Sequence record: NC_049813.1
Source of the DNA: Escherichia phage vB_EcoS-12210I
Reading direction: 5' to 3' (one strand)
DNA length: 44,219 nucleotides
The first letter of the stretch is position 1, and each line of letters begins with the position of its first letter. Under the pieces are notes generated by a model, which worked only from the letters and a program-made list of their open reading frames with translations, ran no database searches and had not been told where the DNA came from. The translations under genes were made by a program, and so were the position numbers. Positions 1 through 44,219 of this stretch are shown here, piece after piece.

Positions 1-127
1 TTTAATCTTTTCTTCAGGACTACTTTTTTCTGCAACTTTCTTTGGTGCTGCTGGGTTGAAGCCAGTTGCTGCATTTGCTTCAATCTCTGCCTTTCGCTCT
101 ATGATGTGGGGTTCGAAAACCTTCCAT
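1..127. repeat. Terminal overlap: bases 1-127 identical to 44093-44219 (circular closure or terminal redundancy)
   Basis: Direct comparison of the first and last 127 nt of the window. Confidence 0.9.
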
Positions 128-621
128 CCTGCCGCATCAAGTGACTGCTTAGCCTCCTTCCAGACATTGCGAAGCTCATCAAGAGTATTGCATTTCTCTA
201 GCTCTCGCTTAAAGTCCTTAACACCTTTCGCTGCGAGATTGCCATCATCATCTGCCTGACTAAGTCCTAATGCAGCTGTGATTCCGTAACGTCGAGCGTA
301 TGTTAATGCTGAGCCGTAGCCCTGTGCATCATTCTTACTGATTGGGACGATCATTAAGAAGCTAACCCACTCTCCAGATTCAGCATGAAACAGTTTTGTC
401 TCAACCTTCATGCGATTGGTTTGTTCATCATCAAGTACACTCTGGAACATAACAAGCCCACACTCATCTAAACCAGGCTCAACAGCCGCCAAAACGTCTT
501 CTAAGGTAGCGTACTTGTTCTTTAAGTGCGAGTTCTGCTTAGACTTTTCAGCCTTCGCAAATAGCGATTTGGCAGTGTGTAGCGCGTTTAAAATTGATTT
601 GCATGATTCTGAAATTTGCAT
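1..621 (-). CDS. ERF-like single-strand annealing protein, N-terminal 207 codons; ORF crosses the window junction and ends at 44063 (about 216 aa total)
   Basis: ATG at 621-619 with GAGG RBS; frame open to position 1 and continues 44092..44063 to TAA; sits between ssb and an exonuclease; family call from recollection only. Confidence 0.5.
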   Translation of the reverse strand, partial: MQISESCKSILNALHTAKSLFAKAEKSKQNSHLKNKYATLEDVLAAVEPGLDECGLVMFQSVLDDEQTNRMKVETKLFHAESGEWVSFLMIVPISKNDAQGYGSALTYARRYGITAALGLSQADDDGNLAAKGVKDFKRELEKCNTLDELRNVWKEAKQSLDAAGWKVFEPHIIERKAEIEANAATGFNPAAPKKVAEKSSPEEKIK

Positions 622-651
622 ATTTAACCTCGTTCGTAGTTGATGGGGGTA

Positions 652-697
652 ATCATACTCCACCTTTTAATTTTTTATTTAGCAATTCGTGCTATTT
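652..697 (-). promoter_or_regulatory. Promoter-like module copy a: 20-bp element 678-697, 20-bp spacer, TATGAT hexamer 652-657 (gene sense)
   Basis: Element AAATAGCACGAATTGCTAAA in gene sense; drives the ERF-like gene. Confidence 0.55.
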
Positions 698-1661
698 AAA
701 TTTCTTTATACTGCTTAATTGCCCAGTCAGGAATCATCAACTCTTGCTCTGTAATGCCATTAGAGTACCCAGGCCAGATATCCAGCTCCTTGCACTTCTT
801 GTAAGTGGCGAGCGCCTCAAGGTACTGAAGGCGACCAATTCGAAGTTGCTCGTCAGTTAGGGTGTACAGCATTGGTAAGTATGGCTCCACCTTCTCCTGA
901 GCCAACAACCCTACAACAACCTTTCGCTTCTCGTTAAATGCCTTCACAAACAGATCTCTCTGAAGCGCCATTTTTGCAAGGTAGCCGTGATTAAACGCCG
1001 ACTTACCAAATCCTTCCGGGCTTGCGTCTGCGGTAGTTTTATAATCTGTGATCCGAACTACACCATCAACAACATCAACGTGGTCTATTCGAATCTTAAC
1101 TCCGACACCGAGAATCTCACCAAAGATTGATAGCTCTTTCTGCGCCGTTTCGCTGTTCACGATTGCATTATATGCTGGAATATTGCAAAGAACCTCGCGC
1201 ATCGCTACCACTTTGTCGTAGTCTGCTGCGCTAACCAGCTCCTTACCCTCCACGAGCGCCTGAGCGCTTTCCAGCTGCTCAATTAGCCATTTAACGGGCC
1301 AGTCCTCACCAGATCGATACATCATCTCTACGAGCTCGCTATAACCCTTCCCGGAAGTGCCAGCCACGCCAACTTTTTTAAGTGCTGAAGCTAAACCTGC
1401 CTGGCTTGTAATTAAGCCTTCAATCGCGTCAAGGTCTGTAGCTCGAAGGTATTCTTTATCAAACATGTCACCTTCCAGGATGTACGTGTGACTAAGCGTT
1501 CCGAATTTAAGTGCCTTGCTATCGCTGTTACGCTGCTTGAATTTCCACTTTGCTGGTGATCCTTGGATAATCTCGACAAGTGAGCTACCGGAGATGTGTT
1601 CAGTCTCGGAGTGGTAAGACTCATTGCTTAGTTCCTCTCGTGTGTAAACTCTGAAAGTCAT
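696..1661 (-). CDS. Putative recombination exonuclease, PD-(D/E)xK family
   Basis: 321-aa ORF; motif VRITDYKTT (D-x-K) after acidic residues; AGAGG RBS; next to ERF-like and ssb genes. Confidence 0.5.
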   Translation of the reverse strand: MTFRVYTREELSNESYHSETEHISGSSLVEIIQGSPAKWKFKQRNSDSKALKFGTLSHTYILEGDMFDKEYLRATDLDAIEGLITSQAGLASALKKVGVAGTSGKGYSELVEMMYRSGEDWPVKWLIEQLESAQALVEGKELVSAADYDKVVAMREVLCNIPAYNAIVNSETAQKELSIFGEILGVGVKIRIDHVDVVDGVVRITDYKTTADASPEGFGKSAFNHGYLAKMALQRDLFVKAFNEKRKVVVGLLAQEKVEPYLPMLYTLTDEQLRIGRLQYLEALATYKKCKELDIWPGYSNGITEQELMIPDWAIKQYKEI

Positions 1662-1855
1662 TTTATCTTAACCTCTACGTTTCTAAGTGATACATCTACA
1701 GGGATTTCACTGCATCCCATAATAGCCTTTGATATACCAGAGCATGTTGTTGTTATGTTTATCTCTCTTCCAGTTTCAAATTTTATCCTTATTCTTACCT
1801 CTGGATCTGATTCGTCGTTGTATGGTGACTTATTTATGTCTATAAAAGCCTTCAT
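1658..1855 (-). CDS. Hypothetical protein, 65 aa
   Basis: ORF with 4-nt overlap to downstream gene. Confidence 0.4.
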   Translation of the reverse strand: MKAFIDINKSPYNDESDPEVRIRIKFETGREINITTTCSGISKAIMGCSEIPVDVSLRNVEVKIK

Positions 1856-1859
1856 ATTT

Positions 1860-2189
1860 TTACTCCTTAACCTTAACTACTTTAACAGACTTCAAATCTT
1901 CTTCAGTGAAGTATCCGTTCAGTACATCCCTAGCTTCCTCTTTAGTCTCGAATCTGTCAGCCTCGCTCTTATTCGTGGTGTATCCAGCTGGGCCACCAAA
2001 ATAGCAGTCGCCGAACAGTGCGTTGTTTTTCTCTTTGATAATGTAGTAGGTCATTTCTGCATCTCTCTGGTTGTTTGCTTTCGATGAGTTAACTATATAT
2101 TCGGCACTGTAGCCAGTCCAATTGGTTTCACCAATCGTTGATTTAAACTTACGCGTGAATCCTTTGTAATCCCGTGTAGGTATTACCAC
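1860..2189 (-). CDS. Hypothetical protein, 109 aa (possibly shorter, starting at internal MTYYIIKEK)
   Basis: ORF; internal promoter-leader-like sequence TATAGTTAACTCATCGAAAG at about 2078-2097 precedes an internal ATG. Confidence 0.4.
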   Translation of the reverse strand: MVIPTRDYKGFTRKFKSTIGETNWTGYSAEYIVNSSKANNQRDAEMTYYIIKEKNNALFGDCYFGGPAGYTTNKSEADRFETKEEARDVLNGYFTEEDLKSVKVVKVKE

Positions 2190-2360
2190 TAGTTACGTTT
2201 CTTGGCATCTCAGCCCAGCCATAGCTCAATGTAACCATCGTGTATATCGTGTATATCATTTATTGCTAATGGTGCATTGGTATAGCTGTCGCGCAATACT
2301 GTATAAATCCACATGATATTAAAATTATAACCGGAACACTCTATAGAAGTAGTTACATGA

Positions 2361-2427
2361 TATACACAGTAATATATATAATAATAATAATAAGAGTAAA
2401 AGGTTGATATATATAGATATTTTAATG
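2361..2427. repeat. AT-rich repeat copy A with (ATA)4 tract; about 90 percent identical to 29409-29483
   Basis: Shared TATACACAGTA..(ATA)n..GTAAAAGGTTGATATATATAGATATT. Confidence 0.8.
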
Positions 2428-2501
2428 TAACTAATGCGTAAATTGGCGTAACAGCGCGTATATCATTTTTCGCGGATGAGATTGCATACATCGAGTTACA
2501 T

Positions 2502-2517
2502 CGGTTACGTGTAACCG
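2502..2517. promoter_or_regulatory. Perfect inverted repeat CGGTTAC-GT-GTAACCG
   Basis: 7-bp arms, 2-bp spacer, in the control region upstream of the 2752 regulator gene. Confidence 0.4.
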
Positions 2518-2540
2518 TGATTTGTGGTGAAATTGGCGAT

Positions 2541-2560
2541 AAATAGCACTAATTGCTAAA
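2541..2560 (+). promoter_or_regulatory. Promoter-like element copy b
   Basis: AAATAGCACTAATTGCTAAA followed 20 bp later by TATTAA. Confidence 0.5.
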
Positions 2561-2637
2561 GACATTCTGATAATTTCATTTATTAACTCAGGGAGCGAGG
2601 TTTTTACTTTACTTTTTGGATGGCAATTTTGTTTAAG

Positions 2638-2703
2638 TGACTACAATTAAATGTAGTCATTTTAAGTGACTGCAATAAAATGTAGTCAGCAATATTGACT
2701 ACA
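2638..2703 (+). promoter_or_regulatory. Operator-like array: two 22-bp palindromes (TGACTACA-N6-TGTAGTCA at 2638-2659; TGACTGCA-N6-TGTAGTCA at 2667-2688) plus half-site 2696-2703
   Basis: Tandem 29-bp units each holding an inverted repeat, directly upstream of the RBS of the 2752 HTH gene. Confidence 0.6.
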
Positions 2704-2751
2704 TATGAGTTAACGAGTATATTCATCGCATACATAACGGGAGGATGAAAG

Positions 2752-3081
2752 ATGAGAATGACAAGCACAAGAAAAAAGGTAATTGATTGCATACTACACT
2801 GCACTGAAGGATGCGATAGGTACAGCCCTACCGCGGATGATGTATCTAGATTGACAGGAATCCAAAGGGCTAACGCAAGGAGGACCTTGCTTGAACTTGA
2901 ATCTTATGGGGTTGTTGAAAGGGTTGAAGTTGCCTCTTACTACTCAGTCTCAAGGCGTATTGACATAAAAAGAAAATGTACAGGATGGAATGTTACAGGC
3001 AAAAAACCAGAGCCAATAGAGAGATTGAAGCTGTCTCAGGATGATGCTGATAAATTGATTAATAAAATTTTTGGCGGTTAA
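2752..3081 (+). CDS. Putative winged-helix DNA-binding regulator, 109 aa
   Basis: GGAGGA RBS; HTH-like segment SPTADDVSRLTGIQRANARRTLLELESYGVV. Confidence 0.5.
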   Translation: MRMTSTRKKVIDCILHCTEGCDRYSPTADDVSRLTGIQRANARRTLLELESYGVVERVEVASYYSVSRRIDIKRKCTGWNVTGKKPEPIERLKLSQDDADKLINKIFGG

Positions 3082-3730
3082 AATGAATATCAAGCCATTT
3101 AAAGATACCAACGTTGCCATGATGAGCACCAAAGAGATCGCGGGGTTAACTGGTAAAGAACATAATAAGGTAATTCGTGATGCCAAGGAAATGATCAATG
3201 ATTTGATACATTATAACAACTCCTCATACTTAAGGAGTGAGGATTATCAAGTACTTACAGATAATTTAGGCTATACATCAGAGATTTTACTTAACAAGGA
3301 ACTTACAGAAACGCTAATAACTGGCTACAGCGTCATTCTTCGTCACAGAGTTATCCGTCGACTTCATGAGCTTGAGGCGTTAGTTAAAAAACAAGCAGAA
3401 GTAATCAGCCAGATGGTAAGCATTAATGAACTTAAAGAGGTTCGAATGATGCTTGGTGTGGCTAATGCGCAGAATGCACACCTGAGCCAGCGCATTGTTG
3501 CAGAGCAAAGAATAAATGAGATCTTACTCATGGATAAGAGTACCGATGAAAAACTAGACATGCTGGCTTGTGAGGCTCGCCAGTGTTGGGCTAGTCGTTC
3601 TGATGAGATGGAGGAAAGATTTAAGTATGAAGCCCAATGCTTCGCCCTTAAAGAAAAGAATGATGCGCTGACTGGATTGATTGAGAATAATCTCGGAATT
3701 GACATTAAGCTGCTGCTGGAAAAGAAATAG
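3071..3730 (+). CDS. Rha-family phage regulatory protein (putative)
   Basis: N-terminal MSTKEIAGLTGKEHNKVIRDAKEM resembles the Rha/pRha motif; coiled-coil-like C-terminus. Confidence 0.5.
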   Translation: MAVKMNIKPFKDTNVAMMSTKEIAGLTGKEHNKVIRDAKEMINDLIHYNNSSYLRSEDYQVLTDNLGYTSEILLNKELTETLITGYSVILRHRVIRRLHELEALVKKQAEVISQMVSINELKEVRMMLGVANAQNAHLSQRIVAEQRINEILLMDKSTDEKLDMLACEARQCWASRSDEMEERFKYEAQCFALKEKNDALTGLIENNLGIDIKLLLEKK

Positions 3731-3786
3731 CACTAATTGCTAAACACTGATCGCAAGGATGCGATACTATTACTCCATCGAAACGA
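3725..3786 (+). promoter_or_regulatory. Promoter-like module copy c: element 3725-3744, TACTAT 3765-3770, start region CATCGAAACGA 3776-3786
   Basis: Full module geometry; overlaps the stop of the Rha-like gene. Confidence 0.6.
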
Positions 3787-3805
3787 AATTACCAAGGAAT
3801 ACAAA

Positions 3806-4036
3806 ATGAATAACTTCATCAAATCAGCAATCATCGCAGCAGCAGTAATCATGGCAGTTGGTTGTTCTTCTGGTCCTCGTCCTGATGGTTGGTGTGCAAC
3901 GTCCTCAAACGGCGTGTGCGTAGCTAAATGGAAAGGTGGCGTAGTTGTTCCGGCTGGTGAAATTGACATTCGCTACGATGGAATTAAAGGCTCCAGTGGC
4001 TCCGTTCGTGATTATGGCTCTAAGGAGTGGAATTAA
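3806..4036 (+). CDS. cor: Cor-like lipoprotein (putative receptor-blocking superinfection exclusion), 76 aa
   Basis: Signal peptide with lipobox (IMAVGC); small size; near tail genes as in T1/phi80/N15; ATG at 3806. Confidence 0.55.
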
Positions 4037-4971
4037 TGACTCAAGGTATATACATAGATCTTAATGATGGAAGGAATCCAATGACAATTACCGCAGGCAT
4101 GCGAGCCTTGAACTTTGCTGGAAACTTCAACGTTTCTAGTGGTGGATTTAGTAAGACGTTCTCAATCCAGGGAAATGAAGGGGCATCAAGGTTCCTTATC
4201 CCTAACAATGGAGCTTACTCATTCGAACTTGATAGAGGTGTTGAGATTTACTACATAAATGGATTCTCATCAACTGCATCAAGAGGAACGATATCGATTG
4301 GCTATGAGAATGGATATTCCGACCGTATAACTCAATTTTCTGGTACTGTTGTTGAGGTACTAAGAGCATCTACAGGCCAGGGTATTTACGTTTCTGACAG
4401 TACTGACTTTACTTCTATAACCACCACTGACAGGCTATTAGTATGCAAGTTTGCTCAGAGAATATCTTTCACCAACACATACACACTGCCAATTTATGGT
4501 ATACCGTTTGGAAAGTGGAACAACTCCGGCGTATCAGTTGAATACAATGGTAGTAACCAGCTGGTATGCACAAACATAAATACGGAAGATACTGGTGACA
4601 CTCCAGGAAGTGTAACTATGGACCTTCTTATATTTCAGATGGTAGCACCAACGCCAGGTCCTGGATTAAACATATTTAATTCAAATGGTGTTTGTACGCT
4701 GTCGACCGTAACTAGGCCATTGGTTGTTTCTGGATTCATAAACCTATCAGGTAGCAATCAGTACATTGGCGAATCTTACTTCCCAATACTCAGATGTGGG
4801 TTTAACACAAGGGCAATACGAGCATATAAGGAGTTGAGAAACAAAGGAATCGTAATGAGCAATGGGTATGTTAGATCTGGCACCGGCTCAAGGATTGTCA
4901 GATACGAGATAGGAAATAGGCCTGACGTAACAATATCAATGCCACTTCCTTACCTTCCTGATATGTATTAA
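4036..4971 (+). CDS. Hypothetical G/S/T/N/Y-rich protein, 311 aa, coupled to the Cor-like gene
   Basis: ATG 4036 overlaps Cor stop (TAATG); AAGGAG RBS; no recognisable catalytic motif. Confidence 0.5.
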   Translation: MTQGIYIDLNDGRNPMTITAGMRALNFAGNFNVSSGGFSKTFSIQGNEGASRFLIPNNGAYSFELDRGVEIYYINGFSSTASRGTISIGYENGYSDRITQFSGTVVEVLRASTGQGIYVSDSTDFTSITTTDRLLVCKFAQRISFTNTYTLPIYGIPFGKWNNSGVSVEYNGSNQLVCTNINTEDTGDTPGSVTMDLLIFQMVAPTPGPGLNIFNSNGVCTLSTVTRPLVVSGFINLSGSNQYIGESYFPILRCGFNTRAIRAYKELRNKGIVMSNGYVRSGTGSRIVRYEIGNRPDVTISMPLPYLPDMY

Positions 4972-4975
4972 ATAT

Positions 4976-4999
4976 AAAGCCCCTTTCGGGGCTTTTGTT
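4976..4999. terminator. Bidirectional rho-independent terminator
   Basis: Hairpin AGCCCC-TTTC-GGGGCT with flanking T/A runs between convergent genes. Confidence 0.7.
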
Positions 5000-7900
5000 T
5001 TAGAACGTACCTACCACAACTCTTCCCCCTCCAGGTAAGTTAACCGTGATTCCGTTTCCGTTAATCTGTACCGTATTATTTATTCCGTTGAATGCGAACT
5101 CACCACTGTTGGCGTACAGTTTACCGCGAATCTCAGCGTTACCAGACTTATCAATCCTCCAGCCTGTGCTTCCTGCTACGTAGTTGCTGGACTGAATAAA
5201 GTCACCAATCTTCGCGTTAGTAATTGAGCCATCGCCAATTACCGCACTTTGGATGATTACGTTTCCGTTCTCTACAACGAAGGGGAGTTGCCACTGACCG
5301 GAACCAGAACCAATGCCGTTACTGATTGCGAATCTGTTTGCGTCAAAAATGAATTGACTACGAACATTACCACCAGTGCCAACAAGCTCCATACTCATGC
5401 CGGATGAATAAGTCTGCCCATTGTATTTCAGGCCAAGGCTAATTCCGTACTGCACTCCAGTTGATGTGGCATTAGAGAATGCGTCTAATTTCTGGTTTAG
5501 AGCCGCCTCGTTTTCACCGAGCCTTGCTGATAGAGCCGTGTCTGCTGTAGTCCTTGCTTCTGTCTCTGTGGCTAATGCAGTCTGAACTTCAGTAATCGAC
5601 GCTACAACTTCATCATCTATCTGCGCCTTAAGCTGTGTGAGAGCCTCTACGCGCGCCTGAGTTTCATCGGCTATGAGATTAACAGCCTGAACATATTCAG
5701 CCTTACGTTTGCCGTTCTCCTTAGTCATACGACGAACATCAGTGTCATTAGCCAATGCGTTCTGAAGGATTGATTCTGCCTGGTTCTGAATGTCCTGATT
5801 CTTTTGAATCGCATTCTGCTCGAGGTATTTGAATCCTTCCGAGCCCTCAATATCAACCTTGATGTAATCATTGATAATATTGGCGTCGTCAGTACTCATG
5901 CCTCTTGCGAAATTAGACCAATCAGATGTGTTACCGATTCTGTCAATCAATCTTGCGCGATACCAGATAACCTTTCCTGGCTGAATTGGTGTGTGCCAGT
6001 ATTCATAGGCTGGATAAGGCAGTAAAGTCAGCAAACTTGCGTTATCAGGATTATAAGTACCGTCACCATTATCAGGAACCTGCTGAAGTTCAGTGTAAGC
6101 AGTATCACCAGATCCTTCAGGAAATCCCCATTTAACACGGATGCCAAATACTTCATCAGTTGATGCAGTGATAACTGTAGGCGCAGACGGGCGGCCAATC
6201 TTACCAGTTAGCGATACAGTTACAATGTCAGACCAGGCAGACACGTTTTCAGTATCTGATACGCTGCGAACCCTAACGTCATAGATTCCTGCGTAAATAC
6301 CTTCGATATCAACCTCTGCGCTAGCTGTTCTGGGTACGTTAATCCAGTTGCCATTCTCTTTTCTCCACTGAACATTGTAGGTTTTAGCATATGGAGCCTT
6401 GTCCCAGCCAATTACCATCGTCTCGACTGACAAGCCCTGAACAACCTTACTGTAGCTTGACACTGTTAAATTCTCAGGCGGCGACAATCTGTCAGGCTCT
6501 ACGATTGAAGTCGGACGATCAACGATGTTAACGCCGTAGTCAATCTCGTCATACTTGTTCGGGTCATACTCTACTGCGGTAATCGTGTACTGGAATGAAT
6601 CCGAACCATCAGAATCCGCTTTTTGAATCCCGGTCACAACATACTGCTGAAGCGCCAGATTATCCTTATCGATTGCGAATACAGTGTCAGGCTGAGCTAC
6701 AAAGCTGAAAGCCGTGTTCAGGTTAATCGTCATACCATCCTCAGATACGCTTGCAATAGTTCTTGCCTCCGGGCTTCCGTCGGGTTTGTTCAGAAGAATT
6801 CTGTCACCTGGAGCTGCGTCAACTTTAAACGGGGTAAAAACCTGCAATCCCTGAACTGACTCAATGCGACCGGAAAGGTTTAACTGATAGTTGCTCGACC
6901 ATGCTGCGTCATTAACCGCAATAACCTCTCCAATCATCGGAATCATGCCTTCCAACCCGGTAGTGAAGCTAATAGTTTCGCTTCTCAGATTGGTTTTAAG
7001 GAGCCACCTACCACGTCTGTTTGCTTCACTTCTGCGAGTACAGCCAATCGCAGTTAAATCTACAGGGTTAAATCCAAAACGACGAGTTGCCTCTAATTCA
7101 AATACCGGCTCTACATCTTGTTGATAGTTGTTCTCTACATCATCAAACTGGACGTTAGCAGTAGTGTAAAGGCTCTTATCGCTGGCAAATGTGCGACTGA
7201 ACAATCCATTAACAACGTTATCATTCGTGAAGATGTAAGATGGATTACGAGGCTTATCAACCACGACGCCAATCTTTTCACCGTCATAGAAGGTTAGGCC
7301 ACGGAAGATTGAACAGATATCACGAATTAGCGTGTAAGCCTCAGCTTTATTCTGGACAACCATATCGCAAAGATAACGAGGCTCTAAACCACCCTTACCA
7401 TCAGGAACCATCTGGTCGCAGAATTGCGCGGCTTCGTACAGCCCCCATTTATCAATCTCTACACCTAGCTCTCGCTGGTCAAGACCATATCGGCGGTTTG
7501 TCACCAAGTCATAAAGAACCCACGCTGGGTTATTTGACCATGCCATCTTGAACAAACCGTTCCATGTCCCGCTGTAAGTTCTGGTTTCAGGGTCGTAGTT
7601 AGTTGGGACCTGAATCAGCTTCCACCTCTTCTTGATTGAGATTGTTGGAATCCCGTTAGGGAAAAGGTCAGAGCCGAACTCAACATAAACCAGGGCCGTA
7701 AGCGGATATCGGAATTTAGCGTCGATTACCTCCTGATAGGTTGTGATCTGCATTCCGTTAACCAGGGTGCTACTTGTTGAGTCTGGTGTGATCTTACGGA
7801 TGCGAACCAATGCGCTATCAAATTCAGCAGGAAGATTTACACGAATGCTGCGGTCGTAACCAGTTGTTGTCTTCCCGTTAGCAACTCCTCGAGTGTATTC

Positions 7901-8410
7901 CTGGTAAGCTCCACCATTAACAGAAAGGTCAATTGCATACTCGCAGGTTGTCCCGTTCAGGTCACCGTTACTCTCTTGCTTAACCAGTCTGGGCCAATAT
8001 AGCTTTACACGAATCGCTGATAGCTGATTATTGTTAACCGCAATGATGTGCGGGGTATCGTTTTTGATTTCCCTTGATACCTGAATTTCTGAGTTGGCAC
8101 CATCAAGGCCAGCGATATAGTCCTGATACTGCGTGCCAGCACGGAACTCAGCGCGAACACCTTCATAGTTGTAACTACCATCCTGATTTTGTACCGGAAC
8201 GTCAGCAAGGTATAAATCCTTCATTGAGAAGTTTGAATCCACCTCTCCGTCAGCAACCGCAAGCAACACCTTAACCTTGTTTAATGAAATAAGGTTGTCT
8301 TCCTGCTCAACTGGTTGATGCTGCTTCTGGCTACCACCTTTAGCACCATAAATCTTAATATCTTCAGCCATATCACAAAGCCTCATGTTTGTTTTGATCA
8401 TTTGTGCCAT
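5000..8410 (-). CDS. Central tail fibre / host specificity protein (lambda J-like), 1136 aa
   Basis: Size and position after I/K/L/M-like genes. Confidence 0.75.
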   Translation of the reverse strand: MAQMIKTNMRLCDMAEDIKIYGAKGGSQKQHQPVEQEDNLISLNKVKVLLAVADGEVDSNFSMKDLYLADVPVQNQDGSYNYEGVRAEFRAGTQYQDYIAGLDGANSEIQVSREIKNDTPHIIAVNNNQLSAIRVKLYWPRLVKQESNGDLNGTTCEYAIDLSVNGGAYQEYTRGVANGKTTTGYDRSIRVNLPAEFDSALVRIRKITPDSTSSTLVNGMQITTYQEVIDAKFRYPLTALVYVEFGSDLFPNGIPTISIKKRWKLIQVPTNYDPETRTYSGTWNGLFKMAWSNNPAWVLYDLVTNRRYGLDQRELGVEIDKWGLYEAAQFCDQMVPDGKGGLEPRYLCDMVVQNKAEAYTLIRDICSIFRGLTFYDGEKIGVVVDKPRNPSYIFTNDNVVNGLFSRTFASDKSLYTTANVQFDDVENNYQQDVEPVFELEATRRFGFNPVDLTAIGCTRRSEANRRGRWLLKTNLRSETISFTTGLEGMIPMIGEVIAVNDAAWSSNYQLNLSGRIESVQGLQVFTPFKVDAAPGDRILLNKPDGSPEARTIASVSEDGMTINLNTAFSFVAQPDTVFAIDKDNLALQQYVVTGIQKADSDGSDSFQYTITAVEYDPNKYDEIDYGVNIVDRPTSIVEPDRLSPPENLTVSSYSKVVQGLSVETMVIGWDKAPYAKTYNVQWRKENGNWINVPRTASAEVDIEGIYAGIYDVRVRSVSDTENVSAWSDIVTVSLTGKIGRPSAPTVITASTDEVFGIRVKWGFPEGSGDTAYTELQQVPDNGDGTYNPDNASLLTLLPYPAYEYWHTPIQPGKVIWYRARLIDRIGNTSDWSNFARGMSTDDANIINDYIKVDIEGSEGFKYLEQNAIQKNQDIQNQAESILQNALANDTDVRRMTKENGKRKAEYVQAVNLIADETQARVEALTQLKAQIDDEVVASITEVQTALATETEARTTADTALSARLGENEAALNQKLDAFSNATSTGVQYGISLGLKYNGQTYSSGMSMELVGTGGNVRSQFIFDANRFAISNGIGSGSGQWQLPFVVENGNVIIQSAVIGDGSITNAKIGDFIQSSNYVAGSTGWRIDKSGNAEIRGKLYANSGEFAFNGINNTVQINGNGITVNLPGGGRVVVGTF

Positions 8411-8422
8411 TCTACACTAAAT

Positions 8423-8443
8423 AAAAAACCCGCACTAGGCGGG
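8423..8443 (-). terminator. Intercistronic hairpin with U-run (I-J junction)
   Basis: CCCGC-ACTAG-GCGGG followed by T6 on the minus strand. Confidence 0.5.
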
Positions 8444-8451
8444 TATGATGT

Positions 8452-9024
8452 TTAAGCAATGTCTTCGGAATAACTGCCAGCACTAAATACCGAACCGCCA
8501 ACCGTTCGATAACCATAAGGTAGGCAAACAGGATAACCAGCGGCTACAGTGTTTACAGCTGAGCCAAATGCGTAAGAGGCGCGGTTGCTTGTTTGGTTGT
8601 CCTGCGTCTTTAATCCAGTTGCTTGAGGTGAAAGTAGCTGGGCAATACCGCCAGCAGCCAGAGAAACACCAGCGCCAACAAGATAAATCTGCCCGGTAAA
8701 GATGCCAACCGTGATAAGAGCGGCGCCTAAAATAGTCTGAAAAAGCCCGCCAGACTTACGGCCTTGAGGGATTGGTAAGATGCGTATCTCCTGAACGGCA
8801 CTAAAATCAGCTATTCGATGCTCGTTCACATTTTTACCATCCACAAAAATAGCATATCTGGTGTTTTGACCTACATGGCTATTCATGAACTCCTTGAACG
8901 CAGGGATCTGTGAGCAAAGTGCCCGCATAGCTTCAGGCACGCTACTCACCGCCATCTGGTGAATCTTTCCAAACCTGCGGCCTAGTGACAGGCCCAACTT
9001 AATGTCAATCAGCTTCTGAGTCAT
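8452..9024 (-). CDS. Tail assembly protein I-like
   Basis: 190 aa with hydrophobic Gly/Ala-rich C-half; synteny K-I-J. Confidence 0.65.
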   Translation of the reverse strand: MTQKLIDIKLGLSLGRRFGKIHQMAVSSVPEAMRALCSQIPAFKEFMNSHVGQNTRYAIFVDGKNVNEHRIADFSAVQEIRILPIPQGRKSGGLFQTILGAALITVGIFTGQIYLVGAGVSLAAGGIAQLLSPQATGLKTQDNQTSNRASYAFGSAVNTVAAGYPVCLPYGYRTVGGSVFSAGSYSEDIA

Positions 9025-9763
9025 AAATTACATCCTCTGGTAAATCCTTGTGGCGAACAATTCGCACAGTGCGCTCCCTCCAGTAATCGGAGTAGATATC
9101 AACGGAACTCATTTTACCATAAAGGTGATGAATGAATCTGTTATTGCCAATGTAGATTCCGGCGTGGTTTGTCACCTCACTTTGCACCTGCATCATAATC
9201 ATGGAACCAATCGGAATATCTGAAGTTTTTACCAGCTCAAATCCTTCCTTAATCCAGTTGTCATCATAGATATTTTCATTGTACCGCTTCTCCCACCACG
9301 GGTAATTAACGCGGTAGTCATTCAGTTTGACGCCGTATTTCTTATGGAATGCCATTACCAACTCCCAGCAATCAAAGCTACCAAGCCCCCACGGGCGACC
9401 AATCAGTGGCATCGTTGATGGCTCAAGAATACGCATATCTCCCTCCGGGATGCTTACAATAACATACGGAATCTCGCACTCATTGCAGCTACAGATATCC
9501 GCTGGGCTTGGTCTTGTTGTTGCTCCATCGCCCGTGTGGGAGTGAACTACGTAAACAATGGACTCATTATCCGCTAGGTTGAATGCGACACTAGCATACT
9601 CATTTGAATCAAGGAGGAATTCATTCTCTGGGTCTTTGCTGGCGTTGGTGATTCTGTGATACTTCTGAGCGCGACCCTTTTGTGTGACAACTCCGCAGCA
9701 TTCATGCGGGTAATCCTCTTTTGCGTGCTGAAAGATTTCAAGTTTAACTTTTGGTGTTAACAT
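9005..9763 (-). CDS. Tail assembly protein K-like (MPN/JAB plus NlpC/P60 domains)
   Basis: JAMM-like HSHTGDGATTRPSPAD and Cys/His peptidase residues (DCWELV...H). Confidence 0.75.
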   Translation of the reverse strand: MLTPKVKLEIFQHAKEDYPHECCGVVTQKGRAQKYHRITNASKDPENEFLLDSNEYASVAFNLADNESIVYVVHSHTGDGATTRPSPADICSCNECEIPYVIVSIPEGDMRILEPSTMPLIGRPWGLGSFDCWELVMAFHKKYGVKLNDYRVNYPWWEKRYNENIYDDNWIKEGFELVKTSDIPIGSMIMMQVQSEVTNHAGIYIGNNRFIHHLYGKMSSVDIYSDYWRERTVRIVRHKDLPEDVIYDSEAD

Positions 9764-9773
9764 TTATTTCTCC

Positions 9774-10529
9774 TTAACTCTGGTTGGCTTTAGCTTGAAG
9801 GCTTGCTGCAGCGCAGCCGCCGAAATCTAACTGATTATTCTCACCAAATCTAAGTTTGCAACTGTTAACAGTTCCTGCACAGAAGTCTAAAGACGGGTCA
9901 TCAACTGGCTTATCATCCTTATTAAAGTATCTATTTCCATCATAAGTACACCCATTACCGCTACGATACCAACCCCTAGAAGCCCAGTAGCAAACAGACT
10001 GAACAAGTCTTGCGGGGATATAAATACCATCCATATCCATCGGGCTACTTAGCTCAAATGATGCGGTTTTATAATCAACCTGCTTAGGTCGCTCAATGAA
10101 GTAAACGAATCTGCGATAGTCCCCATCAGCAATGCTTCCGTCTTCATTGATGTTGTCTCGCGTAGTAATCCAGATAGTAACCTTAGCCTTAACCAATCCG
10201 TTGTATGTGCGGATAAGTGCGCTAATGCGCTGGTCCACGTTTGATACCGTTAACGTAACCTTGTTAGCCTTGCCGTCAGAAGTCATATTGATACCCGAGA
10301 TACCGAAAGGTCTAGGTCCGTACTCTTCACCGCGGAAGGTGATGGTTTTCTCTGGTAGTGGCTCGCCATTCATCTGGGCCAGCATGATCTCTTCTGGCGT
10401 GTATGAAATATTCTCATTGTGGAAGTTGTAAACGAGACTTCCGAAGGAGGTTCCGTCAACCTGGATTAGTGTCACAATCTCGCCAGGGAAAAGGCTTTGC
10501 AACTGATTTTCAAACTTTGGACTTAGCAT
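9774..10529 (-). CDS. Minor tail protein L-like
   Basis: Synteny; ATG at 10529 with GGAG RBS (the track ORF begins at an upstream TTG). Confidence 0.65.
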   Translation of the reverse strand: MLSPKFENQLQSLFPGEIVTLIQVDGTSFGSLVYNFHNENISYTPEEIMLAQMNGEPLPEKTITFRGEEYGPRPFGISGINMTSDGKANKVTLTVSNVDQRISALIRTYNGLVKAKVTIWITTRDNINEDGSIADGDYRRFVYFIERPKQVDYKTASFELSSPMDMDGIYIPARLVQSVCYWASRGWYRSGNGCTYDGNRYFNKDDKPVDDPSLDFCAGTVNSCKLRFGENNQLDFGGCAAASLQAKANQS

Positions 10530-10542
10530 ATATTTCTCCAAT

Positions 10543-10565
10543 AAAAAAGCCCCGCATAGGGGCTT
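10543..10565 (-). terminator. Intercistronic hairpin with U-run (M-L junction)
   Basis: GCCCC-GCATA-GGGGC then T6, GGAG RBS, ATG; near-identical cassette at 22295-22318. Confidence 0.55.
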
Positions 10566-10568
10566 AGT

Positions 10569-10919
10569 TTAACGCATTGAACTAAATACTTCTACGAATT
10601 GCATGCTTACAGTCTGAACTTCCTTACTGACTGGTGTGACGCTAATACTATCCTGCTGAATAACAAACATGGATGTGTCGCCCTGCGGCGTAGTCCAGAA
10701 GAACGGGGTAATGATGTGGTTGAAGCAGAAATCCATGACATCTCGCCAGTCCTTGTTGGTATATGTCATCTGGTAGCTTCTGGTGTTGCTCCTGTATCCA
10801 CCAGTACCCCTTTGGGTGTAACCATTGCCGAAGCTAACTATTCGCACATTGTTCGTGTTAGAGAACGAGCCGCCTCCATTTTGGATTTGAGTGCACCAGG
10901 TAAATTTATCAATAGCCAT
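10569..10919 (-). CDS. Minor tail protein M-like
   Basis: 116 aa directly downstream of the tape measure gene. Confidence 0.6.
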   Translation of the reverse strand: MAIDKFTWCTQIQNGGGSFSNTNNVRIVSFGNGYTQRGTGGYRSNTRSYQMTYTNKDWRDVMDFCFNHIITPFFWTTPQGDTSMFVIQQDSISVTPVSKEVQTVSMQFVEVFSSMR

Positions 10920-10946
10920 AAAAATCCTTAGGGGCCGAAGCCCCGT
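10920..10946 (-). terminator. Intercistronic hairpin (tape measure-M junction)
   Basis: GGGGCCGAAGCCCC followed by T5. Confidence 0.5.
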
Positions 10947-10949
10947 TAA

Positions 10950-13925
10950 TTAGTTGAATCCACGAAGGTAGGCATACGCCCTACCACCCTGCTGGAAGGA
11001 CTGAGCAATCTCTTCGGCTACGATAGCCTTGACTCCGCTTTGCAGTGCCTTAGCTTGTTCTGGGTCGCTACCTACACCCGAGTTTACGTTAACAGTGATA
11101 CCACTAACATTAACATCTGCTCCACCAGAAACCAAACCACCATTTGCATAACCAGAAGGGCCACCAACAACACCGCCATTTGCGTAACCCTTCATTAGTG
11201 CGTAAAGGTTCTTAACACCAATTCTGCTAGTCGCTTCTTTTGTGAATACAAACTCACCGCGGTGCACCGTTCCTGCTGGCTGATACTTACCACCATTGCC
11301 AGTATAGCCGCCACCAGCAAAACCCAGGCCAGAAGCAATTGAACCAAAGGCGCCGCCAGTACCGCCGAAGCTACTTAAACTGGACTCAATAGCCTTGACA
11401 ATAAGAAGCTGAGTTGCAATCTTGGCAATCATTTTGAGGATGCTTGCTGTGAACTCCCTAAAATTGGTCTCACCAGTGGTTACAAGGTTTGTAATTTGCT
11501 CTGTTATCCCGTCAAATGCCGCAACGGTTAAGTCCTTAGCAATCTGGTTGTAGTCAGTGTACTTATCTGTCAAGTCAGCGAGAGTGGATATTACACCGGA
11601 TTGCCAGTCTGACCTAAGATTATCCTCTTGCTTGTAGTATTCCTTTCTTGCTTCCAGCAATTGCTGAAAATCAACATCATCAAGAGAGCCACCAGCATTG
11701 ACCTGATTGGACTGAAGAGCCTGAATCTCTTTGGCTCTTTGCAGTTCACGAGATGATAGTCCAGTACCCAAATTAATATTGCTTGCCTCATTGTTAATCT
11801 GAAGAATCTTCTTGCGGTTATCTTCAGCCAACTTATTAGCTCGCTCCTGCAAAGCAATCTGATCACCTAGCTCAGCCTTCTGTCTTGCCAGCTCAAGAAC
11901 TTTATCCTTTTCAATGAGAAGTCTTGCTTGCTCTTTGGTAATTGAGCCATCAAGTTGCCTCTGCTCAAGAATCTGGAATTTGGCAACCTCCTGAAGATAC
12001 TGCTTGCGCTCATTGCTTATTACCGCGCCGATATCCCTGTTTTCCTGAAGAACCTTGAGCTGAGCCTGGAGCGCCAACACGCCAGATTCGTAACCAATTG
12101 TAAGGTCTCTTTGCTCTTTAACCCTACCATTTTCTTCTTTCCTGCTCTTCTTGATCGCATCAAGTTCATCCTGAAGCGCCTTCTTCCTTTTTGCAAACTC
12201 CTCATCAGTACCTGATTGCTCATTGGAATTCTGATTTTCCCTGCGTGTAACGTAACCAAGTTCTCCCTCTCTGATTCTGGCATCTCTCTCCCTGATAGAC
12301 TTCTCTAGCTCAAGGTTTTGCTTCTTGGCGGCATCGATAATCTTCTGCTGACTCTTGATTACATCATCACCGACACCATCAAGGCCTGGGATATTCTGCA
12401 ATGCCTGAGTTGCACTAATTACAAACTCACCAATCAGCGCGTCACCTTGGTTAATGAAGACCTTAATCTGTTCAATTGTCCCGGCTATTACATCAACAAA
12501 CAGGTTTAGCGCCCCAACCGTTCTGCGACTAATCGCATCCCATACATCAGATATGTACTTCCTGAAGTCATTCCAGGCCAATTCAAGAGGAGTAAGCTGG
12601 GCTGCAATATCGTTAAGGTTTGCTTCCTGTGATTTGCTAAATATATCAATAGCAGCAGTTACGGCTTCAACCTCACCCCTAGTCTCTCTCAATCTTTCAA
12701 TTGTTGTTAACTGCCCCTGAGTAAGGAAGTTAAACCTCTTGTCTAAATCAGCAAGTCCTTGAATTGGGTCGCTCGCAATCTGGTTATAGTAACCAGTAAT
12801 TTCCTTTGCATCCTTACCTGTCAACTGCGCCCATCTGGCGGTAGATTTAGTAATCTTGTCAATCTGCGTCAGCGTAAGGTTCCCTTGCTCAATAAGGCTT
12901 GTTGCGATGCTAGTCACAAGTCCTCTGGTTGCACCAGTAGCATCAGAAACAGAGCTAACCAACTCTCTAACCTGCGAGATTGATGCGATTGTGGAGTTGT
13001 TTGAGAACGCAATGGCAGAATTTAATGCTCTGAATTCACTCTCTGCCTGGGCAGCACCGATACCTAGAGCAACAAGCGCGCCACCCAAAACCCCAACAGC
13101 AACATTGAATGGATTTAAGGCTGCAAGCGCGAATCTAAAGGTGTTACCAATACCTCCAAATGCATCCTTAATTTGTCCGCCTTGCTGAATTGCAATAAGC
13201 CAAATCGGAATGCCGCCAGCAAGTGATGTCCCAATATCTGTAATCTGCGCTGGCAATTGAGAGATTGCAGCCTTGTATTGGCCTGCGCTTAAGCCAGAGC
13301 GTTGAAAGGCCTTGCTCTGAGCAATTAGCTGGGTGTTTGCCTTCTGTGATGCATCGGCGATTCTGTCAATAATAGGCGCTGCCTGAGAACTTACGCCAAG
13401 CTGAGCAGCCTGTAATTTTAAGTACTCCTCACGCGTCAATGTTGCCGCTTGAGCCTGACGCTCAAGTGATGCAATGAATCTATCCGCTTCAGCCTTTGCC
13501 TTTGCCTTATCCTTTGCAGCTTGCGCTGCCGCTCTACCCTCTTCAGTTAGTGCCGCACGTGAACGAGCAAGTTTTGCGTTCTGCGTTTCAAGCGCCTCAC
13601 CTAAGCGGAAAAACTCCTCATCAGGAACTACGCCAGCCGCGAATGCCTTATCAAGACCTACCGCTGCCTCTTGCAGCTTACGGAACTTTGCCGCAGTTGG
13701 GTCAATAGCCGTTTGCAATTTAGCCAAAGATGCTTGCTGTTCAGCAAGTGCGCGAGCCGTGTCTCTAGCCTGGTTTTTAGCAACCTGCTCAGCGTTGACG
13801 AACTCACTAATACCGGAAGCAGCCTGCTGGTTTGCCTGCCTGAACTTTTGTAGGGACTGCGTACCCCTGTCTACTTGCGATACGTCTACGGCTAGTGTGA
13901 TTCCGGCTAATTCATTTGTTGCCAT
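10950..13925 (-). CDS. Tail tape measure protein, 991 aa
   Basis: Long Ala/Gln/Glu-rich helical protein with Gly-rich C-terminus, downstream of G/GT. Confidence 0.8.
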   Translation of the reverse strand: MATNELAGITLAVDVSQVDRGTQSLQKFRQANQQAASGISEFVNAEQVAKNQARDTARALAEQQASLAKLQTAIDPTAAKFRKLQEAAVGLDKAFAAGVVPDEEFFRLGEALETQNAKLARSRAALTEEGRAAAQAAKDKAKAKAEADRFIASLERQAQAATLTREEYLKLQAAQLGVSSQAAPIIDRIADASQKANTQLIAQSKAFQRSGLSAGQYKAAISQLPAQITDIGTSLAGGIPIWLIAIQQGGQIKDAFGGIGNTFRFALAALNPFNVAVGVLGGALVALGIGAAQAESEFRALNSAIAFSNNSTIASISQVRELVSSVSDATGATRGLVTSIATSLIEQGNLTLTQIDKITKSTARWAQLTGKDAKEITGYYNQIASDPIQGLADLDKRFNFLTQGQLTTIERLRETRGEVEAVTAAIDIFSKSQEANLNDIAAQLTPLELAWNDFRKYISDVWDAISRRTVGALNLFVDVIAGTIEQIKVFINQGDALIGEFVISATQALQNIPGLDGVGDDVIKSQQKIIDAAKKQNLELEKSIRERDARIREGELGYVTRRENQNSNEQSGTDEEFAKRKKALQDELDAIKKSRKEENGRVKEQRDLTIGYESGVLALQAQLKVLQENRDIGAVISNERKQYLQEVAKFQILEQRQLDGSITKEQARLLIEKDKVLELARQKAELGDQIALQERANKLAEDNRKKILQINNEASNINLGTGLSSRELQRAKEIQALQSNQVNAGGSLDDVDFQQLLEARKEYYKQEDNLRSDWQSGVISTLADLTDKYTDYNQIAKDLTVAAFDGITEQITNLVTTGETNFREFTASILKMIAKIATQLLIVKAIESSLSSFGGTGGAFGSIASGLGFAGGGYTGNGGKYQPAGTVHRGEFVFTKEATSRIGVKNLYALMKGYANGGVVGGPSGYANGGLVSGGADVNVSGITVNVNSGVGSDPEQAKALQSGVKAIVAEEIAQSFQQGGRAYAYLRGFN

Positions 13926-13940
13926 CTAAGCCTCCATAAT

Positions 13941-13970
13941 AGAAAACCCGCCGAAGCGGGTTATTTTTTT
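13941..13970. terminator. Hairpin with runs on both sides (GT-tape measure junction)
   Basis: ACCCGC-CGAA-GCGGGT; T7 on plus side. Confidence 0.5.
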
Positions 13971-14595
13971 CTCAGGTTGTCCATCATCTCAAGAGCTTTA
14001 GCTTCAAGGATGCGTAAATCACTGAGCACCAATTCTTCTTCAGAAACATTATACACTCTAAAGAGGAAATTTAGCACGTTGTAATCAAGACCTGTTACTC
14101 CATTAGCTCCGACTCGCCACTGTGTAGCCATTGAACAATAAATGTCCCACGCCTTCATCATGTTATCGTCGAAGTGCAAAACTTCAGGCTCTTCGTCTTC
14201 GTAATCAGAGCGGCGCATCCCAATAGCTTCCAGTTCGGCATCAGTTGGTTCTGACTGGTACTGTAGATACACCGCTCGTTTTAGTTTTTTACACGCTGAC
14301 CAGCCAGTGCTTGCATATAGGCGGTAGTTAGCGCAACGGTTGAAGCAGGGAATAGGTCACAGAACTCATTAACGTTATCCTCGTTGTATTCCTCTTCCAA
14401 GTCCCAGTCAGAGGCAATTGCCATAATAAGCTCTTTGGTGCTCAAGTCTTCCTTTCTAAGTAATTCCTGCAACTCAGATGTTTTCTTATGTTTGACTGTA
14501 AAGATAACCTCTACATCCTGGTCGTTAGCCAGCTTAAATTTTACAGGCAACTTAAAGTCAGGGAGTGCTGCCAGTGAAAGTTTGAACTTTGCCAT
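13961..14595 (-). CDS. Tail assembly chaperone GT fusion made by -1 programmed frameshift
   Basis: Slippery heptamer AAAAAAC at 14284-14290 abuts the G stop; the -1 frame is open into the downstream ORF. Confidence 0.65.
14281..14595 (-). CDS. Tail assembly chaperone G-like, 104 aa
   Basis: Acidic small protein between major tail protein and tape measure. Confidence 0.7.
   Translation of the reverse strand: MAKFKLSLAALPDFKLPVKFKLANDQDVEVIFTVKHKKTSELQELLRKEDLSTKELIMAIASDWDLEEEYNEDNVNEFCDLFPASTVALTTAYMQALAGQRVKN
14284..14290 (-). other. -1 frameshift slippery site A_AAA_AAC
   Basis: X_XXY_YYZ heptamer in the G frame, 0 nt before the TAA stop. Confidence 0.65.
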
Positions 14596-14633
14596 TTTGT
14601 TAATCCTCTTATTGTTTGTGAGTGTGTATTCTA

Positions 14634-14882
14634 TTACTTAGTGTTTTCTTTTGCAATCTTAGCAGCGGTATCCTTGCAAATCTCGCTACCATATTTCATG
14701 ATTTGGTCAACTTTACCACCTACCAAACCCTTGCAAACTCGCTCGGCCTTAGCAAACTCAAAGTTATATTCGCTTGCCTTTGCATTGGCATAAGTCTCGC
14801 CAGTTGGGTTAACAATCTTAACTACCGCATAAAAAGCAACCAGAACCGCAGTAAGTTTGATGATGTTTTTAACGTTATTCAT
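14634..14882 (-). CDS. Moron-like secreted or membrane-anchored small protein, 82 aa
   Basis: N-terminal hydrophobic signal/anchor; own promoter-like module upstream and terminator-flanked; lies inside the tail gene cluster. Confidence 0.5.
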   Translation of the reverse strand: MNNVKNIIKLTAVLVAFYAVVKIVNPTGETYANAKASEYNFEFAKAERVCKGLVGGKVDQIMKYGSEICKDTAAKIAKENTK

Positions 14883-14915
14883 TTAATTAATCTCTCATTT
14901 CGTTTCGATGAGTTA

Positions 14916-14961
14916 ACTATACAGGAAGATTGGATTAACTCTTTAGCAAAAAGTGCCATGC
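14916..14961 (-). promoter_or_regulatory. Promoter-like module copy d (variant element) with TATAGT hexamer
   Basis: Element 14942-14961, hexamer 14916-14921, start region CATCGAAACGA downstream. Confidence 0.5.
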
Positions 14962-14964
14962 AAT

Positions 14965-14986
14965 AAAAAACCCTCCGAAGAGGGTT
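14965..14986 (-). terminator. Rho-independent terminator after the major tail protein gene
   Basis: CCCTC-CGAAG-AGGG followed by T6. Confidence 0.65.
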
Positions 14987-14992
14987 TGTGTT

Positions 14993-15649
14993 TTAAACTT
15001 TAGCTGCCACGGAGGACAGTCGACCACGAATGGATACCGCCATGGATACCGTTTCGATTTCGTTGACACCAATGGCAGGGATGTCATTGAAAGAGATAGT
15101 GCCGGACTGCAAGCGCATTTCCTGAGCGCGAGGTACGAACAGACGAATCGCAACAACCTGGCCAGACTCATCGTATTTACGCAGAACCGGATAGACCGGG
15201 TTGGTGTACTCGTGAGCAAAGGTGAAGGTGTTTGTTACCGCAGATTTATAAGTCGGAATCTGCTGTTCGCGTTCGTCAGAAAGGCACTGGAAGTTAACAA
15301 ACTGCTGTTCGCCGCCGTCAGTAGATACGTCCTGAACACACGGGACTTCGATCCATGAATTAATCTTAACAACCTCACCAGTTAAGCCAGCAGGGAACTT
15401 AGTGGCGTCGGAGGTATCAATACCTTCAACTGTTACCGAAGTGCCAGAAACTTCAGTTACTCGCACCTGTTTGTCGCTAAGTAGGGTTGAGCTGGAGGCG
15501 GTAAACAGAAGGTAGTCACCCTTAGCCAGGCCAGATGCGCTAGATACGGTTAAAACTGGTTTAGTTGCGTTAGAGATTTTAGTTACGTTAATTGGAGTTC
15601 CGCGAGTTCCTTCTACGAAGACCTGCGTGCCATTTGATAAATGAGCCAT
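14993..15649 (-). CDS. Major tail protein
   Basis: 218 aa immediately upstream of G/GT. Confidence 0.7.
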   Translation of the reverse strand: MAHLSNGTQVFVEGTRGTPINVTKISNATKPVLTVSSASGLAKGDYLLFTASSSTLLSDKQVRVTEVSGTSVTVEGIDTSDATKFPAGLTGEVVKINSWIEVPCVQDVSTDGGEQQFVNFQCLSDEREQQIPTYKSAVTNTFTFAHEYTNPVYPVLRKYDESGQVVAIRLFVPRAQEMRLQSGTISFNDIPAIGVNEIETVSMAVSIRGRLSSVAAKV

Positions 15650-15664
15650 GTATTTTTCCTTTTG

Positions 15665-16066
15665 TTAGTCTAGACGAACATAAAAATGAACCGGGATAAA
15701 CCACCCAGACTTGGATTTGATAACCGGGTTAACAACTCCAGACTCGTAAATGGTCCCGGTGTCAAGCATTGTACCATCAACGATAGATTCTGCCAATTGA
15801 TTAGCGATTTGTCTAGGCTTATCAATGCCAGTACCTGGACTGAAGAAGACAGAAACCTGCACCATCCCTACATAGTATTTGCACTTCCTGCTCAGCCCGT
15901 ATGTTACGGTGTCAACCTCGATGTAGTCATACTTTAGCCAGATAGAACCATCTGCTGGAGGAGTGAAAGCAACGTTTTCCCAAGATACTGGATATCTGAC
16001 TGGGAAGTTTTTCACCAGCAAATCATTAACATATTTCCTGGCAGCTATAGACAATTCATAGTGCAC
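15665..16066 (-). CDS. Putative tail terminator protein
   Basis: Position upstream of major tail protein (lambda U-like slot). Confidence 0.4.
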   Translation of the reverse strand: MHYELSIAARKYVNDLLVKNFPVRYPVSWENVAFTPPADGSIWLKYDYIEVDTVTYGLSRKCKYYVGMVQVSVFFSPGTGIDKPRQIANQLAESIVDGTMLDTGTIYESGVVNPVIKSKSGWFIPVHFYVRLD

Positions 16067-16505
16067 GTTTAGCCTCCTCTACTGCTTCCTGGAAGTATCG
16101 ACCAAGCCGCATCTGAACAATCCTAATAATGCCGTTTGGCGCCTGACCCGAACCGCCATACTCAAGGTGAATTGAGTAATCAAGCCTGTTTGTTATGTAA
16201 ATGACCTTTGTTCCCTTTGCTCTGGCTACCGCCCTTGCTTGTCTTGCGAGTGCTCTTTTGGTCTCTGTTCCAAGTTTATCATAGTCAATTACTGACTGCT
16301 GAGCCGGGGAGTTTGCTGTTATTTGCCAGTTGGCTTTAAATCTACCGGTGTCAACTGGTGACTGATCTACCAGGCCATTAGCTGTCTTGATAATGGTTCC
16401 TGCAACAACCTCATCAACTCCAGATTCAACCTTATCTATCCATTCAGAAATGGAGCGGGTAAATTCAATAACCCCGCCATTGGCCTTCGGTATAAAACTA
16501 GCCAT
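16056..16505 (-). CDS. Putative tail completion / neck protein
   Basis: ATG at 16505 overlapping the upstream stop; the track's longer N-terminus overlaps the previous gene. Confidence 0.4.
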   Translation of the reverse strand: MASFIPKANGGVIEFTRSISEWIDKVESGVDEVVAGTIIKTANGLVDQSPVDTGRFKANWQITANSPAQQSVIDYDKLGTETKRALARQARAVARAKGTKVIYITNRLDYSIHLEYGGSGQAPNGIIRIVQMRLGRYFQEAVEEAKRAL

Positions 16506-16869
16506 AAGTAGCCACCCTACGAAGAATTGGCCTGTAGCCAACAACTGTACCAGTTGGTTTAACAGGTCTCGGGTCAACAACAACAAAAGTGTCGCCATTG
16601 ACTTTAATCTGATAACCCTGCTTAATTTCAACCTGCGCCGTGAATATTCCGCGCTTATCGCCAAACTGGATAAACTCACCATCTATATCGCGCGTCTTGA
16701 TTTCTCGCACCAAGCCTTTTAGCTGAAATGTTTGCGAAGGAACTTCAACTTCAACGCCGTTAGCAATTTCAACATATCCATCACCAGTACTCATTTCATA
16801 AACGCCATTGGCATCACTAAAGAAGTTAATGCCAGAGCGAGTGATTGATTCAATTTCACTGTAGTTCAT
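16498..16869 (-). CDS. Putative head-tail adaptor / head closure protein
   Basis: Synteny; ATGA overlap with upstream gene. Confidence 0.4.
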   Translation of the reverse strand: MNYSEIESITRSGINFFSDANGVYEMSTGDGYVEIANGVEVEVPSQTFQLKGLVREIKTRDIDGEFIQFGDKRGIFTAQVEIKQGYQIKVNGDTFVVVDPRPVKPTGTVVGYRPILRRVATYG

Positions 16870-17282
16870 CGGCAACCACACCCACCGCCACCAGCGGAAG
16901 TAATTAAACCGAAGCCGCCGCCTTTCTTGCGGAGCAGTGCTTTGTACATACGGCCGAATTGAGAAGATGATAAGTCGCCAGATGCTGCTGATTGGGTATC
17001 ATAAGTGATAGAGAATTCACCGCTCAGTGCATAACTTGCCATCCTACGGCTGTATGTTTCCAGCCCTTCATTCTCACCCTTAAACGCGCCATCAGCAATC
17101 ATCAGGTGTAGCGCGTAAAGTCCTACTGCCTTATCTTTGTCTGCTCCAAATTTACTTTCGCATACGTATAGGCGTGCCAAATCAATCCATACATTAATTG
17201 ATTCGTCATCCACCGCTTTGAGCGCCGGAACAAGCGAGCGCATAAACGCCAAAATTGCATCATTCATATTAGCTCCATACAA
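16866..17282 (-). CDS. Putative head-tail connector protein
   Basis: Synteny between capsid and tail genes. Confidence 0.4.
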   Translation of the reverse strand: MYGANMNDAILAFMRSLVPALKAVDDESINVWIDLARLYVCESKFGADKDKAVGLYALHLMIADGAFKGENEGLETYSRRMASYALSGEFSITYDTQSAASGDLSSSQFGRMYKALLRKKGGGFGLITSAGGGGCGCR

Positions 17283-17308
17283 TAAAGGACGCCGAAGCGC
17301 CCTGTTTG

Positions 17309-17554
17309 TTATTTGTACTCGTTGCCAGTCTCAGCTTCGGAGATAGTTTTCGGTTCTTTGCGCTTTTTCTTGCTAACAATTTCTTGCGCGATTTGCTTGG
17401 TTGCTTTAGCGTCACCTTCAATAGTGAGTTTACCCTCTGCGATTAAACGCTTGAGTCCGTCGCAAATTACATCAACCTCAAAAGTGTCACCAGGCAAATA
17501 TTTCTCACCCTTGTAAACGATAAGGCAAGCGCCAGTGTGTTCTAAACGAATCAT
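17309..17554 (-). CDS. Hypothetical protein, 81 aa
   Basis: ORF downstream of the major capsid gene. Confidence 0.4.
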   Translation of the reverse strand: MIRLEHTGACLIVYKGEKYLPGDTFEVDVICDGLKRLIAEGKLTIEGDAKATKQIAQEIVSKKKRKEPKTISEAETGNEYK

Positions 17555-17618
17555 TTTTGTCTCCTTTGTTTATCTGATTGAGTGATTATAACCCAACAAA
17601 TCCATTTGGTACAGACGT

Positions 17619-17641
17619 AAAAAAAGCCCTCCGAAGAGGGC
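17619..17641 (-). terminator. Rho-independent terminator after the major capsid gene
   Basis: GCCCTC-CGAAG-AGGGC followed by T7. Confidence 0.7.
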
Positions 17642-17647
17642 CATTTA

Positions 17648-18592
17648 TTAGATTAAGGTAATACCTTTGATTACGGCCATCGTCAGAGGGCGATAAACGA
17701 TCAAACCTGTAGCTTTTGATGTTACAGGGTACTTAAAGTGCAAGTCCTTAGGTTGTCCTGGAAGAACGTTGGTAGCTTCCGGAATCTCGATAGACATATT
17801 GAGTGGACTCTTCTCAAACGCCAGAGCAGCCTTACCATTCGCACCATCGTAGTTGTCCAGGAACTGCAAGAAACGAATGGTCAAACCTGGGTTGTTACGA
17901 GTGAACAGTTCACCGTAGCTCAAATTTGTCTGCGGAACCAGTTGCTGCATAATTCGACGAGCAGAGGCCGGAAGCAGAATGTCAGTCACATGATGGAGGC
18001 CCTGTGTTGAAGTCTCAACTGCGTCAATCATCTCGGTGATATCACCGATTGCGTTGTCCGGAATATTCCAACTTGGAGTTGCAACAACGTTGTTGATGTT
18101 CGGCTGGTCGAATACGCTCACGATGCCGTGCGGGGCGGAACCAGACCACACCAGTTTATCCAGCAGGTTGTCGTGCGCTTCGAAAGCCAGGGCTTGCTTG
18201 CGAGTTGACAGGGACTGACCAGTTGCGGCGCCAGCTTTAATTTCATCAATAGAAATCAGGAATGCGTTACCGAAACGGAACACTTTGCCTTGTTTCTCGT
18301 TCATAAACGCATCAACCAGCGGCAAGTCGTCAGAGTAATCAGCGATAATCTGAGCAATGCCAGCACCATCAAATTCTGGGTACTCGAAATACTTCGCGTG
18401 ACCAGGAATTTCATTTGTTACAGGGAAGATATTAACAACTGAGTTTTCTGCGTATTCTTTTTCGTAAGCACGGTTCAGAGCAGCGGTAAGCTGGCTAACA
18501 GTCCAGATACCAGCGGCATCAGCTTTTTCTACGCCCATTTGCTCGAGGTGAGCGGTGATTTTTGCTTGTTCTGCATCAAATTTAATGGCCAT
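17648..18592 (-). CDS. Major capsid protein
   Basis: 314 aa between scaffold and connector genes; terminator immediately downstream. Confidence 0.75.
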   Translation of the reverse strand: MAIKFDAEQAKITAHLEQMGVEKADAAGIWTVSQLTAALNRAYEKEYAENSVVNIFPVTNEIPGHAKYFEYPEFDGAGIAQIIADYSDDLPLVDAFMNEKQGKVFRFGNAFLISIDEIKAGAATGQSLSTRKQALAFEAHDNLLDKLVWSGSAPHGIVSVFDQPNINNVVATPSWNIPDNAIGDITEMIDAVETSTQGLHHVTDILLPASARRIMQQLVPQTNLSYGELFTRNNPGLTIRFLQFLDNYDGANGKAALAFEKSPLNMSIEIPEATNVLPGQPKDLHFKYPVTSKATGLIVYRPLTMAVIKGITLI

Positions 18593-18664
18593 TCTTTATT
18601 GTTCCTTTTCAGTTATGTGTTTACGGATTCATTATACACGAGTTTTTAGCCCACGCAATGACAT

Positions 18665-18688
18665 AAAAAAAACCTCCCGAAGGAGGCT
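18665..18688 (-). terminator. Hairpin with U-run
   Basis: CCTCC-CGAA-GGAGG followed by T8. Confidence 0.6.
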
Positions 18689-18704
18689 TTATATATCTTA
18701 ATTA

Positions 18705-19214
18705 TTAAGCTGCAACAGTTGAGTCTGCGGATTGAATAAGCTGAACTTCAACTAGTGCGCCATCAACGCTTAGGTCTTGCGGGTCTGTGCCCGTTTTTTT
18801 GATGTAACCACCAGCAAATGTAAAACCAGTCTCCCAAGTAGAACCTGCCGCTTCTGCAACAACAACGCCACTCGCGTTTACGAAAACCTTGCCACCAAAA
18901 GCTGGCGCAGCCGCTAGATTTGTACGAACCCAGATTCGACCATGAGTCATTACGTTAACCGCTTCATTTACGCGAGCTGTGCCATCTGGAGTCTCGTAAT
19001 GAGATTTAACAACAACACCATAAGGTTTAACTGGCGAGCCAGTTACAGCTGGGAGTCCAACAACCTTGTGACCATCTACAGGCTGAGCGGATGTAACGCC
19101 AACAAAAGTGCCAACCGGAATTGGTGCTGCACCGCCAACCACACAAGCACCGTCGATGTTATAGAGCGAAGTATCAGAAATCATACCAGCCAGTGCTACG
19201 GAACGAATTGCCAT
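18705..19214 (-). CDS. Putative head decoration / structural protein
   Basis: 169 aa Gly/Val/Ala-rich, between scaffold and capsid genes. Confidence 0.4.
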   Translation of the reverse strand: MAIRSVALAGMISDTSLYNIDGACVVGGAAPIPVGTFVGVTSAQPVDGHKVVGLPAVTGSPVKPYGVVVKSHYETPDGTARVNEAVNVMTHGRIWVRTNLAAAPAFGGKVFVNASGVVVAEAAGSTWETGFTFAGGYIKKTGTDPQDLSVDGALVEVQLIQSADSTVAA

Positions 19215-19226
19215 GTTTATAACTCC

Positions 19227-20315
19227 TTATTTCTTAATTTTAGCTAAACGAGCACGCGGGTCTAATTTCTTAGGCTCATCGGCGCTGTCATATTTGTCGG
19301 AAGCGGTAGTCGCTTTACGTATTTCAGCCATTTTATCAGATTCTTTGGCAATGTCGAACGCTGCGTCGATGTATGCGTCAGACTTCTCGGAAACATCAAG
19401 GCCGGAGACTTCTTTAACGTAAGCAACTTTAATGCCTTTAGCATCCATACCGTCAGCCTTAACACCAGCTTCAGCAGCAACAGCAACCAGGGCGGCAAGG
19501 GCATCAGCGTCAGCTTTCGCTTTAGCCACGGCAGCTTCGATTTCAGCAGGCATTGCATCTACCTTGGCTTTCAGTGCATCGCGCTCAGCGATTGCGGTGT
19601 CAGCCTTTGCGTTCAGTGCTTCGATGTGAGAGGCGATTTCCGGGGCGACCTCAAATTCCTGCGCGCCGTCGAGTTTAATTTTAACTGTCATTTCATGTTT
19701 ATCCTCTTTATTGATATCAACGTCAGTAGTATACGGGTTTTCCTGCTCACCGTCCATATTCAATTTGGCAATACCTGCGCGACCTCTATACACCATTGCG
19801 AGATGGTTCACTTTAATGTCACGCTGAATTGCGTCGAACTCCTGCCATCCTTCTGGCGCATCGAATTGATCACCATCAGATTTAAGGACGTACTCGCCAG
19901 TAATGGGGTCGCCCCAGCCAGGGGTTTCGTCAAGAATTGCATAGTAACCAACGGATAACTCCTTGGCGTTACCTGCCATAGCTTCCTGAATGGCTGTGTT
20001 ATCGTAAACAACAATCGGAGCAACCACTGAGCTACCCAATGGCTCAGCTTTGCCAGTAACGGAACCTACCACTACCTCTTTAGCGTTCTCTGAGTTAACG
20101 AAAACATGATCAAGAGTCATTGGCTTACCCTGGTAACTAGCGAGGGATTCATCCTTGAAGACTTCCTCGGCTGGGCGAAACTCTCGAACCGTTCGACCGT
20201 CTTCCATGTAGTAGACTTGCACGCCTAGGCGTGCGACTACTGGTGTGTCGACTAGAAATCCATTCTCGTCGATTGTCGCCTTGAACTTTGCGCTGTCATA
20301 GCGGATTTTGCTCAT
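19227..20315 (-). CDS. Putative prohead scaffold (possible protease-scaffold fusion)
   Basis: C-terminal Ala/Lys/Glu/Asp-rich helical region typical of scaffolds; position. Confidence 0.5.
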   Translation of the reverse strand: MSKIRYDSAKFKATIDENGFLVDTPVVARLGVQVYYMEDGRTVREFRPAEEVFKDESLASYQGKPMTLDHVFVNSENAKEVVVGSVTGKAEPLGSSVVAPIVVYDNTAIQEAMAGNAKELSVGYYAILDETPGWGDPITGEYVLKSDGDQFDAPEGWQEFDAIQRDIKVNHLAMVYRGRAGIAKLNMDGEQENPYTTDVDINKEDKHEMTVKIKLDGAQEFEVAPEIASHIEALNAKADTAIAERDALKAKVDAMPAEIEAAVAKAKADADALAALVAVAAEAGVKADGMDAKGIKVAYVKEVSGLDVSEKSDAYIDAAFDIAKESDKMAEIRKATTASDKYDSADEPKKLDPRARLAKIKK

Positions 20316-20327
20316 TTAATTCTCCTA

Positions 20328-21056
20328 TTATGATTCCCAATCTGGAACCGACCAGCAACGACAGCCGTATTCTTGACCTGGAAATATATCGTTACCACCA
20401 AGTTTAAAGCTAAGACCTTCTCTTGCTATGTGAGACTGACGCTCCCTATCATCTAACATGCCATGCCAGATGTAACGGCTAACACCAGCATCCTCAAGCC
20501 TACGCCTCATCAGTGTCGAGTTGAGACTAGAGACAATTCCAGATGCAATATTTGCCGTTCGCTTCCTGTATGTTTTGTACCTATCGGATAACTTAACGTA
20601 GTCACCATTCTGTATTGTTGCAGCCGCCTGTAAGAAATCATCCTTGATGTTATTTAGCAGCTTCCTGGCTGACTTATCCGTGGTGTAAATCCACTGATTA
20701 AGGTCATCATTATACCACGGCTCACCACCATTGATGCCGTTAACCTCAAGGTTCAGAACGCTAGGATTGGACCTTCCTCCGGTCTTTATTGCAAGCACAA
20801 GAAATTGCGAGCTATTGTATCTGTATATCGCCGCCCCTATAGCCGGGATGGTTGATATAAATGACGCCACCAATGCAGAAATTATCCCCTCAAGATATCC
20901 ATCCTCCTCCCCTAGCTCCTCTGCAGTATCAATTCTAAGCCTTGTTGCTGAATCCTTCATTGCTGAAATTAACTCAGTTACCGCAATGCTGAGATTGCGG
21001 TTAACCTTGCTCTCAATTATCTGCGGATACTTCCAGCGGGTCGTTACTGGTTTCAC
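20328..21056 (-). CDS. Head morphogenesis protein (SPP1 gp7 / Mu F-like)
   Basis: Downstream of portal; C-terminal GCRC motif. Confidence 0.55.
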   Translation of the reverse strand: MKPVTTRWKYPQIIESKVNRNLSIAVTELISAMKDSATRLRIDTAEELGEEDGYLEGIISALVASFISTIPAIGAAIYRYNSSQFLVLAIKTGGRSNPSVLNLEVNGINGGEPWYNDDLNQWIYTTDKSARKLLNNIKDDFLQAAATIQNGDYVKLSDRYKTYRKRTANIASGIVSSLNSTLMRRRLEDAGVSRYIWHGMLDDRERQSHIAREGLSFKLGGNDIFPGQEYGCRCWSVPDWES

Positions 21057-22281
21057 TAATCGTCACCTCTGTCTCTACTGAACCGTCACTAATCTTAACC
21101 TCTGGAGCGATTGCGCGCAATGTATCTCTCGCTTCGTCAATATCCATAGCGCCAGATGCAATTAGCGTCGCGATGCTGTTTACGTTCTTCTCAAGAATCT
21201 CGGCCTTATCCTTACTTGATTCCTGCGCTAGGGGATTAAACTCCACTGACCATTCTTGCTCGTCTGAAATGAACGGAATCAGGAACCCGAGAATCGGCAG
21301 TAGTTCAGCGTTACGCTTGCGATCGACTAGCTTATGGAATGTCTCCAATGCGGTGTTCTGACTTGATGATACGCCGCCAACGTTCTTGTTCTTCAGGATA
21401 ATCTCATGAATACCGCTCAGCGCAACGATTCTGTCGAACTTCTTATCCAGGAACGCATCAATCCCGCCAATATCAGAGTTCAGAACACTGTATTCTTCAG
21501 ACTCTGCGTCAATGCCAATTGCCTGACCAACGCCACTATTGTTATCAACCTGAGCTAGGCGCAATCTTGCAGCGCCAAATCCTTCGCTATCATCACACAA
21601 TTCAGCAAGACCCTTGGCTTTCCACACCGCCTGCTGCTTGCGCTTCAGTAACTGCGTAGCAAGTAGTTCGCAGTTGGTGTAATCCTTAATTGAGTCAAGA
21701 ATGTCACTGGAGAGAACGCTGCGGCCCCAGCCATCATTCTGCCGACGCATTACGTTAGGAATTCGCTCTCCGTCAATGATGTGAATGCGGCTGTAGTGCA
21801 CATCATAGAACATATCGCTCTCATTAGTTGTGATGCGATAGGTTAGTGGCTTACCAAAACGCGCGTTGCGTGGGTTCTCCTCGCGAGTCTGGACTTTTAC
21901 CTGCGTACGGTCGTAAACGCGAACAGTTTCAAGTTCAGCGCCTTCTCTGACCGGACTTGTTAGCGCCCTATTGTCCTTAACGATAGCGACAATGGCAGAA
22001 CCGCCGAACAATCTCGCCCATGACCAGGCTTCATTGATGTGCTTTGTTAGTTCTAGGTAGTCCCAGCGCGACCAGAATGCAGGCTCATCATCAATTCCAT
22101 CAATGTGGAATCCTGCCGCTAATGCTGTTTCCGGGATTGTGTCGATTATTCGACGCACCAGCGCATTATCCGCATAAAGCGAAGCTAGAATTGTAGGGGC
22201 TTGGCTCTGCAAGCTCCCGTAAATCTCACTACCATCACTGCCGCCTAGAAAGATATTGGCGTAGCTGTCTGTCTTGACCAT
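21013..22281 (-). CDS. Portal protein
   Basis: About 422 aa after terL; start reset to ATG 22281 with GGAG RBS because the track N-terminus runs through a hairpin. Confidence 0.7.
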   Translation of the reverse strand: MVKTDSYANIFLGGSDGSEIYGSLQSQAPTILASLYADNALVRRIIDTIPETALAAGFHIDGIDDEPAFWSRWDYLELTKHINEAWSWARLFGGSAIVAIVKDNRALTSPVREGAELETVRVYDRTQVKVQTREENPRNARFGKPLTYRITTNESDMFYDVHYSRIHIIDGERIPNVMRRQNDGWGRSVLSSDILDSIKDYTNCELLATQLLKRKQQAVWKAKGLAELCDDSEGFGAARLRLAQVDNNSGVGQAIGIDAESEEYSVLNSDIGGIDAFLDKKFDRIVALSGIHEIILKNKNVGGVSSSQNTALETFHKLVDRKRNAELLPILGFLIPFISDEQEWSVEFNPLAQESSKDKAEILEKNVNSIATLIASGAMDIDEARDTLRAIAPEVKISDGSVETEVTISETSNDPLEVSADN

Positions 22282-22294
22282 GTTTTTCTCCAAT

Positions 22295-22318
22295 AAAAAA
22301 GCCCCATACACGGGGCTA
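22295..22318 (-). terminator. Intercistronic hairpin with U-run (terL-portal junction)
   Basis: GCCCC-ATACAC-GGGGC then T6, GGAG, ATG; paralogous to 10543-10565. Confidence 0.55.
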
Positions 22319-22329
22319 GTTTATCACGC

Positions 22330-23904
22330 TTATTTAATTCCTGCGAGGCGTAACATCCGCGATTTAGGGTCATCTGCAAGGTTTAGCTCGCAGTTTATTG
22401 CCATTGTTGTTGTATCTACAATGTCATCATGGCGGTGGCTCATGTCTGCTGTAAATGCTGAAAACTCAGAGATGAATGCACTCATCCACGGCGCCGATTC
22501 TGGAATCATTACATTTCCAGCCTTAATCTGAGGCATTGCTGACAGCACTCTGGTAACTTTATCTGTATCTGGTATAAATGGCTCAATAGGTGTACGCATA
22601 ACCCTGCTTGCAGATTGAATCAGACCGATACCAGATGCTTTCTTCTCGATGATTACCTTCCGAAGAATACCCTCCTCCCGATTAGTCTTTCTCGCATTGG
22701 ATTCAAACTCTAGCAAGGTAGCCTCAAGCTCGGGCGCTTCATACTTACCCCTAACCATATCAAGAAGGTATAGCTTTCTGTCTTTTACTCCCCACAGCTG
22801 GAATACACTAAAGTCACTGTACGACTTCGTGGTAAGCGCGGTATCCGCAGTAATAAATCGGTAATCATACTTCAATGGCGCTCGCAAATCTCCACCGTAA
22901 CGTATAAACCAATCCGTATCCACCATGTTGCCACCTAGAGCTATGGGGCTTTGCATATATTGACTTGCGAACGTGTATGGGTCTGCGTCTTGCATAGCCA
23001 TTAAATCATGAATGGATTCCTTTTGTGGGTAGTAGCTGTAGTACTTAACACCATCTCGCTCGATGTACTCACTAGATAGAACGTCAGCCTCGAAGTGTGG
23101 TTTTAACCAGTCAGGAAGTGTGTCGATGTAATCCTCAGTAACTATCGCCGGAATCTTCACCACATCGAAGTCTATCCCCATACCTCCAGATTCAGCCATG
23201 AACCAACTTGAGTCGTTAACATGCAATCGCTGCTGTATGGAAATAATTGGTGTGGCCTTACCCTTGACCGAGCTAGCCCTACGAGAGCGAATGGTGTTCT
23301 TCAGGAGCATATGAACCGACTCTCGGCGAACCTTGCTAAACATGTCATCAACCTTATCTACATCATCCAGCATAAGGCAACCACTATAGGTGTCAGTAAT
23401 GTAGCCGCCACGTGAACCTGTAATCTGGCCTCCGATAGCTTTTGATATCGACTCAAAGCGAACCTTGCCTGACTCATCGAGAACCTGAATCTCATCATCC
23501 TTGCACGTGCCAAACTTGCTAGGGAATAGCTCCTGAAACTCCTTGCACTTAATTAGGTCGCGCACTCGCTTAGAGTTTCGCTTAACCAGGCTATCAGAGA
23601 ACGAAAGGCTAAGATTTCGCACTTTTGGTAGTTTTAGATAGCTATAAACTGGAAAGTGGATGGATGTGATCTCGGTTTTACCGGCGCCAGGCGATACGTT
23701 TATGATTGTATCCTTTCGATCTCCGCTAATAATCTCGTCAACTATCCTGCAAAGATACCTGTGATGCCAGTTCATGATGTACTTCTGGCCCTGTGTCAGG
23801 CTGAACCATACCCGAAGGAATGTCTCGAAGTTATGCGTGGAAAGAAGCCTGATGGCTTGCTTTTCTGATTGGGATAGCTCCTCCCAAACTAAAACATCAC
23901 TCAT
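22330..23904 (-). CDS. Terminase large subunit
   Basis: 524 aa with Walker A-like PGAGKT and acidic C-terminal nuclease region; position. Confidence 0.8.
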   Translation of the reverse strand: MSDVLVWEELSQSEKQAIRLLSTHNFETFLRVWFSLTQGQKYIMNWHHRYLCRIVDEIISGDRKDTIINVSPGAGKTEITSIHFPVYSYLKLPKVRNLSLSFSDSLVKRNSKRVRDLIKCKEFQELFPSKFGTCKDDEIQVLDESGKVRFESISKAIGGQITGSRGGYITDTYSGCLMLDDVDKVDDMFSKVRRESVHMLLKNTIRSRRASSVKGKATPIISIQQRLHVNDSSWFMAESGGMGIDFDVVKIPAIVTEDYIDTLPDWLKPHFEADVLSSEYIERDGVKYYSYYPQKESIHDLMAMQDADPYTFASQYMQSPIALGGNMVDTDWFIRYGGDLRAPLKYDYRFITADTALTTKSYSDFSVFQLWGVKDRKLYLLDMVRGKYEAPELEATLLEFESNARKTNREEGILRKVIIEKKASGIGLIQSASRVMRTPIEPFIPDTDKVTRVLSAMPQIKAGNVMIPESAPWMSAFISEFSAFTADMSHRHDDIVDTTTMAINCELNLADDPKSRMLRLAGIK

Positions 23905-23922
23905 TGTTATACCCTCTTATTG

Positions 23923-24429
23923 TTATAACTTGCTAATCACGGACTCCAGCGCCTCCTTCATACTATCAACGTCGTTAGCTGTGGAGTTGTTGCTAATCTT
24001 AATCTCCTGCGGCTTATCAATGCCAAGTTCTTTACCAACGATTGTGGAGTTGATGATACCCGCAACGCCAAGCTGATACTTCTGCTCGTAGATTACGTTA
24101 TCAATAAATTCCATCACATCAGAGTACCCAGCCTCAGTACGCCAGCGTGCGAATCTATTGATGTTGACACCCATGAAGAGCGCCAACCCGGTTAATGTGA
24201 ACACGCGCGGCTTGTGTACAAGGTTTTCACTAACAACGCCCTGGAAAGCTGCTGTCTCAATTGCCTTAATTGCCTCACTCTCTGCCCAGGAGAAGTATCG
24301 AACGGCGAAATTGAAGACCTCCTCTGGTGTGTACTTGCGGTTGATTGCCACCATGGCAATATCGCCATACTTCTTGTTGTATAGCGCCTTGAAATTTCCC
24401 TCACCCATCTTTAGTGCTGCTTTACTCAT
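23923..24429 (-). CDS. Terminase small subunit (putative)
   Basis: 168 aa directly upstream of terL; AAGGAGG RBS. Confidence 0.55.
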   Translation of the reverse strand: MSKAALKMGEGNFKALYNKKYGDIAMVAINRKYTPEEVFNFAVRYFSWAESEAIKAIETAAFQGVVSENLVHKPRVFTLTGLALFMGVNINRFARWRTEAGYSDVMEFIDNVIYEQKYQLGVAGIINSTIVGKELGIDKPQEIKISNNSTANDVDSMKEALESVISKL

Positions 24430-24452
24430 AAATCCTCCTTTGTTGAGGTCAG

Positions 24453-24461
24453 ATTATACCA
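24453..24461 (-). promoter_or_regulatory. Extended -10 element TGGTATAAT upstream of terS (candidate late promoter)
   Basis: Perfect TGnTATAAT about 24 nt upstream of the terS ATG. Confidence 0.4.
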
Positions 24462-24472
24462 TATTGGAGACG

Positions 24473-24495
24473 AAAAAAAGCCCTCAAGCGAGGGC
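24473..24495 (-). terminator. Rho-independent terminator separating the early block from terS
   Basis: GCCCTC-AAGC-GAGGGC followed by T7. Confidence 0.7.
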
Positions 24496-24540
24496 TAAAA
24501 ACAACGAGAGAAACGAAACTTTACAAGGGTATAACACTTT

Positions 24541-24723
24541 TTACTTTCGCTCACGAACGTAAGCTACAAGGAATTTGTGAGTGTCAGGGTCAGCACCTGA
24601 CATCTCTTTTACTTTCGCTACCGCATCCTCAGCGCTGATTGCGGCAACTGACGCGATGTAATCTTGAGAGCAATTCTTGCAACTGCGGCCCATTAAGCGA
24701 ATGGACAACTTCACATCCCACAT
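24541..24723 (-). CDS. Hypothetical protein, 60 aa
   Basis: AAAGGAG RBS; starts 15 nt downstream of the tRNA. Confidence 0.5.
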   Translation of the reverse strand: MWDVKLSIRLMGRSCKNCSQDYIASVAAISAEDAVAKVKEMSGADPDTHKFLVAYVRERK

Positions 24724-24738
24724 AATGAACTCCTTTAT

Positions 24739-24816
24739 TGGCGCTCCGCACTGGATTCGAACCAGTAACCTACGACTTAGAAGGTCGTTGCTACTATCCT
24801 ATTGAGCTAGCAGAGC
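24739..24816 (-). tRNA. tRNA-Arg (anticodon UCU), CCA encoded
   Basis: Manual cloverleaf: acceptor GCTCTGC/GCGGAGC (one G-U), T arm ACTGG-TTCGAAT-CCAGT, anticodon stem ACGAC/GTCGT with loop CUUCUAA, 5-nt variable loop; D stem weak. Confidence 0.8.
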
Positions 24817-25090
24817 CTTGAATGAGTCCCGGTTACGGCTCCGGGGCTGCCTGATACAGCCGGTTAATCTGCCTATTTGCGCTAGGTCTTAATGCCGTAT
24901 ACGCTACCTAATGAGCAACGGACTTATTAGCTGCGCTCCGTGCGCCGTTCCATCTTGGATGGCTCGATTGCCTACGTGGTTAATGTTAGATAATTCCGGT
25001 CAGTGATGCAAGCTCTTTTTTACAACCTCCATCTAAACGATTAAAAAGCAACCCCAAGCAATCAGTCCCGCGATAAACCAGATAGTAAAT

Positions 25091-25330
25091 TCACTCATAA
25101 AGACTATTCCCATTCTCGTCATGACCCACACGACCCTTAAGATATCCACTAGTCCAAACAAAGCGATCTCGACTAATGATTGTAAAAACTGGCTCCCACA
25201 TCTTAGAAATCAACGTCGCAACATGCTTATCGTCCTTACGCTGCTTTGGCGATAGCTTGCTGTACTCTTCGTTCAACTTTGCGGCCTGACGTTTAACTGC
25301 GTTGAAGTGTGCTTCTGATAATCCGAACAT
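25091..25330 (-). CDS. Hypothetical protein, 79 aa
   Basis: ORF in the early minus-strand block. Confidence 0.45.
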   Translation of the reverse strand: MFGLSEAHFNAVKRQAAKLNEEYSKLSPKQRKDDKHVATLISKMWEPVFTIISRDRFVWTSGYLKGRVGHDENGNSLYE

Positions 25331-25533
25331 TATAAGACTCCACCAACAAAGACGCAGCGAGACTCAAAACCAATAACTGGTTTAGCTATAACGCAGCGAG
25401 AATGAAAACCCGTGATTCCGTTAACAACTACTTTTCTTGAATTCAAACCTAAACCTAAACCCAAAGACTCATCATAATTATTTTCTGCGATATGTGATTT
25501 AACTTTGGTCACTTCATTTGATTTGTTGTTCAT
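25330..25533 (-). CDS. Hypothetical protein, about 67 aa (starts MNNKSNEV)
   Basis: Start moved to ATG 25533 after RBS AGAGAGATAGAG; the track's longer ORF runs over the promoter element. Confidence 0.45.
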   Translation of the reverse strand: MNNKSNEVTKVKSHIAENNYDESLGLGLGLNSRKVVVNGITGFHSRCVIAKPVIGFESRCVFVGGVL

Positions 25534-25566
25534 TTTCTCTATCTCTCTAGTTGTGTTGATATGGTG

Positions 25567-25612
25567 ATTATATGCCATCCATGGCGACTGCGTTGAGCAA
25601 TTCGTGCTATTT
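25567..25612 (-). promoter_or_regulatory. Promoter-like module copy e: element 25593-25612, TATAAT 25567-25572
   Basis: Element and hexamer with 20-bp spacer. Confidence 0.55.
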
Positions 25613-25750
25613 ATAGAATGACTTAACAAAAGCCTCTGGCGTCACACCTTGTTTGTAAGGCTTAATTAAATCCTTAATGATGAACCGGTTGAATGTTTTC
25701 ATATCAAAGACCAGTCTTTCACATGCGATTACGTATTCAGTGAAGCTCAT
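25607..25750 (-). CDS. Hypothetical small protein, 47 aa
   Basis: GGGAGGAG RBS; ATGA overlap with upstream ORF; below the track length cutoff. Confidence 0.4.
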   Translation of the reverse strand: MSFTEYVIACERLVFDMKTFNRFIIKDLIKPYKQGVTPEAFVKSFYK

Positions 25751-25872
25751 TGTTTCTCCTCCCGTTGCATCCAAATTTGCGCAAGCTCGTAGTAAGCCAT
25801 CACCTCTTCGCTAGTTTTAGCTTCGTCCTGCATTCGCTTGCACCACTCTGCTGGGCTTTCTTGTGCTTCCAT
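25747..25872 (-). CDS. Hypothetical small protein, 41 aa
   Basis: AAGGTGA RBS; ATGA coupling to the next ORF. Confidence 0.35.
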   Translation of the reverse strand: MEAQESPAEWCKRMQDEAKTSEEVMAYYELAQIWMQREEKQ

Positions 25873-25923
25873 GATGAATCACCTTGCTTAAATTATCGTT
25901 CGTTAGAATGCGTTTTAGGCGCG

Positions 25924-26367
25924 TTAAATCTTATTCAATTGCTCAAGAATTTCGTATGCTAGCTCTCTGGCCTGCTCTTCGGTTAAGTGAATGGTGTGAA
26001 CCTGTGGCTCTTCGCGCATCCCGCACGCCTGGGCAATGATGAATGTTGCGTAGCCGTCAAAGTGGTTGGCCTGGAGCTTTGGCTCTGATTGGGAGAATCG
26101 AAGTGACTCAGCTCTCGCCTTGCACTGACTCATCATCATGTCAAATGTTGGATCTTTATCCATCTCTTTAACCTCTTTCCATTGCCAAAGTATACCATTT
26201 AATGGAACTCGTTCTCCAACCTTAAACTTTGGCTCACCATCATTAGAAGGGCAATCGTTGGTGTCTTTGGTTATAATAAACTCCCCATCTTCAGAGGCGA
26301 GGCCATATACTACCTGACCAATAGAAACTGAATCAGTGTAACTTCCTGTGCAAATAAACTTAGTCAT
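25924..26367 (-). CDS. Hypothetical protein, 147 aa
   Basis: ORF with GAGATGAGG leader/RBS downstream of a promoter-like module. Confidence 0.5.
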   Translation of the reverse strand: MTKFICTGSYTDSVSIGQVVYGLASEDGEFIITKDTNDCPSNDGEPKFKVGERVPLNGILWQWKEVKEMDKDPTFDMMMSQCKARAESLRFSQSEPKLQANHFDGYATFIIAQACGMREEPQVHTIHLTEEQARELAYEILEQLNKI

Positions 26368-26398
26368 TATTGTAACCTCATCTCGTTTCGGTAGGGTA

Positions 26399-26444
26399 AC
26401 TATAATAAATTACCCCAATACTGTTTTAGGAATTCGTGCTATTT
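26399..26444 (-). promoter_or_regulatory. Promoter-like module copy f: element 26425-26444, TATAGT 26399-26404
   Basis: Element and hexamer with 20-bp spacer. Confidence 0.55.
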
Positions 26445-26586
26445 AGCATTCTTTGACAACTTCACACCACTTAATAGTTCCCCCAAGAACCCTCTGCTGA
26501 TCAAATGCTTTATGAAACCCCTCGCACACTCGAACATGCTTAACGCTATTAAACTTACCAGTGTAGTACGTATGGATGTAAATCAT
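26443..26586 (-). CDS. Hypothetical small protein, 47 aa
   Basis: ATGA overlap with upstream gene; 3-prime end overlaps promoter element f. Confidence 0.3.
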   Translation of the reverse strand: MIYIHTYYTGKFNSVKHVRVCEGFHKAFDQQRVLGGTIKWCEVVKEC

Positions 26587-26810
26587 TTCTTAGTCGCCTT
26601 ATCCAAGTTAGTGAGGTATGCGGCATTAACGATAAGCGCCTCGTACTGGCGTGATGATTCGAAGTCACTGACGTCGAATTGCTGATTATTAATCTGTGCG
26701 CGAATCTCATCTACCGCTTTGCGCTGGCTATCACTTCGTGTTGGCATGAATGAATTAATCATCGACTTCAGTTCTGCTGCTTGCTTGTCTGACAGGTTAA
26801 TAGTAATCAT
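26583..26810 (-). CDS. Hypothetical protein, 75 aa
   Basis: GAGAGGATAG RBS. Confidence 0.45.
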   Translation of the reverse strand: MITINLSDKQAAELKSMINSFMPTRSDSQRKAVDEIRAQINNQQFDVSDFESSRQYEALIVNAAYLTNLDKATKK

Positions 26811-26839
26811 TTTCTATCCTCTCGCTTTGTGTGAACCAA

Positions 26840-26885
26840 CTATAACAAAACCCGCCGTAGCTGGTTAGGCAAAAAGTGCTATTTA
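26840..26885 (-). promoter_or_regulatory. Promoter-like module copy g: element 26866-26885, TATAGT 26840-26845
   Basis: Element and hexamer with 20-bp spacer. Confidence 0.5.
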
Positions 26886-27139
26886 CCAACCTGAATTGAT
26901 TTAGACGATTCATGAATCATCTTCTGCCCGTAAAGCTCTTTAGCCCTCCGCAATGAATCAATCGAGTCATTAAGATCAGTAAGGTAATCTTTGTGACCAC
27001 GCAGACCAGTGCAAAGCATCTTCTTTATTGCATGCTGCGTTGCTGGGTCAGATACACCAAACGCATCAAGAACGCGATAAACATCCACTGTTGTTACCGT
27101 GCCATCAATGCCAATAATTTCACGATTGTACTTACTCAT
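26879..27139 (-). CDS. Hypothetical protein, 86 aa
   Basis: ORF in early block. Confidence 0.45.
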   Translation of the reverse strand: MSKYNREIIGIDGTVTTVDVYRVLDAFGVSDPATQHAIKKMLCTGLRGHKDYLTDLNDSIDSLRRAKELYGQKMIHESSKSIQVGK

Positions 27140-27289
27140 ATATCAATCCTCGTTATTGTGCCGCCATGCGTCTTAAGCATGAGCTTTGCGTACTTTTCGT
27201 CTACATAGTGCAGGAGCATATCAATACCCCTGCTGCTGAATTTATGTTCGTATATCGTCACTTAACTTACACTCGCGTGGTTGGTGTGG

Positions 27290-27337
27290 GGATTATACCA
27301 GTCAGGATGAATCCCATTTTAGCAAAAAGTGCTATCT
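27290..27337 (-). promoter_or_regulatory. Promoter-like module copy h: element 27318-27337, TATAAT 27290-27295
   Basis: Element and hexamer with 22-bp spacer. Confidence 0.5.
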
Positions 27338-27550
27338 GATAACCCCGTACTTAACCGCGTTGGCGAGGGTAACATACTGCTTAGCCGTCAGCGTTGAGTG
27401 AAAGGTGAAGATTCCGGCCTGGACACCCTTAACCAGCGATTCAGGCTTGATCCCTGAAATGTTGATGATCCCGAGACCGCCAACAGTGCGAAGAACCACT
27501 CCGGAAACCACACAAAACTCGACACCATTACTATTCGTATATACCTGCAT
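27332..27550 (-). CDS. Hypothetical protein, 72 aa
   Basis: ORF in early block. Confidence 0.45.
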   Translation of the reverse strand: MQVYTNSNGVEFCVVSGVVLRTVGGLGIINISGIKPESLVKGVQAGIFTFHSTLTAKQYVTLANAVKYGVIR

Positions 27551-27563
27551 TATAATTTCTCCT

Positions 27564-27773
27564 TCATTGCCTCTCCGCCTCGTCTGCTGCCAGGATTAAT
27601 GCCGCCGCCAGTTTGCGGGCTTGATCAGAGCTGTATCGCATAATCGCCTGGCTGTCTCCATTGTCGTCAGGATCGAAATCCAGATACACAAACGTTCCTT
27701 GAGCGCCGCTACCTATACTTACCTCGGCCTGATCAAAGCACTGATCTTCTACTCGAACAGCTTCCATATTCAT
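27564..27773 (-). CDS. Small strongly acidic protein, about 69 aa (starts MNMEAV)
   Basis: AGAGGAAA RBS; about 14 Asp/Glu versus 5 Lys/Arg. Confidence 0.5.
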   Translation of the reverse strand: MNMEAVRVEDQCFDQAEVSIGSGAQGTFVYLDFDPDDNGDSQAIMRYSSDQARKLAAALILAADEAERQ

Positions 27774-27797
27774 TTCCTCTTTGTTTTCGATGGGGTA

Positions 27798-27843
27798 ATC
27801 ATAGCTGACTACCCGATCCATTGTTTAGCAATTCGTGCTATTT
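27798..27843 (-). promoter_or_regulatory. Promoter-like module copy i: element 27824-27843, TATGAT 27798-27803
   Basis: Element and hexamer with 20-bp spacer; CATCGAAAACA start region. Confidence 0.55.
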
Positions 27844-28053
27844 GCGAACTATTTCGAACTTAGCCATTATGACGCCAAGGCTTTTTATCATAAGGGATTC
27901 ACCTATCGTCTTAACTATGTACCCATTACCATCAACCTTGATGTAGTATGAGCCATTAAAACAAGGTATCGGCTTAGCCACGTATATCCCGCCATTTACA
28001 ACTGAAAGGTTGTGGTGATTGGCTTGCCTTACATACACACATTTTATAAGCAT
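27838..28053 (-). CDS. Hypothetical protein, 71 aa
   Basis: ORF in early block. Confidence 0.4.
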   Translation of the reverse strand: MLIKCVYVRQANHHNLSVVNGGIYVAKPIPCFNGSYYIKVDGNGYIVKTIGESLMIKSLGVIMAKFEIVRK

Positions 28054-28160
28054 TAATATTCACCGTTCAGGAGAGCTTTCGCTTTCCAGTAGAACTCAAT
28101 CCCCGCCTTCACCTCCTCATCACTGTACCGGAAGTGGTATGGTAGTCTACTAGGATGCTC

Positions 28161-28583
28161 TCATTCGTATACTTTGAAGTTAGGCTCCCAGCTCTCCTCG
28201 AGGATTGCCGGATGAACATAAATCTTATCTCCAATGAGGCAAGCTAGATTCATACTCTCTAGGGCTGGGATAAACTCATCCTTAATGCGCGCCATTAGCC
28301 TGTCATTGCCACCCTTAATTCTTTTCGCCCTGCGAGCGCCTTCGTATAAAGACCTGATACCAAGCACGCCCTTGCCGTTCTTTGCCATTTTCCTAATAAT
28401 ATTAATCAGAACGCCAAGCGCTTCATCTTTGTATACTTCTGACGCATCGGGATGACCCCAGAAGCCTTGCGTTTGTCGATACCCGTTAGCATTGATTGCA
28501 ACCAGTAGCGGTGGCAGCCCATCTTGGATAGCAATATTCATAATCTGCTCGTCCGTCAGTTTCTCTTCATCGAAATTAAACAT
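28161..28583 (-). CDS. Truncated paralogue of the 31069-32652 NTPase (N-terminal and C-terminal segments only, no P-loop core)
   Basis: First about 45 aa and last about 85 aa align with the ends of the 527-aa protein. Confidence 0.55.
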   Translation of the reverse strand: MFNFDEEKLTDEQIMNIAIQDGLPPLLVAINANGYRQTQGFWGHPDASEVYKDEALGVLINIIRKMAKNGKGVLGIRSLYEGARRAKRIKGGNDRLMARIKDEFIPALESMNLACLIGDKIYVHPAILEESWEPNFKVYE

Positions 28584-29131
28584 CAGTTAGTCTCCTTAAT
28601 CATTTCATAGTAACGGGCCAGGGCAATGAGAGCGCCCTCTTTCTGCTCGCCTTGCAGGTCGATAACGTTAGGTGTGATCTTGAGTAACCGAGCCTTGAAC
28701 CTTTCAATGATGGCGACCTCTTTCTCTGCTTCCTGCTTCTTCTTCTCACGATTGCCAGTCCAGTGAGAGCCGTTCTCAATATAAATTACCAGGTATTTAT
28801 CAGCACCATCGCCGTCGAAATTACCCGGCCTGGTTTGCTCGCCTTCATCGTCAATCCAGATGAACTTGTAGCGCGCTCGCTTGTTGGCGTCTCGTAGTTC
28901 AGTCATTCGCGACACGGTATTGTAGATGTACGAGTTCTTGAGTTCAGGCATCGCCCTGTCTGCCAGGTTTAGGATCTCGTCAGTCTCTTCGTCATACTCC
29001 ATTTCTGGATATGGCTTGCCGCGAACAAGTTTGAATATCTGGCTTACCGGAACTTTGAACTCGCCGTTCTCAGACGCCATTGCGTTACGCACCATCTCAC
29101 GGATAACTTCGCCAAGTGTTACTTTCTGCAT
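28583..29131 (-). CDS. Hypothetical protein, 182 aa
   Basis: First gene of the minus-strand early block; leader contains AAACGAAACGAGG. Confidence 0.5.
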   Translation of the reverse strand: MQKVTLGEVIREMVRNAMASENGEFKVPVSQIFKLVRGKPYPEMEYDEETDEILNLADRAMPELKNSYIYNTVSRMTELRDANKRARYKFIWIDDEGEQTRPGNFDGDGADKYLVIYIENGSHWTGNREKKKQEAEKEVAIIERFKARLLKITPNVIDLQGEQKEGALIALARYYEMIKETN

Positions 29132-29408
29132 GTTGATACCTCGTTTCGTTTACTTCGTTTCAGTGATTGCCATCTTGCCACTTGTTTACGTGTCGGTCAA
29201 CGTATTTTTATGTCTATTCCATCGCGGATACGTTTTTTCGGCCTCCAAGGCAGCGTCAGCACTGGTTGTAAACGTGCCGTATCCCCTGTGTACCGTTTTT
29301 GGGAGTGCTTTCCTATATATGCGCCTTTTTATTCCTACAATGTCATCCCATTCTGACAAGTGTCAGAATATCTGCGCGGAACATATCAATTATCCAATCA
29401 ATTATCGG

Positions 29409-29483
29409 TATACACAGTATACATATATATAATAATAATAATAATAATAAAGTAAAAGGTTGATATATATAGATATTATATTG
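29409..29483. repeat. AT-rich repeat copy B with (ATA)6 tract; partner at 2361-2427
   Basis: Same flanks as copy A, longer trinucleotide run. Confidence 0.8.
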
Positions 29484-29679
29484 TATATCGTGCGTATATC
29501 TCGCGTAAAAAACGTAGGTTAGTGGTAACTAACTTTTGTGACGACACTTGGTATACGATGGTTACTCGTATATCTCAAGAATGGCTCACCAAGAATGAAA
29601 ATCAACTTGTATGGTAGTCAATCCATCTTTCATTCACTCACCCACCACTTCATTTCACTTTTCGCAACAATCAAAAACA

Positions 29680-29752
29680 TCATTGCATCAGAAGCAATAT
29701 TGCTGTATGTGCAATAATCATGTGAATCATTGCAATATCTGCAACAATGCAT
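29680..29752. promoter_or_regulatory. Cluster of TGCAA-containing palindromes (AGCAATATTGCT, ATTGCAAT and others)
   Basis: 6-7 TGCAA/TTGCA copies in about 70 bp upstream of the plus-strand early operon. Confidence 0.45.
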
Positions 29753-29761
29753 AAATCTGAC

Positions 29762-29809
29762 GAATAGCGCTTTTTGCTAAAGACATTATGAGTTAGCGAG
29801 GCTATAGTT
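29762..29809 (+). promoter_or_regulatory. Promoter-like module copy j: element 29762-29781, TATAGT 29804-29809
   Basis: Element and hexamer with 22-bp spacer; start region CATCAAAAACGAGG. Confidence 0.5.
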
Positions 29810-29835
29810 AGCTCATCAAAAACGAGGAGATAGAA

Positions 29836-30015
29836 ATGAAGATTGATAAAGATGAACTTCGTAACGAATGCGCACTGATTGGGCTTAACGAAGATTACAC
29901 AGACCTTGTGTTGCGCGGAAAGTTGGACATTAACTTGGCTAAGCAATTCCAGTCAGAGGATGAATTCCTGTGCTGTGATGGACTTGGATGCGTTGAATGT
30001 TTACCATTTATTTGA
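29836..30015 (+). CDS. Hypothetical Cys-rich small protein, 59 aa
   Basis: GAGGAG RBS; C-terminal CCDGLGCVEC; below track cutoff. Confidence 0.45.
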   Translation: MKIDKDELRNECALIGLNEDYTDLVLRGKLDINLAKQFQSEDEFLCCDGLGCVECLPFI

Positions 30016-30025
30016 AGATTGAGAT

Positions 30026-30265
30026 ATGAAAATTCGCTGCACTAACTGTATCACCAGCACGGACAAGAAGATTTTGACACCGTTCGTAAAGGGCTCTGTA
30101 TACAACGCTGAGCCACTAATCATTAACGGCAAGGCAATCCCGAACGAGTGGTTGATTAATGGCGCTGAGCGACCGCACAAGAACGATTCTGGCTGGATTG
30201 CCATTGCAGGCTGGAATGTTGTGATGTTTATCCCTGGAATTGCAACTTTTGACGAGGTGAAATGA
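30026..30265 (+). CDS. Hypothetical protein, 79 aa
   Basis: ORF with N-terminal CTNC motif. Confidence 0.45.
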   Translation: MKIRCTNCITSTDKKILTPFVKGSVYNAEPLIINGKAIPNEWLINGAERPHKNDSGWIAIAGWNVVMFIPGIATFDEVK

Positions 30266-30426
30266 TGCTATTACCATCTGAGATAAATTATTTCGATCTT
30301 GAGGTCATAAGTGCCTACAGCGGCAAGGGTTGGCCTTGCGGTGACTGGTTTAATGAGGACCTACTGGATTCTCACGAGATTATGCTCAAGGCGATAGAAA
30401 AAGCACGAAATAGCACGAATTGCTAA
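30262..30426 (+). CDS. Hypothetical small protein, 54 aa
   Basis: ATGA-type overlap with upstream gene; 3-prime end overlaps promoter element k. Confidence 0.3.
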   Translation: MMLLPSEINYFDLEVISAYSGKGWPCGDWFNEDLLDSHEIMLKAIEKARNSTNC

Positions 30427-30469
30427 AACGAAATCGCAAGGATGCGGTATTATCTTTACATCGAAACGG
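30408..30469 (+). promoter_or_regulatory. Promoter-like module copy k: element 30408-30427, TATTAT 30448-30453, start region CATCGAAACGG 30459-30469
   Basis: Full module geometry. Confidence 0.6.
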
Positions 30470-30479
30470 GAGATAAGAA

Positions 30480-30644
30480 ATGTTCGACAACTTTCATGAC
30501 GCGATAGAAGAGGCATTGTACCGCGCGTCACTTGATGGGAAGATTTACGGTTTAGTTCAGAAGGTTGACAAGATTGTTGTGCGAATCGTGCGCAAATCAG
30601 TACCTAACAAATTCATGTGGACAACTAAGAGAGTAACAAAATGA
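30480..30644 (+). CDS. Hypothetical small protein, 54 aa
   Basis: GGGAGATAAG RBS; ATGA overlap with next gene. Confidence 0.4.
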   Translation: MFDNFHDAIEEALYRASLDGKIYGLVQKVDKIVVRIVRKSVPNKFMWTTKRVTK

Positions 30645-30994
30645 CAACTACGATTACCAAAAACTGGATCAGTAACGAAAACGTATTATACAAAGCCAGA
30701 GTAAAAGATGGCGTAGAGCAAATCAAGAAAGATGGAAAATGGATTAACATTGAAGAGCGCGGCAAGTACATCAAGACAAAGACCATTTACTGCACAAATG
30801 TTAATCATCGATCATCCATTCGTAAATACTTCACTGAAGGGAAGAGATATCAAGTAGATCTCCATGCTGGACTTGGTCAGTTCGCTGGATACATTTACGA
30901 TAAAGAGGGCAGCGCATGGCAGCTATATCGTGACGAAGATGTTGGCTTTGTTACAGTTTGCGGCGACTACCGCTTTGAGGCTCAATACCGATAA
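30641..30994 (+). CDS. Hypothetical protein, 117 aa
   Basis: ORF coupled to upstream gene. Confidence 0.5.
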   Translation: MTTTITKNWISNENVLYKARVKDGVEQIKKDGKWINIEERGKYIKTKTIYCTNVNHRSSIRKYFTEGKRYQVDLHAGLGQFAGYIYDKEGSAWQLYRDEDVGFVTVCGDYRFEAQYR

Positions 30995-31068
30995 TAAGCA
31001 CAAATTGACAATGAATTATAAGCGGTCGTTGATATAATGGCCGCTCAGAAACAATACGGAGACAAGTA

Positions 31069-32652
31069 ATGTTCGATTTCAACGAAGATAAACTATCTGT
31101 TGAACAGGTTATGGCAATTGCTGCCGCAGAAAACCTCCCGCCCCTGCGCGTCGCCATTAATGCTAATGGCTATCGCCAGTCTCAATCATTCTGGAAAGCA
31201 CCAGTCGAGATTGATGCAGCTAATGACAAGTATCCAGTAATCTCACTAGGTAATGACATTGATGTTGTTGGTAAGCTGTCAGCTAATATTGCCCGTTCTG
31301 TTCAGTTCCCTGAGTCGTCAGCTTACATGCACTTCCTGGGGTGTATTTCCGCTGCAATGCTGGGTCGATTTACTGTTGAGTATCACGGAACGCAGCAACC
31401 GACTTCGCTGTACGTCGTAACGAGTCAGCCACCATCGACGGGTAAATCAGCAATCAACTCACTTTCAATTGCTCCAATGATTGCTGAGACTGAGCGACTA
31501 AATAAAGTGAGAAAGCGTGAGCGCAAGAAAATTATGGCAAAACTATCTGAATTATCCAAAGAGATGAAGCAGGAAAAATCTCCGTCAGAGATGGCTTCAC
31601 TTTTTGAGGAGAAAGAGGAACTAGAGGAAAAACTCGAGAAACTATGTGATATCGTTTTCCCTGTGTCAGATACCACACCGGAAGGACTTGCGCGAATAAA
31701 CAACCGCCAGGGCAGCTTTGCTGTAATATCAGATGAAGCAACCAGCGTCAACTCACTGCTTGGTATGACCTATGGTGATGGTTCGAAGAAAACGAACAGC
31801 GAGCTTGTGCTGAAGGCCTGGGATGCTGGTAACGTGTCAATTGCGCGTGCTAACGCAGAAAACAATATGAGCTTTGTTGCTATGGGTTGCATCTCTGTAA
31901 TTGCACAGGATGAAACAATCAATGCGATCATGAACGCTGGCGCGCGTGGTATCGGTGTATCTGAACGTTTCCTGCTTGTACGTGAAAAGTCATTCCTGGG
32001 CGAGCGTGTGTTTGTTGATGAAAATGGTGAGTCAACTTACGAACCGATAGATGGTGAGCTTAAGGCTAACTACTTCCGTCTGGTTCATGAAATCATGAAT
32101 GAACAAGAAGTTAAGTTGACAGTTAGTAATTCAGCAATGAAATATCTCAACCGCGCGCGTCAGGAGATGGAACCGCACCTTGCTGACGGCGGGAAGTATT
32201 CACACACAATGTTGCGAGGCGCGTTGGGTAAGTTCGATAAGCAGGCAATCAGGATTGCGGCGGTTCTTCACACTGTGCGTAACTGGTTCAACCCAAATGG
32301 CGGTAGCCCTCAGAAGTCGAGAGAAATTGAGCTTGATACAATGCAGGAAGCTGTAATTATGTTCCAGGAACTTAGCAAGACTTATTTGTCATCCGCTAAC
32401 GCCGCGGGTCACGCTGGCGACAATGCAGAGATGAATAAGCTGATTGATATCCTGATTAAGCAAGGCAAAAACGGGAAAGGAGTAGTAGGTATTCGTTCGC
32501 TATATGAAGCGGCTCGCAAGGTTAAGCCGTTCGAGGCTCAAGCGGGAGTAATGACGAAGATTAAAGACCACTTGCTGCCAATGCTTGATGAGAAAAACTA
32601 CACGTGCCTGATTGGTGATAAAGTTTACATTAATCCACGACTATTGGGGTGA
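31069..32652 (+). CDS. P-loop NTPase, putative replication-associated protein, 527 aa
   Basis: Walker A-like QPPSTGKS and Walker B-like AVISDEA; termini shared with the 140-aa paralogue. Confidence 0.55.
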   Translation: MFDFNEDKLSVEQVMAIAAAENLPPLRVAINANGYRQSQSFWKAPVEIDAANDKYPVISLGNDIDVVGKLSANIARSVQFPESSAYMHFLGCISAAMLGRFTVEYHGTQQPTSLYVVTSQPPSTGKSAINSLSIAPMIAETERLNKVRKRERKKIMAKLSELSKEMKQEKSPSEMASLFEEKEELEEKLEKLCDIVFPVSDTTPEGLARINNRQGSFAVISDEATSVNSLLGMTYGDGSKKTNSELVLKAWDAGNVSIARANAENNMSFVAMGCISVIAQDETINAIMNAGARGIGVSERFLLVREKSFLGERVFVDENGESTYEPIDGELKANYFRLVHEIMNEQEVKLTVSNSAMKYLNRARQEMEPHLADGGKYSHTMLRGALGKFDKQAIRIAAVLHTVRNWFNPNGGSPQKSREIELDTMQEAVIMFQELSKTYLSSANAAGHAGDNAEMNKLIDILIKQGKNGKGVVGIRSLYEAARKVKPFEAQAGVMTKIKDHLLPMLDEKNYTCLIGDKVYINPRLLG

Positions 32653-32655
32653 TGA

Positions 32656-32991
32656 GTGTTTATTTTGGATTTGTACCGCTTCTGCGAGTCGTATTCATAC
32701 TTCACGCGCCAGCATTTGGCGCGATTCATCTACCAACATAAGGACTCTCAGAGATTCAGCAAAGCAGCAGGTTTGTCGCATAGGGAATTTTGCAGCGCTG
32801 CTTCAAAGGAGTTTTGCGCAAAGATGTTAACTGCTGGATACATTGATGGTAAGTGTGGTGAGTTTGTTAGCAAGGGTAGCCTGAAGAGGCCGTTTGATTT
32901 CAATTTCGATGCGCTTAGCGGGTATGAGAGCAAGTACATAAAAGAGATGATGAACATAGGAACAATGACTGACGAGGAGTTATTTTCTTAA
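32656..32991 (+). CDS. Hypothetical protein, 111 aa (GTG start)
   Basis: ORF begins at GTG right after the upstream stop; could start at a later ATG. Confidence 0.35.
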   Translation: MFILDLYRFCESYSYFTRQHLARFIYQHKDSQRFSKAAGLSHREFCSAASKEFCAKMLTAGYIDGKCGEFVSKGSLKRPFDFNFDALSGYESKYIKEMMNIGTMTDEELFS

Positions 32992-33051
32992 ATAGCACTT
33001 TTTGTTAAAAGCCCCTTGTGGGCTTTTGTTATTATTAATTCATCGAAACGA
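32990..33051 (+). promoter_or_regulatory. Promoter-like module copy l: element 32990-33009, TATTAT 33030-33035, start region CATCGAAACGA 33041-33051
   Basis: Full module geometry; a hairpin (33009-33025) sits inside the spacer. Confidence 0.55.
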
Positions 33052-33072
33052 TAGACAGGAAAGGAAAACAAA

Positions 33073-33150
33073 ATGGTTAAGTTCTTCGCTGGTATGCTGA
33101 CTGCTGTTGCAATCATGGATAACGTAGCTATTTATCTTGGCGTGTACTGA
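33073..33150 (+). CDS. Small hydrophobic peptide, 25 aa
   Basis: AGGAAAGGAAAA RBS; MVKFFAGMLTAVAIMDNVAIYLGVY. Confidence 0.35.
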   Translation: MVKFFAGMLTAVAIMDNVAIYLGVY

Positions 33151-33209
33151 TAGCACAAATTGCTAAATAAAAGAAAAACAAAAAGAGCATAGTTACTTCA
33201 TAGAAAACA
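33150..33209 (+). promoter_or_regulatory. Promoter-like module copy m: element 33150-33167, CATAGT 33188-33193, start region CATAGAAAACA
   Basis: Module geometry with a variant start region. Confidence 0.5.
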
Positions 33210-33223
33210 AAGAGGATTTTAAA

Positions 33224-33316
33224 ATGGATAATATTATGAAGATGAGCCAAGTTAATGGAAAGGCCCATCCATTAGCTATGCGGTACGATATCGACGTTGA
33301 AGTTAGAATTAAGTAA
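33224..33316 (+). CDS. Hypothetical small protein, 30 aa
   Basis: AAGAGGA RBS; followed by a terminator. Confidence 0.3.
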   Translation: MDNIMKMSQVNGKAHPLAMRYDIDVEVRIK

Positions 33317-33324
33317 CAGAAATA

Positions 33325-33346
33325 GCCTCCACTATGAGGCTTTTTT
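33325..33346. terminator. Terminator at the convergence of the plus early operon and the lysis cassette
   Basis: GCCTC-CACTAT-GAGGC followed by T6. Confidence 0.65.
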
Positions 33347-33721
33347 GCGTCTTAAGATTAATGCCATGAGAATTAAAACCAGCAGACCCATCGCTCCCGT
33401 TCCAATCCACGGCAGTGCGGATGATTCGTTATTGGTGATCTCAATCTTTTCAGCAGTGATTGTTGAGGCCTTAATCGAATTGTCAGCAGTCTTTTTTCCG
33501 CTCGAGCTATCAAGTGACCCAACCTTAGAATCTTTAACTGTGGCTTCACTGGAGTTACTTGAGTCAACCTTGTTCGTTAACCCGACACCAACCTTATTGT
33601 TCTCTGTACCAGCTTGAGCGCTAATCTCTGGCTTACTGCCAATTAAACCAGTCAGCGCAGACGTTGCCGAACATCCAGATAAAGCTACGCACATTACTAA
33701 CGCTGCAATCCACTTAAGCAT
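33332..33721 (-). CDS. Unimolecular spanin (outer-membrane lipoprotein with C-terminal transmembrane segment)
   Basis: Lipobox LSGC near the N-terminus plus C-terminal hydrophobic helix and basic tail; position after endolysin as in T1 gp11. Confidence 0.65.
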   Translation of the reverse strand: MLKWIAALVMCVALSGCSATSALTGLIGSKPEISAQAGTENNKVGVGLTNKVDSSNSSEATVKDSKVGSLDSSSGKKTADNSIKASTITAEKIEITNNESSALPWIGTGAMGLLVLILMALILRRKKAS

Positions 33722-34182
33722 AGCTTAATCTCCTCATTTCTCCTGTTAACAAGGCCTTTAACTACCTTCAGTTTCCCGTTAACTCGAGCCTTGTTCCACA
33801 TCCCGAGAGCCTTGCAACCTTGCTCAATCTTACCCTGGTTAATTAGCCTTACAGCCGTGGACTTCCTCATCGCTGAGCCGCCAACATTATAGCTAAAGCT
33901 GATTAACGCCCCCCTTGTCTGCGGTGCGATTGGGTAGGTAACTGCATCCTGAACATACTTAGCATGAATCTGGATATGTTTCTCCAGCAGGTTCCGGCAC
34001 TCCCTATTGCTGTAAGTCTTACCCCAAACAACATCAGGACCAGTAATACCGGAACAAACTGTAGGGATTCCGGCAATGTCCATGTACGGCTTGTTCTCCA
34101 CACCTTCCACGAGCTCAATAAGCGGAGCTGCGATGTATATCGCCGCAGCCGTAGCCGCGGTAATTAGCAGCTTCTGCTTCAT
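33697..34182 (-). CDS. SAR endolysin (phage lysozyme, GH24-type)
   Basis: N-terminal weakly hydrophobic signal-anchor segment; lysozyme-like E-x8-D-x5-T motif region (ENKPYMDIAGIPTVCSGITG). Confidence 0.7.
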   Translation of the reverse strand: MKQKLLITAATAAAIYIAAPLIELVEGVENKPYMDIAGIPTVCSGITGPDVVWGKTYSNRECRNLLEKHIQIHAKYVQDAVTYPIAPQTRGALISFSYNVGGSAMRKSTAVRLINQGKIEQGCKALGMWNKARVNGKLKVVKGLVNRRNEEIKLCLSGLQR

Positions 34183-34398
34183 TTATTTGCTCCTTATATT
34201 GATTGCTGTTTTCAAGTCTCCAGATTCAAGCGCCCGCCTGATAGCTTGACTATCCTTATACTTCCAGTAAGCACCCCAGGCTCCGAAAATGATTAGAGCG
34301 ATAAGGCTGATTATTGCTATAGTCATTTGACCAGTTGCCGCACCAGTAAACGCAGCACCGCCAGTTGATGCTGTAGCGGCGTTAATTACTTCTCTCAT
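34183..34398 (-). CDS. Holin (putative pinholin), about 71 aa
   Basis: Hydrophobic transmembrane segments; AAAGGTGGA RBS before ATG 34398; immediately upstream of the endolysin. Confidence 0.6.
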   Translation of the reverse strand: MREVINAATASTGGAAFTGAATGQMTIAIISLIALIIFGAWGAYWKYKDSQAIRRALESGDLKTAINIRSK

Positions 34399-34476
34399 GT
34401 GATCCACCTTTATGTATTTGTCAATGCTTAAGTTAATAAAAGAATGATACATTAGCACCGCTCGGAAAAGAAGCAT

Positions 34477-34500
34477 AAAAAAAGGGAGCCAAAGGCCCCC
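34477..34500 (-). terminator. Hairpin with U-run upstream of holin
   Basis: GGGGGCC-TTT-GGCTCCC (one G-U) followed by T7 on the minus strand. Confidence 0.5.
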
Positions 34501-34527
34501 CGCTTGTAAAGCTATGTTTTTTCTGCG

Positions 34528-34704
34528 CTAGTCAGCGATAATAAATTCAACTAACGAACCATCAATCGGCGCTAAAATGTGAGTCATGTCATCGCCGTAA
34601 ATCTTGTAATATCCATCACCCTGGTACTCTGCATTGTACGGCTGGTTAACTGTAAATGGCAGTGTCTTTGAGTTGTTCTTGGTGCAATAAATCACTTTAG
34701 TCAT
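34528..34704 (-). CDS. Hypothetical small protein, 58 aa
   Basis: AAGGAAG RBS downstream of a promoter-like module; weak similarity to the 30026 product (K.L.PF...YNAE). Confidence 0.45.
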   Translation of the reverse strand: MTKVIYCTKNNSKTLPFTVNQPYNAEYQGDGYYKIYGDDMTHILAPIDGSLVEFIIAD

Positions 34705-34745
34705 TTTGTGCTTCCTTGTTTAGCTCATCTCGTTTCGATGTGGTG

Positions 34746-34790
34746 ATTATGCCGCATTTCTACGGCATTACTTAGGCAAAAAGTGCTATT
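34746..34790 (-). promoter_or_regulatory. Promoter-like module copy n: element 34772-34790, CATAAT 34746-34751
   Basis: Element and hexamer with 20-bp spacer; start region CATCGAAACGA. Confidence 0.55.
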
Positions 34791-35919
34791 AACTAAACAT
34801 TTCGGGACGGCAAGTGAATCGACCAATCTCTCCGAATTTAGGGCTGTAGATGATTACCGACGCCTGGCGATAAGAGCGATAACCACCGTTGGCACTGTAC
34901 GCATCCTTGCAACCAAGCTGACCATGAGACTCATCGATACCTAAGTTACCCTCTGTAATCGTTTGATGGTGGTAATGGCCACTATGAGTGTAAACATACT
35001 CAGACTCACCAAAAGCCTTACGATGGTCACGAGCCAGTGTTGATAGTCTGGTATCAGGCTTTTTGAGTTCATGTCCATGACAGTAACCAAGCAGCGTCTT
35101 TCCAAACTGCGTTACGTGAAGCGCTGCAGGAGATGCGTCAACATTAACTCGAGGCTCATCCATATAGAACGCCGCCATTGCAGCACGAAGCCAAATCATA
35201 CCTGAGAGGTCGTGGTTTCCAGGGATAATCTGAACCTCAATCTCAGCGTGCTTATCAAGCATCCGGCTAATTGCTCTGCGGGTTGCTCGTACTGCTACGT
35301 AAACCAATTTGTGATAACGGCTATCTTGGTCAAGAATATGACGACTCGTTGGAGTTACCGCTTCCATTCCGTCAGAGTGAAGGAAGTCACCACCAATCAG
35401 CAATACAGCCTTCTTTGAGTTAGGAGCCTTTGCAACCGCGTAATCAAAGTAGCTATTAAGAATGCGCTCTGCAATTTCAGTGCTGTAGTTCTCACCACAC
35501 TCGGCATGGTGAGCCATTGCGCCAATGTGTAAGTCGAATACGGGGTACAGGCTTAAGGTATCCTCAAATGATGACTTACTGAGCGGCTTTGGTTTCTCGC
35601 GTGGCAACTCATCAGTTAGGGCCTGAATTGCCTGAAGCATCATTTCTTCTTGCTTCTCTTTGTCGATGTCAGATTTAACCCACTGTTGCTTAATCTCACC
35701 GTCGGCACCAATTAAGCTAGACACACCTTTGACAGCGTAACCTTGAGGAATTAGGTTGCTAACATCACGGCCATGCCCCTCACCTTGCTTAGCTAATTTA
35801 CTACGACGCAATTCAACGTTGCGAATGTTCATTCCGTACTTCTCTGCGATTGCCTTGTTTGTCATGCCATTAGCCAGCTCTTCGCGCAGTTCTTCGTTGG
35901 TAATTTTTGCAGTTGCCAT
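34789..35919 (-). CDS. Calcineurin-like metallophosphoesterase with N-terminal HTH domain
   Basis: Motifs DLH, GDFLHSDG, GNHD, GHxH; N-terminal HTH-like MTNKAIAEKYGMNIRNV. Confidence 0.65.
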   Translation of the reverse strand: MATAKITNEELREELANGMTNKAIAEKYGMNIRNVELRRSKLAKQGEGHGRDVSNLIPQGYAVKGVSSLIGADGEIKQQWVKSDIDKEKQEEMMLQAIQALTDELPREKPKPLSKSSFEDTLSLYPVFDLHIGAMAHHAECGENYSTEIAERILNSYFDYAVAKAPNSKKAVLLIGGDFLHSDGMEAVTPTSRHILDQDSRYHKLVYVAVRATRRAISRMLDKHAEIEVQIIPGNHDLSGMIWLRAAMAAFYMDEPRVNVDASPAALHVTQFGKTLLGYCHGHELKKPDTRLSTLARDHRKAFGESEYVYTHSGHYHHQTITEGNLGIDESHGQLGCKDAYSANGGYRSYRQASVIIYSPKFGEIGRFTCRPEMFS

Positions 35920-35930
35920 TTATAAGTTCC

Positions 35931-36005
35931 TTAATTCATTACGATAAAGTATAAGATAGTAAAGCTAAATAGTGGGACTAATGCTACTAGTATTAGGATC
36001 TTCAT
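35931..36005 (-). CDS. Small hydrophobic peptide, 24 aa
   Basis: ATGA overlap with upstream stop; MKILILVALVPLFSFTILYFIVMN. Confidence 0.3.
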   Translation of the reverse strand: MKILILVALVPLFSFTILYFIVMN

Positions 36006-36253
36006 TCAACTTCTTTCAACCAGTAGTCAATCAAATCAGCACTAATTGTTAACTTATGACCAAGGTCAGTCATGCAAAGGTTTCCGCATGCCGGAGAGTA
36101 GTAAATCTGCACCCACTTTCCTTCTTTAGTTTTTGCGTTCACATCCACATAATCTGGAGGAAACCAGTCAGAAATAGGTATCGCTCTAAACTTTGCACCG
36201 CTTTGCCCATGCACTAAATCGTAATGCCCTGGCTGAAAATCTAAACCTAACAT
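36002..36253 (-). CDS. Hypothetical protein, 83 aa
   Basis: ORF. Confidence 0.45.
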   Translation of the reverse strand: MLGLDFQPGHYDLVHGQSGAKFRAIPISDWFPPDYVDVNAKTKEGKWVQIYYSPACGNLCMTDLGHKLTISADLIDYWLKEVE

Positions 36254-36255
36254 AC

Positions 36256-36504
36256 TTAATCCTTATGCTTCGTTATCTTAAACTTTAATCCCTCAGATTT
36301 AAGGAACTCGTTAACATCAATTCTAACACCTGGCTTAACTCTTGCGTATTTTCTTGGGCGTTCATCCATGTAAGAAAATTTACCATTAAAGACAACGCTA
36401 ATATCTTTTATGTCAAAGAAGCGGGATATCTGCTTAATGTCATCCTGCAACCCCGCCTCCCCACAATGCGCCCATACTGCGGCGCGTCCGGTTTCAACTA
36501 TCAC
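36256..36504 (-). CDS. Hypothetical protein, 82 aa (GTG start)
   Basis: ORF with GTGA coupling. Confidence 0.4.
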   Translation of the reverse strand: MIVETGRAAVWAHCGEAGLQDDIKQISRFFDIKDISVVFNGKFSYMDERPRKYARVKPGVRIDVNEFLKSEGLKFKITKHKD

Positions 36505-36626
36505 AAGCCGTATGCCATTTTTATGTACTCTTTAGCACACATCCAGCAATATTCTGAGCCGGTTTTAACTGCGTCTTTTGCATAAGTCTGTGAAATTTCG
36601 AACATCTCTTTGTCTACAATTTTCAT
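36501..36626 (-). CDS. Hypothetical small protein, 41 aa
   Basis: TAATG overlap with upstream gene. Confidence 0.3.
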   Translation of the reverse strand: MKIVDKEMFEISQTYAKDAVKTGSEYCWMCAKEYIKMAYGL

Positions 36627-36847
36627 TATTCAAAATCCTCCGGGCAATCTTTTTTCATTTCCGCAATGTCTGCAACAATACGGTCACGCCATGTTTCGAT
36701 ATCTGTGTTCAGGTAATCTTCTTCAAAACTCATGTCCAGGCAAAATGCTAAGCCCCAAGGGTTTTTGTTATATCCAGATTTATTTAGCTCCTGAACTGCC
36801 ATTAACTTAAATACTTCCCATTGGTGCTCAAATGTAAAAATTGCCAT
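36626..36847 (-). CDS. Small acidic protein, 73 aa
   Basis: About 16 Asp/Glu versus 7 Lys/Arg. Confidence 0.45.
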   Translation of the reverse strand: MAIFTFEHQWEVFKLMAVQELNKSGYNKNPWGLAFCLDMSFEEDYLNTDIETWRDRIVADIAEMKKDCPEDFE

Positions 36848-37041
36848 TATTCCGATACCTCATCAAATTTTTCGCCAAATGCGTTTTTAACAGTTTCTAA
36901 ATCATCTTTGTATGTCGGGCTAACTTCGAATGCGTAACCATCTCCATCATCAAGAACATAACCGTCAGCTGTAATTACTAATTCATATTCGTAACCAGTC
37001 TTGCGTGATTCGTACATTTTGCCAGTGTAGATAGTAGCCAT
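36847..37041 (-). CDS. Small acidic protein, about 64 aa (starts MATIYTG)
   Basis: Start placed after promoter module o and RBS AGAGAGAGAAA. Confidence 0.45.
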   Translation of the reverse strand: MATIYTGKMYESRKTGYEYELVITADGYVLDDGDGYAFEVSPTYKDDLETVKNAFGEKFDEVSE

Positions 37042-37077
37042 TTTGTTTCTCTCTCTTCGTTTCGTTTCGATGAGGTG

Positions 37078-37123
37078 ATAATACACCACCCCACCGATTC
37101 ATCTTTAGCAATTAGTGCTATTT
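37078..37123 (-). promoter_or_regulatory. Promoter-like module copy o: element 37104-37123, TATTAT 37078-37083
   Basis: Element and hexamer with 20-bp spacer; start region CATCGAAACGAAACGA. Confidence 0.6.
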
Positions 37124-37537
37124 TGAAATCATTTCTCTAAATGCAGCAAGAAAACCCTCGCGACCGTACGCCACGGCAGCGAAGCCGCCTGACTCTCTTA
37201 CGCTTTTAAGGAAGGACTTCTGCTCGTTACTGACTGGACTAGCCTGGGTTTTTCCTGCCCTCTTTAGCTCTATGGCTCCGAAAGGGTACTTTCCTCTGAT
37301 AGATTCGGGAATAAGAAACATACAGTCTGATACGCCTTTGAGAAGCCCTTTAGCCTGGTCCTTTCTTGCTTGACCAATGGTTTTTTTGCCCTCATTCACG
37401 CAGTGGAAAAATACCATCTCTGGATAGTTATACTTAACCCAATCAGAGCAAAAGATTTGTTCGTCATCCTCTTTCGGACACGACTTAACCGGTCCAGAGT
37501 AAAACTCAATGTAATCAAATTTGTCTGTAATGTTCAT
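37118..37537 (-). CDS. VRR-NUC family nuclease (putative)
   Basis: PD-(D/E)xK-like GVSDCMFLI...GAIELKRAG. Confidence 0.5.
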   Translation of the reverse strand: MNITDKFDYIEFYSGPVKSCPKEDDEQIFCSDWVKYNYPEMVFFHCVNEGKKTIGQARKDQAKGLLKGVSDCMFLIPESIRGKYPFGAIELKRAGKTQASPVSNEQKSFLKSVRESGGFAAVAYGREGFLAAFREMISK

Positions 37538-39528
37538 AACAATTCTCCAAAATTCTTAAAAGCTATTATATCCTTTCCTTTGCCATTCTTGCGGTGTGTC
37601 ACCTGGACTGGCGCACGAAACTTATCTGCGTTAGTCATAATCATTCTTGCATTCTTCAGTCTGCCAATTCGTGCTGCTTCAGCGCGATTTTCAATGTGAG
37701 CAAGGCAAAAGTTTTTCCAAAGCACACTACAAACCCTATGGTCAGATTCTGGATTGAAGAACTCCCAAGCGTTAAATCTTTCTCCGTTGTGGGCCATGAT
37801 ATTGTACTTAACTACAATGCCCGTTTGATTCTTGCTTAAACCAACTTGAAAATCATAAACCCGCAAATAGTCTCCGCGACGATACATCTTTCCAGTCAGG
37901 TTAGCGTTTGGGTCTTTAAGCATTTCTCCGCATTCACGACAAACTTTTGCTGCTATGTCATTTTTAGTTCCACAACCTTTCTTGATTACCGCCTTTGTTT
38001 GTTGGTCGGTAATATCATCACATGTTGTGAACTGGAAAAAGTGATCGCATCTAACGCCATTAATCTTATTGCTACAGCGTCTAGCAAATGGCGAGTTCTC
38101 ATATCCACATTGCGGACACTGGCGAACCTCATCACCACCTTTTCTTGAGGATTTAAACTTCTCAGCCTGAATCTCCTCAATTATTGGGTCAAAGTAAAGC
38201 TCTGCCATGTCATCAAGCGCTCCGGCAAAGTCTAATACCAAGTGGTCCTCCTTCTTGAACCCAGCATCTATGTGCGCCTTTTTTAGTTTTCGCATGCCAC
38301 GACCAAGAAGCTGAATCATTAAGGTTAGACTGCCAATCTTGCGTAGTATGACGCTAGTATCCCACAGCGGTTGGTTTACGCCCGTGGTTAGACATCCAAT
38401 CTGAAAGATAATCTTGTACTTTCCAGTCTGGCAATCTGCAAGAATCTCTCTGCGCCTCCTCTCTCCGGTAGAATCGGTGATAATGGCGTAAGGGTATCCA
38501 TCCGGCAATGCCGCAGCAGCCTCATCACAATGGAGTTTTCCAGCGCAGGTGACCAATGCGGCGTTGCGAGTCTCCAGTATTTTGACGACAAACTGCATTA
38601 TCTTTTGTGTCATGGTTTGGTTGTCGTGAATCTTTGCGGCCATTGCATCCATTTCTTTTCTGCTAAAGTCTTTCACGCCATCACTACCGTCTGGAACAAA
38701 CTCGCTAAGGTCATAACCCAAATCGCCAACCTCGCCATAAACAGTAGGAACCACGAATCCCAAATCAACAAGGTAATTTGTTGGAACCTGAATCACAGTT
38801 TTTCGCCAGAACCCACGGATATTTGGATTGCTAACGACGATATGATCATTGTTTCGATAAGGGCTACCAGTAAGGCCGAATATACGAAGCTCCCGCCCGT
38901 ATTTTTCACGGCAGCGACGCTTCATCTCAGTGATTATTAGCGTGTACTGCGCACGACCAGTACCAAGCAATCCAGTATTAACGCCATCCTTAAAAACCAT
39001 CTCGCCTTTCTTTGTGCTCATTTGCTCAAATGTTTCTTCATTCTCTTCGGCTTCCACGATATCCATGTGATCGACCATGTGACACTCATCGATTGCGATA
39101 ACAGCCGGAACATAGTCACCAAGCCCCTTAAATAAGCCGTTAGCTGCCGTGCCCTCACTGGCAACTATGGTTGGGTAATAAACTGATTTAACGTTAAGCC
39201 CGGCGCAATAGACGCTATTACGGATGCCAAGATTGCGAAGCTCTTCTGAGTTCTGGCTGATTATCTCTGACTGGCGAGAAAGCACCATATAAGGAAGACC
39301 AAGCTGCTCCATACGCTTACCAATCATAGCGAGAATGATTGTCTTACCAGCCGATACGGAAAGGTCTGCGATAAATGGCGCCTCATACTTGCCAATAGCC
39401 TTCCCAATTGCGTCAAATGTAACGCACTGGAATTCGTAAGGGGTTATCTCGCCAAACTGGTAATCTTTCTGAATCTGCTTGATTCTTTCTTTATCGAAGT
39501 TTGCAACCAGCTTCTCGATAGGCAACAT
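37534..39528 (-). CDS. DExH-box ATP-dependent helicase with C-terminal zinc-ribbon motifs
   Basis: Walker A SAGKT, DECH box, several CxxC pairs near the C-terminus. Confidence 0.7.
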   Translation of the reverse strand: MLPIEKLVANFDKERIKQIQKDYQFGEITPYEFQCVTFDAIGKAIGKYEAPFIADLSVSAGKTIILAMIGKRMEQLGLPYMVLSRQSEIISQNSEELRNLGIRNSVYCAGLNVKSVYYPTIVASEGTAANGLFKGLGDYVPAVIAIDECHMVDHMDIVEAEENEETFEQMSTKKGEMVFKDGVNTGLLGTGRAQYTLIITEMKRRCREKYGRELRIFGLTGSPYRNNDHIVVSNPNIRGFWRKTVIQVPTNYLVDLGFVVPTVYGEVGDLGYDLSEFVPDGSDGVKDFSRKEMDAMAAKIHDNQTMTQKIMQFVVKILETRNAALVTCAGKLHCDEAAAALPDGYPYAIITDSTGERRRREILADCQTGKYKIIFQIGCLTTGVNQPLWDTSVILRKIGSLTLMIQLLGRGMRKLKKAHIDAGFKKEDHLVLDFAGALDDMAELYFDPIIEEIQAEKFKSSRKGGDEVRQCPQCGYENSPFARRCSNKINGVRCDHFFQFTTCDDITDQQTKAVIKKGCGTKNDIAAKVCRECGEMLKDPNANLTGKMYRRGDYLRVYDFQVGLSKNQTGIVVKYNIMAHNGERFNAWEFFNPESDHRVCSVLWKNFCLAHIENRAEAARIGRLKNARMIMTNADKFRAPVQVTHRKNGKGKDIIAFKNFGELL

Positions 39529-39629
39529 ATCTAAATTCCTATAAAAATTGTCTTGTAGCGTTTAATTGAGTACAATAATACCATCAAATCAGTATGACTT
39601 TTAACAAAAAATGCTATTGAGGTAATGAA

Positions 39630-40103
39630 ATGAATGCAGTAGACAAGCGAACCATTAACGGCAATAACGGAACCATCCGCACTGAAGATAAAAAGCAGCG
39701 AAAACGACCTTCAGGTTACTACGTTTTAAAAGATGAAGTAAGAGCGGGTTTACGTGCGCGGCTGGAAATTGTTCTTGATTTCTTCGGCACAAAGGCAAAT
39801 ATGGCAAAGCAATTAAAGGTAACACCACAGGCTGTAGAAGAATGGTTTAAGCGCGGCATGATGTCGGCGCGTGGTGCTCAGCTTTCGCACAACTACTATA
39901 AGCGAAATGGAGAAGGTTTTCGCGCAACATTCTGCCGACCAGACTTGCAATTCGACGGCAACGGCAAGCCGCTGACACTTCGGTGCAAAAAACGCCACAT
40001 GCTTCGCGTGGTTACCGAGGCTGAATTAGCCACCAAGCCAGAGTGTCGGTCCTGGCGCAAAATTAAGGCCGCTAACGAAGCAGCACGGAAAGCTAAAGAG
40101 TAA
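39630..40103 (+). CDS. Putative HTH DNA-binding protein, 157 aa
   Basis: GAGG RBS; HTH-like KANMAKQLKVTPQAVEEWFKRG. Confidence 0.45.
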   Translation: MNAVDKRTINGNNGTIRTEDKKQRKRPSGYYVLKDEVRAGLRARLEIVLDFFGTKANMAKQLKVTPQAVEEWFKRGMMSARGAQLSHNYYKRNGEGFRATFCRPDLQFDGNGKPLTLRCKKRHMLRVVTEAELATKPECRSWRKIKAANEAARKAKE

Positions 40104-40106
40104 GGG

Positions 40107-40152
40107 AAATAGCACTAATTGATAAACAGTGGCGCTATGCATTGTGTATAGT
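40107..40152 (+). promoter_or_regulatory. Promoter-like module copy p: element 40107-40126, TATAGT 40147-40152
   Basis: Element and hexamer with 20-bp spacer. Confidence 0.55.
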
Positions 40153-40178
40153 GCCTTTATTGTTTATGGAGGGTGTAT

Positions 40179-41105
40179 ATGAATTATCATGACAAAAATG
40201 AAGTGATAGCTAAAATGAAAGGGATGTGGGGTGAGTTCTACTTGTCTCATTTGGGATGGACCAGAGAAAATCTTAGCAAGAAGCATGGGCCATGCCCGAA
40301 TTGTGGAGGTCGTGATAGGTTTAGATTCACTGATGAGTTAGGTCAAGAAAAGGGAAATGGAGCAGCAATATGCAACCAGTGCGGCAATGATTCTGGTGTT
40401 GGTTGGGTCATGAAGTGTTCCGGAATGAGTTATAGTGAAACAATAGATACGCTTGGTGATTGGCTAAATCTCGTTCCAGTAGAGGTTATATCAAAAGCAA
40501 ACAAAAGAGCATCTCGTACATCACCATACAAAATGGGCGCTCAGATTGACCATGAAAGATGCTTAGAGATAATGGAAAGGACGGAGAGGGTAGAATCAAC
40601 TCCACTCAGCATATATGAGGGTATCTATAGCGAGTTTGGCTTTGATGTTGGCAGAACAAAATCAGGCGAAATAATACACGCAATACCGTGTTTTATGGCT
40701 TATAGTGACGGCATATCGGAAGAAATGTGCAATGTAATGTTTATAAATGAAGATGGAGATGTTAGTTATGCTGCAAAAGATTACACTCGCCAATCTGTCG
40801 CTGTTATTGGTGCCTTTAAAAGTGATGAGTACGCTTATCTTGTGGATAATTGGATTGATGGTATTCGTGTTCATCTTGCTACTGGTAACCGCTGTGTACT
40901 TGTTTGCCACTCTAGCTACAATATGGAGATGGTTGCTTATGCGCTTAGGAACCACAAGCTGAGAGTGGCTTGTACTCGCCACGATTTTGATTTACTCGCC
41001 GTTGCTGATGATCGCAATCTTGATGTTGTAATGCCAAATGATGATAATTTTTTCAAGTCAGGAATAAGAAAGCGCATATACAAGGCAAGCGAATTACTAG
41101 ACTAA
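40179..41105 (+). CDS. DNA primase (zinc-ribbon type)
   Basis: GGAGGG RBS; CPNCGG...C..C zinc-binding motif near the N-terminus. Confidence 0.65.
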   Translation: MNYHDKNEVIAKMKGMWGEFYLSHLGWTRENLSKKHGPCPNCGGRDRFRFTDELGQEKGNGAAICNQCGNDSGVGWVMKCSGMSYSETIDTLGDWLNLVPVEVISKANKRASRTSPYKMGAQIDHERCLEIMERTERVESTPLSIYEGIYSEFGFDVGRTKSGEIIHAIPCFMAYSDGISEEMCNVMFINEDGDVSYAAKDYTRQSVAVIGAFKSDEYAYLVDNWIDGIRVHLATGNRCVLVCHSSYNMEMVAYALRNHKLRVACTRHDFDLLAVADDRNLDVVMPNDDNFFKSGIRKRIYKASELLD

Positions 41106-41127
41106 CCTCCTTCGGGAGGTTTTTTTA
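41105..41127 (+). terminator. Rho-independent terminator after primase
   Basis: ACCTCC-TTCG-GGAGGT followed by T7. Confidence 0.75.
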
Positions 41128-41138
41128 TGCCTGAAAGA

Positions 41139-41172
41139 TGATACAATCCAACTTATCAATTAGTGCTATTTT
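41139..41172 (+). promoter_or_regulatory. Candidate tail-fibre promoter (TGATACAAT extended -10 at 41139-41147) overlapped at +1 by an inverted copy of the 20-bp element (41153-41172)
   Basis: Element copy q is in the opposite orientation to all other plus-gene copies and lies downstream of the -10. Confidence 0.4.
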
Positions 41173-41192
41173 ACAAATGGAGACTTTACACA

Positions 41193-43562
41193 ATGGCAAT
41201 TTATGACTTAGGAACCGCCTCGCTGGCCGCAAATGGCAAGGTAACTGGCGCGGGGACAACATGGAAAGCACCTCTTACACTGATCAGGGTTGGTGCCACT
41301 ATCATTTTTAAAACTAACCCACTAAAAATTTACACCATCTCTGAAATCATCAGTGATACGCAGATTAATGTTTACAATCCTAATTCTGAAACAGTTCCGG
41401 CTGGTACGGGTTATGCGATTCTTGCGCACGATGGTATTACGGTTCAGGGTTTGGCTCAGGATGTTGCGGAGACTTTGCGATACTATCAGTCAAAGGAGAC
41501 TTCTATTGAAAGTTTACTGCAATTTATCGGGCAAGATACTTTCGATTGGCCTCGCTTCGAGCAATTAGCCAACCAGTCAGTAACAGGCGCCTCCGAGGCT
41601 TTAGCTAGCCAGATTGCCGCAGCAGAGAGCGCCGCCACTGCTGTTAGTGCAAGAGACATAACTACAGCCGCAAGAGATGCAACTATCGCAGCCATTGATA
41701 GCGCTGGAGACGCGGGGGCTATGGTTGCTCTCGCAGGAATGGGAATTAGCGGAACAACGCCACTTCTAACATCGCTTGACTGGGATACGTTTAATTTCAA
41801 TTCTGGCTCTCGTTACCTGTGCCGGGTATCATCGATGACCAACACCCCGGAGGTGATAACATCAACCTTCGCAGCTGCGACAGTCTGCATAATTGAAGTT
41901 AAATCAAACCGAGGGATCAATGGTCAGAAAAACTTCCAGATTTCAGCAAACACGTCATCTGATAACATATACAGAGTCATTGACCTAAACCAGACTGTAG
42001 CGGGCGGTGTGCGCTCCTATTCATCCAGAGAGGCTCTGTATGTTGCTTCTGGCTCTAATACTGGTGGCGCAAGTGCTAATAGAGTAAGGGGTTTGCTTGA
42101 TGTTTATTCAAAAAGTGAGACTTTTCAAAAATCATTAAACCTCTCTGACGTTTCAAATAAAGCTACAGCAAGAACCAATCTTGATGTTTACTCAAAGTCA
42201 GAAATTTACTCAAAGTCAGAAATTAACTCAAGAGAGGGTTATTCAACTAATCTTGCGGAAGTTATTTCAGGGCTATCAAGCGGTATGGCAACTATATCTA
42301 AGTCCTTGGTTATCTCCGATGGGCTTTCGGTGCCTTCATTTGCTGAAATATCAGGCGATAAAAACTTTAGGGCTGGTTTTATTGGAGTTGATTATAGAAA
42401 GAACAAGACGATAAGGAAAAGTTCAAACTCTACAGTTACATTATCAAATCAGGATTCCAACGCAGGCAGTCAGGTTGTTGACGCAGTTCTTTACCAGGAC
42501 CCAGCGTGGCCTTTTGCTTCTGTTTACCCGCAGAAGACAACAATAAAAAATCTAACAATTGAGGGTAACTCGGCTGCAAGCAAGAATCAGGCAGCGATTT
42601 ACATCCTACAAGCAGGCGTTGCTGAAATTGATGGCGTAGATACTATTAACTGTAAGTATTCAGTGTGGTCAAAGGATATTTTTCAGACGCGCATTAACCG
42701 CGTTTTCTCTAACGACGGAAAGATAAGGCTGGATAACGGAACATCGGTTGTTATTTCTAACTGCGGGCTTGCATCATCAGACACTGAGAGAACTGGAGCC
42801 TTTGACCTTACCGGAATGAAGTACTCAACAATGATTAGCTGCACTTCAGACCACACGACAAATACCGCTTATTCACTCAATGCGTGTGAGGGGTTGAGCA
42901 TGATTTCATGTGGGTGTGAAGCATCAGGAACAACTACAGCAAATTCAGGAACGGCGATTGCATTTAGGGATAACAACAAGAATATCTTTGTTAGTGGATT
43001 CTCATGCTTACCTGTACCAGATCAAGGGCCTGCATTGGTTAGCTTCGGATCTAACAATGATATCAACCTTACTAACTTTGAAGTCATACCAGGAATAAAC
43101 TACTCATCTGACTTCTATATTGCTGGTCCTGGAAACAACATCGTTATTAATGGCGGTCGTTTTGGGAGATCTGGCAGCTTAATGCCTGTTGTGACAGCTA
43201 GTGGAAGCGCAATTGGATCAAGGATTACATACAACGCATCAAACGGCGTAACGTATGATTACGTAGTTTCCGCGGCTGGAGTTGTAAATCCAGTACCAAG
43301 AAAAAGCGCAATAACTTCTATTCTCGTAAACGCTGAAGGTAATGTAATTAGAGGCTCGGGGGCTTCATGTGAGAGAGAGGCTGACGGAACGTACCTTGTA
43401 ACTCTTGATTATTCAAATGGAATTACGGGCGCATCAGTTGATTTGTATGGTTACATTGGTTTATCTTCATTTGTGTTTGTTGATAACAACAAGATTAGGG
43501 TTAGCGTAACAAATACAGGAGGAGTATCTGTAAACCAAGCATTTAGTGTTATAGTTTTCTAA
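41193..43562 (+). CDS. Tail fibre protein, about 789 aa
   Basis: ATG 41193 (MAIYDLGTA); internal tandem YSKSE repeats (fibre-repeat-like); terminator downstream. Confidence 0.7.
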   Translation: MAIYDLGTASLAANGKVTGAGTTWKAPLTLIRVGATIIFKTNPLKIYTISEIISDTQINVYNPNSETVPAGTGYAILAHDGITVQGLAQDVAETLRYYQSKETSIESLLQFIGQDTFDWPRFEQLANQSVTGASEALASQIAAAESAATAVSARDITTAARDATIAAIDSAGDAGAMVALAGMGISGTTPLLTSLDWDTFNFNSGSRYLCRVSSMTNTPEVITSTFAAATVCIIEVKSNRGINGQKNFQISANTSSDNIYRVIDLNQTVAGGVRSYSSREALYVASGSNTGGASANRVRGLLDVYSKSETFQKSLNLSDVSNKATARTNLDVYSKSEIYSKSEINSREGYSTNLAEVISGLSSGMATISKSLVISDGLSVPSFAEISGDKNFRAGFIGVDYRKNKTIRKSSNSTVTLSNQDSNAGSQVVDAVLYQDPAWPFASVYPQKTTIKNLTIEGNSAASKNQAAIYILQAGVAEIDGVDTINCKYSVWSKDIFQTRINRVFSNDGKIRLDNGTSVVISNCGLASSDTERTGAFDLTGMKYSTMISCTSDHTTNTAYSLNACEGLSMISCGCEASGTTTANSGTAIAFRDNNKNIFVSGFSCLPVPDQGPALVSFGSNNDINLTNFEVIPGINYSSDFYIAGPGNNIVINGGRFGRSGSLMPVVTASGSAIGSRITYNASNGVTYDYVVSAAGVVNPVPRKSAITSILVNAEGNVIRGSGASCEREADGTYLVTLDYSNGITGASVDLYGYIGLSSFVFVDNNKIRVSVTNTGGVSVNQAFSVIVF

Positions 43563-43569
43563 CAAGAAA

Positions 43570-43592
43570 AGCCCCGAAAGGGGCTTTATCTT
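43570..43592. terminator. Bidirectional terminator between tail fibre and ssb
   Basis: AGCCCC-GAAA-GGGGCT with T-rich flank. Confidence 0.7.
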
Positions 43593-43595
43593 TTA

Positions 43596-44021
43596 TCAGA
43601 ATGGGATGTCGTCCTCGAAGTTCTGTTGCTGCTGAGGTTGCTGTTGCCGCTGAGGTTGCTGTTGCCGCTGAGGTTGATGTTGCTGTTGCTGCGGTGCTGA
43701 ATCACCACGCTGACTAAACTCAAGTCGCGGATTGTTCATGTTAATGGTTACGTAAGTCTTACCATCTTTATCCCTAACATCTACAGCCAAACTTTCAGCG
43801 CTAACACTAACAACTTTACCTTCTTGAAATGCATCATTGTACCAATCTAACATAGATTCTTTAGCGAAGAAGACGGCGCGATAGTTACTATACTGATTCT
43901 GCCCATCTTTATCCTTATATCGCTCACTCAAATCAACTGCGAACATTTTCCAGCTACCATTAGCATTCTGACCTTCCTTAGTGAATGGGGCGCGTCGAAT
44001 CTGACCAGTAATTACGTGCAT
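43596..44021 (-). CDS. ssb: Single-stranded DNA-binding protein
   Basis: C-terminal acidic tail ending DDIPF preceded by a Gln/Pro-rich linker. Confidence 0.85.
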   Translation of the reverse strand: MHVITGQIRRAPFTKEGQNANGSWKMFAVDLSERYKDKDGQNQYSNYRAVFFAKESMLDWYNDAFQEGKVVSVSAESLAVDVRDKDGKTYVTINMNNPRLEFSQRGDSAPQQQQHQPQRQQQPQRQQQPQQQQNFEDDIPF

Positions 44022-44062
44022 GTTTTTATCTCTCTATTGTTGGGGCCGAAGCATCTCTTAAA

Positions 44063-44219
44063 TTAGAATGTGTCGATTTGTTTTGATTCTACTTTAATCT
44101 TTTCTTCAGGACTACTTTTTTCTGCAACTTTCTTTGGTGCTGCTGGGTTGAAGCCAGTTGCTGCATTTGCTTCAATCTCTGCCTTTCGCTCTATGATGTG
44201 GGGTTCGAAAACCTTCCAT
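44063..44219 (-). CDS. 3-prime part of the ERF-like gene (same gene as 1-621; 44093-44219 duplicates 1-127)
   Basis: Frame continuity across the junction; TAA at 44063-44065. Confidence 0.5.
   Translation of the reverse strand, partial: WKVFEPHIIERKAEIEANAATGFNPAAPKKVAEKSSPEEKIKVESKQIDTF
44093..44219. repeat. Terminal overlap copy (identical to 1-127)
   Basis: Direct comparison. Confidence 0.9.

Follow-up and report, generated by a model that had tools for sequence, protein, structure and literature searches.

Repeated modules of a T1-like coliphage carry marbox-like elements in the class II position: candidate MarA/SoxS/Rob-type promoters

In Escherichia coli, the class II promoters that depend on MarA, SoxS or Rob (micF, the paradigm, as well as lpxC P2, lpxL P1 and rfaY P1) carry a forward-oriented marbox that overlaps the -35 and has its centre between -36 and -55 (~-41.5). 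The published consensus of the E. coli marbox is a 15-mer, GCAHWWWWTGYYAAA, and its 20-mer form reads AYnGCACnnWnnRYYAAAYn. On micF, Rob reads G-47, A-45, G-38, T-37 and the A-35/A-34 pairs. Hosts among the Enterobacteriaceae share activators of the MarA/SoxS/Rob type, and RamA binds the same box. Rob is expressed constitutively at a high level and, unless inducers are present, is reportedly for the most part sequestered and inactive.

Repeats in T1-like phages have reportedly been noted since the T1 genome paper of 2004. A 21-nt direct repeat, aaATAGCACnnnTTGnTAAAA, was described in 2024 in TLS and noted in T1, Rtp and Rogue1; its function was left open, with a stoperator, an enhancer site or an UP element as suggestions (PMC11447400). 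Only three canonical promoters were found in TLS by the same authors (PMC11447400), and the SU57 paper offers generic promoter prediction only. The searchable literature yielded no paper that ties T1-like phages to the marbox or to Rob, MarA or SoxS, nor any data on binding, transcription or mapped start sites in these phages.

The window analysed here, 44,219 nucleotides of Escherichia phage vB_EcoS-12210I (NC_049813.1), is the complete genome of a T1-like coliphage (Drexlerviridae, Veterinaerplatzvirus). The original prediction listed 17 positions of a 20-bp element and placed it in a promoter-like module that lacks a -35. Relaxed matching recovered all 17 and added two degenerate copies, 39598-39617(-) and 30993-31012(+), giving 19 copies in the genome (Table 1). 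A search with AAATAGCACnAATTGCTAAA allowing up to 3 mismatches returned 13 matches, against 0.05 expected from shuffles. The TLS repeat corresponds to this element, orientation included; it precedes start codons by ~76 nt and has the same GAA/TTT/AAA subtypes (PMC11447400). The repeat is therefore already published for T1-like phages, a fact that the original prediction missed, and the marbox identification is the new part; the TLS paper makes no mention of a marbox match, an 18-bp -10 register, a conserved start or hairpins (PMC11447400).

The modules follow one order: the element, a -10 hexamer, six nucleotides, a conserved A as the predicted start (in ATCGAAACGA), a short leader, a Shine-Dalgarno sequence and ATG. 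The hexamer stands at a rigid distance from the element in 16-17 of the 19 copies. Counted from the element as first defined, the distance to the TAtaaT-like hexamer is 20 nt (19-21 nt in three copies). The 20-bp marbox frame used below begins 2 nt into that element, and in this frame 15 of the 18 copies having a -10 show a spacing of 18 bp; it is 17 bp once (39617) and 19 bp once (29764), and in the copy at 695 the marbox lies ~19 bp from the start A. The spacing is tighter than the 20-22 bp originally given for it. As described, TTGCTA is separated from the -10 by 22 bp and a conserved -35 is lacking; the bases at -35 to -30 are AAAAYn, in keeping with the weak or absent -35 of class II marbox promoters. 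The conserved start region was likewise recovered, with the predicted +1 A six nucleotides past the hexamer and usually inside ATCGAAACGA. The leaders measure 18-39 nt and end in a Shine-Dalgarno sequence and ATG in 15 of 18 copies. Most copies do face a downstream gene, but the copies at 2543(+) and 32992(+) have no ORF of at least 30 aa within 90 nt. The copy at 41150-41169(-) lacks a -10 and points at a terminator, as had been noted, and this arrangement of orphan marbox and terminator is conserved in Rtp (33762) and T1 (34902). Our analysis supports two general points of the original prediction, namely that these -35-less promoter modules need something besides sigma-70 region 4 reading a -35 hexamer and that no phage RNA polymerase is involved.

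Table 1. Positions of the marbox-like elements and associated features in the window; starts are predicted.
Module (strand)	Marbox	-10 hexamer	Start	Downstream gene	Remarks
635..697 (-)	676-695	TATGAT 652-657	~644-645	starts at 621, wraps window end, 222 aa	gene syntenic with Rtp Erf-like annealing protein
2541..2603 (+)	2543-2562, perfect	TATTAA 2581-2586, weak		next ORF of at least 30 aa at 2752	atypical leader without ATCGAAACGA
3725..3787 (+)	3727-3746	TACTAT 3765-3770	A 3777 (ATCGAAACGA)	3806-4036	
14899..14961 (-)	14940-14959	TATAGT 14916-14921	14909	14882-14634	within tail gene block, directly past terminator
25550..25612 (-)	25591-25610	TATAAT 25567-25572	A 25560	25533-25330	
26382..26444 (-)	26423-26442	TATAGT 26399-26404	26392	26367-25924	hairpin GGGGTAA/TTACCC(T) on both sides of -10; z -2.0
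26822..26884 (-)	26863-26882	TGT-TATAGT 26839-26844, extended	26832	26810-26583	
27275..27337 (-)	27316-27335	TGG-TATAAT 27292-27297, extended	27285		
27781..27843 (-)	27822-27841	TATGAT 27798-27803	A 27791	27773-27564	element as first defined perfect; strong hairpin over -10, -16.2 kcal/mol, z -4.75
29762..29825 (+)	29764-29783, GCGC variant	TATAGT 29803-29808	29815	29836-30015	19-bp spacing; fold z -3.1
30408..30470 (+)	30410-30429	TATTAT 30448-30453	30460	30480-30644	spacer hairpin ATCGCAaggaTGCGGT
30993..31055 (+), degenerate	TAAGCACAAATTGACAATGA 30995-31014	TATAAT 31033-31038	~31045	31069-32652, helicase-like	18-bp spacing; orthologue Rtp_43850m
32990..33052 (+)	32992-33011	TATTAT 33030-33035, T-rich	33042		spacer terminator hairpin 33006-33028, its tail being the -10 TATTAT
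33148..33210 (+)	33150-33169	CATAGT 33188-33193	33200	33224-33316, tiny	
34729..34791 (-)	34770-34789	CATAAT 34746-34751	34739	34704-34528	spacer hairpin; precedes lysis block (Rtp synteny); fold z -3.3
37061..37123 (-)	37102-37121	TATTAT 37078-37083	37071	37041-36847	14-bp hairpin centred on -10, -19.3 kcal/mol, z -4.9
39558..39619 (-), weak	ATAGCATTTTTTGTTAAAAG 39598-39617	TGG-TATTAT 39575-39580		39528-37534, helicase	17-bp spacing
40107..40169 (+)	40109-40128	TATAGT 40147-40152	40159	40179-41105, primase	terminator hairpin 40131-40155 enclosing -10; z -3.8
41150..41171 (-)	orphan	none			faces bidirectional terminator 41104-41121

By sequence, the element reproduces the E. coli marbox, the site of MarA, SoxS and Rob, almost perfectly, and it sits in the class II position, a match that the original prediction had missed. 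Scanning the genome with GCAHWWWWTGYYAAA gave 8 perfect sites where 0.07 would be expected in random sequence, and 16 with one mismatch where 1.2 would be; the same scan of lambda gave 0 and 2, respectively. The per-position profile of the phage copies tracks the consensus over an asymmetric 20-bp box, its degenerate positions included. The boxes are in the forward orientation and centred ~-40.5 to -41 relative to the predicted +1, which is the class II geometry. The same 18 bp separates the micF marbox, ACAGCACTGAATGTCAAAAC, from its -10, TAGAAT.

Across 61 modules of four phages, the bases contacted by Rob were found at G-47 in 61/61, A-45 in 61/61, G-38 in 59/61, Y-37 in 58/61, A-35 in 57/61 and A-34 in 61/61, counts that are partly circular because the modules were chosen by no more than 2 mismatches to the 15 specified bases of ATAGCACNNNTTGCTAAA together with A-11/T-7. 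Outside these selection criteria lie the N/W positions of the consensus, which vary among the phage modules (GAA, TTT, TAA, AAA), the +1 A, and G-14, which is present in 72% of modules (full TG in about 44%); copies with a TG extended -10 could fire without an activator. In the 61 modules, C-44 and A-34/A-33 lack symmetric counterparts, and C-37 is replaced by T in 30% of copies whereas its mirror position, G-47, is constant. Thus, the inner inverted repeat TAGCA-N5-TGCTA does exist, but the asymmetry of conservation means that the element is not a dimer-type palindrome; the pattern fits a monomer. The phage box is also tighter than the host consensus, with A-50, T-49, A-48, T-40 and T-39 nearly invariant, and this extra constraint could be explained by a binder more specific than the host activators.

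Modules of class II geometry number 14-18 each in T1, TLS, Rtp, Klebsiella phage KLPPOU149 and the present genome, and lambda has none. The box occurs in 1072 phage records, nearly all with Enterobacteriaceae hosts. More than a thousand genomes of T1-like phages of Enterobacteriaceae, the Klebsiella Webervirus phages included, have been sequenced.

A consensus scan of the genome gave no excess of canonical -35/-10 promoters (39 found, 39.6 expected). Upstream of terS, the late operon has a box-less promoter consisting of a bare TGGTATAAT, so the phage does use extended -10 promoters. Among all six-frame ORFs, phmmer and a small profile of MarA, SoxS and the Rob N-terminus detected no MarA/SoxS/Rob homologue; the matches were at noise level (best E 0.36), and a phage AraC-type protein was rejected as the activator. 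A phage protein that is structurally MarA-like without sequence similarity may be the binder. The helix-turn-helix (HTH) candidates originally proposed fared poorly in Pfam comparisons: the product of 39630 is a weak Cro-like single HTH, that of 2752 a weak winged helix, that of 3071 Rha and that of 34789 a metallophosphatase, with no two-HTH AraC-type protein among them. A host factor and a phage DNA-binding factor had both been offered as possibilities, and the evidence favours the former. The longest complementarity of the leader to 16S rRNA was a 7-mer, which is the chance level. Of 74 modules, 13 have GATC (Dam) sites, which cluster at -29 to -24; this is only about double the rate expected.

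Because its marboxes are near-perfect and placed as in host promoters, the phage probably relies on host MarA, SoxS or Rob to express most of its early and middle genes. We assign a probability of about 0.65 to the reading of the modules as class II promoters of the MarA/SoxS/Rob type; that the activator binds and activates, where exactly +1 lies and which paralogue acts are predictions, made from the observed sequence match, orientation, -10 register, family conservation, lack of a detectable AraC homologue and lack of a canonical-promoter excess. A host two-HTH AraC-family activator, as a monomer, would occupy the asymmetric marbox (ATAGCACnnnTTGYTAAAnn, about -50 to -31), stand in for the -35 contact, and touch sigma-70 region 4 and the alpha C-terminal domain. 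In the unstressed cell the most likely candidate is Rob, which is constitutively abundant; under stress the role would fall to MarA or SoxS, and in Klebsiella to RamA. Host RNA polymerase would then open the -10 hexamer 18 bp downstream, often with an extended TG, and start at the A of ATCGAAACGA, yielding a short, A/C-rich, unstructured leader with a Shine-Dalgarno sequence. Given the reported sequestration of Rob, the good growth of T1-like phages in plain medium counts against this reading. Nor are classical T1-resistant mutants known to map to rob, marA or soxS; such mutants would be masked by the redundancy of the three activators.

Many copies, a subset rather than all, have a hairpin over the -10. 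Arms of at least 6 bp were present in 28% of modules, as compared with 3.4% when arms were swapped between copies (p 1e-8). Against dinucleotide-preserving shuffles, 6 of the 18 genome modules fold at z <=-2, with a mean of ~-1.3; the mean of -3.0 from mononucleotide shuffles looks stronger, and we relied on the dinucleotide-preserving and arm-swap tests. Three annotated terminators of T1 lie inside module spacers. The most likely role of the hairpins between the marbox and +1 would be to halt or attenuate transcription coming in from upstream, in which case each module would be a self-contained promoter-terminator-RBS cassette.

The element might instead be read by a phage-encoded DNA-binding protein that activates the promoters or later shuts them off, the marbox likeness being convergent or coincidental; we consider this unlikely. 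Candidates would be the family-conserved Cro-like regulator at 39630-40103 (T1 gp23 / Rtp52 homologue) or an unannotated small early protein. The regulator gene is conserved in T1, TLS, Rtp and the Klebsiella phage and has its own sigma-70-like promoter candidate (39548-39576), and both the short inverted repeat and a conservation stricter than that of host marboxes would suit such a protein. Yet the early genes carry the same module, and nothing else would start them before the phage protein exists. The asymmetric conservation is unlike a dimer site, the HTH match of the regulator is weak and of the single-HTH kind, and a chance match to a ~22-bit consensus in the right orientation and at the right -10 distance is very unlikely. 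That RNA polymerase acts alone, with the element as an UP-like or upstream alpha contact joined to an extended -10, seems to us slightly less probable still. UP elements are A/T tracts, A/T-rich at -59 to -38 without G/C-specific positions, and are read by the alpha C-terminal domains. The invariant G-47, C-46, C-44 and G-38 do not agree with such tracts, and the box reaches as far as -31, within a -35 region that alpha does not bind; on these grounds the identity with an UP element was rejected. An A-rich flank at -52/-51, the frequency of G-14 and the box-less terS promoter would be in line with polymerase acting alone, but the full TG is found in fewer than half of the modules. UP elements were among the suggestions of the TLS authors, as were stoperators (PMC11447400).

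We regard as very improbable the remaining proposal, that the element is mainly a recombination or insulation cassette, or a stoperator-like block, and not an activator site, and is conserved for gene shuffling or for stopping read-through. The fixed 18-bp register to the -10, followed by an RBS and ATG, points to promoter function. Stoperators of the mycobacteriophage L5 type are asymmetric repressor sites scattered in transcribed DNA and accompanied by a phage repressor, and are not known to have a fixed relation to a -10. The fixed register of the element to the -10 and +1 does not fit this type; no repressor or integrase is annotated in related T1-like records. The hairpins over the -10 accord with a cassette, as do the T4-type PeSL cassettes, which act in this manner. 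The ends of homology blocks shared with Rtp lie in or near modules in 11 of 44 cases, against 4.5% expected, and of those shared with EC3a in 1 of 12, figures confounded by the intergenic location of the modules. Recombination at the cassettes would be compatible with the marbox reading rather than an alternative to it.

The marbox reading offers a concrete, testable mechanism for repeats about whose function there were only guesses in 2024 (PMC11447400). If correct, it would explain how host RNA polymerase transcribes phages with almost no canonical promoters. A large, widely isolated phage family would be tied to the regulators of intrinsic multidrug resistance, and better hosts might be found in resistant mar or ramA mutants or in cells exposed to bile. 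The modules would also be a source of compact, near-consensus, activator-dependent promoter-terminator cassettes as tools. The wider proposition, that the T1-like phages of Enterobacteriaceae have most of their early and middle transcription wired to the host Mar/Sox/Rob/RamA stress regulon, is put forward tentatively, as a possibility that we would not yet bet on. Should it hold, phage gene expression would be expected to rise in bile salts, salicylate and oxidants as well as in multidrug-resistant mutants overproducing MarA or RamA, and the promoters would at the same time be mobile, insulated promoter-terminator cassettes by which orphan genes are shuffled.

Among known systems, the modules resemble class II marbox promoters in their 20-bp asymmetric box (GCAC, 7 bp, YYAAA), and micF in the forward box that overlaps the -35 region 18 bp from the -10, with no usable -35. 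The host marbox regulon consists of scattered degenerate sites, whereas this virulent phage has ~17 near-consensus copies in 44 kb, and its modules add to the host class II design a conserved start region and leader and a hairpin between the box and +1. T4 middle promoters similarly combine a good -10 and no -35 with an upstream activator box that substitutes for region 4 binding. The MotA box, however, has its centre near -30 and lies 11-13 bp from the -10, and its use requires phage MotA and AsiA. The analogy to MotA and sigma appropriation drawn in the original prediction fails on this geometry, as the element is centred at ~-41 with 18 bp to the -10 (20 bp in the earlier frame); moreover, the phage box matches a host activator site, and the ten proteins scanned against Pfam included none like MotA or AsiA. 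The PeSLs of the T4-type phages RB49, phi1, PST and nt-1 are repeated intergenic cassettes of ~100 bp that end in a Shine-Dalgarno sequence and ATG, combine a promoter with a stem-loop either between -35 and -10 or over the -10, and are linked to small orphan genes and mosaic junctions. The phage modules share the cassette with promoter, Shine-Dalgarno sequence and start codon, the link to small orphan genes and, in a subset, the stem-loop. Terminator and recombination activities are experimental for PeSLs, whereas the modules are known here from sequence; and where PeSLs have a normal sigma-70 -35/-10 and an A/T-rich upstream region, the phage module has a marbox in place of the -35.

The 20-mer repeat named in the original prediction was recovered in 13 copies at up to 3 mismatches in the window, against 0.05 expected, and looser matching returned all 17 positions listed for it, together with two further degenerate copies (39598–39617 (-) and 30993–31012 (+)). 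A TAtaaT-like hexamer follows 18 of the 19 copies at a nearly constant distance, and a conserved A, the predicted start, stands 6 nt past the hexamer, mostly inside ATCGAAACGA. Fifteen copies continue with a Shine-Dalgarno site and a start codon 18–39 nt beyond the start A. The coordinates of two modules were verified base by base (see table). The copy counts, the layout of hexamer, start and leader, and these checks therefore confirm the observation.

Coordinates of modules, hairpins and neighbouring features in the window
Feature	Coordinates	Strand	Remarks
Module	box 27822–27841; hexamer 27798–27803; start 27791	minus	verified base by base
Module	box 25591–25610; hexamer 25567–25572; start 25560	minus	verified base by base
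Hairpin module	37061–37123		arms flanking/preceding -10
Hairpin module	27781–27843		arms flanking/preceding -10
Hairpin module	40107–40169		arms flanking/preceding -10
Hairpin module	34729–34791		arms flanking/preceding -10
Hairpin module	29762–29825		arms flanking/preceding -10
Hairpin module	26382–26444		arms flanking/preceding -10
Head-tail operon promoter	24461–24453	minus	perfect extended -10 TGGTATAAT, directly after terminator 24496–24479
tRNA-Arg(tct) gene	24739–24816	minus	

The repeated element fits the marbox of E. coli, where the activators MarA, SoxS and Rob, each a monomer with two HTH motifs, bind. The marbox consensus is quoted as GCAHWWWWTGYYAAA in one paper, and in cryo-EM studies the box spans 20 bp and contains an A site, GCAC, and a B site, CAAA. 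The consensus used for our scan is host-derived and independent of phage sequence; GCAHWWWWTGYYAAA matched the window perfectly at 8 sites and with one mismatch at 16, where random sequence of the same composition gave 0.07 and 1.2. In class II promoters the box is in the forward orientation over the -35, with its centre near -41.5, and in the micF promoter of the K-12 genome 18 bp separate the end of the box ACAGCACTGAATGTCAAAAC from the hexamer TAGAAT. The phage modules resemble micF in this respect: measured in the 20-bp marbox frame, which opens 2 nt inside the 20-mer of the original prediction, the box-to-hexamer distance is 18 bp in 15 of the 18 copies having a -10, the departures being one copy with 17 bp, one with 19 bp, and copy 695, with about 19 bp to the start A.

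When numbered from the conserved A, GCAC occupies -47 to -44 and YTAAA -37 to -33. The structure of Rob and RNA polymerase on micF has base contacts at -47G, -45A, -38G, -37T and the -35/-34 pairs. Among 61 modules pooled from four phages, the bases at these positions are G-47 (61/61), A-45 (61/61), G-38 (59/61), Y-37 (58/61), A-35 (57/61) and A-34 (61/61), an invariance that is partly built in because the modules were chosen on such bases, namely by at most 2 mismatches to the 15 specified bases of ATAGCACNNNTTGCTAAA plus A-11/T-7. This selection did not extend to G-14, the +1 A or the variable N/W positions, and the positions that vary in the 61 modules are those left free by the marbox consensus. 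The conservation profile of the box lacks symmetry and so speaks against a dimer on the small inverted repeat within it. By sequence and geometry, the module qualifies as a class II MarA/SoxS/Rob promoter and would function like one, with binding and activation predicted.

The repeat itself is already known from the literature. The re-annotation of TLS (2024, PMC11447400) describes a 21-nt direct repeat, aaATAGCACnnnTTGnTAAAA, in 21 places, oriented with transcription about 76 nt upstream of start codons and falling into GAA, TTT and AAA subtypes; it also states that T1, Rtp and Rogue1 have similar repeats, and reports only three sigma-70-like promoters in TLS. Its authors tentatively suggested stoperators, enhancer sites or UP elements. 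As identities of the module, we rejected the stoperator, the UP element and the MotA-type promoter. A literature search that covered few subscription journals found no publication of the marbox identification, the fixed register, the family-wide count or the hairpin statistic.

Several boxes lie in other settings. Module 2543 (+; 2541–2760 region) has a perfect box and a poor hexamer, TATTAA, without the conserved start, and a gap of about 160 nt separates it from the next ORF of at least 30 aa (at 2752); its transcript may have a long leader or be a small RNA. An orphan marbox without a -10, 41150–41169 (-), faces a bidirectional terminator (41104–41121) between the primase and tail-fibre genes, an arrangement kept in Rtp (33762) and T1 (34902). 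In T1, the box at 8362–8381 lies 15 nt ahead of the terS start codon, and those at 15067–15086 (-) and 18831–18850 (-) are antisense within the structural gene block; all three are outside promoter geometry, so not every box is a promoter.

The genes behind the modules were assigned by synteny with Rtp and T1. Modules precede small orphan early genes and the Erf-like recombinase gene, two helicase genes and the primase gene, a lipoprotein/membrane pair, and a block whose last genes are those for holin, endolysin and spanin; a further module stands before a gene within the tail cluster. A different promoter, TGGTATAAT, serves the head-tail operon, 24 nt ahead of the terS start codon (24429), with no marbox and no -35. 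Thus, the phage has at least two promoter types. About 170 nt upstream of the tRNA-Arg(tct) gene there is also a sigma-70 candidate, TTGCAT (25011–25006), 17 nt, TAACAT (24988–24983), which is a reasonable match.

Complete genomes named "Escherichia phage vB_EcoS-12397V" and siblings are identical to the 44,219-bp window. Its nearest classified relatives are Veterinaerplatzvirus phages, placed in the Braunvirinae, Drexlerviridae (T1-like siphoviruses), and Rtp, EC3a, SU57-like and other coliphages are related to it at 80–90% identity. Modules that differ from the host consensus at no more than 1 position and have a hexamer 17–19 bp downstream number 14 in the window, 18 in T1, 17 in TLS, 15 in Rtp and 17 in Klebsiella phage KLPPOU149; lambda had 0 by the same criteria. 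A 32-nt box sequence, used as a BLAST query, matched 1072 phage records, mainly from Klebsiella (505), Escherichia (353), Shigella, Citrobacter, Enterobacter, Salmonella and Cronobacter, and the majority of the records among the matches listed are 44–52 kb genomes with several matches apiece. The box-hexamer spacers are unrelated across copies and orthologous modules, with box, hexamer and start retained, which is the pattern of selection on function. GATC occurs in the module spacers at about twice the expected frequency, at -29 to -24; its density per kb is 1.4 in the window and 1.6 in Rtp, versus 4.8–6.0 in T1, TLS and the Klebsiella phage.

The activator could be of phage or host origin. 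MarA, SoxS and the Rob N-terminus, searched singly and as a profile against all six-frame ORFs, revealed no homologue in the phage (best E 0.36). As for the HTH proteins proposed as phage factors, the 39630–40103 product, which is conserved family-wide and homologous to T1 gp23 and Rtp52, carries only a weak Cro-like single HTH, and the other candidates proved to be a weak winged helix, a Rha protein and a metallophosphatase. Canonical -35/-10 sites in the window are not above chance (39, with 39.6 expected), so the modules alone could start the small early genes (25.3–27.8 kb) before any phage protein. Rob is reported to be expressed constitutively at a high level. The lack of a phage homologue, the weak HTH of the regulator, the lack of other early promoters and the abundance of Rob therefore lead us to favour a host activator, which would be Rob by default, MarA/SoxS under stress and RamA in Klebsiella. 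The original prediction is partly supported: of its two options the host factor is favoured, and its phage HTH candidates and its loose analogy with MotA promoters were not supported. Within 39548–39619, upstream of the Cro-like regulator gene, a sigma-70-like candidate promoter (TTGTCT, 17 nt, TACAAT; 39548–39576 (+)) overlaps back to back with the weak marbox module of a helicase gene on the opposite strand, which suggests coupled control.

The start A is present in 53 of the 61 modules, and the AAA following it is moderately conserved. The leaders, rich in A and C, finish with Shine-Dalgarno sites of the GAGG type; nothing meaningful was found in their complementarity to 16S rRNA. We read the start region as a probable shared initial transcribed sequence with a putative unstructured leader, which selection, cassette exchange or the two together may have kept.

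Inverted repeats between box and start are found in many modules. Some hairpins are internal to the spacer and have the T-rich hexamer as their tail (e.g. 33006–33028 and 30433–30448), and three author-annotated terminators of T1 are located exactly in module spacers. In other modules the hexamer lies between the arms, whose register is constant with its centre near -12.5 and whose sequences differ between copies with complementarity kept; flanking or preceding repeats occur likewise in T1, TLS and Rtp. Arms of at least 6 bp were found in 28% of modules, versus 3.4% after swapping arms between copies (p 1e-8), and 6 of 18 window modules had a fold z of -2 or below against dinucleotide shuffles (lowest energy, -19.3 kcal/mol). 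The right arm precedes the predicted start, so only transcripts arriving from further upstream would form the hairpin; in such read-through RNA the predicted hairpins have -10 to -20 kcal/mol, and they may act as terminators, attenuators or 3' stabilisers. Ends of window/Rtp homology blocks (at least 200 bp) fall in a module or within 15 nt of one in 11 of 44 cases, versus 4.5% expected, a comparison confounded by intergenic position; this is consistent with cassettes as mosaic junctions, although intergenic position alone could explain part of it. The module is best explained, with a probability of about 0.65, as a class II marbox promoter that depends on a host activator and serves at once as a promoter-terminator cassette. 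The closest precedent for the hairpins is provided by the PeSL (promoter-early stem-loop) cassettes of T4-type phages. Their stem-loop, which lies over the -10 or in the interval from -35 to -10, has been shown to act as a transcription terminator, and the cassettes mediate gene shuffling.

Follow-up and report, generated by a model that had tools for sequence, protein, structure and literature searches.

A T1-like phage encodes a core-less paralogue of its predicted MCM-like helicase across an origin-like region

We found that a 140-aa protein of Escherichia phage vB_EcoS-12210I corresponds in sequence to residues 1-42 of the phage's predicted 527-aa helicase fused to residues 447-527, without the 404-residue ATPase core that separates them in the larger protein. 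The window analysed, 44,219 nucleotides in length, is the complete genome of this Drexlerviridae (T1-like) phage, and a comparison of 236 ORFs of at least 45 aa returned the helicase and this mini paralogue as the sole paralogous pair. An earlier note on this DNA had placed the two ORFs at 31069-32652 (plus strand, 527 aa) and 28161-28583 (minus strand, 140 aa), on opposite strands flanking the main control region; both hold exactly as given, and the genes belong to divergent operons separated by 704 bp of AT-rich non-coding DNA. Our preferred reading, to which we give a probability of roughly 0.4 and which is therefore tentative, is that the mini paralogue has no catalytic role and acts on the ligands that the helicase ends bind, as a competitor or modulator. 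The features of the locus are as follows.

31069..32652, plus strand: predicted DUF3987 MCM-like (SF6) helicase, 527 aa (Pfam, PHROG, AlphaFold, Foldseek)
31069..31194, plus strand: helicase N-module, residues 1-42 (matches mini residues 1-42)
31195..32406, plus strand: helicase core, residues 43-446, missing from the mini paralogue (no BLASTP match to it)
31426-31449, plus strand: helicase Walker A (motif search)
31720-31740, plus strand: helicase Walker B (motif search)
32407..32649, plus strand: predicted helicase C-terminal winged-helix domain, residues 447-527 (model and hhalign to the mini family)
28161..28583, minus strand: mini paralogue, 140 aa, phrog_7327 (ORF, BLASTP, PHROG)
28458-28583, minus strand: mini N-module
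28200-28457, minus strand: predicted mini winged helix
28164-28199, minus strand: mini linker remnant
28161-28163, minus strand: mini in-frame TGA
28056..28160, minus strand: predicted family C-terminal tail helix, 35 in-frame codons past the TGA (EHPSRLPYHFRYSDEEVKAGIEFYWKAKALLNGEY)
28053-28055: TAA ending the cut-off tail of the mini paralogue, overlapping the ATG of the next gene (27838-28053)
28583..29131, minus strand: DUF7174 gene, 182 aa, phrog_4841 (Pfam PF23796; sequence AAGGAGACTAACTGATG)
29132..29835, no strand: non-coding control region between the divergent operons (composition and repeats)

The 527-aa protein had previously been called a P-loop NTPase, which is correct and can be sharpened by Pfam and Foldseek: by sequence and model it is a DUF3987, MCM-like SF6 helicase for which ATP-dependent unwinding is predicted. 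An HMM search matched its central residues 81-430 to PF13148 (E 4.7e-42, 144.9 bits against a gathering cut-off of 27) and PHROG assigned it to phrog_2373, 'DNA helicase' (E 1e-258); it is a homologue of T1 gp09 and Rtp67 and was found in 908 phage records. The Walker A (QPPSTGKS) and Walker B (AVISDEA) motifs reported by the earlier note lie at residues 120-127 and 218-224, with Q120, P121, P122, G125, K126, S221 and E223 invariant in 31 homologues of identity down to 35%. Foldseek searches with the AlphaFold model (pLDDT 89.6, pTM 0.87) gave 23 PDB hits at E<=1e-3 (best E 4.5e-6), and nearly all of the top 50 matches listed were MCM2-7 or archaeal MCM chains, including SsoMCM. At its ends, the model predicts an acidic N-module (pI 4.5), in which a disordered MFDFNEDKL peptide precedes three short helices (11-21, 25-33 and 36-41), and a winged helix of pI 9.3 (helix 451-468, strand 472-474, helices 475-482 and 494-508, strands 512-515 and 518-521). 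A C-terminal wHTH has been reported for DUF3987 proteins (PMC4889955), and ATP-dependent DNA unwinding has been shown for AgaPH, a family member distant from the T1-like helicase (PMC11724360); a related DUF3987 helicase physically binds its primase (PMC11724360).

BLASTP aligned mini residues 1-69 with helicase residues 1-73 (49% identity, E 4e-20) and mini residues 35-128 with helicase residues 439-526 (44% identity, E 2e-21), and matched helicase residues 74-438 nowhere in the mini paralogue, so that the similarity is confined to the helicase termini, as had been proposed, and is significant in both segments. Each protein also matches the other's PHROG family, and a profile-profile comparison of the winged-helix parts of the mini family and the helicase (hhalign) gave a probability of 99.6% (E 7.5e-24). 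The junction is clean (mini ...GFW42|G43HPDASE against helicase ...SFW42 and G447HAGDNAE), and together with the matched ends this indicates that the mini paralogue is the helicase with residues 43-446 deleted. The AlphaFold models of the helicase and the mini family have identical secondary-structure elements in the shared parts, and that of a 175-aa homologue 84% identical to the mini paralogue (pLDDT 80.5, pTM 0.67) shows helices and strands as in the helicase ends. Of the two mini modules, the N-module is acidic and three-helical and the C-terminal one is a winged helix, predicted at residues ~54-123 with the topology H1-b1-H2-H3-b2-b3 and structurally similar to known winged-helix domains. 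Sequence, profile and predicted structure thus back the description of the protein as the same one without its ATPase core. The mini paralogue has no Pfam hit at E<=0.1, so PF13148 is absent from it, as are the Walker motifs; lacking the entire Pfam domain, it is not a helicase, and is a derivative of the DUF3987 family and not a member of it.

In alignments of homologues, the near-invariant residues of the N-module and winged helix of the mini paralogue (A18, A29, I30, N33, G34, Y35, W42, G72, R84, G91, P106, L108, C115-I117, Y122 and P125) are all identical in the helicase, and family alignments of these two parts contained no mini-specific conserved residue; across the family the modules are conserved and the linkers variable. 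An exhaustive representative search for other proteins carrying the N-module or winged helix gave only T1-like helicases, minis and fragments. A 2282-aa match (P0256) was a repetitive protein and spurious, and a 'stand-alone WH' match in Klebsiella phage KL was a helicase remnant in a rearranged record and not a mini. Neither the mini paralogue nor DUF7174 had sequence matches to solved structures, NCBIfam or PADLOC.

The mini paralogue is a real coding gene under purifying selection, as indicated by its dN/dS of 0.15-0.46 over saturated synonymous distances, its strong ribosome-binding site (SD AAGGAG), its coupling to DUF7174 and its more than 270 homologues in phrog_7327. Full-length proteins (165-185 aa) make up about 118 of the 149 cluster representatives in the database, and identity within the family falls to 33% while the domain pattern holds. 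The DUF7174 gene (PF23796, E 1.3e-49), found in 132 phage records, is the first of the leftward operon and lies directly upstream of the mini gene in every related locus examined; its stop overlaps the mini ATG (TGATG), an arrangement by which the mini gene is predicted to be translationally coupled to it. Both this coupling and the ribosome-binding site are conserved in relatives.

Between the mini paralogue and the helicase, synonymous sites are saturated (pS 0.65-1.0) and the longest common nucleotide word is no more than 20 nt, which rules out gene conversion and a recent duplication; the duplication is therefore old, and since N-module identity between the paralogues is still 62-73%, the similarity has been kept by selection. 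Only the subfamilies Braunvirinae and Rogunavirinae have the duplication, and the neighbour-joining bootstrap for mini monophyly is weak (19/60 on 122 columns). A single-sequence locus search in IMG/VR found nothing, and an alignment-based one recovered 19 loci. The rate of evolution is about tenfold higher in the mini gene than in the helicase gene (dN/dS ~0.2-0.35 versus 0.02-0.04): minis are 41% to 91% identical in phages whose helicases are 91-98% identical, and identity of the mini winged helix to the near-invariant helicase winged helix falls to 27%. In Rtp, Rogue1, an Sd1-like phage, CEB_EC3a and the L020 locus the gene has been replaced or disrupted; a lipoprotein gene stands in its place in Rtp, an unrelated ORF in L024 and a stub in Rogue1. 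Fast-evolving and often lost in this way, it is accessory and not essential, and because these phages are viable, any role in replication is dispensable.

Mini-family proteins are typically ~175 aa long and carry an extra C-terminal helix that the helicase lacks. The earlier note had the 140-aa ORF right and overlooked this tail, the TGA that removes it and the upstream DUF7174 partner. Here the ORF stops at an in-frame TGA, past which 35 codons of family-typical tail continue in frame, and full-length relatives (173-178 aa) read through the position without a stop; because of the TGA, the match to phrog_7327 (E 1.2e-57) places residues 1-140 on profile positions 1-142 of 179. Three further independent stops in relatives (one TGA and two TAG) fall in the same short linker after the winged helix, so that ~17 codons hold four of six independent nonsense events (binomial p ~1e-3), which spare the N-module and winged helix and remove only the tail. 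Four lineages that are otherwise diverged share the TGA-bearing block, at least 150 nt, without a difference, a pattern that fits recent spread by recombination. Programmed UGA read-through to retain the tail is not supported, given the mixture of stop codons at the other linker events and the helix-breaking changes in TGA-clade tails (in the window A to G; in L031 L to P and A to D). For the codons past the stop, dN/dS is 0.1-0.7, from too few changes to weigh for or against it. The tail showed no similarity to other genes of the phage.

The region between the divergent operons is origin-like. It contains the most AT-rich 60 nt of the genome (29423-29482), with (TAA)n, phased [GA]CGTA repeats at 29492, 29503 and 29512 (span 29492-29517), and the genome's densest cluster of TTGC/GCAA inverted repeats (29655-29774), within which lies the palindrome GCAATATTGC (29694-29703). 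These blocks are conserved in nine diverged relatives and the surrounding sequence is not; a consensus scan for promoters and terminators gave nothing above chance. The repeats at 29492-29517 and 29655-29774 are candidate sites for a hypothetical binding by the mini paralogue, whose winged helix varies in charge. That the pair flanks a conserved, AT-rich, repeat-bearing region is a point for the mechanism that we propose.

Under this mechanism, a single in-frame deletion would have removed codons 43-446, and with them the whole AAA+ motor, from an old duplicate of the helicase gene, leaving two peripheral, non-catalytic modules, and the family would later have gained the short C-terminal helix that the TGA strips in this phage. 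Such a protein should be able neither to bind or hydrolyse ATP nor to encircle DNA. Because it keeps every residue conserved in the helicase ends, it most likely binds the same ligand or ligands; these could be a partner in the replisome or in loading, or else DNA of the origin-like region next to the gene. In this bound state it might modulate or compete with helicase recruitment or assembly, and it would probably be made early, together with its coupled partner DUF7174. The earlier note had suggested an adaptor, decoy or dominant-negative regulator of the full-length protein or its partner, roles that the mini paralogue may have; physical competition for a shared ligand would fit the near-invariant residues of its N-module and winged helix being identical in the helicase. 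A winged helix that has diverged to 27% identity, by contrast, fits poorly with a domain that competes strictly for a single conserved ligand. Few basic residues occur in the helix that takes the recognition-helix position, and among family members the winged-helix pI, 9.6 here, spans 5.3 to 9.8, which argues against a conserved sequence-specific DNA contact.

Unlikely, in our estimation, is an arms-race function, either as a decoy mimicking putatively exposed helicase ends and soaking up whatever host factor senses or attacks the helicase, or as an immune trigger, where the host would sense the mini paralogue or its tail, and the repeated truncation and loss would be accounted for. The tenfold higher dN/dS and far greater diversity of minis are consistent with such a conflict, as are the four independent stops that take off only the tail, the TGA-bearing block that fits recent recombinational spread, and the position of the gene, a replacement hotspot (Rtp, L024, Rogue1) heading an early accessory region that in Rtp has a polynucleotide kinase and a Stp-like PrrC activator. 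However, small early phage genes in general evolve and turn over rapidly, dN/dS well under 1 gives no direct signal of positive selection, there were no PADLOC hits, and a literature search found no defence system targeting the DUF3987 helicase of T1-like phages. Less likely still is the specific version in which the mini paralogue mimics putatively exposed ends of an essential, near-invariant helicase in a host arms race, either as a protective decoy or as a sensed trigger, and its tail is a liability shed by stops and recombination.

Similarity to the helicase could instead reflect ancestry only, the mini paralogue being a neofunctionalised, helicase-independent winged-helix regulator of control or origin DNA, one that might, for example, work with DUF7174 in transcriptional or copy control. 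The predicted Orc/Cdc6-type fold, the basic winged helix in this phage (pI 9.6), the adjoining conserved region with its TTGC/GCAA repeats, phased repeats and most AT-rich tract, and the family's own conserved tail helix would all suit such a role. Nevertheless, we doubt it: the DNA blocks are near-invariant across phages whereas the mini winged helix is highly variable, its charge is not conserved, the N-module is acidic, and neither part has mini-specific conserved residues. Moreover, phages without a mini keep the same control region, and Rtp-type relatives share the helicase and the region's organisation.

That the gene is a decaying, functionless remnant of the duplication is highly improbable, since despite its frequent disruption or replacement and its nonsense truncation here, its dN/dS (0.15-0.46 over saturated synonymous distances) and conserved architecture disfavour a pseudogene, most representatives (~118/149) are full length, the domain pattern survives to 33% identity, ribosome-binding site and coupling are conserved, and nonsense mutations avoid the N-module and winged helix.

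To our knowledge, no initiator or loader has been annotated in T1-like phages. As a natural excised copy of the helicase's two peripheral modules, expected to fold on its own, the mini paralogue offers a probe for their ligands, usable purified, as bait or in trans as a competitor, and the natural allelic series of full-length, tail-less, stub and replaced loci would let phage genetics map its function. Should its rapid evolution stem from conflict with host immunity, it would point to a defence that reads a replicative helicase; if it is only a mild modulator, it is a tidy case of a gene born when a duplicate lost its core, of limited general interest.

Among known systems, the 527-aa protein shares Walker A and B motifs, a predicted MCM-like fold and a C-terminal winged helix with DUF3987 (PF13148) helicases such as AgaPH (PMC11724360), phage N4 dns and the mycobacteriophage Corndog example (PMC4889955). 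AgaPH has a PriCT domain where the T1-like helicase has its 42-residue three-helix N-module, and the mini paralogue descends from this family, keeping those 42 residues and the winged helix. By profile match it belongs to phrog_7327, a family already catalogued, whose entry is silent on function and on any link to the helicase, and a literature search returned no paper describing the helicase/mini pair. Its predicted winged helix resembles those of MCM subunits and Orc1/Cdc6 in fold, at an identity of only 7-13% that does not amount to family membership, and differs from them in having no attached AAA+ part.

Core-less or truncated isoforms modulate viral replication proteins and related factors in several systems, including polyomavirus T' and 17kT, papillomavirus E8^E2, the short forms of R6K pi and the Tn5 inhibitor; these are products of the parent gene itself, made through splicing or internal starts, and near-identical to the parent sequence. 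The mini paralogue may follow the same logic, with interaction or DNA-binding ends kept and the catalytic core absent, and by analogy it might be co-expressed with the full-length form and have a regulatory effect, which in its case is hypothetical. Unlike those isoforms, it has a gene of its own, which lies on the opposite strand, stems from an ancient duplication, diverges fast and comes with its own tail and partner gene.

The earlier note had described a 527-aa P-loop NTPase and a 140-aa protein on opposite strands, and proposed that the smaller is the larger with its ATPase core removed. Both reading frames lie where it placed them:

31069-32652, plus strand: DUF3987 MCM-like helicase, 527 aa (the helicase)
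28161-28583, minus strand: its 140-aa paralogue (the mini)

We found that the similarity of the ends is significant, with two independent BLASTP segments linking mini residues 1-69 to helicase residues 1-73 (49% identity, E 4e-20) and mini residues 35-128 to helicase residues 439-526 (44% identity, E 2e-21). Profile-profile comparison of the C-terminal parts gave a probability of 99.6% (E 7.5e-24), each protein cross-matches the other's PHROG family, and of the 236 ORFs in the genome no other two are paralogues. In pairwise alignment the junction is clean, with mini W42-G43HPDASE matching helicase W42 followed by G447HAGDNAE, so the mini is the helicase minus residues 43-446, a span that takes in the entire Pfam domain (81-430). 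These data confirm the mini as a core-deleted helicase paralogue.

Profile search assigned the central domain of the helicase to DUF3987 (PF13148, E 4.7e-42), and the protein falls in phrog_2373, 'DNA helicase'; its Walker A (residues 120-127) and Walker B (218-224) motifs, noticed earlier, are invariant across 31 homologues. An AlphaFold model built with 31 homologues as input (pLDDT 89.6, pTM 0.87) has as its best matches among solved structures the MCM2-7 and archaeal MCM subunits, in agreement with previous placement of DUF3987 in superfamily 6, where its members, which end in a winged helix-turn-helix, are considered probable replicative helicases (PMC4889955). One DUF3987 member is a demonstrated 5'-3' helicase that binds its own primase (PMC11724360). 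The helicase gene is under very strong constraint (dN/dS 0.02-0.04).

The window is a complete Escherichia siphophage genome of 44,219 bp, from the vB_EcoS series (Drexlerviridae, Braunvirinae, Veterinaerplatzvirus), and matches MK907232 and some 40 sister isolates at 100% identity. Its two ends carry an exact direct repeat of 127 bp (1-127 = 44093-44219), most probably an overlap left by the assembler from a circular or permuted genome, which would make the true length ~44,092 bp; a sister record measures 44,091 bp. Its replication genes, among which there is no DNA polymerase gene, also include a RecE-like exonuclease and the following:

37534-39528: SF2 helicase
40173-41105: DnaG-type primase
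43596-44021: SSB

A tRNA-Arg(tct) annotated in sister record MK907228.1 corresponds to about 24739-24816 on the minus strand. Two gene starts share a 19-nt motif, GGAGAnAAGnAATGTTCGA (ribosome-binding site plus ATG TTC GA...), at 30469-30487 and 31058-31076, and an MFD or MFN start is common to several early proteins of these phages, the helicase, the mini and the product of ORF 30480-30644 among them.

Within genomes, the two paralogues have reached saturation at synonymous sites (pS 0.65-1.0) and share no nucleotide word longer than 20 nt, ruling out recent duplication or gene conversion. Identity of 62-73% between their N-modules (residues 1-42, three helices) despite this saturation shows that selection on both proteins has upheld it. 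A tree built from the segments common to both proteins, weakly bootstrapped over 122 columns, puts the minis in one long-branched group beside Braunvirinae/Rogunavirinae-type helicases; the farther a helicase lies from this clade, the greater its distance from the minis. The distribution agrees with the tree placement: the helicase occurs in 908 phage records, essentially all T1-like phages, DUF7174 (the gene upstream of the mini) in 132 and the full-length mini in about 111, with all checked mini carriers belonging to Braunvirinae or Rogunavirinae. The simplest history is a single duplication in the ancestor of both subfamilies and one in-frame 404-codon deletion, with gain of a C-terminal helix (the tail) and then faster evolution.

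Most family members are 173-178 aa long, and the window's mini has a TGA exactly where its relatives encode Gly. The 35 tail codons behind it stay in frame and run into a TAA that shares bases with the ATG of the next gene; the span from TGA to TAA is 28053-28163 on the minus strand. Comparison of L010 (8671-9192), L028 and L029 (3001-3530 in each) and L030 (3001-3525), all loci of relatives, revealed independent stops in the same linker in three other lineages, with the tail downstream of each stop still intact and in frame:

DTL: TAG, one codon beyond the window's TGA position
OR861626-like phage: TGA, same linker
Metagenomic phage: TAG, codon 129

Four of six independent nonsense events thus fall in the linker, within ~17 of 175 codons (binomial p ~1e-3 in a post hoc test). 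Among alleles sharing the window's TGA, mini codons 90-140 (153 nt, 28164-28316) are 100% nucleotide-identical in the window, L003, L006 and L031, while the N-terminal halves (dS 0.2-0.4) and post-stop tails of these four lineages differ; the truncated cassette therefore seems, judging from this mosaic of sequence, to have spread by recombination. Since the tails of this clade carry helix-breaking substitutions, we tentatively favor, on few data, a true truncation over UGA read-through. The stop pattern indicates that the N-module and the C-terminal winged helix are the selected core, with the tail conditionally dispensable or counter-selected.

The mini is accessory and unstable, and its gene is dispensable: among phages with 91-98% identical helicases, mini identity varies between 41% and 91%, and in several viable phages the gene is gone or broken.

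Rtp (L027), 1064-1383: 19-codon mini stub, then a lipoprotein-like gene (MKRLMKCMTIIAAMVALTGC...)
Rogue1 (L035), 1103-1189: 28-codon mini stub
Sd1-like phage (L024), about 4210-4412: unrelated 66-aa ORF in the mini slot, still starting MFDLDE
CEB_EC3a: mini interrupted by TAA at codon 37
One IMG/VR contig: mini with a stop plus a frameshift

The first three mark the mini slot as a replacement hotspot. Metagenomic 'micro' variants P0267 (82 aa) and P0268 (51 aa) carry further clean in-frame internal deletions, one fusing the N-module to linker and tail and the other an N-terminal peptide to the tail, a smaller-scale repeat of the kind of deletion that turned helicase into mini. In Klebsiella phage KL (L033, NC_049838.1) only the last ~96 helicase codons are present, unannotated, at 4001-4288, adjoining a short piece that carries a terminase large subunit annotation; the record reflects either genome rearrangement or misassembly. 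Fast mini evolution, turnover at the locus and repeated loss of the tail are what would be expected of a decoy or trigger in an arms race, a role that we consider unlikely.

The mini and helicase operons point away from each other on either side of a 704-bp non-coding region (29132-29835) with the following features:

29423-29482: the genome's most AT-rich 60 nt, with (TAA)n
29492, 29503 and 29512: three phased [GA]CGTA repeats
29655-29774: the genome's densest TTGC/GCAA inverted-repeat cluster (9 per 120 nt versus a mean of 1.6)
29694-29703: palindrome GCAATATTGC, inside this cluster

The AT-rich, [GA]CGTA and TTGC/GCAA blocks are kept in nine diverged relatives, whereas the sequence around them is not, and by sequence the region looks like a candidate origin and operator; a promoter scan returned matches at chance level. 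An independent role for the mini as a DNA-binding regulator of this adjacent region is unlikely; the variation of its winged helix beside invariant DNA blocks counts against it.

The mini is a real gene. Eleven orthologues compared in pairs give dN/dS of 0.15-0.46, even at saturated synonymous sites, and the start codon, preceded by AAGGAG, overlaps the stop of the upstream gene (TGATG), an arrangement kept in every related locus examined:

28583-29131, minus strand: DUF7174 (phrog_4841), translationally coupled and directly upstream of the mini

Distant minis share 48% identity in the N-module, 33% in the winged helix and 29% in the tail, with linkers at 12-19%; nearly invariant residues of the first two are each identical in the helicase, and the tail is the only conserved element specific to minis. 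We found no structural or functional annotation of DUF7174 anywhere, and its alleles swap independently of the mini (in L003 the mini is 88% and DUF7174 only 36% identical to the window's). The selection data on the mini contradict the idea of a functionless remnant, which is very improbable.

The data thus establish the mini as a copy of the two peripheral helicase modules that is non-catalytic, is maintained in its own right and is translated together with DUF7174. Our tentative reading, to which we assign a probability of roughly 0.4, is that it binds the ligands of the helicase ends, thereby modulating how the helicase is recruited or assembled. The mini would occupy whatever those ends bind, altering either step; MCM and Orc/Cdc6 winged helices suggest, by analogy, that this common ligand is a partner in loading or in the replisome, or else origin DNA. 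The mini offers an experimental handle on how DUF3987 MCM-like helicases are recruited.

The mini family, of which more than 270 sequences are available, is already catalogued, unannotated, as phrog_7327, and our literature search found no paper describing it as a core-deleted helicase paralogue. Truncated relatives of replication proteins that are catalytically dead form a familiar class, and the mini shares that design. Unlike them, it is separately encoded and anciently duplicated, keeps just the N- and C-terminal ends of a phage MCM-like helicase, and comes with a tail and a partner gene (DUF7174) of its own and a natural truncation series. A separately encoded, ends-only helicase copy is a new form of truncated replication-protein relative.

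Follow-up and report, generated by a model that had tools for sequence, protein, structure and literature searches.

The window analysed here is the whole 44,219-nucleotide genome record of Escherichia phage vB_EcoS-12210I (NC_049813.1; 12210I below), a T1/Rtp-like coliphage placed in Drexlerviridae, Braunvirinae, Veterinaerplatzvirus. The genome is complete and circularly assembled, bases 1-127 recurring exactly at 44093-44219 as an assembly overlap, and it matches the Escherichia phage vB_EcoS series MK9072xx at 100% identity. Its order of genes agrees with that of Rtp and T1, and its gene blocks diverge at three points. Region A is non-coding from 2190 to 2751, and probably from 2055, since the ATG at 2054 is where the family profile places the start of the leftward gene; region B is non-coding from 29132 to 29836; and a gap of 100 nt at 39529-39629 holds no element of the kind that we describe in A and B. 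As judged from gene order in comparison with Rtp and T1, recE, erf and ssb lie directly downstream of the element in region A, and the operon reading rightward from region B encodes a DUF3987 protein of 527 aa (31069-32652, plus strand), a candidate for a factor acting in trans. Between the first leftward genes of the two regions there is no homology, indicating that the duplication is confined to non-coding DNA. As further context, the 21-nt promoter-associated repeat of the family lies immediately to the right of the element in region A (2543-2559, plus strand) and has a counterpart to the right of the element in region B (29764-29780); this repeat of T1-like phages has already been published, with its function given as open (PMC11447400).

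Two copies of one module

An earlier note on this DNA had described a repeat of about 70 bp, present at 2361-2427 and 29409-29483, each copy sitting in a large non-coding gap where gene blocks diverge and the two differing in the number of trinucleotides, four against six. We find both copies at these places in regions A and B, in direct orientation on the plus strand, copy A reading TATACACAGTA-ATATATAT-(AAT)4-AAGAGTAAAAGGTTGATATATATAGATATT with its trinucleotides at 2380-2391 and copy B reading TATACACAGTATAC-ATATATAT-(AAT)6-AAAGTAAAAGGTTGATATATATAGATATT with its trinucleotides at 29431-29448. The repeat is real, but its length had been understated, the homologous DNA being about three times longer than the ~70 bp described. 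The right halves of the copies are 97.7% identical over 44 nt, and the 21-mer GTAAAAGGTTGATATATATAG occurs in the whole genome, with up to 3 mismatches allowed, only at 2396 and 29452; it appeared in none of 100 shuffled sequences. An nhmmer profile made from the A and B copies of relatives and run against the genome matched 2311-2542 in region A (plus strand, E 8e-62) and 29368-29596 in region B (plus strand, E 6e-46), and gave no third significant copy in the genome. The repeat is the core of a module of ~200-230 bp that occurs exactly twice, as module A and module B. When 18 distinct copies of the module are aligned, the shared columns run from ATATACA through the island discussed below to GCGTA units and then TACGYGTAT. 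We found no similar DNA in plasmids (PLSDB) or E. coli genomes, and no description of the twin module in the literature searched.

Each module has at its centre an island of nearly pure A+T, bracketed by short repeat units. In module A the island (2368-2424, ~89% A+T) includes (AT)4 in addition to the (AAT)4 tract. The bracket on its left (2350-2367, minus strand) reads TAGTTACAT-GATATACAC with the units inverted, GTGTATATC occupying 2359-2367 on the minus strand, and the bracket on its right (2425-2466, plus strand) comprises ATGTAAC, GCGTAA, GCGTAAC and GCGTATATCAT at a phasing of ~10 bp; in this right bracket GCGTAA at 2436 and 2446 and GCGTATATC at 2456 are kept in every A copy. Perfect 9-nt inverted repeats flank the island (2350-2358 paired with 2425-2433, and 2357-2365 with 2458-2466), the left TAGTTACAT and ATGATATAC being perfect inverted repeats of the right ATGTAACTA and GTATATCAT. 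Farther to the left, an arm at 2221-2271 repeats the right arm (2417-2478) directly, in diverged form, and within it the stretch 2229-2257 (plus strand) holds ATGTAAC plus two tandem GTGTATATC units that are exact at 2240 and 2249. On the other side, a distal part of the module (2467-2516, plus strand) is conserved through Rogunavirinae and contains AGTTACAT at 2494-2501 (repeated) together with the palindrome GGTTACGTGTAACC; a terminator-like hairpin that 12210I has at 2502-2517 is not kept in Rtp, DTL or IME542.

In module B the island (29425-29480, ~90% A+T) includes the (AAT)6 tract. Its left bracket (29407-29424, minus strand) consists of GGTATACAC and GTATACAT as inverted units, 29407-29415 with 1 mismatch, and these face TTGTATATC and GCGTATATC in the right bracket (29481-29508, plus strand), which also contains GCGTAA; a further CGTATATCTC lies at 29567-29576. 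At the level of sequence, the units on the left and right sides are in both modules oppositely oriented across the island. Both islands also carry the IHF consensus in the form TATCAACCTTTTA on the minus strand, at 2397-2409 in module A, with an AT-rich stretch 5' on the same strand, and at 29453-29465 in module B. Perfect matches to the IHF consensus WATCAANNNNTTR number 4 in 44 kb against 3 expected, and two of these four are the ones in the modules. Of the 12 copies of GTATATC in the genome, 7 fall within regions A and B, together 2.9% of its length; the repeats are made of short, AT-rich units of 7-9 bp, and the enrichment is not corrected for regional composition or for the homology between A and B. 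We note that the AT tract contains few phased A-tracts.

We calculated duplex stability from nearest-neighbour energies in 60-bp windows for 8 complete genomes of the family, including T1. The islands are 55-60 bp long and 87-92% A+T. The least stable window of the whole 12210I genome is 29422-29482, in island B (z=5.6), and the second is 2370-2430, in island A (z=5.2), the third-ranked window having a z of 3.1. The modules hold the two lowest ranks of stability in 8 of 8 genomes (z 4.5-5.8, with the third window at most 3.8), and in T1 these minima hold although neither the primary sequence nor the microsatellite is conserved. Such islands are missing from the outgroup phage HK578 (Dhillonvirus), also at the divergent promoters annotated in it; this phage carries a different replication module with its own DNA polymerase and helicase-primase.

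Conservation of the modules in related phages

The element, which the earlier note had described from a single genome, is conserved in relatives, and in both regions. We recovered both copies from BEK1-1, A110b, T145P1, Msk, Rtp, IME542, TH27, AHP42 and one 44-kb metagenome contig, and a single copy (A or B) from ~20 more genome or metagenome fragments. The element is thereby retained in both regions in Braunvirinae, Rogunavirinae, Nouzillyvirus and Tempevirinae, and in T1 as AT islands. The block 2341-2513 shows more than 90% identity across Braunvirinae, Nouzillyvirus TH27 and ESCO41 and ~80% in Rogunavirinae, and its right-hand neighbours are different gene cassettes in different phages. 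T1 (Tunavirinae) and TLS, of the Tempevirinae, have retained at both sites an AT island flanked by repeats, with little similarity in primary sequence.

In T1 all 6 genome copies of TGTAACA lie inside its two corresponding regions, and in Rtp the same is true of all 5 occurrences of TTCCGCGG. Each of three lineages has a core of its own that is common to modules A and B: AAAGGTTGATATATATAGATATT in 12210I, CCTTwTwATATAAGGAT in AHP42, and in TLS TTATTATATAGrkATwTAATTTTGTTCTTTTTGT, which includes ...TAATTTTGTTCTTTTTGT. Since lineage-specific sequence is common to both copies, A and B evolve in concert; what this comparison suggests is a lineage-specific factor that binds to both, or else gene conversion acting on sites that need to be alike. 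The IHF consensus has one position changed in Rtp B and TH27 B and is not kept in Rogunavirinae or T1; AHP42 has the palindrome CCTTATTATATAAGG instead.

A possible role in replication

According to papers of 2020 and 2024, no replication origin is known for T1-like phages (PMC7718038; PMC11447400). From their architecture we propose, with a confidence that is evenly balanced, that the two modules are unwinding modules of the kind found at origins of replication. Of the functions that the earlier note had put forward (a replication origin, a divergent early promoter or a nucleoid-protein-binding element), the architecture fits an origin best; a perfect IHF consensus is present, and the promoter matches are of ordinary score. 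The origin and promoter readings are compatible and not mutually exclusive. If the modules are origins, the near-pure A+T island would be the DNA-unwinding element and the bracket repeats would be short binding sites, opposed on the two sides, for a sequence-specific protein. A phage initiator would bind the flanking repeats, IHF would bend the DNA and the island would melt, whereupon helicase would be loaded on each side and phage primase and host DNA polymerase III would follow. The (AAT)n tract would be merely part of the meltable island, its composition mattering and its exact length not.

The most likely initiator would be the protein encoded at 31069-32652, which appears to be an MCM-like, self-loading helicase of the AAA+ class with a C-terminal winged-helix region at its tail, matching the folds of MCM, Cch and SaPI5 PriRep; a PDB sequence search with this helicase and with a Cro-like protein (39630-40103) returned no matches. 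The second large helicase (37534-39528) resembles RadD, and the primase (40173-41105) carries a zinc-ribbon primase domain; a scan of replication-type genes of 12210I turned up neither a helicase of the DnaB type nor a loader. Module B lies 1.6 kb upstream of the gene for the MCM-like helicase and module A lies 27 kb away. In 3 of 3 distant phages whose helicase homologues are 34-40% identical, the most AT-rich window of the locus is directly upstream of the helicase operon (z 4.4-4.7), with repeats alongside: one locus (L040) has G5-6 units opposed across the island, including perfect 10-nt inverted arms, another (L041) has CCTTACCGGAA three times beside the island, and the third (L043) has (TAA)8 inside it.

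SaPI origins consist of an AT-rich centre with repeats of 5-9 bp on both sides, at least 2 per side and in opposite directions, and SaPI Rep proteins are self-loading helicases whose C-terminal winged helix recognises these short repeats (PMC9371898). As far as sequence can tell, the 12210I islands resemble them in having an AT-rich, easily melted centre with short opposed repeats on each side, and 12210I likewise has a gene for an AAA+ helicase whose C-terminal part is a winged-helix region. There are differences, in that 12210I has two copies per genome, its islands contain an IHF consensus and its host is Gram-negative. Moreover, the SaPI origin lies immediately downstream of rep, whereas in 12210I one module is upstream of the helicase gene and the other distant from it, and the islands of the distant relatives are also upstream of the helicase gene, not downstream.

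A precedent for two copies is provided by the Bacillus phage SPP1, whose oriL and oriR have a similar organisation of direct repeats together with an AT-rich unwinding element, and in which the second origin copy has been proposed to stall forks and lead to recombination-dependent concatemer synthesis (PMC6316719; PMC3485210). The authors of the SPP1 work point out that AT islands mark transcriptional control regions too (PMC6316719). SPP1 resembles 12210I in being a pac-type siphovirus of ~44 kb with two similarly organised origin sequences, one of them in a non-coding gap, and copy A of 12210I abuts the recE/erf/ssb genes. SPP1 differs in that it relies on a protein dedicated to origin binding, on a loader and on a DnaB-type helicase, and in that its oriL lies inside the initiator gene, whereas both 12210I copies are intergenic; there is no sequence similarity between the two, and the 12210I repeats are shorter and arranged as inverted brackets. 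By analogy, the two copies in 12210I could be two origins, or one firing origin together with a second, initiator-bound site that would aid the switch to recombination-dependent concatemer synthesis.

Iteron plasmid origins such as those of pSC101 and R6K gamma have an AT-rich region with an IHF site followed by phased direct repeats, an order that is also seen in the 12210I modules. They differ from these modules, which are without a cluster of DnaA boxes, whose units are 7-10 bp long as against 17-22 bp, which have no adjacent gene for a Rep-type initiator and which show no similarity to entries of PLSDB.

The origin reading is favoured by the occurrence of exactly two copies that are retained in both divergent regions across subfamilies, by the rank of the modules as the least stable windows in all eight genomes, with HK578 lacking such islands, and by the concentration of short repeats around the islands in an opposed orientation, as in the SaPI rule. 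The lineage-specific cores common to A and B would imply one lineage-specific factor at both sites, and a tract that varies by 1 nt would suit an unwinding element and would not suit phased contacts or the spacer of a promoter. The perfect IHF consensus that both copies carry, AT-rich on its 5' side, the phage-encoded MCM-like helicase with its winged-helix region, the islands upstream of homologous helicase operons in all three distant phages and the two-origin precedent of SPP1 (PMC6316719; PMC3485210) argue in the same direction. The reading is weakened by the fact that both modules are exactly where early promoters would be expected, and by the in-silico promoters that the annotators of CEB_EC3a and AHP42 put inside the module. 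It is weakened too by the loss of the IHF consensus in Rogunavirinae and T1, by repeat units that are short and AT-rich, with an enrichment uncorrected for regional composition or A/B homology, and by the position of the module, which is not immediately downstream of the helicase gene as it is in SaPIs. Also to be set on this side, the identities between the helicases of 12210I and T1 (42% N-terminal, 61% core and 54% C-terminal) give no domain-wise signal of specificity, and on covariation between helicase domains and repeat type they are uninformative. GC skew, which the earlier note had named as a check, follows gene orientation only and is uninformative on the origin.

A more specific proposal, which we put forward tentatively and regard as improbable, is that phages of the T1 family divide the work of replication between two origins of an MCM-like helicase, B, upstream of the helicase operon, being an early theta origin and A a second site, bound by the initiator, at which forks are arrested or firing is late. 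Module A, upstream of recE/erf/ssb, would then drive recombination-dependent concatemer synthesis, a process long known in T1, recognition of the lineage-specific repeats in the brackets would fall to the winged-helix domain, and melting would be tuned by the length of the (AAT)n/(TA)n island. Were this true, an origin system would for the first time have been defined in a classical T phage, and it would be a counterpart, in a virulent phage of Gram-negative bacteria, of the self-loading origins of the SaPI type. T1 is one of the original T phages, and the analysis narrows the search for an origin in this family to two sites of ~200 bp and names a candidate initiator helicase. Should the modules be origins of any kind, a design consisting of short inverted repeats, an AT island and a self-loading MCM-like helicase would extend from staphylococcal islands to virulent coliphages, and the family would provide a second example of a twin-origin siphovirus after SPP1.

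Three further candidates were tried and rejected. For a DnaA-dependent origin of the oriC type, DnaA boxes TTATNCACA are not enriched (42 one-mismatch matches in comparison with 47 expected), each module having one 8/9 match. For a cruciform or a hairpin for single-strand initiation, DNA folds of both strands of both modules gave z values of about 0. For a non-coding RNA, matches to Rfam in the whole genome were confined to a tRNA at 24742-24816.

Promoter, architectural, packaging and microsatellite readings

The main rival reading, which we hold rather less likely than an origin, is that the modules are back-to-back early promoters with operators. On this account sigma-70 promoters with UP-like AT-rich DNA would fire leftward and perhaps rightward, the flanking repeats would be operators for a phage regulator such as the Cro-like protein, and IHF would modulate their activity; such promoters could coexist with an origin, as transcription could activate an origin. 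The location of both modules at divergence points of gene blocks is in keeping with this, and, as the family 21-nt promoter repeat is absent from the operons immediately to the left of the modules, these must be served by a different promoter; consensus sigma-70 promoters are very few in the rest of the genome. A leftward -35 TTTACT with a -10 TATATT or TATTAT occurs in the same relative place in seven modules (12210I A and B, Rtp A and B, AHP42 A and B, and TLS B) at 7.4-9.8 bits, a second leftward match, TTTACG-N17/18-TACAAT or TACACT, is present in 12210I B and AHP42 A, and the predictions inside the module of CEB_EC3a and AHP42 were made by independent annotators. These are ordinary scores, however, 73 sites of at least 9 bits being found genome-wide, and any AT tract of 60 nt gives -10-like hexamers. 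The relation between -35 and -10 is not fixed, since the tract varies by 1 nt and the -10 would have to slide within the repeat. T1 and TLS A have no positionally conserved match, and what is conserved in A is ~170 contiguous bases, not two hexamers. In addition, by eye we found sites nearer the leftward genes (TTGGAC-N16-TATATA near 2121-2094 and TTGACC..TGgCAAGAT near 29206-29178), and the divergent promoter region of HK578 is without a comparable island. We found no transcriptome of any Drexlerviridae phage in the literature searched. Resemblances to a LexA box and a sigma-54 promoter (in the left flank and the 21-nt repeat) were considered by eye and rejected as misfits in spacing. If the modules are immediate-early promoters, they would still be the family's main control hubs, which would be useful for engineering T1-family phages, common laboratory contaminants and candidates for therapy.

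There is a small chance that the modules are purely architectural sites, consisting of binding sites for nucleoid proteins (IHF, H-NS, Fis) or of bent or flexible DNA, that would organise the injected genome, or silence or insulate neighbouring operons, and take no part in starting replication or transcription. The perfect IHF consensus in both copies would suit such a role, as would the extreme AT content, which is typical of H-NS targets. Yet in Rogunavirinae and T1 it is the island with its flanking repeats that is kept and not the IHF consensus, and the lineage-specific cores of A and B point to a phage-specific factor over a host protein.

We attach a very small chance to the modules being pac recognition regions, at which the small terminase would bind phased repeats, bending would be assisted by IHF and the cut would be made ~200 bp away, in the manner of lambda cosB or SPP1 pacL. 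The T1 record, in which a terminal repeat is annotated at 1-2800, begins at a base that aligns to ~29669 of 12210I, and the TLS record, for which restriction digestion located the pac end, opens at the homologous position. This pac-proximal end thus lies in region B, ~190 bp to the right of module B and outside it, among GCAACAATCA-type repeats in a zone of GCAACAAT/CATTGCA repeats at 29650-29760 (plus strand). The authors of the SU57 study also placed pac in this untranslated region (PMC7718038), which would favour the packaging account as the two record starts do. The packaging site is a neighbour of module B and probably distinct from it, and it leaves module A unexplained. In the cosB region of bacteriophage lambda, repeats are combined with an IHF site, and the modules share with lambda cosB and SPP1 pac a set of repeated protein sites and an IHF site or bend near a genome end. 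They differ from them in that the module is present twice, with A the better conserved copy, although a single pac is described for T1, reportedly by Ramsay and Ritchie, and in that the mapped end falls outside the island in a different repeat zone. The islands of the distant phages, moreover, travel with helicase operons, which they adjoin, and not with the terminase.

The trinucleotide tract had been suggested in the earlier note to vary by slippage. Its repeat number does differ between related phages, with n=2-7 among ~40 copies of A and B together: in copy A n is 2, 3, 4 or 5 with a clear mode of 4, and in copy B it is 4, 6 or 7 with a mode of 6. A shorter (AAT)n goes with a longer neighbouring (AT)n, and in the A copies the total AT tract is 17-24 nt long and changes in steps of 1 nt. 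Such steps indicate that strict helical phasing across the tract is absent and that there is no fixed promoter spacer. They also indicate that the ORF spanning module A (2210-2491, minus strand, 93 aa), which we had considered as a coding sequence, is not a gene, its frame being broken by 1-nt differences in IME542, T145P1 and A110b. Among 41 near-clonal isolates the suggested variation is not seen: region B is the same in all (100% identity) and region A carries at most one SNP, which in the one isolate aligned is a T/G difference at 2663, outside module A. All of the near-clonal records listed are 44219 bp long but one, and that exception, of 44091 bp, is short by about one 127-bp assembly overlap. 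Slippage is visible between species and not at the scale of a contingency locus, the lack of length variation among the isolates indicating that the tract is not a fast contingency switch.

The idea that the tract is a phase-variable microsatellite whose slippage toggles neighbouring genes, which would draw on the differences in copy number between related phages, is scarcely credible given the invariance of the near-clonal isolates, the strongly modal counts (4 in A and 6 in B), the shortness of tracts of 4-6 units and their position outside any real ORF. In Neisseria the TAAA tract of nadA is a phase-variable promoter microsatellite, and the likeness is that of a simple-sequence tract upstream of genes with a unit number that differs between strains (PMC2791445). 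The 12210I tract differs from this type in that the clonal set is invariant and its length is untied to promoter geometry, and in T1 the island persists without any microsatellite, as plain AT-rich DNA.

A published repeat and the putative regulator genes of region A

A 21-nt repeat, ATAGCACnnnTTGnTAA, occurs in about 20 copies in the window (21 matches against 1.75 expected), nearly all of them oriented in the direction of transcription. Copies lie at 679-695, 2543-2559, 3727-3743, 29764-29780, 30410-30426, 37105-37121 and 40109-40125, as well as at 25594-27841 (five copies), 32992-33166 and other sites. In the copies aligned by the repeat search (3724, 30407 and 32989), the repeat is followed some 22 nt further on by TAnTAT and then by CATCGAAACG. 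ATAGCACnnnTTGnTAA is the repeat already published for the related phages TLS and T1 (PMC11447400). By eye, we find the inverted pentamers TAGCA and TGCTA within it; a reading as a sigma-54 element was rejected on the same kind of inspection, the spacing being wrong.

Region A, one of two large gaps between divergent gene blocks, holds a single strong sigma-70-like promoter, TTGACT-N17-TATATT (2695-2723), which is overlapped by three TGACTACA..TGTAGTCA palindromes (promoter and palindromes together, 2632-2723). Two genes follow downstream of the palindromes, one coding for a winged-helix protein (2752-3081) and one for a member of the Rha family (3071-3730), and judged from sequence the whole looks like an autoregulated, clade-specific cassette. 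Of the near-clonal isolates, one, MK907232, was aligned to the window; across this region it departs from the window solely by T/G at 2663, which falls within the putative operator array. The remaining near-clonal isolates are 99.8-100% identical to the window over the region.

At the opposite edge of region A, the longest open reading frame at 1860-2189 (minus strand) starts with GTG at 2189. The short family profile phrog_5247, however, spans only residues 46-109 of this frame, and a promoter-like TATATA..CATCGAAAGC lies inside it at 2099-2080. The sequence suggests that translation probably begins instead with the ATG at 2054, in which case region A would measure about 700 nt, equal in size to region B, the second gap.

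The packaging end and the helicase loci

A zone of GCAACAAT and CATTGCA repeats in region B (29650-29760) is kept in T1, TLS and the related phage AHP42. The T1 and TLS records both begin within this zone: their base 1, which is the pac-proximal end, aligns at about 29669. As a candidate for the pac site, the zone is preferable to the AT island.

Two distant phage loci, L043 and L040, carry helicases with 40% and 34% identity, respectively, to the MCM-like helicase of the window. In L043 (1-64 and 373-394), a (TAA)8 tract forms part of the AT island located upstream of the helicase gene; in addition, an inverted pair, GTGTATAT..ATATACAC, resembles the GTGTATATC units of the window. In L040 (9258-9621), G5-6/C5-6 units, including TGGGGGGTAA and TTACCCCCCA, face each other on the two sides of the island.

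The gene at window 37534-39528 (minus strand), which adjoins the primase gene and is annotated as a helicase, encodes a RadD-like protein, an SF2 repair helicase whose sequence also includes zinc ribbons and a weak ParB_C-like tail. Although many annotations say otherwise, it is unlikely to be the replicative helicase.

Genome ends and other loci

Window 1-127 is repeated exactly at 44093-44219. We rejected a biological repeat in favor of assembler overlap: the 127-bp duplication is an assembly product, the underlying genome being circularly permuted. A sister record of 44091 bp falls short by about one such overlap.

Four tandem 18-nt repeats, GTTGCTGTTGCCGCTGAGGTTGCT, lie at 43619-43702 within a minus-strand reading frame (43596-44021) and are partly complementary to 19440-19514. 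The early-gene block contains a tRNA gene (24742-24816, minus strand; Rfam, 57 bits), located upstream of the terminase genes; tRNA-Arg has been reported for SU57 and AHP-type relatives. MG065688, whose record name is 'Campylobacter phage A110b', shows 91% identity to the window coliphage and has both duplicated non-coding modules; the stated Campylobacter host probably reflects mislabelling or contamination.

Follow-up and report, generated by a model that had tools for sequence, protein, structure and literature searches.

The DNA analysed here, referred to as the window, is a stretch of 44,219 nucleotides. Its segment 29100-30100 (1001 bp) is 100% identical to a set of Escherichia phage vB_EcoS isolates, which indicates that the window is a whole T1-like genome opened at an arbitrary point. 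We place this complete 44.2-kb coliphage genome in Veterinaerplatzvirus (Drexlerviridae, Braunvirinae). Its two divergent early operons are separated by an intergenic hub of 704 bp (29132-29835). Left of the hub lie the DUF7174 gene, the gene for a 140-aa protein and several small genes and, farther away, the genes for the small terminase, the large terminase and the structural proteins. To the right, small genes precede the gene for a DUF3987 helicase. The positions of these genes and of the elements found within the hub are collected in Table 1.

Table 1. Positions of the GCAA array, its flanking elements and the genes discussed in the text
Feature	Position	Strand	Remarks
Small terminase gene	23923..24429	-	P22 gp3 family: PF16677; PDB 3P9A, E=7e-16
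Gene for 140-aa paralog of the helicase	28161..28583	-	N- plus C-terminal parts of the DUF3987 helicase; opposite side of the hub
Block holding the equivalents of mapped packaging-initiation cuts	29596..29630		directly left of the array
CATTC pentamer	29631..29635		invariant in 14/14 aligned phages; left edge of conserved block 29631-29785
Site A	29652..29668		ATTTC-N7-GCAAC; extended half-sites 29649-56 and 29664-71
Site B	29682..29698		ATTGC-ATCAGAA-GCAAT; perfect 10/10 dyad
Site C	29699..29715		ATTGC-TGTATGT-GCAAT; perfect dyad abutting site B
Site D	29729..29745		ATTGC-AATATCT-GCAAC
Linker AATGCATAAATCTGACG, array to 21-nt repeat	29746..29762		92% column agreement
Copy of the T1-family 21-nt repeat (aATAGCGCTTTTTGCTAAAGAC), 'promoter element j'	29763..29785	+	itself an inverted repeat, TAGCx-N5-TGCTA
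Sigma-70-like promoter of the rightward early operon	29780..29808	+	-35 (AAGACA), 17-nt spacer, -10 (TATAGT)
Ribosome-binding site GAGGAG	29824..29829	+	ATG of the first rightward gene at 29836
DUF3987 replicative-type helicase gene	31069..32652	+	
Cro-like HTH regulator gene	39630..40103	+	phrog_2856; P22_Cro HTH at residues 48-72, under Pfam threshold

Within the hub we find an array of eight units of the 8-mer GCAAYRWT. Seven of the eight units in the window match this consensus exactly; the eighth is the left half of site A, which is degenerate in this phage and reads ATTGC in 11 of 14 aligned phages. A profile compiled from 112 half-sites gives frequencies of.99 for G,.96 for C, 1.0 for both A positions and.94 for the final T. 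The units alternate in orientation and form four 17-bp dyads of the type ATTGC-N7-GCAAY with GCAA cores 11 bp apart. Their centres are spaced by exactly 15, 15, 15, 2, 15, 15 and 15 bp, where the outermost-left value is taken from the alignment of relatives, that half-site being the degenerate one. The centres of the dyads are separated by 30, 17 and 30 bp, and the whole array is symmetric about 29698/29699. In this arrangement, four dyad-symmetric sites fit into about 95 bp. GATC is depleted across the whole genome, and the array contains no GATC/Dam sites in this phage.

The earlier note had described this locus (29680-29752) as a dense cluster of six to seven copies of TGCAA/TTGCA. That count was too high: an exact search returns five strand-specific matches in four places, at 29683(-), 29710(+), 29730(-)/29731(+) and 29740(+). 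Five is the maximum per 73 bp anywhere in the genome. Two of the three palindromes quoted for the cluster, AGCAATATTGCT (29693-29704) and ATTGCAAT (29729-29736), are true palindromes; the third, TGCAACAATGCA (29740-29751), is not, and the ATGCA it contains reads ATCCA in most relatives in our alignment. The common core is GCAA/TTGC, of which eight copies between 29664 and 29744 make up the densest 90-bp stretch of the genome. As a chance model, we simulated 1000 first-order Markov genomes, 18% of which reach at least five TGCAA per 73 bp somewhere and 4% at least eight GCAA per 90 bp. Simulations with the composition of the intergenic region itself lower these frequencies to 0.24% and 0.025%, respectively. 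Hence, the TGCAA cluster exceeds expectation only marginally, and since its density is not significant genome-wide, the case for the array rests on the order of its units and on their conservation.

The spaced motif is concentrated at this locus. Exact TTGC-N7-GCAA occurs five times in the genome, against 1.56 expected, and three of the five occurrences are in the array, inside a stretch of 62 bp. Likewise, 7 of the 30 GCAAYRWT matches in the genome fall within 85 bp. No second array or comparable site was found in any other intergenic region of the genome. One additional perfect dyad, in single copy, is located at 24342-24362 inside the small terminase gene. We do not regard it as a related site: the coding of the peptide DIAMVAI accounts for the dyad, and it is missing in array-bearing Rogunavirus. 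The array also differs in motif from the cluster at 2638-2703, as originally proposed; the latter is built of TGACTACA-N6-TGTAGTCA, and this dissimilarity implies a different DNA-binding factor.

The array region was aligned for 14 phages from at least five genera. Column agreement is highest in the half-sites (98%), followed by the stretches between the sites (86%), the N7 spacers (79%) and the two flanks (about 70%). A 135-bp core is present, at 79-96% identity, in 128 phage records from Braunvirinae, Rogunavirinae and Nouzillyvirus. Identity of the element stays at 85-95% in phages in which the neighbouring DUF7174 protein has dropped to 31-35%; a search for related loci with the DUF7174 protein as the query returned two loci. 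When viral contigs were scanned for pairs of dyads spaced by 30 bp, most of the results were chance matches. T1 and a group of T1-like contigs carry a single four-half-site arm at the same locus. Different repeats occupy this position in TLS, Webervirus-like phages and other clades: TAGACCAATCGGTCTA palindromes in TLS, GGAATA arrays in T1, Webervirus and L173-type phages, and GATC clusters. CEB_EC3a and ACG-M12 are members of one genus; the former carries the array and the latter lacks it, and in ACG-M12 the entire cut-side block is replaced. The array is unique in the genome, and strong purifying selection acts on it in the branch of T1-like phages that comprises Braunvirinae, Rogunavirinae and Nouzillyvirus. 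The cluster is very likely a functional, protein-binding cis-element.

A gene for a small protein, a structured RNA or an sRNA was considered as an alternative. Two ORFs overlap the array, one of 47 aa on the plus strand (29611-29754) and one of 40 aa on the minus strand (29630-29752). The latter is annotated as a 'membrane protein' in several GenBank records of relatives, and in the plus-strand ORF the TGCAAY repeats read in frame as Cys-Asn codons (C-N-x-x). However, the plus-strand ORF is broken or shortened in TR1, IME253, P818, e4/1c and phiA2-1. In the minus-strand ORF, the start codon is missing from IME253, phiA2-1 and CEB_EC3a, a stop follows codon 9 in e4/1c and codon 3 in phiA2-1, and the C-terminus is variable. 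Conservation follows the dyad half-sites rather than codon positions. For structured RNA at the array, Rfam gave no match at threshold, and folding z-scores of +0.3 and +0.7 are no better than those of shuffled sequences. We consider this explanation largely refuted.

The array is followed by a short linker and a copy of the 21-nt repeat of the T1 family. The earlier note was right in placing the cluster immediately upstream of a promoter element, which it called j: the sequence ATAGCGCTTTTTGCTAA at 29764-29780 is this repeat copy. The repeat occurs 16 times in the genome, against 0.16 expected. It was described in the TLS paper, where its function is stated as unknown (PMC11447400). Like the array, this repeat (aaATAGCACnnnTTGnTAAAA, PMC11447400) is a conserved non-coding motif of T1-like phages. 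In contrast to the array, which is present in one copy and clade-specific, the repeat is found in 16 copies and in all T1-like clades, and its motif (TAGCA-N5-TGCTA) is unrelated to TTGC-N7-GCAA. The array itself contains no match to the 21-nt repeat ATAGCACnnnTTGnTAA; only the adjacent element at 29764-29780 does. Downstream of the repeat lies a sigma-70-like promoter, of which, in the alignment of relatives, the -10 hexamer is semi-conserved and the spacer is not conserved. The right end of the array is 35 bp upstream of the -35-like hexamer, and the array overlaps neither of the two divergent promoter-like sites. Relative to the inferred rightward start, its sites occupy positions of about -63 to -165, and their distance to the leftward promoter-like sites is about 140 bp or more. 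Since no core promoter element is overlapped, the geometry does not suggest a classical repressor-operator role. The operator-like character originally attributed to the cluster holds in so far as this is an array of the protein-binding type.

T1 is among the first phages for which headful packaging from a pac site was demonstrated. Packaging starts have been determined by PhageTerm for TR1 (nt 3615, PMC10450929) and MSK (nt 36,862, forward strand, PMC8421802), and the deposited record of UDF157lw was reorganised from the PhageTerm result (PMC10838988). When these cuts are transferred from the relatives to the window, they map to 29622 (TR1), 29614/15 (MSK) and 29620/21 (UDF157lw), which is 40, 49 and 43 bp left of the second half-site, respectively. 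The three cuts come from three genera and two subfamilies and agree within 8 bp; the interval 29614-29622 lies 30-38 bp left of site A. The block that holds them (29596-29630) is conserved within Braunvirinae and Sd1 and is different in Rogunavirus and Nouzillyvirus. The cut sequence varies between subfamilies, whereas the array and its distance from the cut are constant. Up to about 150 bp from the cut, no element other than the block 29631-29785 is conserved across subfamilies, and the half-sites are the most constrained positions of this block. Since the direction of packaging is leftwards, the array is on the side of the first cut that is not encapsidated.

The ends of database records fall in the same region. 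Many records of the family begin or end within or beside the element, and many GenBank records, those of Rtp, Rogue1, IMM-001, ESCO41 and XT34 among them, are opened inside the array. The SU57 record, which was opened at a step in read depth, ends at about 29597 in window terms. The T1 record starts inside the homologous four-half-site arm; for T1, ESCO41 and XT34, the record start coincides with the right edge of a half-site of the site D type. The first 2800 bp of the T1 record are annotated as a repeat region, which is presumably the terminal redundancy. Authors of previous genome reports stated that the pac site was 'not identified' (SU57) or assigned it only through its resemblance to that of P22 (TLS). 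We found no sequence-level definition of a T1-type pac site in the available literature.

Our preferred reading, to which we assign a probability of roughly 0.4, is that the array is the recognition part of the pac site. We favour it because the array is unique, because it is the sole cross-subfamily conserved element beside a cut of variable sequence, and because its layout resembles that of terminase recognition arrays. According to this proposal, the terminase, with a small-subunit ring of the P22 gp3 type acting alone or together with a helper protein, would assemble on the array in concatemeric DNA. The large subunit would then cut at a fixed distance outside the array, here at about 29614-29622, and thereby open a packaging series. 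From there, headful packaging would proceed leftwards, taking in the DUF7174 gene first and then the terminase and structural genes. The cut sequence would be free to vary, whereas the array and its distance to the cut would be constrained. The array does adjoin the series-initiating cut, as positioned by transfer from TR1, MSK and UDF157lw, and it is present once in the genome, as would be expected of a pac site; it does not covary with the small terminase.

In lambda cosB (the R sites), P1 pac (the hexamers) and SPP1 (pacL/pacR), the terminase is known to bind arrays of repeated sites that lie no more than about 150 bp from the cut. Like lambda R3/R2/R1, the 4+3 copies of TGATCA/G in P1 pac and SPP1 pacL/pacR, the array is a unique cluster of short repeats near the cut. 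As in these terminase recognition arrays, the cut lies at some distance from the sites, and conservation does not extend to its sequence. The array repeats are partly inverted, as are lambda R3/R2, and the array shares with SPP1 pacL the position on the non-encapsidated side of the first cut. On the other hand, the motif GCAAYRWT and the strict 15-bp alternation have no counterpart in the lambda, P1 and SPP1 arrays, and the small terminase of this phage belongs to the P22 gp3 family rather than to those of lambda Nu1, P1 PacA or SPP1 G1P. P22 itself has a small terminase of the same family (PF16677; 3P9A), and both phages package by the headful mechanism from a defined start. The P22 pac, however, is a single asymmetric 22-bp site (GAAGATTTATCTGAAGTCGTTA) within the small-terminase gene 3, whereas the array is dyad-symmetric, repeated, unrelated in sequence and situated in an intergenic hub 5.2 kb from the terminase gene.

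A more specific and more doubtful version of the pac reading is that the recognition sequence of the T1 family consists of eight half-sites with a 15-bp period that wrap or sandwich a ring of the P22 gp3 type, with the cut 40-50 bp outside. T1 would then possess one four-half-site arm, and the window two arms in mirror image. Specificity would shift through a few substitutions on the ring surface, as in ACG-M12, and the GGAATA repeats (T1, Webervirus, L173-type) and TAGACCAATCGGTCTA palindromes (TLS) would be the pac determinants of other clades. The small terminases of CEB_EC3a and ACG-M12 differ at about 15 residues, which cluster at residues 86-100.

Several observations speak against pac. 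The main evidence is ACG-M12, the small terminase of which is 91% identical to that of the window, yet the array is absent. Conversely, the small terminases of the array-bearing Rogunavirus AKS96 and of Sd1 are only 64-66% identical. In addition, the T1 record starts on the opposite side of its half-array from the PhageTerm cuts, and the dyads, with their 11-bp core spacing and pairs at 30 bp, have the classical layout of sites for HTH dimers. In 1984, Drexler reportedly found that T1 can start packaging in lambda between genes P and Q. A search for a GCAA array between these genes found nothing similar, a result that is either negative or uninformative for pac.

The question as to which protein may read the array was approached by comparing the identities of window proteins to their counterparts in CEB_EC3a (array), AKS96 (array) and ACG-M12 (no array). 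These are 98, 66 and 91% for the small terminase; 99, 85 and 69% for the Cro-like HTH regulator; and 98, 92 and 82% for the DUF3987 helicase. It follows that the small terminase does not track the array and that the regulator and the helicase track it better. All three are candidate readers. An 86-aa protein (26879-27139) accompanies the array in most loci; we rejected it as the binder, since DTL carries the array without this protein and T1 lacks it. PDB sequence searches with the helicase, its 140-aa paralog and the regulator yielded nothing useful.

The dyads could instead be operators of a phage HTH regulator, an explanation we regard as possible but unlikely. On this view, the four dyads would hold dimers of the Cro-like protein or of another lineage-specific DNA-binding protein, with cooperative binding to A-B and C-D along one face of the DNA, and the rightward and perhaps both divergent early operons would be switched on or off. 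The array would then lie close to the pac cut by coincidence, or the protein bound to it would do no more than modulate packaging. The geometry suits an HTH dimer, as the half-sites of each dyad lie about one helical turn apart, and the promoter-associated 21-nt repeat begins 18 bp downstream of the array. Other clades have different repeat arrays at the same place beside this repeat. The lambdoid operators OR1-3 and OL1-3, bound by dimers of Cro and CI, are likewise 17-bp dyads in several adjacent copies; the pair spacing of the array is compatible with cooperative dimers, and here, too, a Cro-like HTH protein is encoded by the phage. Among the candidates, this regulator tracks the array best, including in AKS96, which belongs to another subfamily. 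Its putative recognition helix reads T-x-Q-A/T-V in the window, EC3a, AKS96 and T1 and is altered in ACG-M12 (THAVV) and TLS (NLKTV). Yet this tracking holds in 6 genomes and not across 80 further loci; it amounts essentially to one loss event with exceptions, and the glutamine rule breaks because Webervirus- and L173-type regulators retain the residue without a GCAA array. The regulator is a family-wide core gene (46-51% identical in T1 and TLS), and as the binder of the family-wide inverted 21-nt repeat, with its 16 copies, it is no less plausible a candidate. Its gene is 10 kb from the array and has no site of its own nearby, nor is there a second site elsewhere. Unlike lambdoid operators, the array is clear of the -35 and -10 elements of both divergent promoters and shows neither core promoter overlap nor activator-type spacing, and the phage is virulent and has no repressor/immunity module. 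Operators would also leave the fixed distance between cut and array unexplained.

Somewhat less probable is a replication origin in which the dyads would serve as iteron-like sites for the C-terminal domain of the DUF3987 helicase, its truncated 140-aa paralog or both, with the AT-rich tract at 29408-29490 as the unwinding element. The number of phage records with a helicase of at least 90% identity, 128, is exactly that of the records carrying the DNA element; the array was not found in the group of 15 records with 80-90% identity, to which ACG-M12 belongs. The helicase is the most conserved protein between the window and Rogunavirus AKS96 (93% over the C-terminal 95 residues; most other proteins 51-77%), and its gene and that of the paralog stand on either side of the hub. 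This co-occurrence may be plain linkage, since the helicase gene is just 1.3 kb from the array. Moreover, T1 (helicase 57%) and L176-type phages (about 71%) retain GCAA half-sites, whereas TLS-type phages (73%) do not. The C-terminal part of the helicase, which is duplicated in the paralog, is modelled as three helices and a beta hairpin, and the model of the paralog weakly matches several winged-helix proteins; however, the pLDDT is 62, no fold match is significant (E at least 0.27), and DNA binding by DUF3987 C-termini is undocumented in the available sources. The lambda ori combines four O-protein iterons with an AT-rich tract; similarly, the intergenic region here has four dyads spanning about 95 bp and an AT-rich tract, with a replication helicase gene close by. 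In contrast to lambda, the array sites lie outside any initiator gene, a distance of about 170 bp separates them from the AT-rich tract, which is kept in the array-less ACG-M12, and there is no conserved O-like initiator; a weak O-like wHTH gene (2752-3081) is absent in all compared relatives. Sites for a host regulator, such as a CytR-like protein of the LacI family, through which the phage would sense host physiology, are the most improbable of the protein-binding explanations. The CytR octamer is GTTGCATT, occurs in pairs flanked by CRP sites and has a TGCAAC core. The half-site TGCAAY overlaps this octamer, and the T1 site GTTGCATG-G-TGTGCAAC looks like an inverted pair of octamers. However, the TGCAAC core is all that the array has in common with CytR operators: the conserved flank of the half-site is on the opposite side from that of the octamer, and CytR works between tandem CRP sites, whereas the array has no conserved CRP half-sites and its lone TGTGA (29721-25) is not conserved in relatives. 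The strong conservation of an essential-looking element is also hard to reconcile with a dispensable host protein. A Fur box and a CRP site in the linker between sites C and D were ruled out, as the bases are not conserved. The roles as pac site, operator and origin are not mutually exclusive.

A full-text literature search for the motif strings found no phage paper. GenBank records that are opened inside the array, or that place a spurious 'membrane protein' ORF on top of it, conceal the element. Now that the array has been delimited to 95 bp and its distance from the mapped cut is seen to be fixed, the question of the T1-family pac site becomes testable. If the pac reading is confirmed, it would permit the rational design of packaging-competent vectors for this group of phages. 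If the array turns out to be a set of operators or an origin instead, it would still be, to our knowledge, the first such element to be defined at the sequence level for T1-like phages.

Several GenBank records of related phages, namely those of Rtp (NC_007603.1), Rogue1, IMM-001, ESCO41, and XT34, open within the array of eight GCAAYRWT half-sites that form four 17-bp dyads (29652–29745), and the element is therefore divided between the two ends of these records. In BEK1-1, CEB_EC3a, AKS96, Phleasolo, and TR1, an ORF of 38–49 aa, labeled as a membrane or hypothetical protein, is annotated over the array. Comparison among the phages indicates that this ORF is spurious. Near-identical copies of the coliphage element also occur under unrelated host labels: MG065688.1 (Campylobacter phage A110b), PP134917.1 (Pseudomonas phage PsgS01F), PQ433353.1 (Enterococcus phage, 143 kb), and OL539453.1 (Klebsiella phage). 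In some of these four records, the similarity extends to whole T1-like genomes. The likely source of all these copies is laboratory contamination by T1-like phages or chimeric assembly.

The pac site of P22 lies within the homologous small terminase gene of that phage. The sequence outside the array that most closely matches the extended dyad (TGATTGCCACCATGGCAATAT, 24342–24362) is also located in the small terminase gene, where it forms codons 23–29 (peptide DIAMVAI). This dyad is kept in Braunvirinae terminase genes at identities of at least 96%, is lost in ACG-M12 through an Ile to Val exchange, and is absent from the Rogunavirus terminase gene. We consider it probably a chance occurrence. 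The large terminase shares only 72–73% identity with its counterparts in CEB_EC3a and ACG-M12, whereas the small terminase (91–98%) and the portal protein (89–91%) are much closer to the same two phages; the Rogunavirus AKS96 protein shares 77% identity with the large terminase. These comparisons indicate mosaic exchange within the packaging module.

A 21-nt repeat known from the T1 family (ATAGCACnnnTTGCTAA) occurs 16 times in the window, compared to an expectation of 0.16, and most copies are oriented like the closest gene downstream of them. The function of this repeat was named as an open question by the authors of the TLS study (PMC11447400). Because each unit is in turn an inverted repeat (TAGCA-N5-TGCTA), it suggests a dimeric protein as the putative binder, possibly the family-wide Cro-like regulator encoded at 39630–40103. 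The intergenic hub, the 704-bp region between the two divergent early operons (29132–29835), separates the gene for a DUF3987 helicase from that of a 140-aa paralog. This fusion-like protein corresponds to the first ~45 and the last ~90 residues of the helicase and is missing the ATPase core. Many relatives encode a 172–182-aa form. The paralog might regulate the helicase or compete with it.

Coordinates of repeats, genes, and record starts in the window
Feature	Position	Strand	Remark
21-nt repeat copies	679, 2543, 3727, 14943, 25594, 26426, 27319, 27825		
21-nt repeat copies, continued	29764, 30410, 32992, 33150, 37105, 39601, 40109, 41153		
109-aa protein gene	2752–3081	+	directly downstream of palindrome cluster 2638–2703
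Rha-type anti-repressor gene	3071–3730	+	next after 109-aa gene
Large terminase gene	22330–23904	-	
140-aa protein gene	28161–28583	-	paralog of DUF3987 helicase parts
DUF3987 helicase gene	31069–32652	+	
Record start, Rogue1	29698/99		
Record start, Rtp	29705/06		
Record starts, ESCO41 and XT34	29744/45		

The other operator-like cluster described in the earlier note consists of palindromes of the type TGACTACA-N6-TGTAGTCA. The product of the adjacent 109-aa gene weakly matches winged-helix and "replication initiation O-like" proteins. No counterpart of this gene was found in CEB_EC3a, AKS96, ACG-M12, T1, or TLS, and for this reason the cluster and the genes downstream resemble an accessory module that has an operator of its own.

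GATC is strongly underrepresented in the window (60 sites, 158 expected; all 100 shuffles exceeded the observed count), and no GATC site was found in the hub. T1- and TLS-type relatives instead contain GATC clusters at the equivalent place, adjoining their record starts. The hub also contains a very AT-rich tract (29408–29490) that includes GTATAC palindromes as well as an (ATA)n run (ataataataataataataa). This tract overlaps the leftward promoter-like sites and could serve as an unwinding element. T1, MSK, and ACG-M12 have a similar tract at the same relative position.

Finally, we compared the region upstream of the first rightward 21-nt repeat in TLS (L144), T1 (L143), L165, L173, L175, and L201. 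At the position syntenic with the array, other T1-like clades contain different repeat arrays. TLS carries two TAGACCAATCGGTCTA palindromes, and mirror-arranged TTATTCC/GGAATA arrays occur in T1, Webervirus, and L173-type phages. Clusters of GATC are frequent at this position as well. The locus thus seems to serve T1-like phages generally as a platform for protein binding, in a clade-specific form.

Follow-up and report, generated by a model that had tools for sequence, protein, structure and literature searches.

Two probable membrane micro-genes and a lineage-restricted orphan mini-ORF among the unannotated hydrophobic reading frames of a T1-like Escherichia phage

Enterobacteria carry small single-span inner-membrane proteins of <50 aa, among them AcrZ, KdpF, MgtS, CydX and YohP, which annotation frequently overlooks, which in many cases lie in operons and which work by binding to membrane proteins larger than themselves. 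The type I toxin peptides (Ibs, ShoB, TisB and Hok/Ldr) are hydrophobic, 18–50 aa in length and inserted into the inner membrane. Phage T1 has been studied since the 1940s. In T4-type phages, the shuffling of orphan genes is attributed to PeSL (promoter-early stem-loop) cassettes (PMC2839356, PMC4122927). The DNA analysed here (the window, 44,219 bp in all) is a complete genome, that of a T1-family Escherichia phage (Drexlerviridae; Braunvirinae; Veterinaerplatzvirus vv12210I), and is 100% identical to ∼40 clonal GenBank records of the Escherichia phage vB_EcoS-12210/12397 type that are circularly permuted with respect to one another. The relatives OzMSK, BEK1-1, CEB_EC3a, Rtp and ACG-M12 share 80–91% identity with it, and T1 is a distant member of the same family. 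The original prediction singled out three very short hydrophobic ORFs, the coordinates and translations of which proved exact (Table 1). ORF1, ORF2 and ORF3 are annotated neither in MK907228 nor in any other inspected deposited record of this phage, and are mentioned in no paper found in our literature search; the literature searched likewise yielded no Ribo-seq or proteomic data for Drexlerviridae. An exact look-up of eight mini-ORF peptide sequences against ∼15 billion predicted proteins gave no match, nor did Pfam (hmmscan) and PHROGs scans for any mini-ORF peptide scanned or a PDB profile search with the mini-ORF peptides, and an Rfam scan returned a tRNA as its sole match. The three ORFs are separate phenomena and not one: ORF2 and ORF3 are new families of a familiar kind, that of small membrane proteins missed by annotation, and ORF1 is the weakest of the three.

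Table 1. Features of the window at and around the three mini-ORFs.
Feature	Position	Strand	Remark
tRNA-Arg(TCT)	24742..24816	minus	downstream of ORF3, past a strongly conserved ∼50-nt block
ORF3, 21 codons, MSEFTIWFIAGLIAWGCFLIV	25033..25098	minus	probable Braunvirinae-wide accessory micro-gene, predicted membrane peptide
rtp15-like / T1 gp59-like gene, 79 aa	25091..25330	minus	stop 8 nt inside ORF3 (ATGAGTGA)
gp10-like conserved ORF, 111 aa	32656-32991		
Promoter/terminator module upstream of ORF1	32990..33052	plus	begins with stop codon of previous gene
TAGCACTTTTTGTTAAA motif	32993-33009	plus	ORF1 module
Hairpin	33006-33028	plus	ORF1 module
TG-TATTAT -10-like box	33027-33035	plus	ORF1 module, followed by CATCGAAACGA
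Shine-Dalgarno-like AGGAAAGGA	33057..33065	plus	7 nt upstream of ORF1 ATG
ORF1, 25 codons, MVKFFAGMLTAVAIMDNVAIYLGVY	33073..33150	plus	lineage-restricted orphan mini-ORF
Second module motif copy, TAGCACAAATTGCTAAA	33151..33167	plus	abuts ORF1 stop; would drive next mini-cassette
Annotated 30-aa ORF	33224..33316	plus	in-frame 87-nt deletion remnant of 60-aa gene
Bidirectional terminator hairpin	33324..33341	.	closes ORF1 cassette region and convergent lysis operon
Annotated holin, 71 aa	34183-34398		separate gene
T1 gp16-like calcineurin-type metallophosphoesterase, 376 aa	34789..35919	minus	
ORF2, 24 codons, MKILILVALVPLFSFTILYFIVMN	35931..36005	minus	probable Drexlerviridae micro-gene, predicted single-span membrane peptide
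T1 gp17-like gene, 83 aa	36002..36253	minus	TGA stop overlaps ORF2 ATG (ATGA)

Hydrophobicity was expressed as the sum on the position-independent Hessa scale over the best 19-residue window. ORF2 scores −2.35 kcal/mol (homologues −0.6 to +1.1) and ORF3 +0.6 kcal/mol (a homologue −0.45), and both peptides contain the uninterrupted hydrophobic segment of ∼18–20 residues expected of an insertion-competent single span; among the annotated proteins, 19-residue windows as hydrophobic as these occur only in the holin and the spanin. ORF1 scores about +4.2 kcal/mol, a value too high for insertion owing to D16 and N17, and it also carries K3. The description of all three peptides as almost entirely hydrophobic therefore does not extend to ORF1, and the single transmembrane helix ascribed to each is plausible for ORF2 and ORF3 and doubtful for ORF1 because of its central Asp16-Asn17. 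Among the 205 ATG-initiated ORFs of 18–40 aa in the six frames of this genome, ORF2, ORF3 and ORF1 rank 3rd, 5th and 9th by GRAVY, respectively, with the rest of the top ten overlapping or antisense to annotated genes, and ∼10 of 150 intergenic start–stop combinations exceed a GRAVY of 1.2. Since short hydrophobic ORFs are this common, hydrophobicity in one genome alone does not rise above chance and is not evidence for a gene; it is the comparative data that set ORF2 and ORF3 apart from noise. Conservation of the coding type, in which the frame is kept in diverged relatives, is found for these two and not for ORF1. A further hydrophobic ORF of 29 aa (32652-32741), joined to the helicase stop, was discarded because it overlaps the conserved gp10-like ORF in a different frame.

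ORF2 lies between the gp17-like gene, whose counterpart in Rtp (rtp60) is annotated as ‘similar to gp17 of phage T1’, and the gp16-like phosphoesterase gene. As originally predicted, its start codon and the stop codon of the gp17-like gene share a genuine ATGA. At the other end, the Shine-Dalgarno sequence of the phosphoesterase gene (35927-35933, TAAGGAA) includes the TAA stop of ORF2. The 376-aa gp16-like protein gives a Pfam Metallophos match at E = 9e-4 and 20.1 bits, just short of the gathering score of 21.5 bits, and its orthologues are annotated as phosphoesterase or DNA repair exonuclease. Both junctions, i.e. the ATGA start overlap and a stop inside the downstream Shine-Dalgarno sequence (TAAGGA or TAAGAGGA), are kept in most lineages; in IME347 and PHB17 the ATGA overlap is absent and ORF2 has a Shine-Dalgarno sequence of its own. 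The holin gene is three genes (∼1.5 kb) downstream.

The interval upstream of the phosphoesterase gene was surveyed in 14 lineages, 13 of them in 12 named genera (Veterinaerplatz-, Rtp-, Guelph-, Loudon-, Tuna-, Badaguan-, Changchun-, Tls-, Warwick-, Vilnius- (two phages), Weber- and Nouzillyvirus) and the fourteenth being OzMSK, which has no genus assignment. In all 14, T1 included, a hydrophobic open frame of 23–25 codons is found directly 5′ of the phosphoesterase gene and ends right before its ribosome-binding site, at nucleotide identities to the window that fall to 0.30–0.59 across the lineages. The frame contains no in-frame stops, compared with 1–7 stops in the +1 frame, and T occupies codon position 2 in 11–16 of its 22–24 codons. 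Tyr19 is invariant (14/14), Pro10/11 is kept in 11/14 and Met23 in 12/14 lineages; an alignment of 13 sequences, with Pro11, Tyr19 and Met23 almost unchanged throughout, has a mean identity of 0.63/0.79/0.50 at the first, second and third codon positions. Ser14 is encoded by AGC in the window and by TCA in T1. The uncorrected pN/pS ratio is 0.3–0.8, a noisy value over 22 codons with synonymous sites saturated. The most divergent case is the Webervirus version, which is 17% identical and has no Pro, so that its homology rests on position. Full-length copies of the window peptide were recovered by tblastn in 89 phage records, and the T1 version added 70 more; a search of IMG/VR with ORF2 retrieved only copies of known isolates. 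As a control, 40 intergenic mini-ORF candidates of the window were compared with Rtp, OzMSK, ACG-M12 and T1, and ORF2 alone gave a stop-free, full-length match in T1.

Such conservation makes it very likely that ORF2 is a real gene, and the comparison across lineages indicates that it is almost certainly an unannotated core micro-gene of all T1-like lineages examined. It is annotated in none of the records inspected, including those of the densely annotated OzMSK, KLB19 and Stevie, and the phosphoesterase gene of tunus and vB_EcoS-95 has been annotated with a start too far upstream, so that it covers ORF2. Frames as short as this are discarded by gene callers. If the assignment is true, all the Drexlerviridae lineages examined, T1 included, would share in ORF2 a core gene that has so far escaped notice. 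With it, the integral inner-membrane proteins known for this phage, which are otherwise the holin and the spanin, would approximately double in number. ORF2 also lends itself to an inexpensive and concrete experiment in a phage family of classic standing, as a one-base knockout of its start would spare the neighbouring gene.

ORF3 has a narrower distribution. A tblastn search found it in 72 records, all of Braunvirinae type, with identity down to 62%. Identity by codon position is 0.88/0.96/0.80, all four codons (GGA, GGC, GGG and GGT) are used for Gly11, and synonymous variants occur at Ala10, Thr5, Glu3 and Phe8. The original prediction held that ORF3, too, was ATGA-coupled, which is not the case: its overlap with the upstream gene spans 8 nt and not 4. 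Two C-terminal forms exist. Behind the one that ends in FLIV-stop come a non-coding block of high conservation and the tRNA-Arg gene; the other ends in FMVAA-stop, the TGA of which overlaps the ATG of a further gene. In T145P1, BEK1-1 and AugustePiccard, the ORF3 stop is merged with the start of the gene that follows (GCATGA), and in some phages ORF3 overlaps both neighbouring genes. In CEB_EC3a and DTL, another hydrophobic mini-ORF (of 35 and 31 aa, respectively) with the same junction sits just upstream of ORF3, which marks MSE as the conserved ORF3 start. ACG-M12 is devoid of exactly ORF3, with the last codons of the upstream gene and the downstream block intact, and ORF3 is thus dispensable in that phage. 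The frame has already been called in KY398841, as a 44-aa ‘putative membrane protein’, and in RobRod40, as a 29-aa CDS. Taken together, it is likely, if a little less so than for ORF2, that ORF3 is a real gene. It lies ∼9 kb from the holin gene. A sigma-70 promoter read by eye after ORF3 (TTGCAT-17-TAACAT) was not called in the scan and is not claimed.

ORF1 is set in a repeated intergenic module. The modules of this type begin with a stop codon and an A-rich lead-in, followed by a -10-like box and a conserved transcribed leader; the layout is TAGCACnnnTTGCTAAA, 22–23 nt, a -10-like hexamer and CATCGAAACGA, and the consensus is aaaTAGCACnnnTTGCTAAA, 22–23 nt, TAT(A/T)(A/G)T, CATCGAAACGA, a ribosome-binding site and ATG. 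The motif occurs 13 times in the window against 0.01 expected from shuffles, and matches 394 phage records. ORF1 is served by a full module like 12 other transcription units, and a 5′UTR and ribosome-binding-site layout like its own precedes real genes at other module copies. The promoter module and ribosome-binding site claimed for ORF1 correspond to a copy of this promoter-like module and to AGGAAAGGA; a simple sigma-70 scan called neither the ORF1 module nor its sister sites. As the module would provide a promoter, a 5′UTR, a ribosome-binding site and an ATG, ORF1 is probably transcribed and translated.

In several respects, this setting recalls the PeSL cassettes. The module is a repeated, A/T-rich intergenic element that starts from the upstream stop codon and carries a putative promoter and, in some copies, a stem-loop; orphan genes of a hyperplastic region lie behind it; and presence or absence of a cassette is bounded by two module copies. 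In BEK6 and the metagenome contig L027 (OERD01001707), a 100-aa ORF lies between two module copies at a junction where the window has a single copy. The module sequence is also common to T4-like Klebsiella and Citrobacter myophages. The present system differs in that it belongs to a T1-like siphophage, in that its TAGCA-N5-TGCTA element (including TTGCTA) is 22–23 nt from the -10 box and not at -35 spacing, and in that only some module copies, that of ORF1 among them, have a stem-loop. The 30-aa ORF beyond ORF1 matches only the C-terminal half of phrog_8121, and the 60-aa gene from which it derives is intact in BEK6 and L027. The module copies that bound the extra ORF and the deletion remnant next door place ORF1 in a region of cassette turnover, of which it would be the smallest cassette.

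The peptide itself is sparsely distributed. By tblastn, ORF1 was found in the clonal isolate set and BEK6 (92%) only, a metagenome scan added the single BEK6-like contig L027, and no homologues were found in IMG/VR, GTDB genomes or complete E. coli genomes. The cassette is intact in BEK6 and the contig. The three versions differ at three non-synonymous positions (M15I, I20L and V24M) and at no synonymous position, and each retains a stop codon (TGA, TAA and TGA). With the sequences ∼96% identical, the intact frame is little informative, and variable sites number 4/78 in ORF1 against ∼10/106 in the flanking non-coding DNA, with no clear difference. An explanation at the RNA level was set aside: the region has a fold z-score of −1.16, which is no signal, and Rfam recognised only the tRNA. 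Conservation of the reading frames in relatives, on which the original prediction had staked its case, is hence strong for ORF2, holds within the Braunvirinae for ORF3 and is bare for ORF1, which is unproven and, in our estimate, rather less probably a real gene than a spurious one.

Our account of translation, membrane insertion, topology and mode of action, which we infer from the occurrence, conservation, coupling geometry and hydrophobicity of the ORFs, is that ORF2 and ORF3 would be translationally coupled membrane micro-genes encoding small modulators, and ORF1 a separate orphan cassette; taken as a whole, we consider it somewhat more probable than its competitors combined. The ORF2 peptide, at 23–25 residues, would be essentially one transmembrane helix. 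It opens with Met-Lys/Arg and continues with ∼20 hydrophobic residues; a Pro, in many cases Pro-Pro, lies in mid-helix, position 14 is occupied by a small residue, and the invariant Tyr19 is followed by x-x-x-Met. Lys2 or Arg2, present in most homologues, suggests an N-in orientation. Translation of ORF2 would be coupled to the gp17-like gene through the ATGA overlap, or initiated from its own Shine-Dalgarno sequence where the overlap has been lost; given that its stop lies within the phosphoesterase Shine-Dalgarno sequence, terminating ribosomes may be handed on to that gene, so that a single ribosome run would read gp17, ORF2 and phosphoesterase in this order. ORF3 would be overlap-coupled as well, restricted to the Braunvirinae and gained or lost as a discrete unit. 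Both peptides are envisaged to insert into the host inner membrane and to make helix–helix contacts with a host or phage membrane protein, acting as small modulators and not as bulk membrane poisons. The fixed length of ORF2, its mid-helix Pro, the small residue at 14 and Tyr19 suggest specific helix packing as opposed to non-specific damage. With no family, structure or named-protein match, this mode of action rests on analogy, and we propose it tentatively. Like the AcrZ-type proteins, the ORF2 and ORF3 peptides are essentially one hydrophobic helix, but they are shorter (21–25 aa), phage-encoded and of no detectable sequence relation. More speculative still is the idea that the ORF2 peptide is chained to gp16 synthesis and tethers or regulates gp16 at the inner membrane, or that it is an essential take-over or exclusion factor targeting a conserved inner-membrane protein of the host.

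The main rival to this account is that ORF2, and perhaps ORF3, is a translational relay only and its peptide a functionless by-product. An ORF whose start overlaps the preceding gene and whose stop is embedded in a Shine-Dalgarno sequence, as is the case for ORF2 in most lineages, is what a relay would look like, and in several phages ORF3 is also wedged between overlapping neighbours. A relay, however, needs nothing beyond an open frame, whereas ORF2 has a fixed length, an invariant Tyr19 with Pro10/11 and Met23 widely kept, a codon position 2 that is the most conserved and a position 3 that is the least, and a hydrophobicity that persists at 30–59% nucleotide identity; most neighbouring genes of the same operons, moreover, are joined directly, with no relay ORF. 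Because the amino-acid-level constraint is left unexplained, we regard the relay as unlikely. It is no more probable that the ORFs are frames left open by chance in T-rich spacer DNA, a reading that applies mainly to ORF1 and is untenable for ORF2 and ORF3. For ORF1, the rank by hydrophobicity and the abundance of hydrophobic intergenic combinations both agree with chance, as do the near-identity of its copies, the exclusively non-synonymous substitutions and the deletion remnant adjoining it, and whatever sequence lay behind the module would be translated from the ATG that the module brings with it. Set against these are the complete expression cassette, kept in three phages that differ by ∼10% nearby, the retained stop and the conservative nature of the replacements (M/I, I/L and V/M).

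Less probable again is that the peptides are membrane-depolarising toxins or lysis-timing factors, serving host shut-off or the triggering of a pinholin/SAR-endolysin system. Their size and composition recall the 18–30-aa hydrophobic E. coli toxins (Ibs, ShoB and TisB), and ORF2 and ORF3 share with the type I toxins a hydrophobic peptide predicted for the inner membrane; the operon of ORF2 extends to the genes for the holin, SAR-endolysin and spanin, and ORF1 abuts the end of the lysis cassette. Nevertheless, ORF2 is separated from the holin and tied to the phosphoesterase gene in every lineage, and ORF2 and ORF3 differ from the type I toxins in being operon-internal and translationally coupled, with neither an antisense RNA gene nor a long structured 5′UTR. 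Consensus scans, a weak test, gave no opposite-strand promoter or terminator signals at ORF2 or ORF3, and Rfam no antitoxin RNA around them. Each peptide stops inside its hydrophobic segment or immediately behind it, with no charged C-terminal tail of the holin type as in a holin or antiholin, and the conserved Pro, Gly/Ser and Tyr positions would favour specific packing over bulk disruption. The inhibition of division, transporters or lysis that had been suggested for such peptides is reflected in no sequence feature that we saw pointing to any of these specifically.

Other small phage ORFs offer partial parallels to the modulators that we favour. The Rtp mini-ORFs rtp2 (19 aa) and rtp6 (30 aa, noted as Stp-like) are very short, have stop/start-overlapped neighbours and belong to the same subfamily, but they occupy other loci, and ORF2 and ORF3 are unannotated in Rtp. 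In Salmonella phage SE2 (Jerseyvirus), a 59-aa protein of the T4 Imm family (PF14373, Imm_superinfect; 56.9 bits) is encoded directly upstream of the orthologous phosphoesterase gene, in the slot that matches that of ORF2; the ORF2 peptide differs in having one helix and not two, and none of the three peptides matched PF14373 by hmmscan at E up to 10. No small membrane ORF is present in the phosphoesterase slot of Dhillonvirus StarDew or Erwinia phage phiEa100, and a general association of small membrane proteins with this phosphoesterase beyond the Drexlerviridae was rejected on that ground. The SE2 protein is accordingly a lead, and the analogy is not general. In Dhillonvirus EK99P-1, the slot by the phosphoesterase gene holds a 26-aa hydrophobic ORF.

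The promoter-like element that serves ORF1, the 25-aa mini-ORF, belongs to a repeated module characterized by aaaTAGCACnnnTTGCTAAA, which occurs 13 times in the window against an expectation of 0.01. Each copy is intergenic and oriented toward the next gene, and is followed at a fixed distance of 22–23 nt by a −10-like TAT(A/T)(A/G)T, as well as by a conserved leader, CATCGAAACGA. Within the module, TAGCA-N5-TGCTA forms an inverted repeat centred near −42, which resembles a binding site for an activator, or an operator, more than it does a −35 box. The relatives T1, Rtp and ACG-M12 carry ∼9 copies apiece, and matches to the module extend to T4-like myophages of Klebsiella, Citrobacter and Cronobacter.

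Positions of the module copies and of other features in the window
Feature	Strand	Position
aaaTAGCACnnnTTGCTAAA copies	−	678, 14942, 27318, 27824, 37104, 39600
aaaTAGCACnnnTTGCTAAA copies	+	2544, 3728, 29765, 30411, 32993, 33151, 40110
Single-copy module site		32990–33073
30-aa ‘hypothetical protein’	+	33224–33316
Block 3′ of ORF3	−	24983–25030
rtp73-like gene	+	30026–30265
41-aa ORF	−	27136–27261
Gene joined to 41-aa ORF		26879–27139
gp10-like gene, as annotated		32824–32991
gp10-like frame from GTG 32656	+	32656–32991

In phage BEK6 (L009 415–915) and in metagenome contig OERD01001707 (L027 238–700), a cassette with an extra 100-aa ORF lies between two copies of the module, whereas the corresponding site of the window holds a single copy, as would be expected from recombination between module copies. 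This copy-to-copy pattern resembles the shuffling of PeSL, the promoter-early stem-loop cassettes of T4-type phages. In the same region, a 60-aa gene that BEK6 and the metagenome contig both retain intact has lost 87 nt in frame in the window, and what remains is annotated as a 30-aa ‘hypothetical protein’; this product matches phrog_8121 only over the C-terminal half of that family.

Around ORF3, the 21-aa mini-ORF, the relatives CEB_EC3a (L021 250–350) and DTL (L022 240–350) exhibit a second hydrophobic mini-ORF of 35 aa (MSKFIDCVIYTLCVALASASVMLIIAAIMMMLGYV) and 31 aa (MSNLIGYVICILCAALILGCVALSLKIVGYV), respectively. Each insertion separates the rtp15-like gene from the ORF3 homologue and shows an identical TATGAGTxA junction. 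In KY398841, a 44-aa CDS labelled ‘putative membrane protein’ runs through this extra segment in a different frame. Just 3′ of ORF3 in the window lies a ∼50-nt block (AAAAAGAGCTTGCATCACTGA...TAACATTAACCACGTAG), nearly invariant across Rtp, OzMSK, ACG-M12 and CEB_EC3a and followed by tRNA-Arg(TCT), in which a sigma-70 scan called no promoter. Directly 5′ of the orthologous T1 gp16-like phosphoesterase gene, i.e. in the slot of the 24-aa ORF2, the Salmonella Jerseyvirus SE2 encodes a 59-aa two-helix protein (L029 59–238) that belongs, with a score of 56.9 bits, to PF14373, a family of superinfection-immunity proteins. In Warwickvirus tunus (L031 203–292) and vB_EcoS-95 (L033 103–192), the phosphoesterase start is annotated upstream, such that the CDS crosses the ORF2 homologue MWRLFVLPLPVIIAVTVMYHIVMR; this start is probably mis-called.

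The deposited annotation of the window phage, MK907228, lacks the 79-aa rtp73-like gene and has probably overlooked a further gene, the 41-aa ORF, which is preceded by a module copy, shares an ATGA junction with the adjoining gene and shows 93% identity in Rtp. Finally, just 55 aa of the gp10-like gene are annotated, whereas the frame opened by GTG 32656 comprises 111 aa and matches 111-aa CDSs in OzMSK and ACG-M12.

Follow-up and report, generated by a model that had tools for sequence, protein, structure and literature searches.

Organization of the lysis cassette

The window analysed here is a complete phage genome of 44.2 kb, assigned to Veterinaerplatzvirus (Drexlerviridae, Braunvirinae) and related to T1 and Rtp. 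Its minus strand contains three ORFs, at 34183..34476 (97 aa), 33697..34182 (161 aa) and 33332..33721 (129 aa), that encode orthologues of T1 gp13, gp12 and gp11: a holin, a SAR lysozyme and a unimolecular spanin. The holin gene itself occupies 34183..34398 and specifies 71 aa. Upstream on the same strand are an intrinsic terminator (34477..34501) and a gene for a DUF7244 protein (34528..34704), and a hairpin covers the spanin stop codon (33324..33341). A preliminary description had drawn the cassette as 33332-34476; the three ORFs do lie within these boundaries, but the right end takes in a 78-nt non-coding leader (34399..34476, minus strand) in front of the holin gene.

The family assignments are far beyond what chance would give. 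The holin matches phrog_2877 over its full length (residues 1–71 of the 71-position profile; E=2.2e-37), the endolysin matches the Pfam Phage_lysozyme family (PF00959; E=1.7e-35) and the spanin matches phrog_1804 (E=5.1e-49). Identities to T1 gp13, gp12 and gp11 are 58%, 45% and 37%, respectively; together with the synteny, these values bear out the T1-type set of holin, SAR endolysin and unimolecular spanin that had been proposed. The holin/endolysin/spanin order is kept in 70-odd related loci and is common to T1, Rtp, JeanPiccard, OzMSK, DTL, TR3, NBD2 and MM01, where the genes are annotated as holin, (SAR) endolysin and u-spanin. Over 1701 nt, the sequence is 100% identical to 41 vB_EcoS records assigned to Veterinaerplatzvirus. 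The cassette type is already known and ordinary, being the standard three-gene host-lysis set of a T1-like coliphage.

The hairpin at 33324..33341 is terminator-like on both strands, more strongly on the plus strand, and therefore closes both the lysis cassette and the converging plus-strand genes. Terminators are annotated at the equivalent site in T1, CEB_EC3a and MM01.

The SAR endolysin

The ATG of the endolysin gene comes straight after the holin stop codon. Its 161-residue product is an R21-type GH24 muramidase resembling T4 lysozyme, and its best matches among solved structures (E~1e-28) are RrrD (4ZPU) and the protein of entries 3HDE/3HDF, which we take to be R21. The catalytic triad, E26-x8-D35-x5-T41, aligns with the same residues in 3HDE and 4ZPU. 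Residues 5–22 (LLITAATAAAIYIAAPLI) are uncharged and end three residues before E26, and a similar stretch is found in all related loci. The protein thus has the features of R21-type SAR endolysins: a weakly hydrophobic N-terminal TMD directly before the catalytic Glu and no signal-peptidase site. Homology, the SAR stretch and the triad alignment all uphold the earlier designation of this enzyme as a SAR-type endolysin. Cysteines occur only at positions 43, 62, 123 and 155; the Cys-free SAR domain, together with Asp as the second catalytic residue (D35), points to steric control and not to disulfide caging as in P1 Lyz.

The same N-terminus could be read as an ordinary cleavable signal peptide, from which a soluble enzyme would be secreted that is neither membrane-tethered nor holin-gated. 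We regard this as highly improbable. MKQK followed by 18 uncharged residues does have the layout of a signal peptide, and the finding that the T1 endolysin alone lyses Escherichia coli, without a holin, whereas the cytoplasmic T7 endolysin does not (PMC10954549), is predicted by both models. However, Glu26 lies only three residues past the hydrophobic stretch, such that cleavage would leave almost no N-terminus ahead of it. The sole Ala-x-Ala-like site (I-A-A) is followed by Pro, and a proline after the cleavage site blocks signal peptidase I. In the alignment to 3HDE the stretch also falls on the SAR domain, and its 50% content of Gly, Ala, Ser and Thr likewise argues for an uncleaved SAR domain.

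The unimolecular spanin

The upstream ATG at 33721 is the start codon of the 129-residue spanin. It lies 25 nt inside the endolysin gene (end 33697), as the preliminary description stated, and follows the Shine-Dalgarno sequence GAGGAG (33735-33730). The N-terminus, MLKWIAALVMCVALSGC, contains Lys3, a hydrophobic core and the lipobox LSGC, whose cysteine is Cys17. This lipobox fits the family pattern [LVI][ASTVI][GAS]C, and the G-C-S motif is invariant in an alignment of nine relatives. The residue at +2 is Ser, and an inner-membrane retention signal is therefore absent. At the opposite end of the protein, residues ~100–123 form an uncharged C-terminal TMD with a mean hydropathy of 1.98, followed by RRKK. 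A single-gene spanin with a lipobox and a C-terminal transmembrane segment, as had been described, is what the sequence encodes, and both elements are conserved among the related spanins. The periplasmic domain between these elements is rich in Ser, Thr and Lys, and no cysteine occurs between Cys17 and the TMD here or in 74 related loci.

A protein is placed in the T1 gp11 u-spanin family when it shares 40% identity or more with a member across 40% or more of the length, and RTP is listed in that family (PMC6139136). The present spanin passes this cut-off through the Rtp spanin, to which it is 98% identical over 129 aa. T1 gp11, the sole member for which these properties have been shown, is lipidated, is sorted to the outer membrane and complements lambda RzRz1 (PMC6139136), and the T1 spanin alone is bactericidal (PMC10954549). 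In family members the periplasmic domain is characterized by a short helix and, after it, at least four beta elements (PMC6139136); a single-sequence AlphaFold model of our spanin (pLDDT 57), in which only the terminal helices are modelled, says nothing on beta content. The GenBank twins of this phage label both the holin and the spanin as ‘hypothetical protein’.

The holin start codon

The holin ORF contains three in-frame ATGs, at 34476, 34452 and 34398, which we confirmed on the sequence. The preliminary description had pointed out these candidates and suggested that they could give rise to holin and antiholin forms. Comparison with relatives places the start of translation at 34398, with 34476 and 34452 situated in a non-coding leader. 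The 34398 ATG is preceded by the Shine-Dalgarno sequence AAGGTGG (34410-34404), whereas 34476 directly follows the terminator T-run and has no Shine-Dalgarno sequence. Of the 785 phage records matched in tblastn searches, most have alignments that start no earlier than residue 27, the Met encoded at 34398. The product is 71 aa long in 75 of the 76 related loci.

In the dual-start alternative, 97- or 89-residue forms initiated at 34476 or 34452 would act as antiholin to the 71-residue form, in the manner of lambda S107/S105. The upstream frame is open, with ATGs at the same sites, in the window, DTL, OzMSK and JeanPiccard (where the first start is GTG), and forms of 89 aa and 97 aa are annotated in OzMSK and DTL, respectively. 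However, it is closed by a stop six codons upstream in Rtp and four codons upstream in MM01, a 1-nt insertion in CEB_EC3a leads to a stop 11 codons upstream of the holin start, and T1, NBD2, TR3 and CY1 have no upstream ATG. The ratio of synonymous to nonsynonymous codon changes is 6:47 in the 78-nt extension versus 164:16 in the holin CDS. The added part of the longer holins annotated in some relatives is therefore under no coding constraint, and a holin/antiholin pair is unsupported. The spacing also differs from that of the known dual-start motifs (lambda S107/S105 and S21 71/68), in which the starts are two to three codons apart and the longer form gains a charged residue at its N-terminus; here 18 and 26 codons separate the upstream Mets from the 34398 start, in a frame that is not conserved. 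Initiation at 34476 or 34452 is thus largely refuted by these sequence comparisons, and we consider it extremely improbable. Met25 was ruled out as an internal second start, the residue being Leu or Ile in T1, NBD2, MM01 and TR3.

Family and topology of the holin

Initiated at 34398, the holin has the attributes of the T1 gp13 family (phrog_2877): a full-length profile match, a length of ~71 aa, a hydrophobic core with a charged C-terminal tail and a position directly upstream of the endolysin. It is 97% identical to the Rtp holin. No Pfam or NCBIfam holin family was matched, including those of phage 21, and the only match obtained, to TatA_B_E, is sub-threshold (E=0.02); by sequence the protein therefore falls outside the phage 21 holin families. 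The hydropathy profile shows 42 uncharged residues (4–45) followed by the charged tail. Within this stretch, residues 25–45 form a strongly hydrophobic TMD, the sole segment of that kind, and residues 4–23 are weakly hydrophobic and Gly/Ala-rich (mean Kyte–Doolittle value ~0.8, calculated by hand).

The protein is a candidate pinholin with two transmembrane segments. The uncharged stretch has room for two helices, an invariant G23-Q24 lies in its middle and the Gly/Ala-rich N-terminal half resembles a SAR-type TMD1. DeepTMHMM assigns two TMDs to both the T1 and the TLS holin (PMC11447400). The partner enzyme is a SAR endolysin, as expected for a pinholin, and this pairing extends to all family members (related loci; PMC6139136). 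The published counts differ, with one TMD in the T1 and MM01 records and two in the OzMSK record and the TLS paper. A canonical holin with a single TMD, forming large non-specific holes for which a SAR endolysin merely has no need, is a rather unlikely alternative to which the T1 and MM01 records, the confinement of strong hydrophobicity to residues 25–45 and the missing Pfam match to holin families would all be suited. A single-sequence AlphaFold model (pLDDT 69), one long continuous helix, agrees with it as well but does not decide topology. The T1 holin alone is neither lytic nor clearly bactericidal (PMC10954549), which would be unexpected of a pinholin.

Upstream sequences and transcription

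The window contains 18 copies of a repeated box, AATAGCACnnnTTGCTAAA, against 0.7 expected, and the same 21-nt repeat has been reported for TLS, T1 and Rtp (PMC11447400). The interval from 33168 to 34771 is free of copies. On the same strand, the nearest one, AATAGCACTTTTTGCCTAA (34772..34790, minus strand), lies one gene upstream of the holin, where it is joined by a -10-like CATAAT (34751-34746) and by CATCGAAAC (34740-34732); this unit precedes the DUF7244 gene, not the holin. Box-type units have the box ~75 nt before the start on the same strand. In the window, no copy comes closer than 370 nt to the holin ATG, and none of the 75 distinct related loci has one within 200 nt of the holin, in agreement with the earlier remark that the repeated promoter module is missing here.

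The DUF7244 gene encodes a 58-residue SH3-clan protein (Pfam PF23896, E=6.3e-29) with 44% identity to its homologue T1 gp14. The DUF7244 protein has been proposed as a lysis-module accessory (PMC13164509). Hydropathy indicates neither a signal peptide nor a TMD in the present protein; the proposed accessory gene lies in a separate terminator-bounded unit, and its product carries no export signal.

The terminator between the DUF7244 gene and the holin (34477..34501, minus strand) consists of an 8-pair hairpin (34501-34483), GGGGGGCC-TTT-GGCTCCCT, followed by a T-run. In 68 of the 69 distinct related upstream regions, a hairpin and T-run end 64–88 nt ahead of the holin ATG, with differing stem sequences and irrespective of whether a DUF7244 gene is present, and the CEB_EC3a and MM01 records annotate a terminator before the holin. 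The leader that follows is more conserved in nucleotides than the holin CDS. In addition to the two in-frame ATGs and the Shine-Dalgarno sequence, it contains a weak sigma-70-like pair, TTCTTT (34472-34467) and TATCAT (34449-34444) at a spacing of 17, and a conserved TTGACA box (34424-34419).

We propose TTCTTT-17-TATCAT as a candidate promoter from its position, because, when the leader was scanned with a sigma-70 PWM, the top site in this phage (7.2) did not exceed shuffled sequence (mean 7.3), and in a consensus promoter scan the interval 34399–34527 yielded no promoter on the minus strand. Across nearly all lineages examined, the T-run is followed by a TAnnAT hexamer whose distance from the ATG varies little and which usually has a TT-rich hexamer 17 nt before it. 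Some of these pairs score higher in the PWM, such as those of T1 (TTGTGT-17-TAAAAT, 10.6) and L057 (TTGCCT-18-TAAAAT, 12.4). The late structural genes share the holin layout of a terminator followed by a weak -10-like element, and clear -10 elements follow other late-region terminators (e.g. TGGTATAAT before the small terminase gene). Different, late control of the holin, as the preliminary description suggested, is plausible from this arrangement.

It is quite possible, if not our preferred account, that the cassette has no promoter of its own. Polymerase that started at the box-type promoter (34790-34746) or at a site before it would then read through the terminator at 34501-34477, and terminator efficiency or antitermination would set holin dosage and lysis timing. 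The late operon offers a precedent: it contains about 10 co-oriented terminators, some only 10–20 nt before the next start codon, where read-through must therefore happen. The conserved position of the holin terminator, with or without the DUF7244 gene, and the weakness of the leader promoter candidate in this phage fit the same account. On the other side, the recurrence of TAnnAT and the TT-rich hexamer across lineages, their scores in T1 and L057, the -10 elements behind other late-region terminators and the nucleotide conservation of the leader argue for a promoter located directly after the terminator.

Two further candidates for function in this region were ruled out. An RNA switch hiding the Shine-Dalgarno sequence was rejected on the grounds that the minimum free energy of the leader fold is no better than that of shuffles (z = -0.8), RNAalifold predicts 0 pairs for the leaders of 15 lineages, and Rfam returns only a sub-threshold match that is caused by the terminator. 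The CATTGACAAAT box has no further copies in the genome beyond chance (22 matches with two or fewer mismatches versus 20 expected) and so is no late-promoter motif shared among genes.

The TTGACA box is located at -26 to -31, and in several lineages it stands 18 nt before an nAnnAT whose last two bases open the holin ATG. If this pair were a promoter, its transcript would lack the holin start codon and encode the endolysin and spanin only; the dosage of the holin would no longer be tied to that of its two harmless-until-triggered partners. That the 78-nt leader region, with its terminator, weak promoter and TTGACA box, is a dedicated lysis-timing element conserved across Drexlerviridae seems to us improbable. 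The family-wide terminator and the nucleotide-conserved leader could guide transcript mapping of lysis timing in T1-like phages, whose gene regulation is poorly known.

A model for lysis

Our preferred reading, to which we assign a probability of roughly 0.88, is that the locus is an orthologous T1-like siphophage (Drexlerviridae) lysis cassette: a terminator-bounded unit with the holin start at 34398, the upstream ATGs in a non-coding leader and a lysis mechanism drawn by analogy. The predicted features of the three proteins are clear from their sequences. The holin is a 71-residue membrane protein of the T1 gp13 family, the N-terminus of the GH24 lysozyme is predicted to be an uncleaved, weakly hydrophobic signal-anchor of the R21 type directly before the catalytic Glu, and the single-chain spanin is predicted to begin with a lipoprotein signal for the outer membrane and to end in an anchor for the inner membrane. 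In transcription, the cassette may correspond to a T1 ‘transcripton’, with terminators at both ends. It would be expressed by read-through of the upstream terminator or from a weak sigma-70-type promoter lying right behind it, and the box-type promoters of the early and replication genes would not be used for it.

By analogy with phage 21 and T1, the lysozyme would be exported by Sec and left tethered and inactive in the inner membrane, and the spanin would be lipidated at Cys17 and span both membranes through the murein mesh. The holin would build up and, at a programmed time, depolarise the inner membrane, probably via small ‘pinholes’. Depolarisation would free the lysozyme, which would refold and degrade the murein; the spanin, freed in turn, would fuse the inner and outer membranes, and the cell would burst. 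The analysis matters little beyond annotation, where it provides correct names and start sites for three genes.

Comparison with known lysis systems

Among the closest known systems is that of T1, which has the same gene order and similar protein sizes (71/162/133 aa in T1 versus 71/161/129 aa here), the same neighbours (gp14/DUF7244 before the cassette and, converging on it from the other side, the gp10/gp9 helicase block), the lipobox LSGC, a terminator and leader ahead of the holin and a further terminator where the spanin ends. The two differ in the endolysin/spanin overlap (25 nt here, 1 nt in T1), in an HNH endonuclease gene before gp14 in T1 and in the box at -26, which is TTGACA here and TTGTTC in T1. 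Rtp (rtp63–rtp65) and the other Braunvirinae (JeanPiccard, DTL, OzMSK and CEB_EC3a) have near-identical proteins and share the 25-nt overlap, terminator and leader; only annotation choices distinguish them. One such choice is the internal ATG from which the spanin is annotated in Rtp and DTL (120 aa), with loss of the signal peptide.

The resemblance to phage 21 (pinholin S21 68 and R21) centres on the endolysin, which is clearly homologous to the 3HDE/3HDF protein and shares its E/D/T triad and a SAR domain free of Cys; depolarisation-triggered release of the endolysin would be expected in both systems. Unlike in phage 21, the holin here has no detectable relation to known holin families and no dual-start motif, and a u-spanin takes the place of a two-component spanin. 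With lambda S-R-Rz/Rz1 the cassette shares the three-step logic of holin, endolysin and spanin and its clustering in a terminator-bounded unit, whereas lambda employs a large-hole holin with the S107/S105 dual start, a cytoplasmic transglycosylase and an embedded two-component spanin.

Overall organization of the lysis cassette

The window is the entire genome of a T1/Rtp-like siphophage, with identical 127-bp ends (1–127 and 44093–44219); a circularly permuted genome was probably assembled with an overlap. A single tRNA-Arg gene (anticodon TCT; 24739–24816, minus strand) lies immediately upstream of the terminase region. Over 1.7 kb around the lysis cassette, the sequence matches 41 GenBank records for Escherichia phages named vB_EcoS-... 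at 100% identity; these are classified as Drexlerviridae; Braunvirinae; Veterinaerplatzvirus. The identical records annotate the cassette as 'hypothetical protein', 'SAR endolysin' and 'hypothetical protein'; the close relatives JeanPiccard, OzMSK, DTL, Rtp and TR3 have holin, (SAR) endolysin and u-spanin or Rz-like spanin.

The cassette comprises three minus-strand ORFs: a holin frame of up to 97 aa (34183–34476), a 161-aa endolysin (33697–34182) and a 129-aa spanin (33332–33721). The holin matches PHROG family phrog_2877 over its full length (E = 2e-37), the endolysin Pfam Phage_lysozyme (PF00959, E = 1.7e-35) and the spanin phrog_1804 (E = 5e-49). These unambiguous matches, with homology to T1 gp13, gp12 and gp11 (58, 45 and 37% identity, respectively, by direct comparison), bear out the T1-type arrangement of holin, SAR endolysin and u-spanin proposed in the preliminary description. 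The 58-aa gene upstream of the holin is 44% identical to T1 gp14. The sequence facts reported earlier (three minus-strand ORFs, a 25-nt overlap and in-frame ATGs at 34476, 34452 and 34398) are all correct; the sole errors concern the holin boundary and speculation about dual starts.

Holin start site and topology

The conserved holin product is the 71 aa that begin at ATG 34398, not at the boundary of 34476 assigned earlier. This ATG is preceded by a Shine-Dalgarno sequence, AAGGTGG (34410–34404). A tblastn search with the 97-aa ORF matched 785 phage records, most aligning from residue 27 only. In an alignment of 11 phages, the upstream frame is closed in Rtp and MM01 (stops six and four codons upstream) and, through a 1-nt insertion, in CEB_EC3a (stop 11 codons upstream of the holin); T1, NBD2, TR3 and CY1 lack an ATG upstream. 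In the five phages that are free of indels, 6 synonymous and 47 nonsynonymous codon changes fall in the 78-nt extension, versus 164 and 16 in the holin coding sequence. ATG 34476 also immediately abuts the T-run of a terminator. Because of the residue-27 matches, the closed frames, the codon changes and the position of 34476, the idea that the three methionines yield holin and antiholin forms is unsupported. The same start-site evidence leaves the 89-aa (OzMSK) and 97-aa (DTL) holin annotations without support; the public records for these loci (L004 2346–2615 and L010 2062–2355) overextend the gene by 18 and 26 codons.

The holin contains an uncharged stretch of 42 residues (4–45), with a Gly/Ala-rich, weakly hydrophobic first half, an invariant G23-Q24 at its center and strongly hydrophobic residues 25–45, followed by a basic tail. 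This stretch fits the two-TMD class II pinholin proposed for the T1 and TLS holins by the TLS authors (PMC11447400). A single-TMD topology is still conceivable, and an AlphaFold model does not separate the two; for the two-TMD reading, 'pinholin' denotes a mode of action that we infer, not demonstrated membership.

Endolysin

The best solved-structure relatives of the endolysin (E ~ 1e-28) are RrrD (4ZPU) and the pair 3HDE/3HDF, which we take to show R21, the SAR endolysin of phage 21, in its inactive and active states; the match extends into the N-terminal hydrophobic region. The N-terminus consists of MKQK and 18 uncharged residues (5–22; 50% Gly/Ala/Ser/Thr), and the catalytic motif E26-x8-D35-x5-T41 begins three residues past this stretch. 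The first cysteine is at position 43. As judged from its sequence, the enzyme is of the R21 type, not the disulfide-caged P1 Lyz type. Signal-peptidase cleavage is unlikely, since the only Ala-x-Ala-like site is followed by proline. T1 endolysin expressed without its partners lyses E. coli, unlike the T7 endolysin, which is cytoplasmic (PMC10954549). Such export without a holin is what a SAR enzyme should show. The preliminary description had named dependence on a canonical holin pore as evidence against its proposal, and the T1 result bears on this point for the homologue only.

Spanin

The spanin N-terminal region, MLKWIAALVMCVALSGC, contains the lipobox LSGC, as does T1 gp11, with Ser at +2 after Cys17. 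No cysteine occurs in the periplasmic domain, and the C-terminal uncharged segment (100–123) is followed by RRKK. In the close relative CEB_EC3a (L006 1957–2346) the lipobox is an unusual variant, LYGC, with Tyr at −2.

The spanin ATG at 33721, preceded by GAGGAG (33735–33730), sits 25 nt inside the endolysin gene (stop 33699–33697). The protein is 98% identical to that of Rtp if the corresponding upstream ATG is taken as the Rtp start; Rtp is a listed member of the T1 gp11 u-spanin family (PMC6139136, Table 5). Public records for Rtp (L003 1511–1900) and DTL (L010 1211–1573) start at an internal ATG, with loss of the lipoprotein signal. The signal peptide would be lost with these shorter starts, so 33721 is the correct one. 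Eight Braunvirinae-type loci have the 25-nt overlap, which is typical of this phage's lineage, whereas the overlap is 1 nt in T1 and 4 nt in most other T1-like phages.

Terminator and holin leader

A strong intrinsic terminator (34501–34483 plus T-run) separates the holin from the upstream DUF7244 gene. Among 80 related IMG/VR loci, a hairpin and T-run ending 64–88 nt before the holin ATG are found in 68 of 69 distinct upstream regions. Stem sequences vary by lineage, and the terminator is kept with or without the DUF7244 gene, itself found in 39/79 loci.

The leader between the terminator and the holin is more conserved in nucleotide sequence than the holin coding sequence (e.g. one difference in 78 nt relative to DTL, versus 19/213). 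Nearly every lineage examined has a TAnnAT hexamer just past the T-run and a TT-rich hexamer usually 17 nt upstream, TTGTGT-17-TAAAAT in T1. The corresponding minus-strand pair here would be TTCTTT (34472–34467) and TATCAT (34449–34444); because this site scores no better than shuffled sequence, the putative promoter is placed by position only. A TTGACA box (34424–34419) at −26 to −31 is conserved in 22 of 69 distinct Drexlerviridae leaders with diverged surroundings. The conservation is one of sequence: the box belongs to no conserved RNA structure, nor is it repeated at other places in the genome. In six lineages TTGACA lies 18 nt before an nAnnAT hexamer whose final AT is also the AT of the holin ATG; here that hexamer is a poor TCACAT.

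The late structural operon (5000–24500, minus strand) has about ten co-oriented terminators just before gene starts (24496–24479, 22317–22300, 18690–18669, 17642–17625, 17303–17286, 14987–14968, 13962–13945, 10565–10547 and 8444–8428). Good −10 elements come after several of them; the small terminase gene, for instance, is preceded by TGGTATAAT. Read-through must occur, as some terminators are only 10–20 nt from the next start codon. This layout, which matches the 'transcriptons' described for T1 (PMC11447400), suggests that T1-like phages have either such 'transcriptons', punctuated by terminators, or a mechanism of antitermination. Since the holin shares it, the earlier proposal of different (late) control for the cassette is reasonable.

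Repeated box and DUF7244 gene

The window has 18 copies of the box AATAGCACnnnTTGCTAAA, versus 0.7 expected: on the minus strand at 678–696, 14942–14960, 25593–25611, 26425–26443, 26865–26883, 27318–27336, 27824–27842, 34772–34790, 37104–37122, 39600–39618 and 41152–41170, and on the plus strand at 2542–2560, 3726–3744, 29763–29781, 30409–30427, 32991–33009, 33149–33167 and 40108–40126. As noted previously, no copy precedes the holin, and none lies within 200 nt of the holin in the related loci. The box contains an inverted repeat, TAGCA-N5-TGCTA. Every copy has a start codon ~75 nt downstream and a TAnnAT hexamer ~22 nt downstream, a wider gap than a normal −35 element allows; CATCGAAAC often follows, then the gene start. 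The literature already describes the box, as a 21-nt direct repeat of unknown function, in TLS, T1, Rtp and Rogue1 (PMC11447400). At many copies a lineage-variable inverted repeat (e.g. GGGTAA..TTACCC, GAGTTAA..TTAACTC) flanks or overlaps the −10; such hairpins do not seem to be discussed in the literature.

The copy nearest to the holin (34790–34772) precedes the DUF7244 gene (34704–34528), of which it is the predicted promoter and which the terminator cuts off from the holin. Neither a signal peptide nor a TMD is present in the DUF7244 protein. In a pinholin/SAR pathway, such a cytoplasmic protein could not reach the murein until lysis, which speaks against its proposed role as a lysis accessory (PMC13164509).

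Two plus-strand box-type modules (32991–33009 and 33149–33167) face the 3′ end of the spanin gene, and transcription therefore converges on the cassette. The second precedes a 30-aa ORF (33224–33316, plus strand) that is annotated in the GenBank twins and ends at a bidirectional terminator (33324–33341).

Comparison with known systems

The reading of the cassette is correct, ordinary and already known, with no departure from the family norm. The three genes are orthologues of T1 gp13-gp12-gp11, and the Rtp cassette is almost identical. By analogy, the cassette would function as the phage 21 pinholin/SAR system does, with a T1 u-spanin added.
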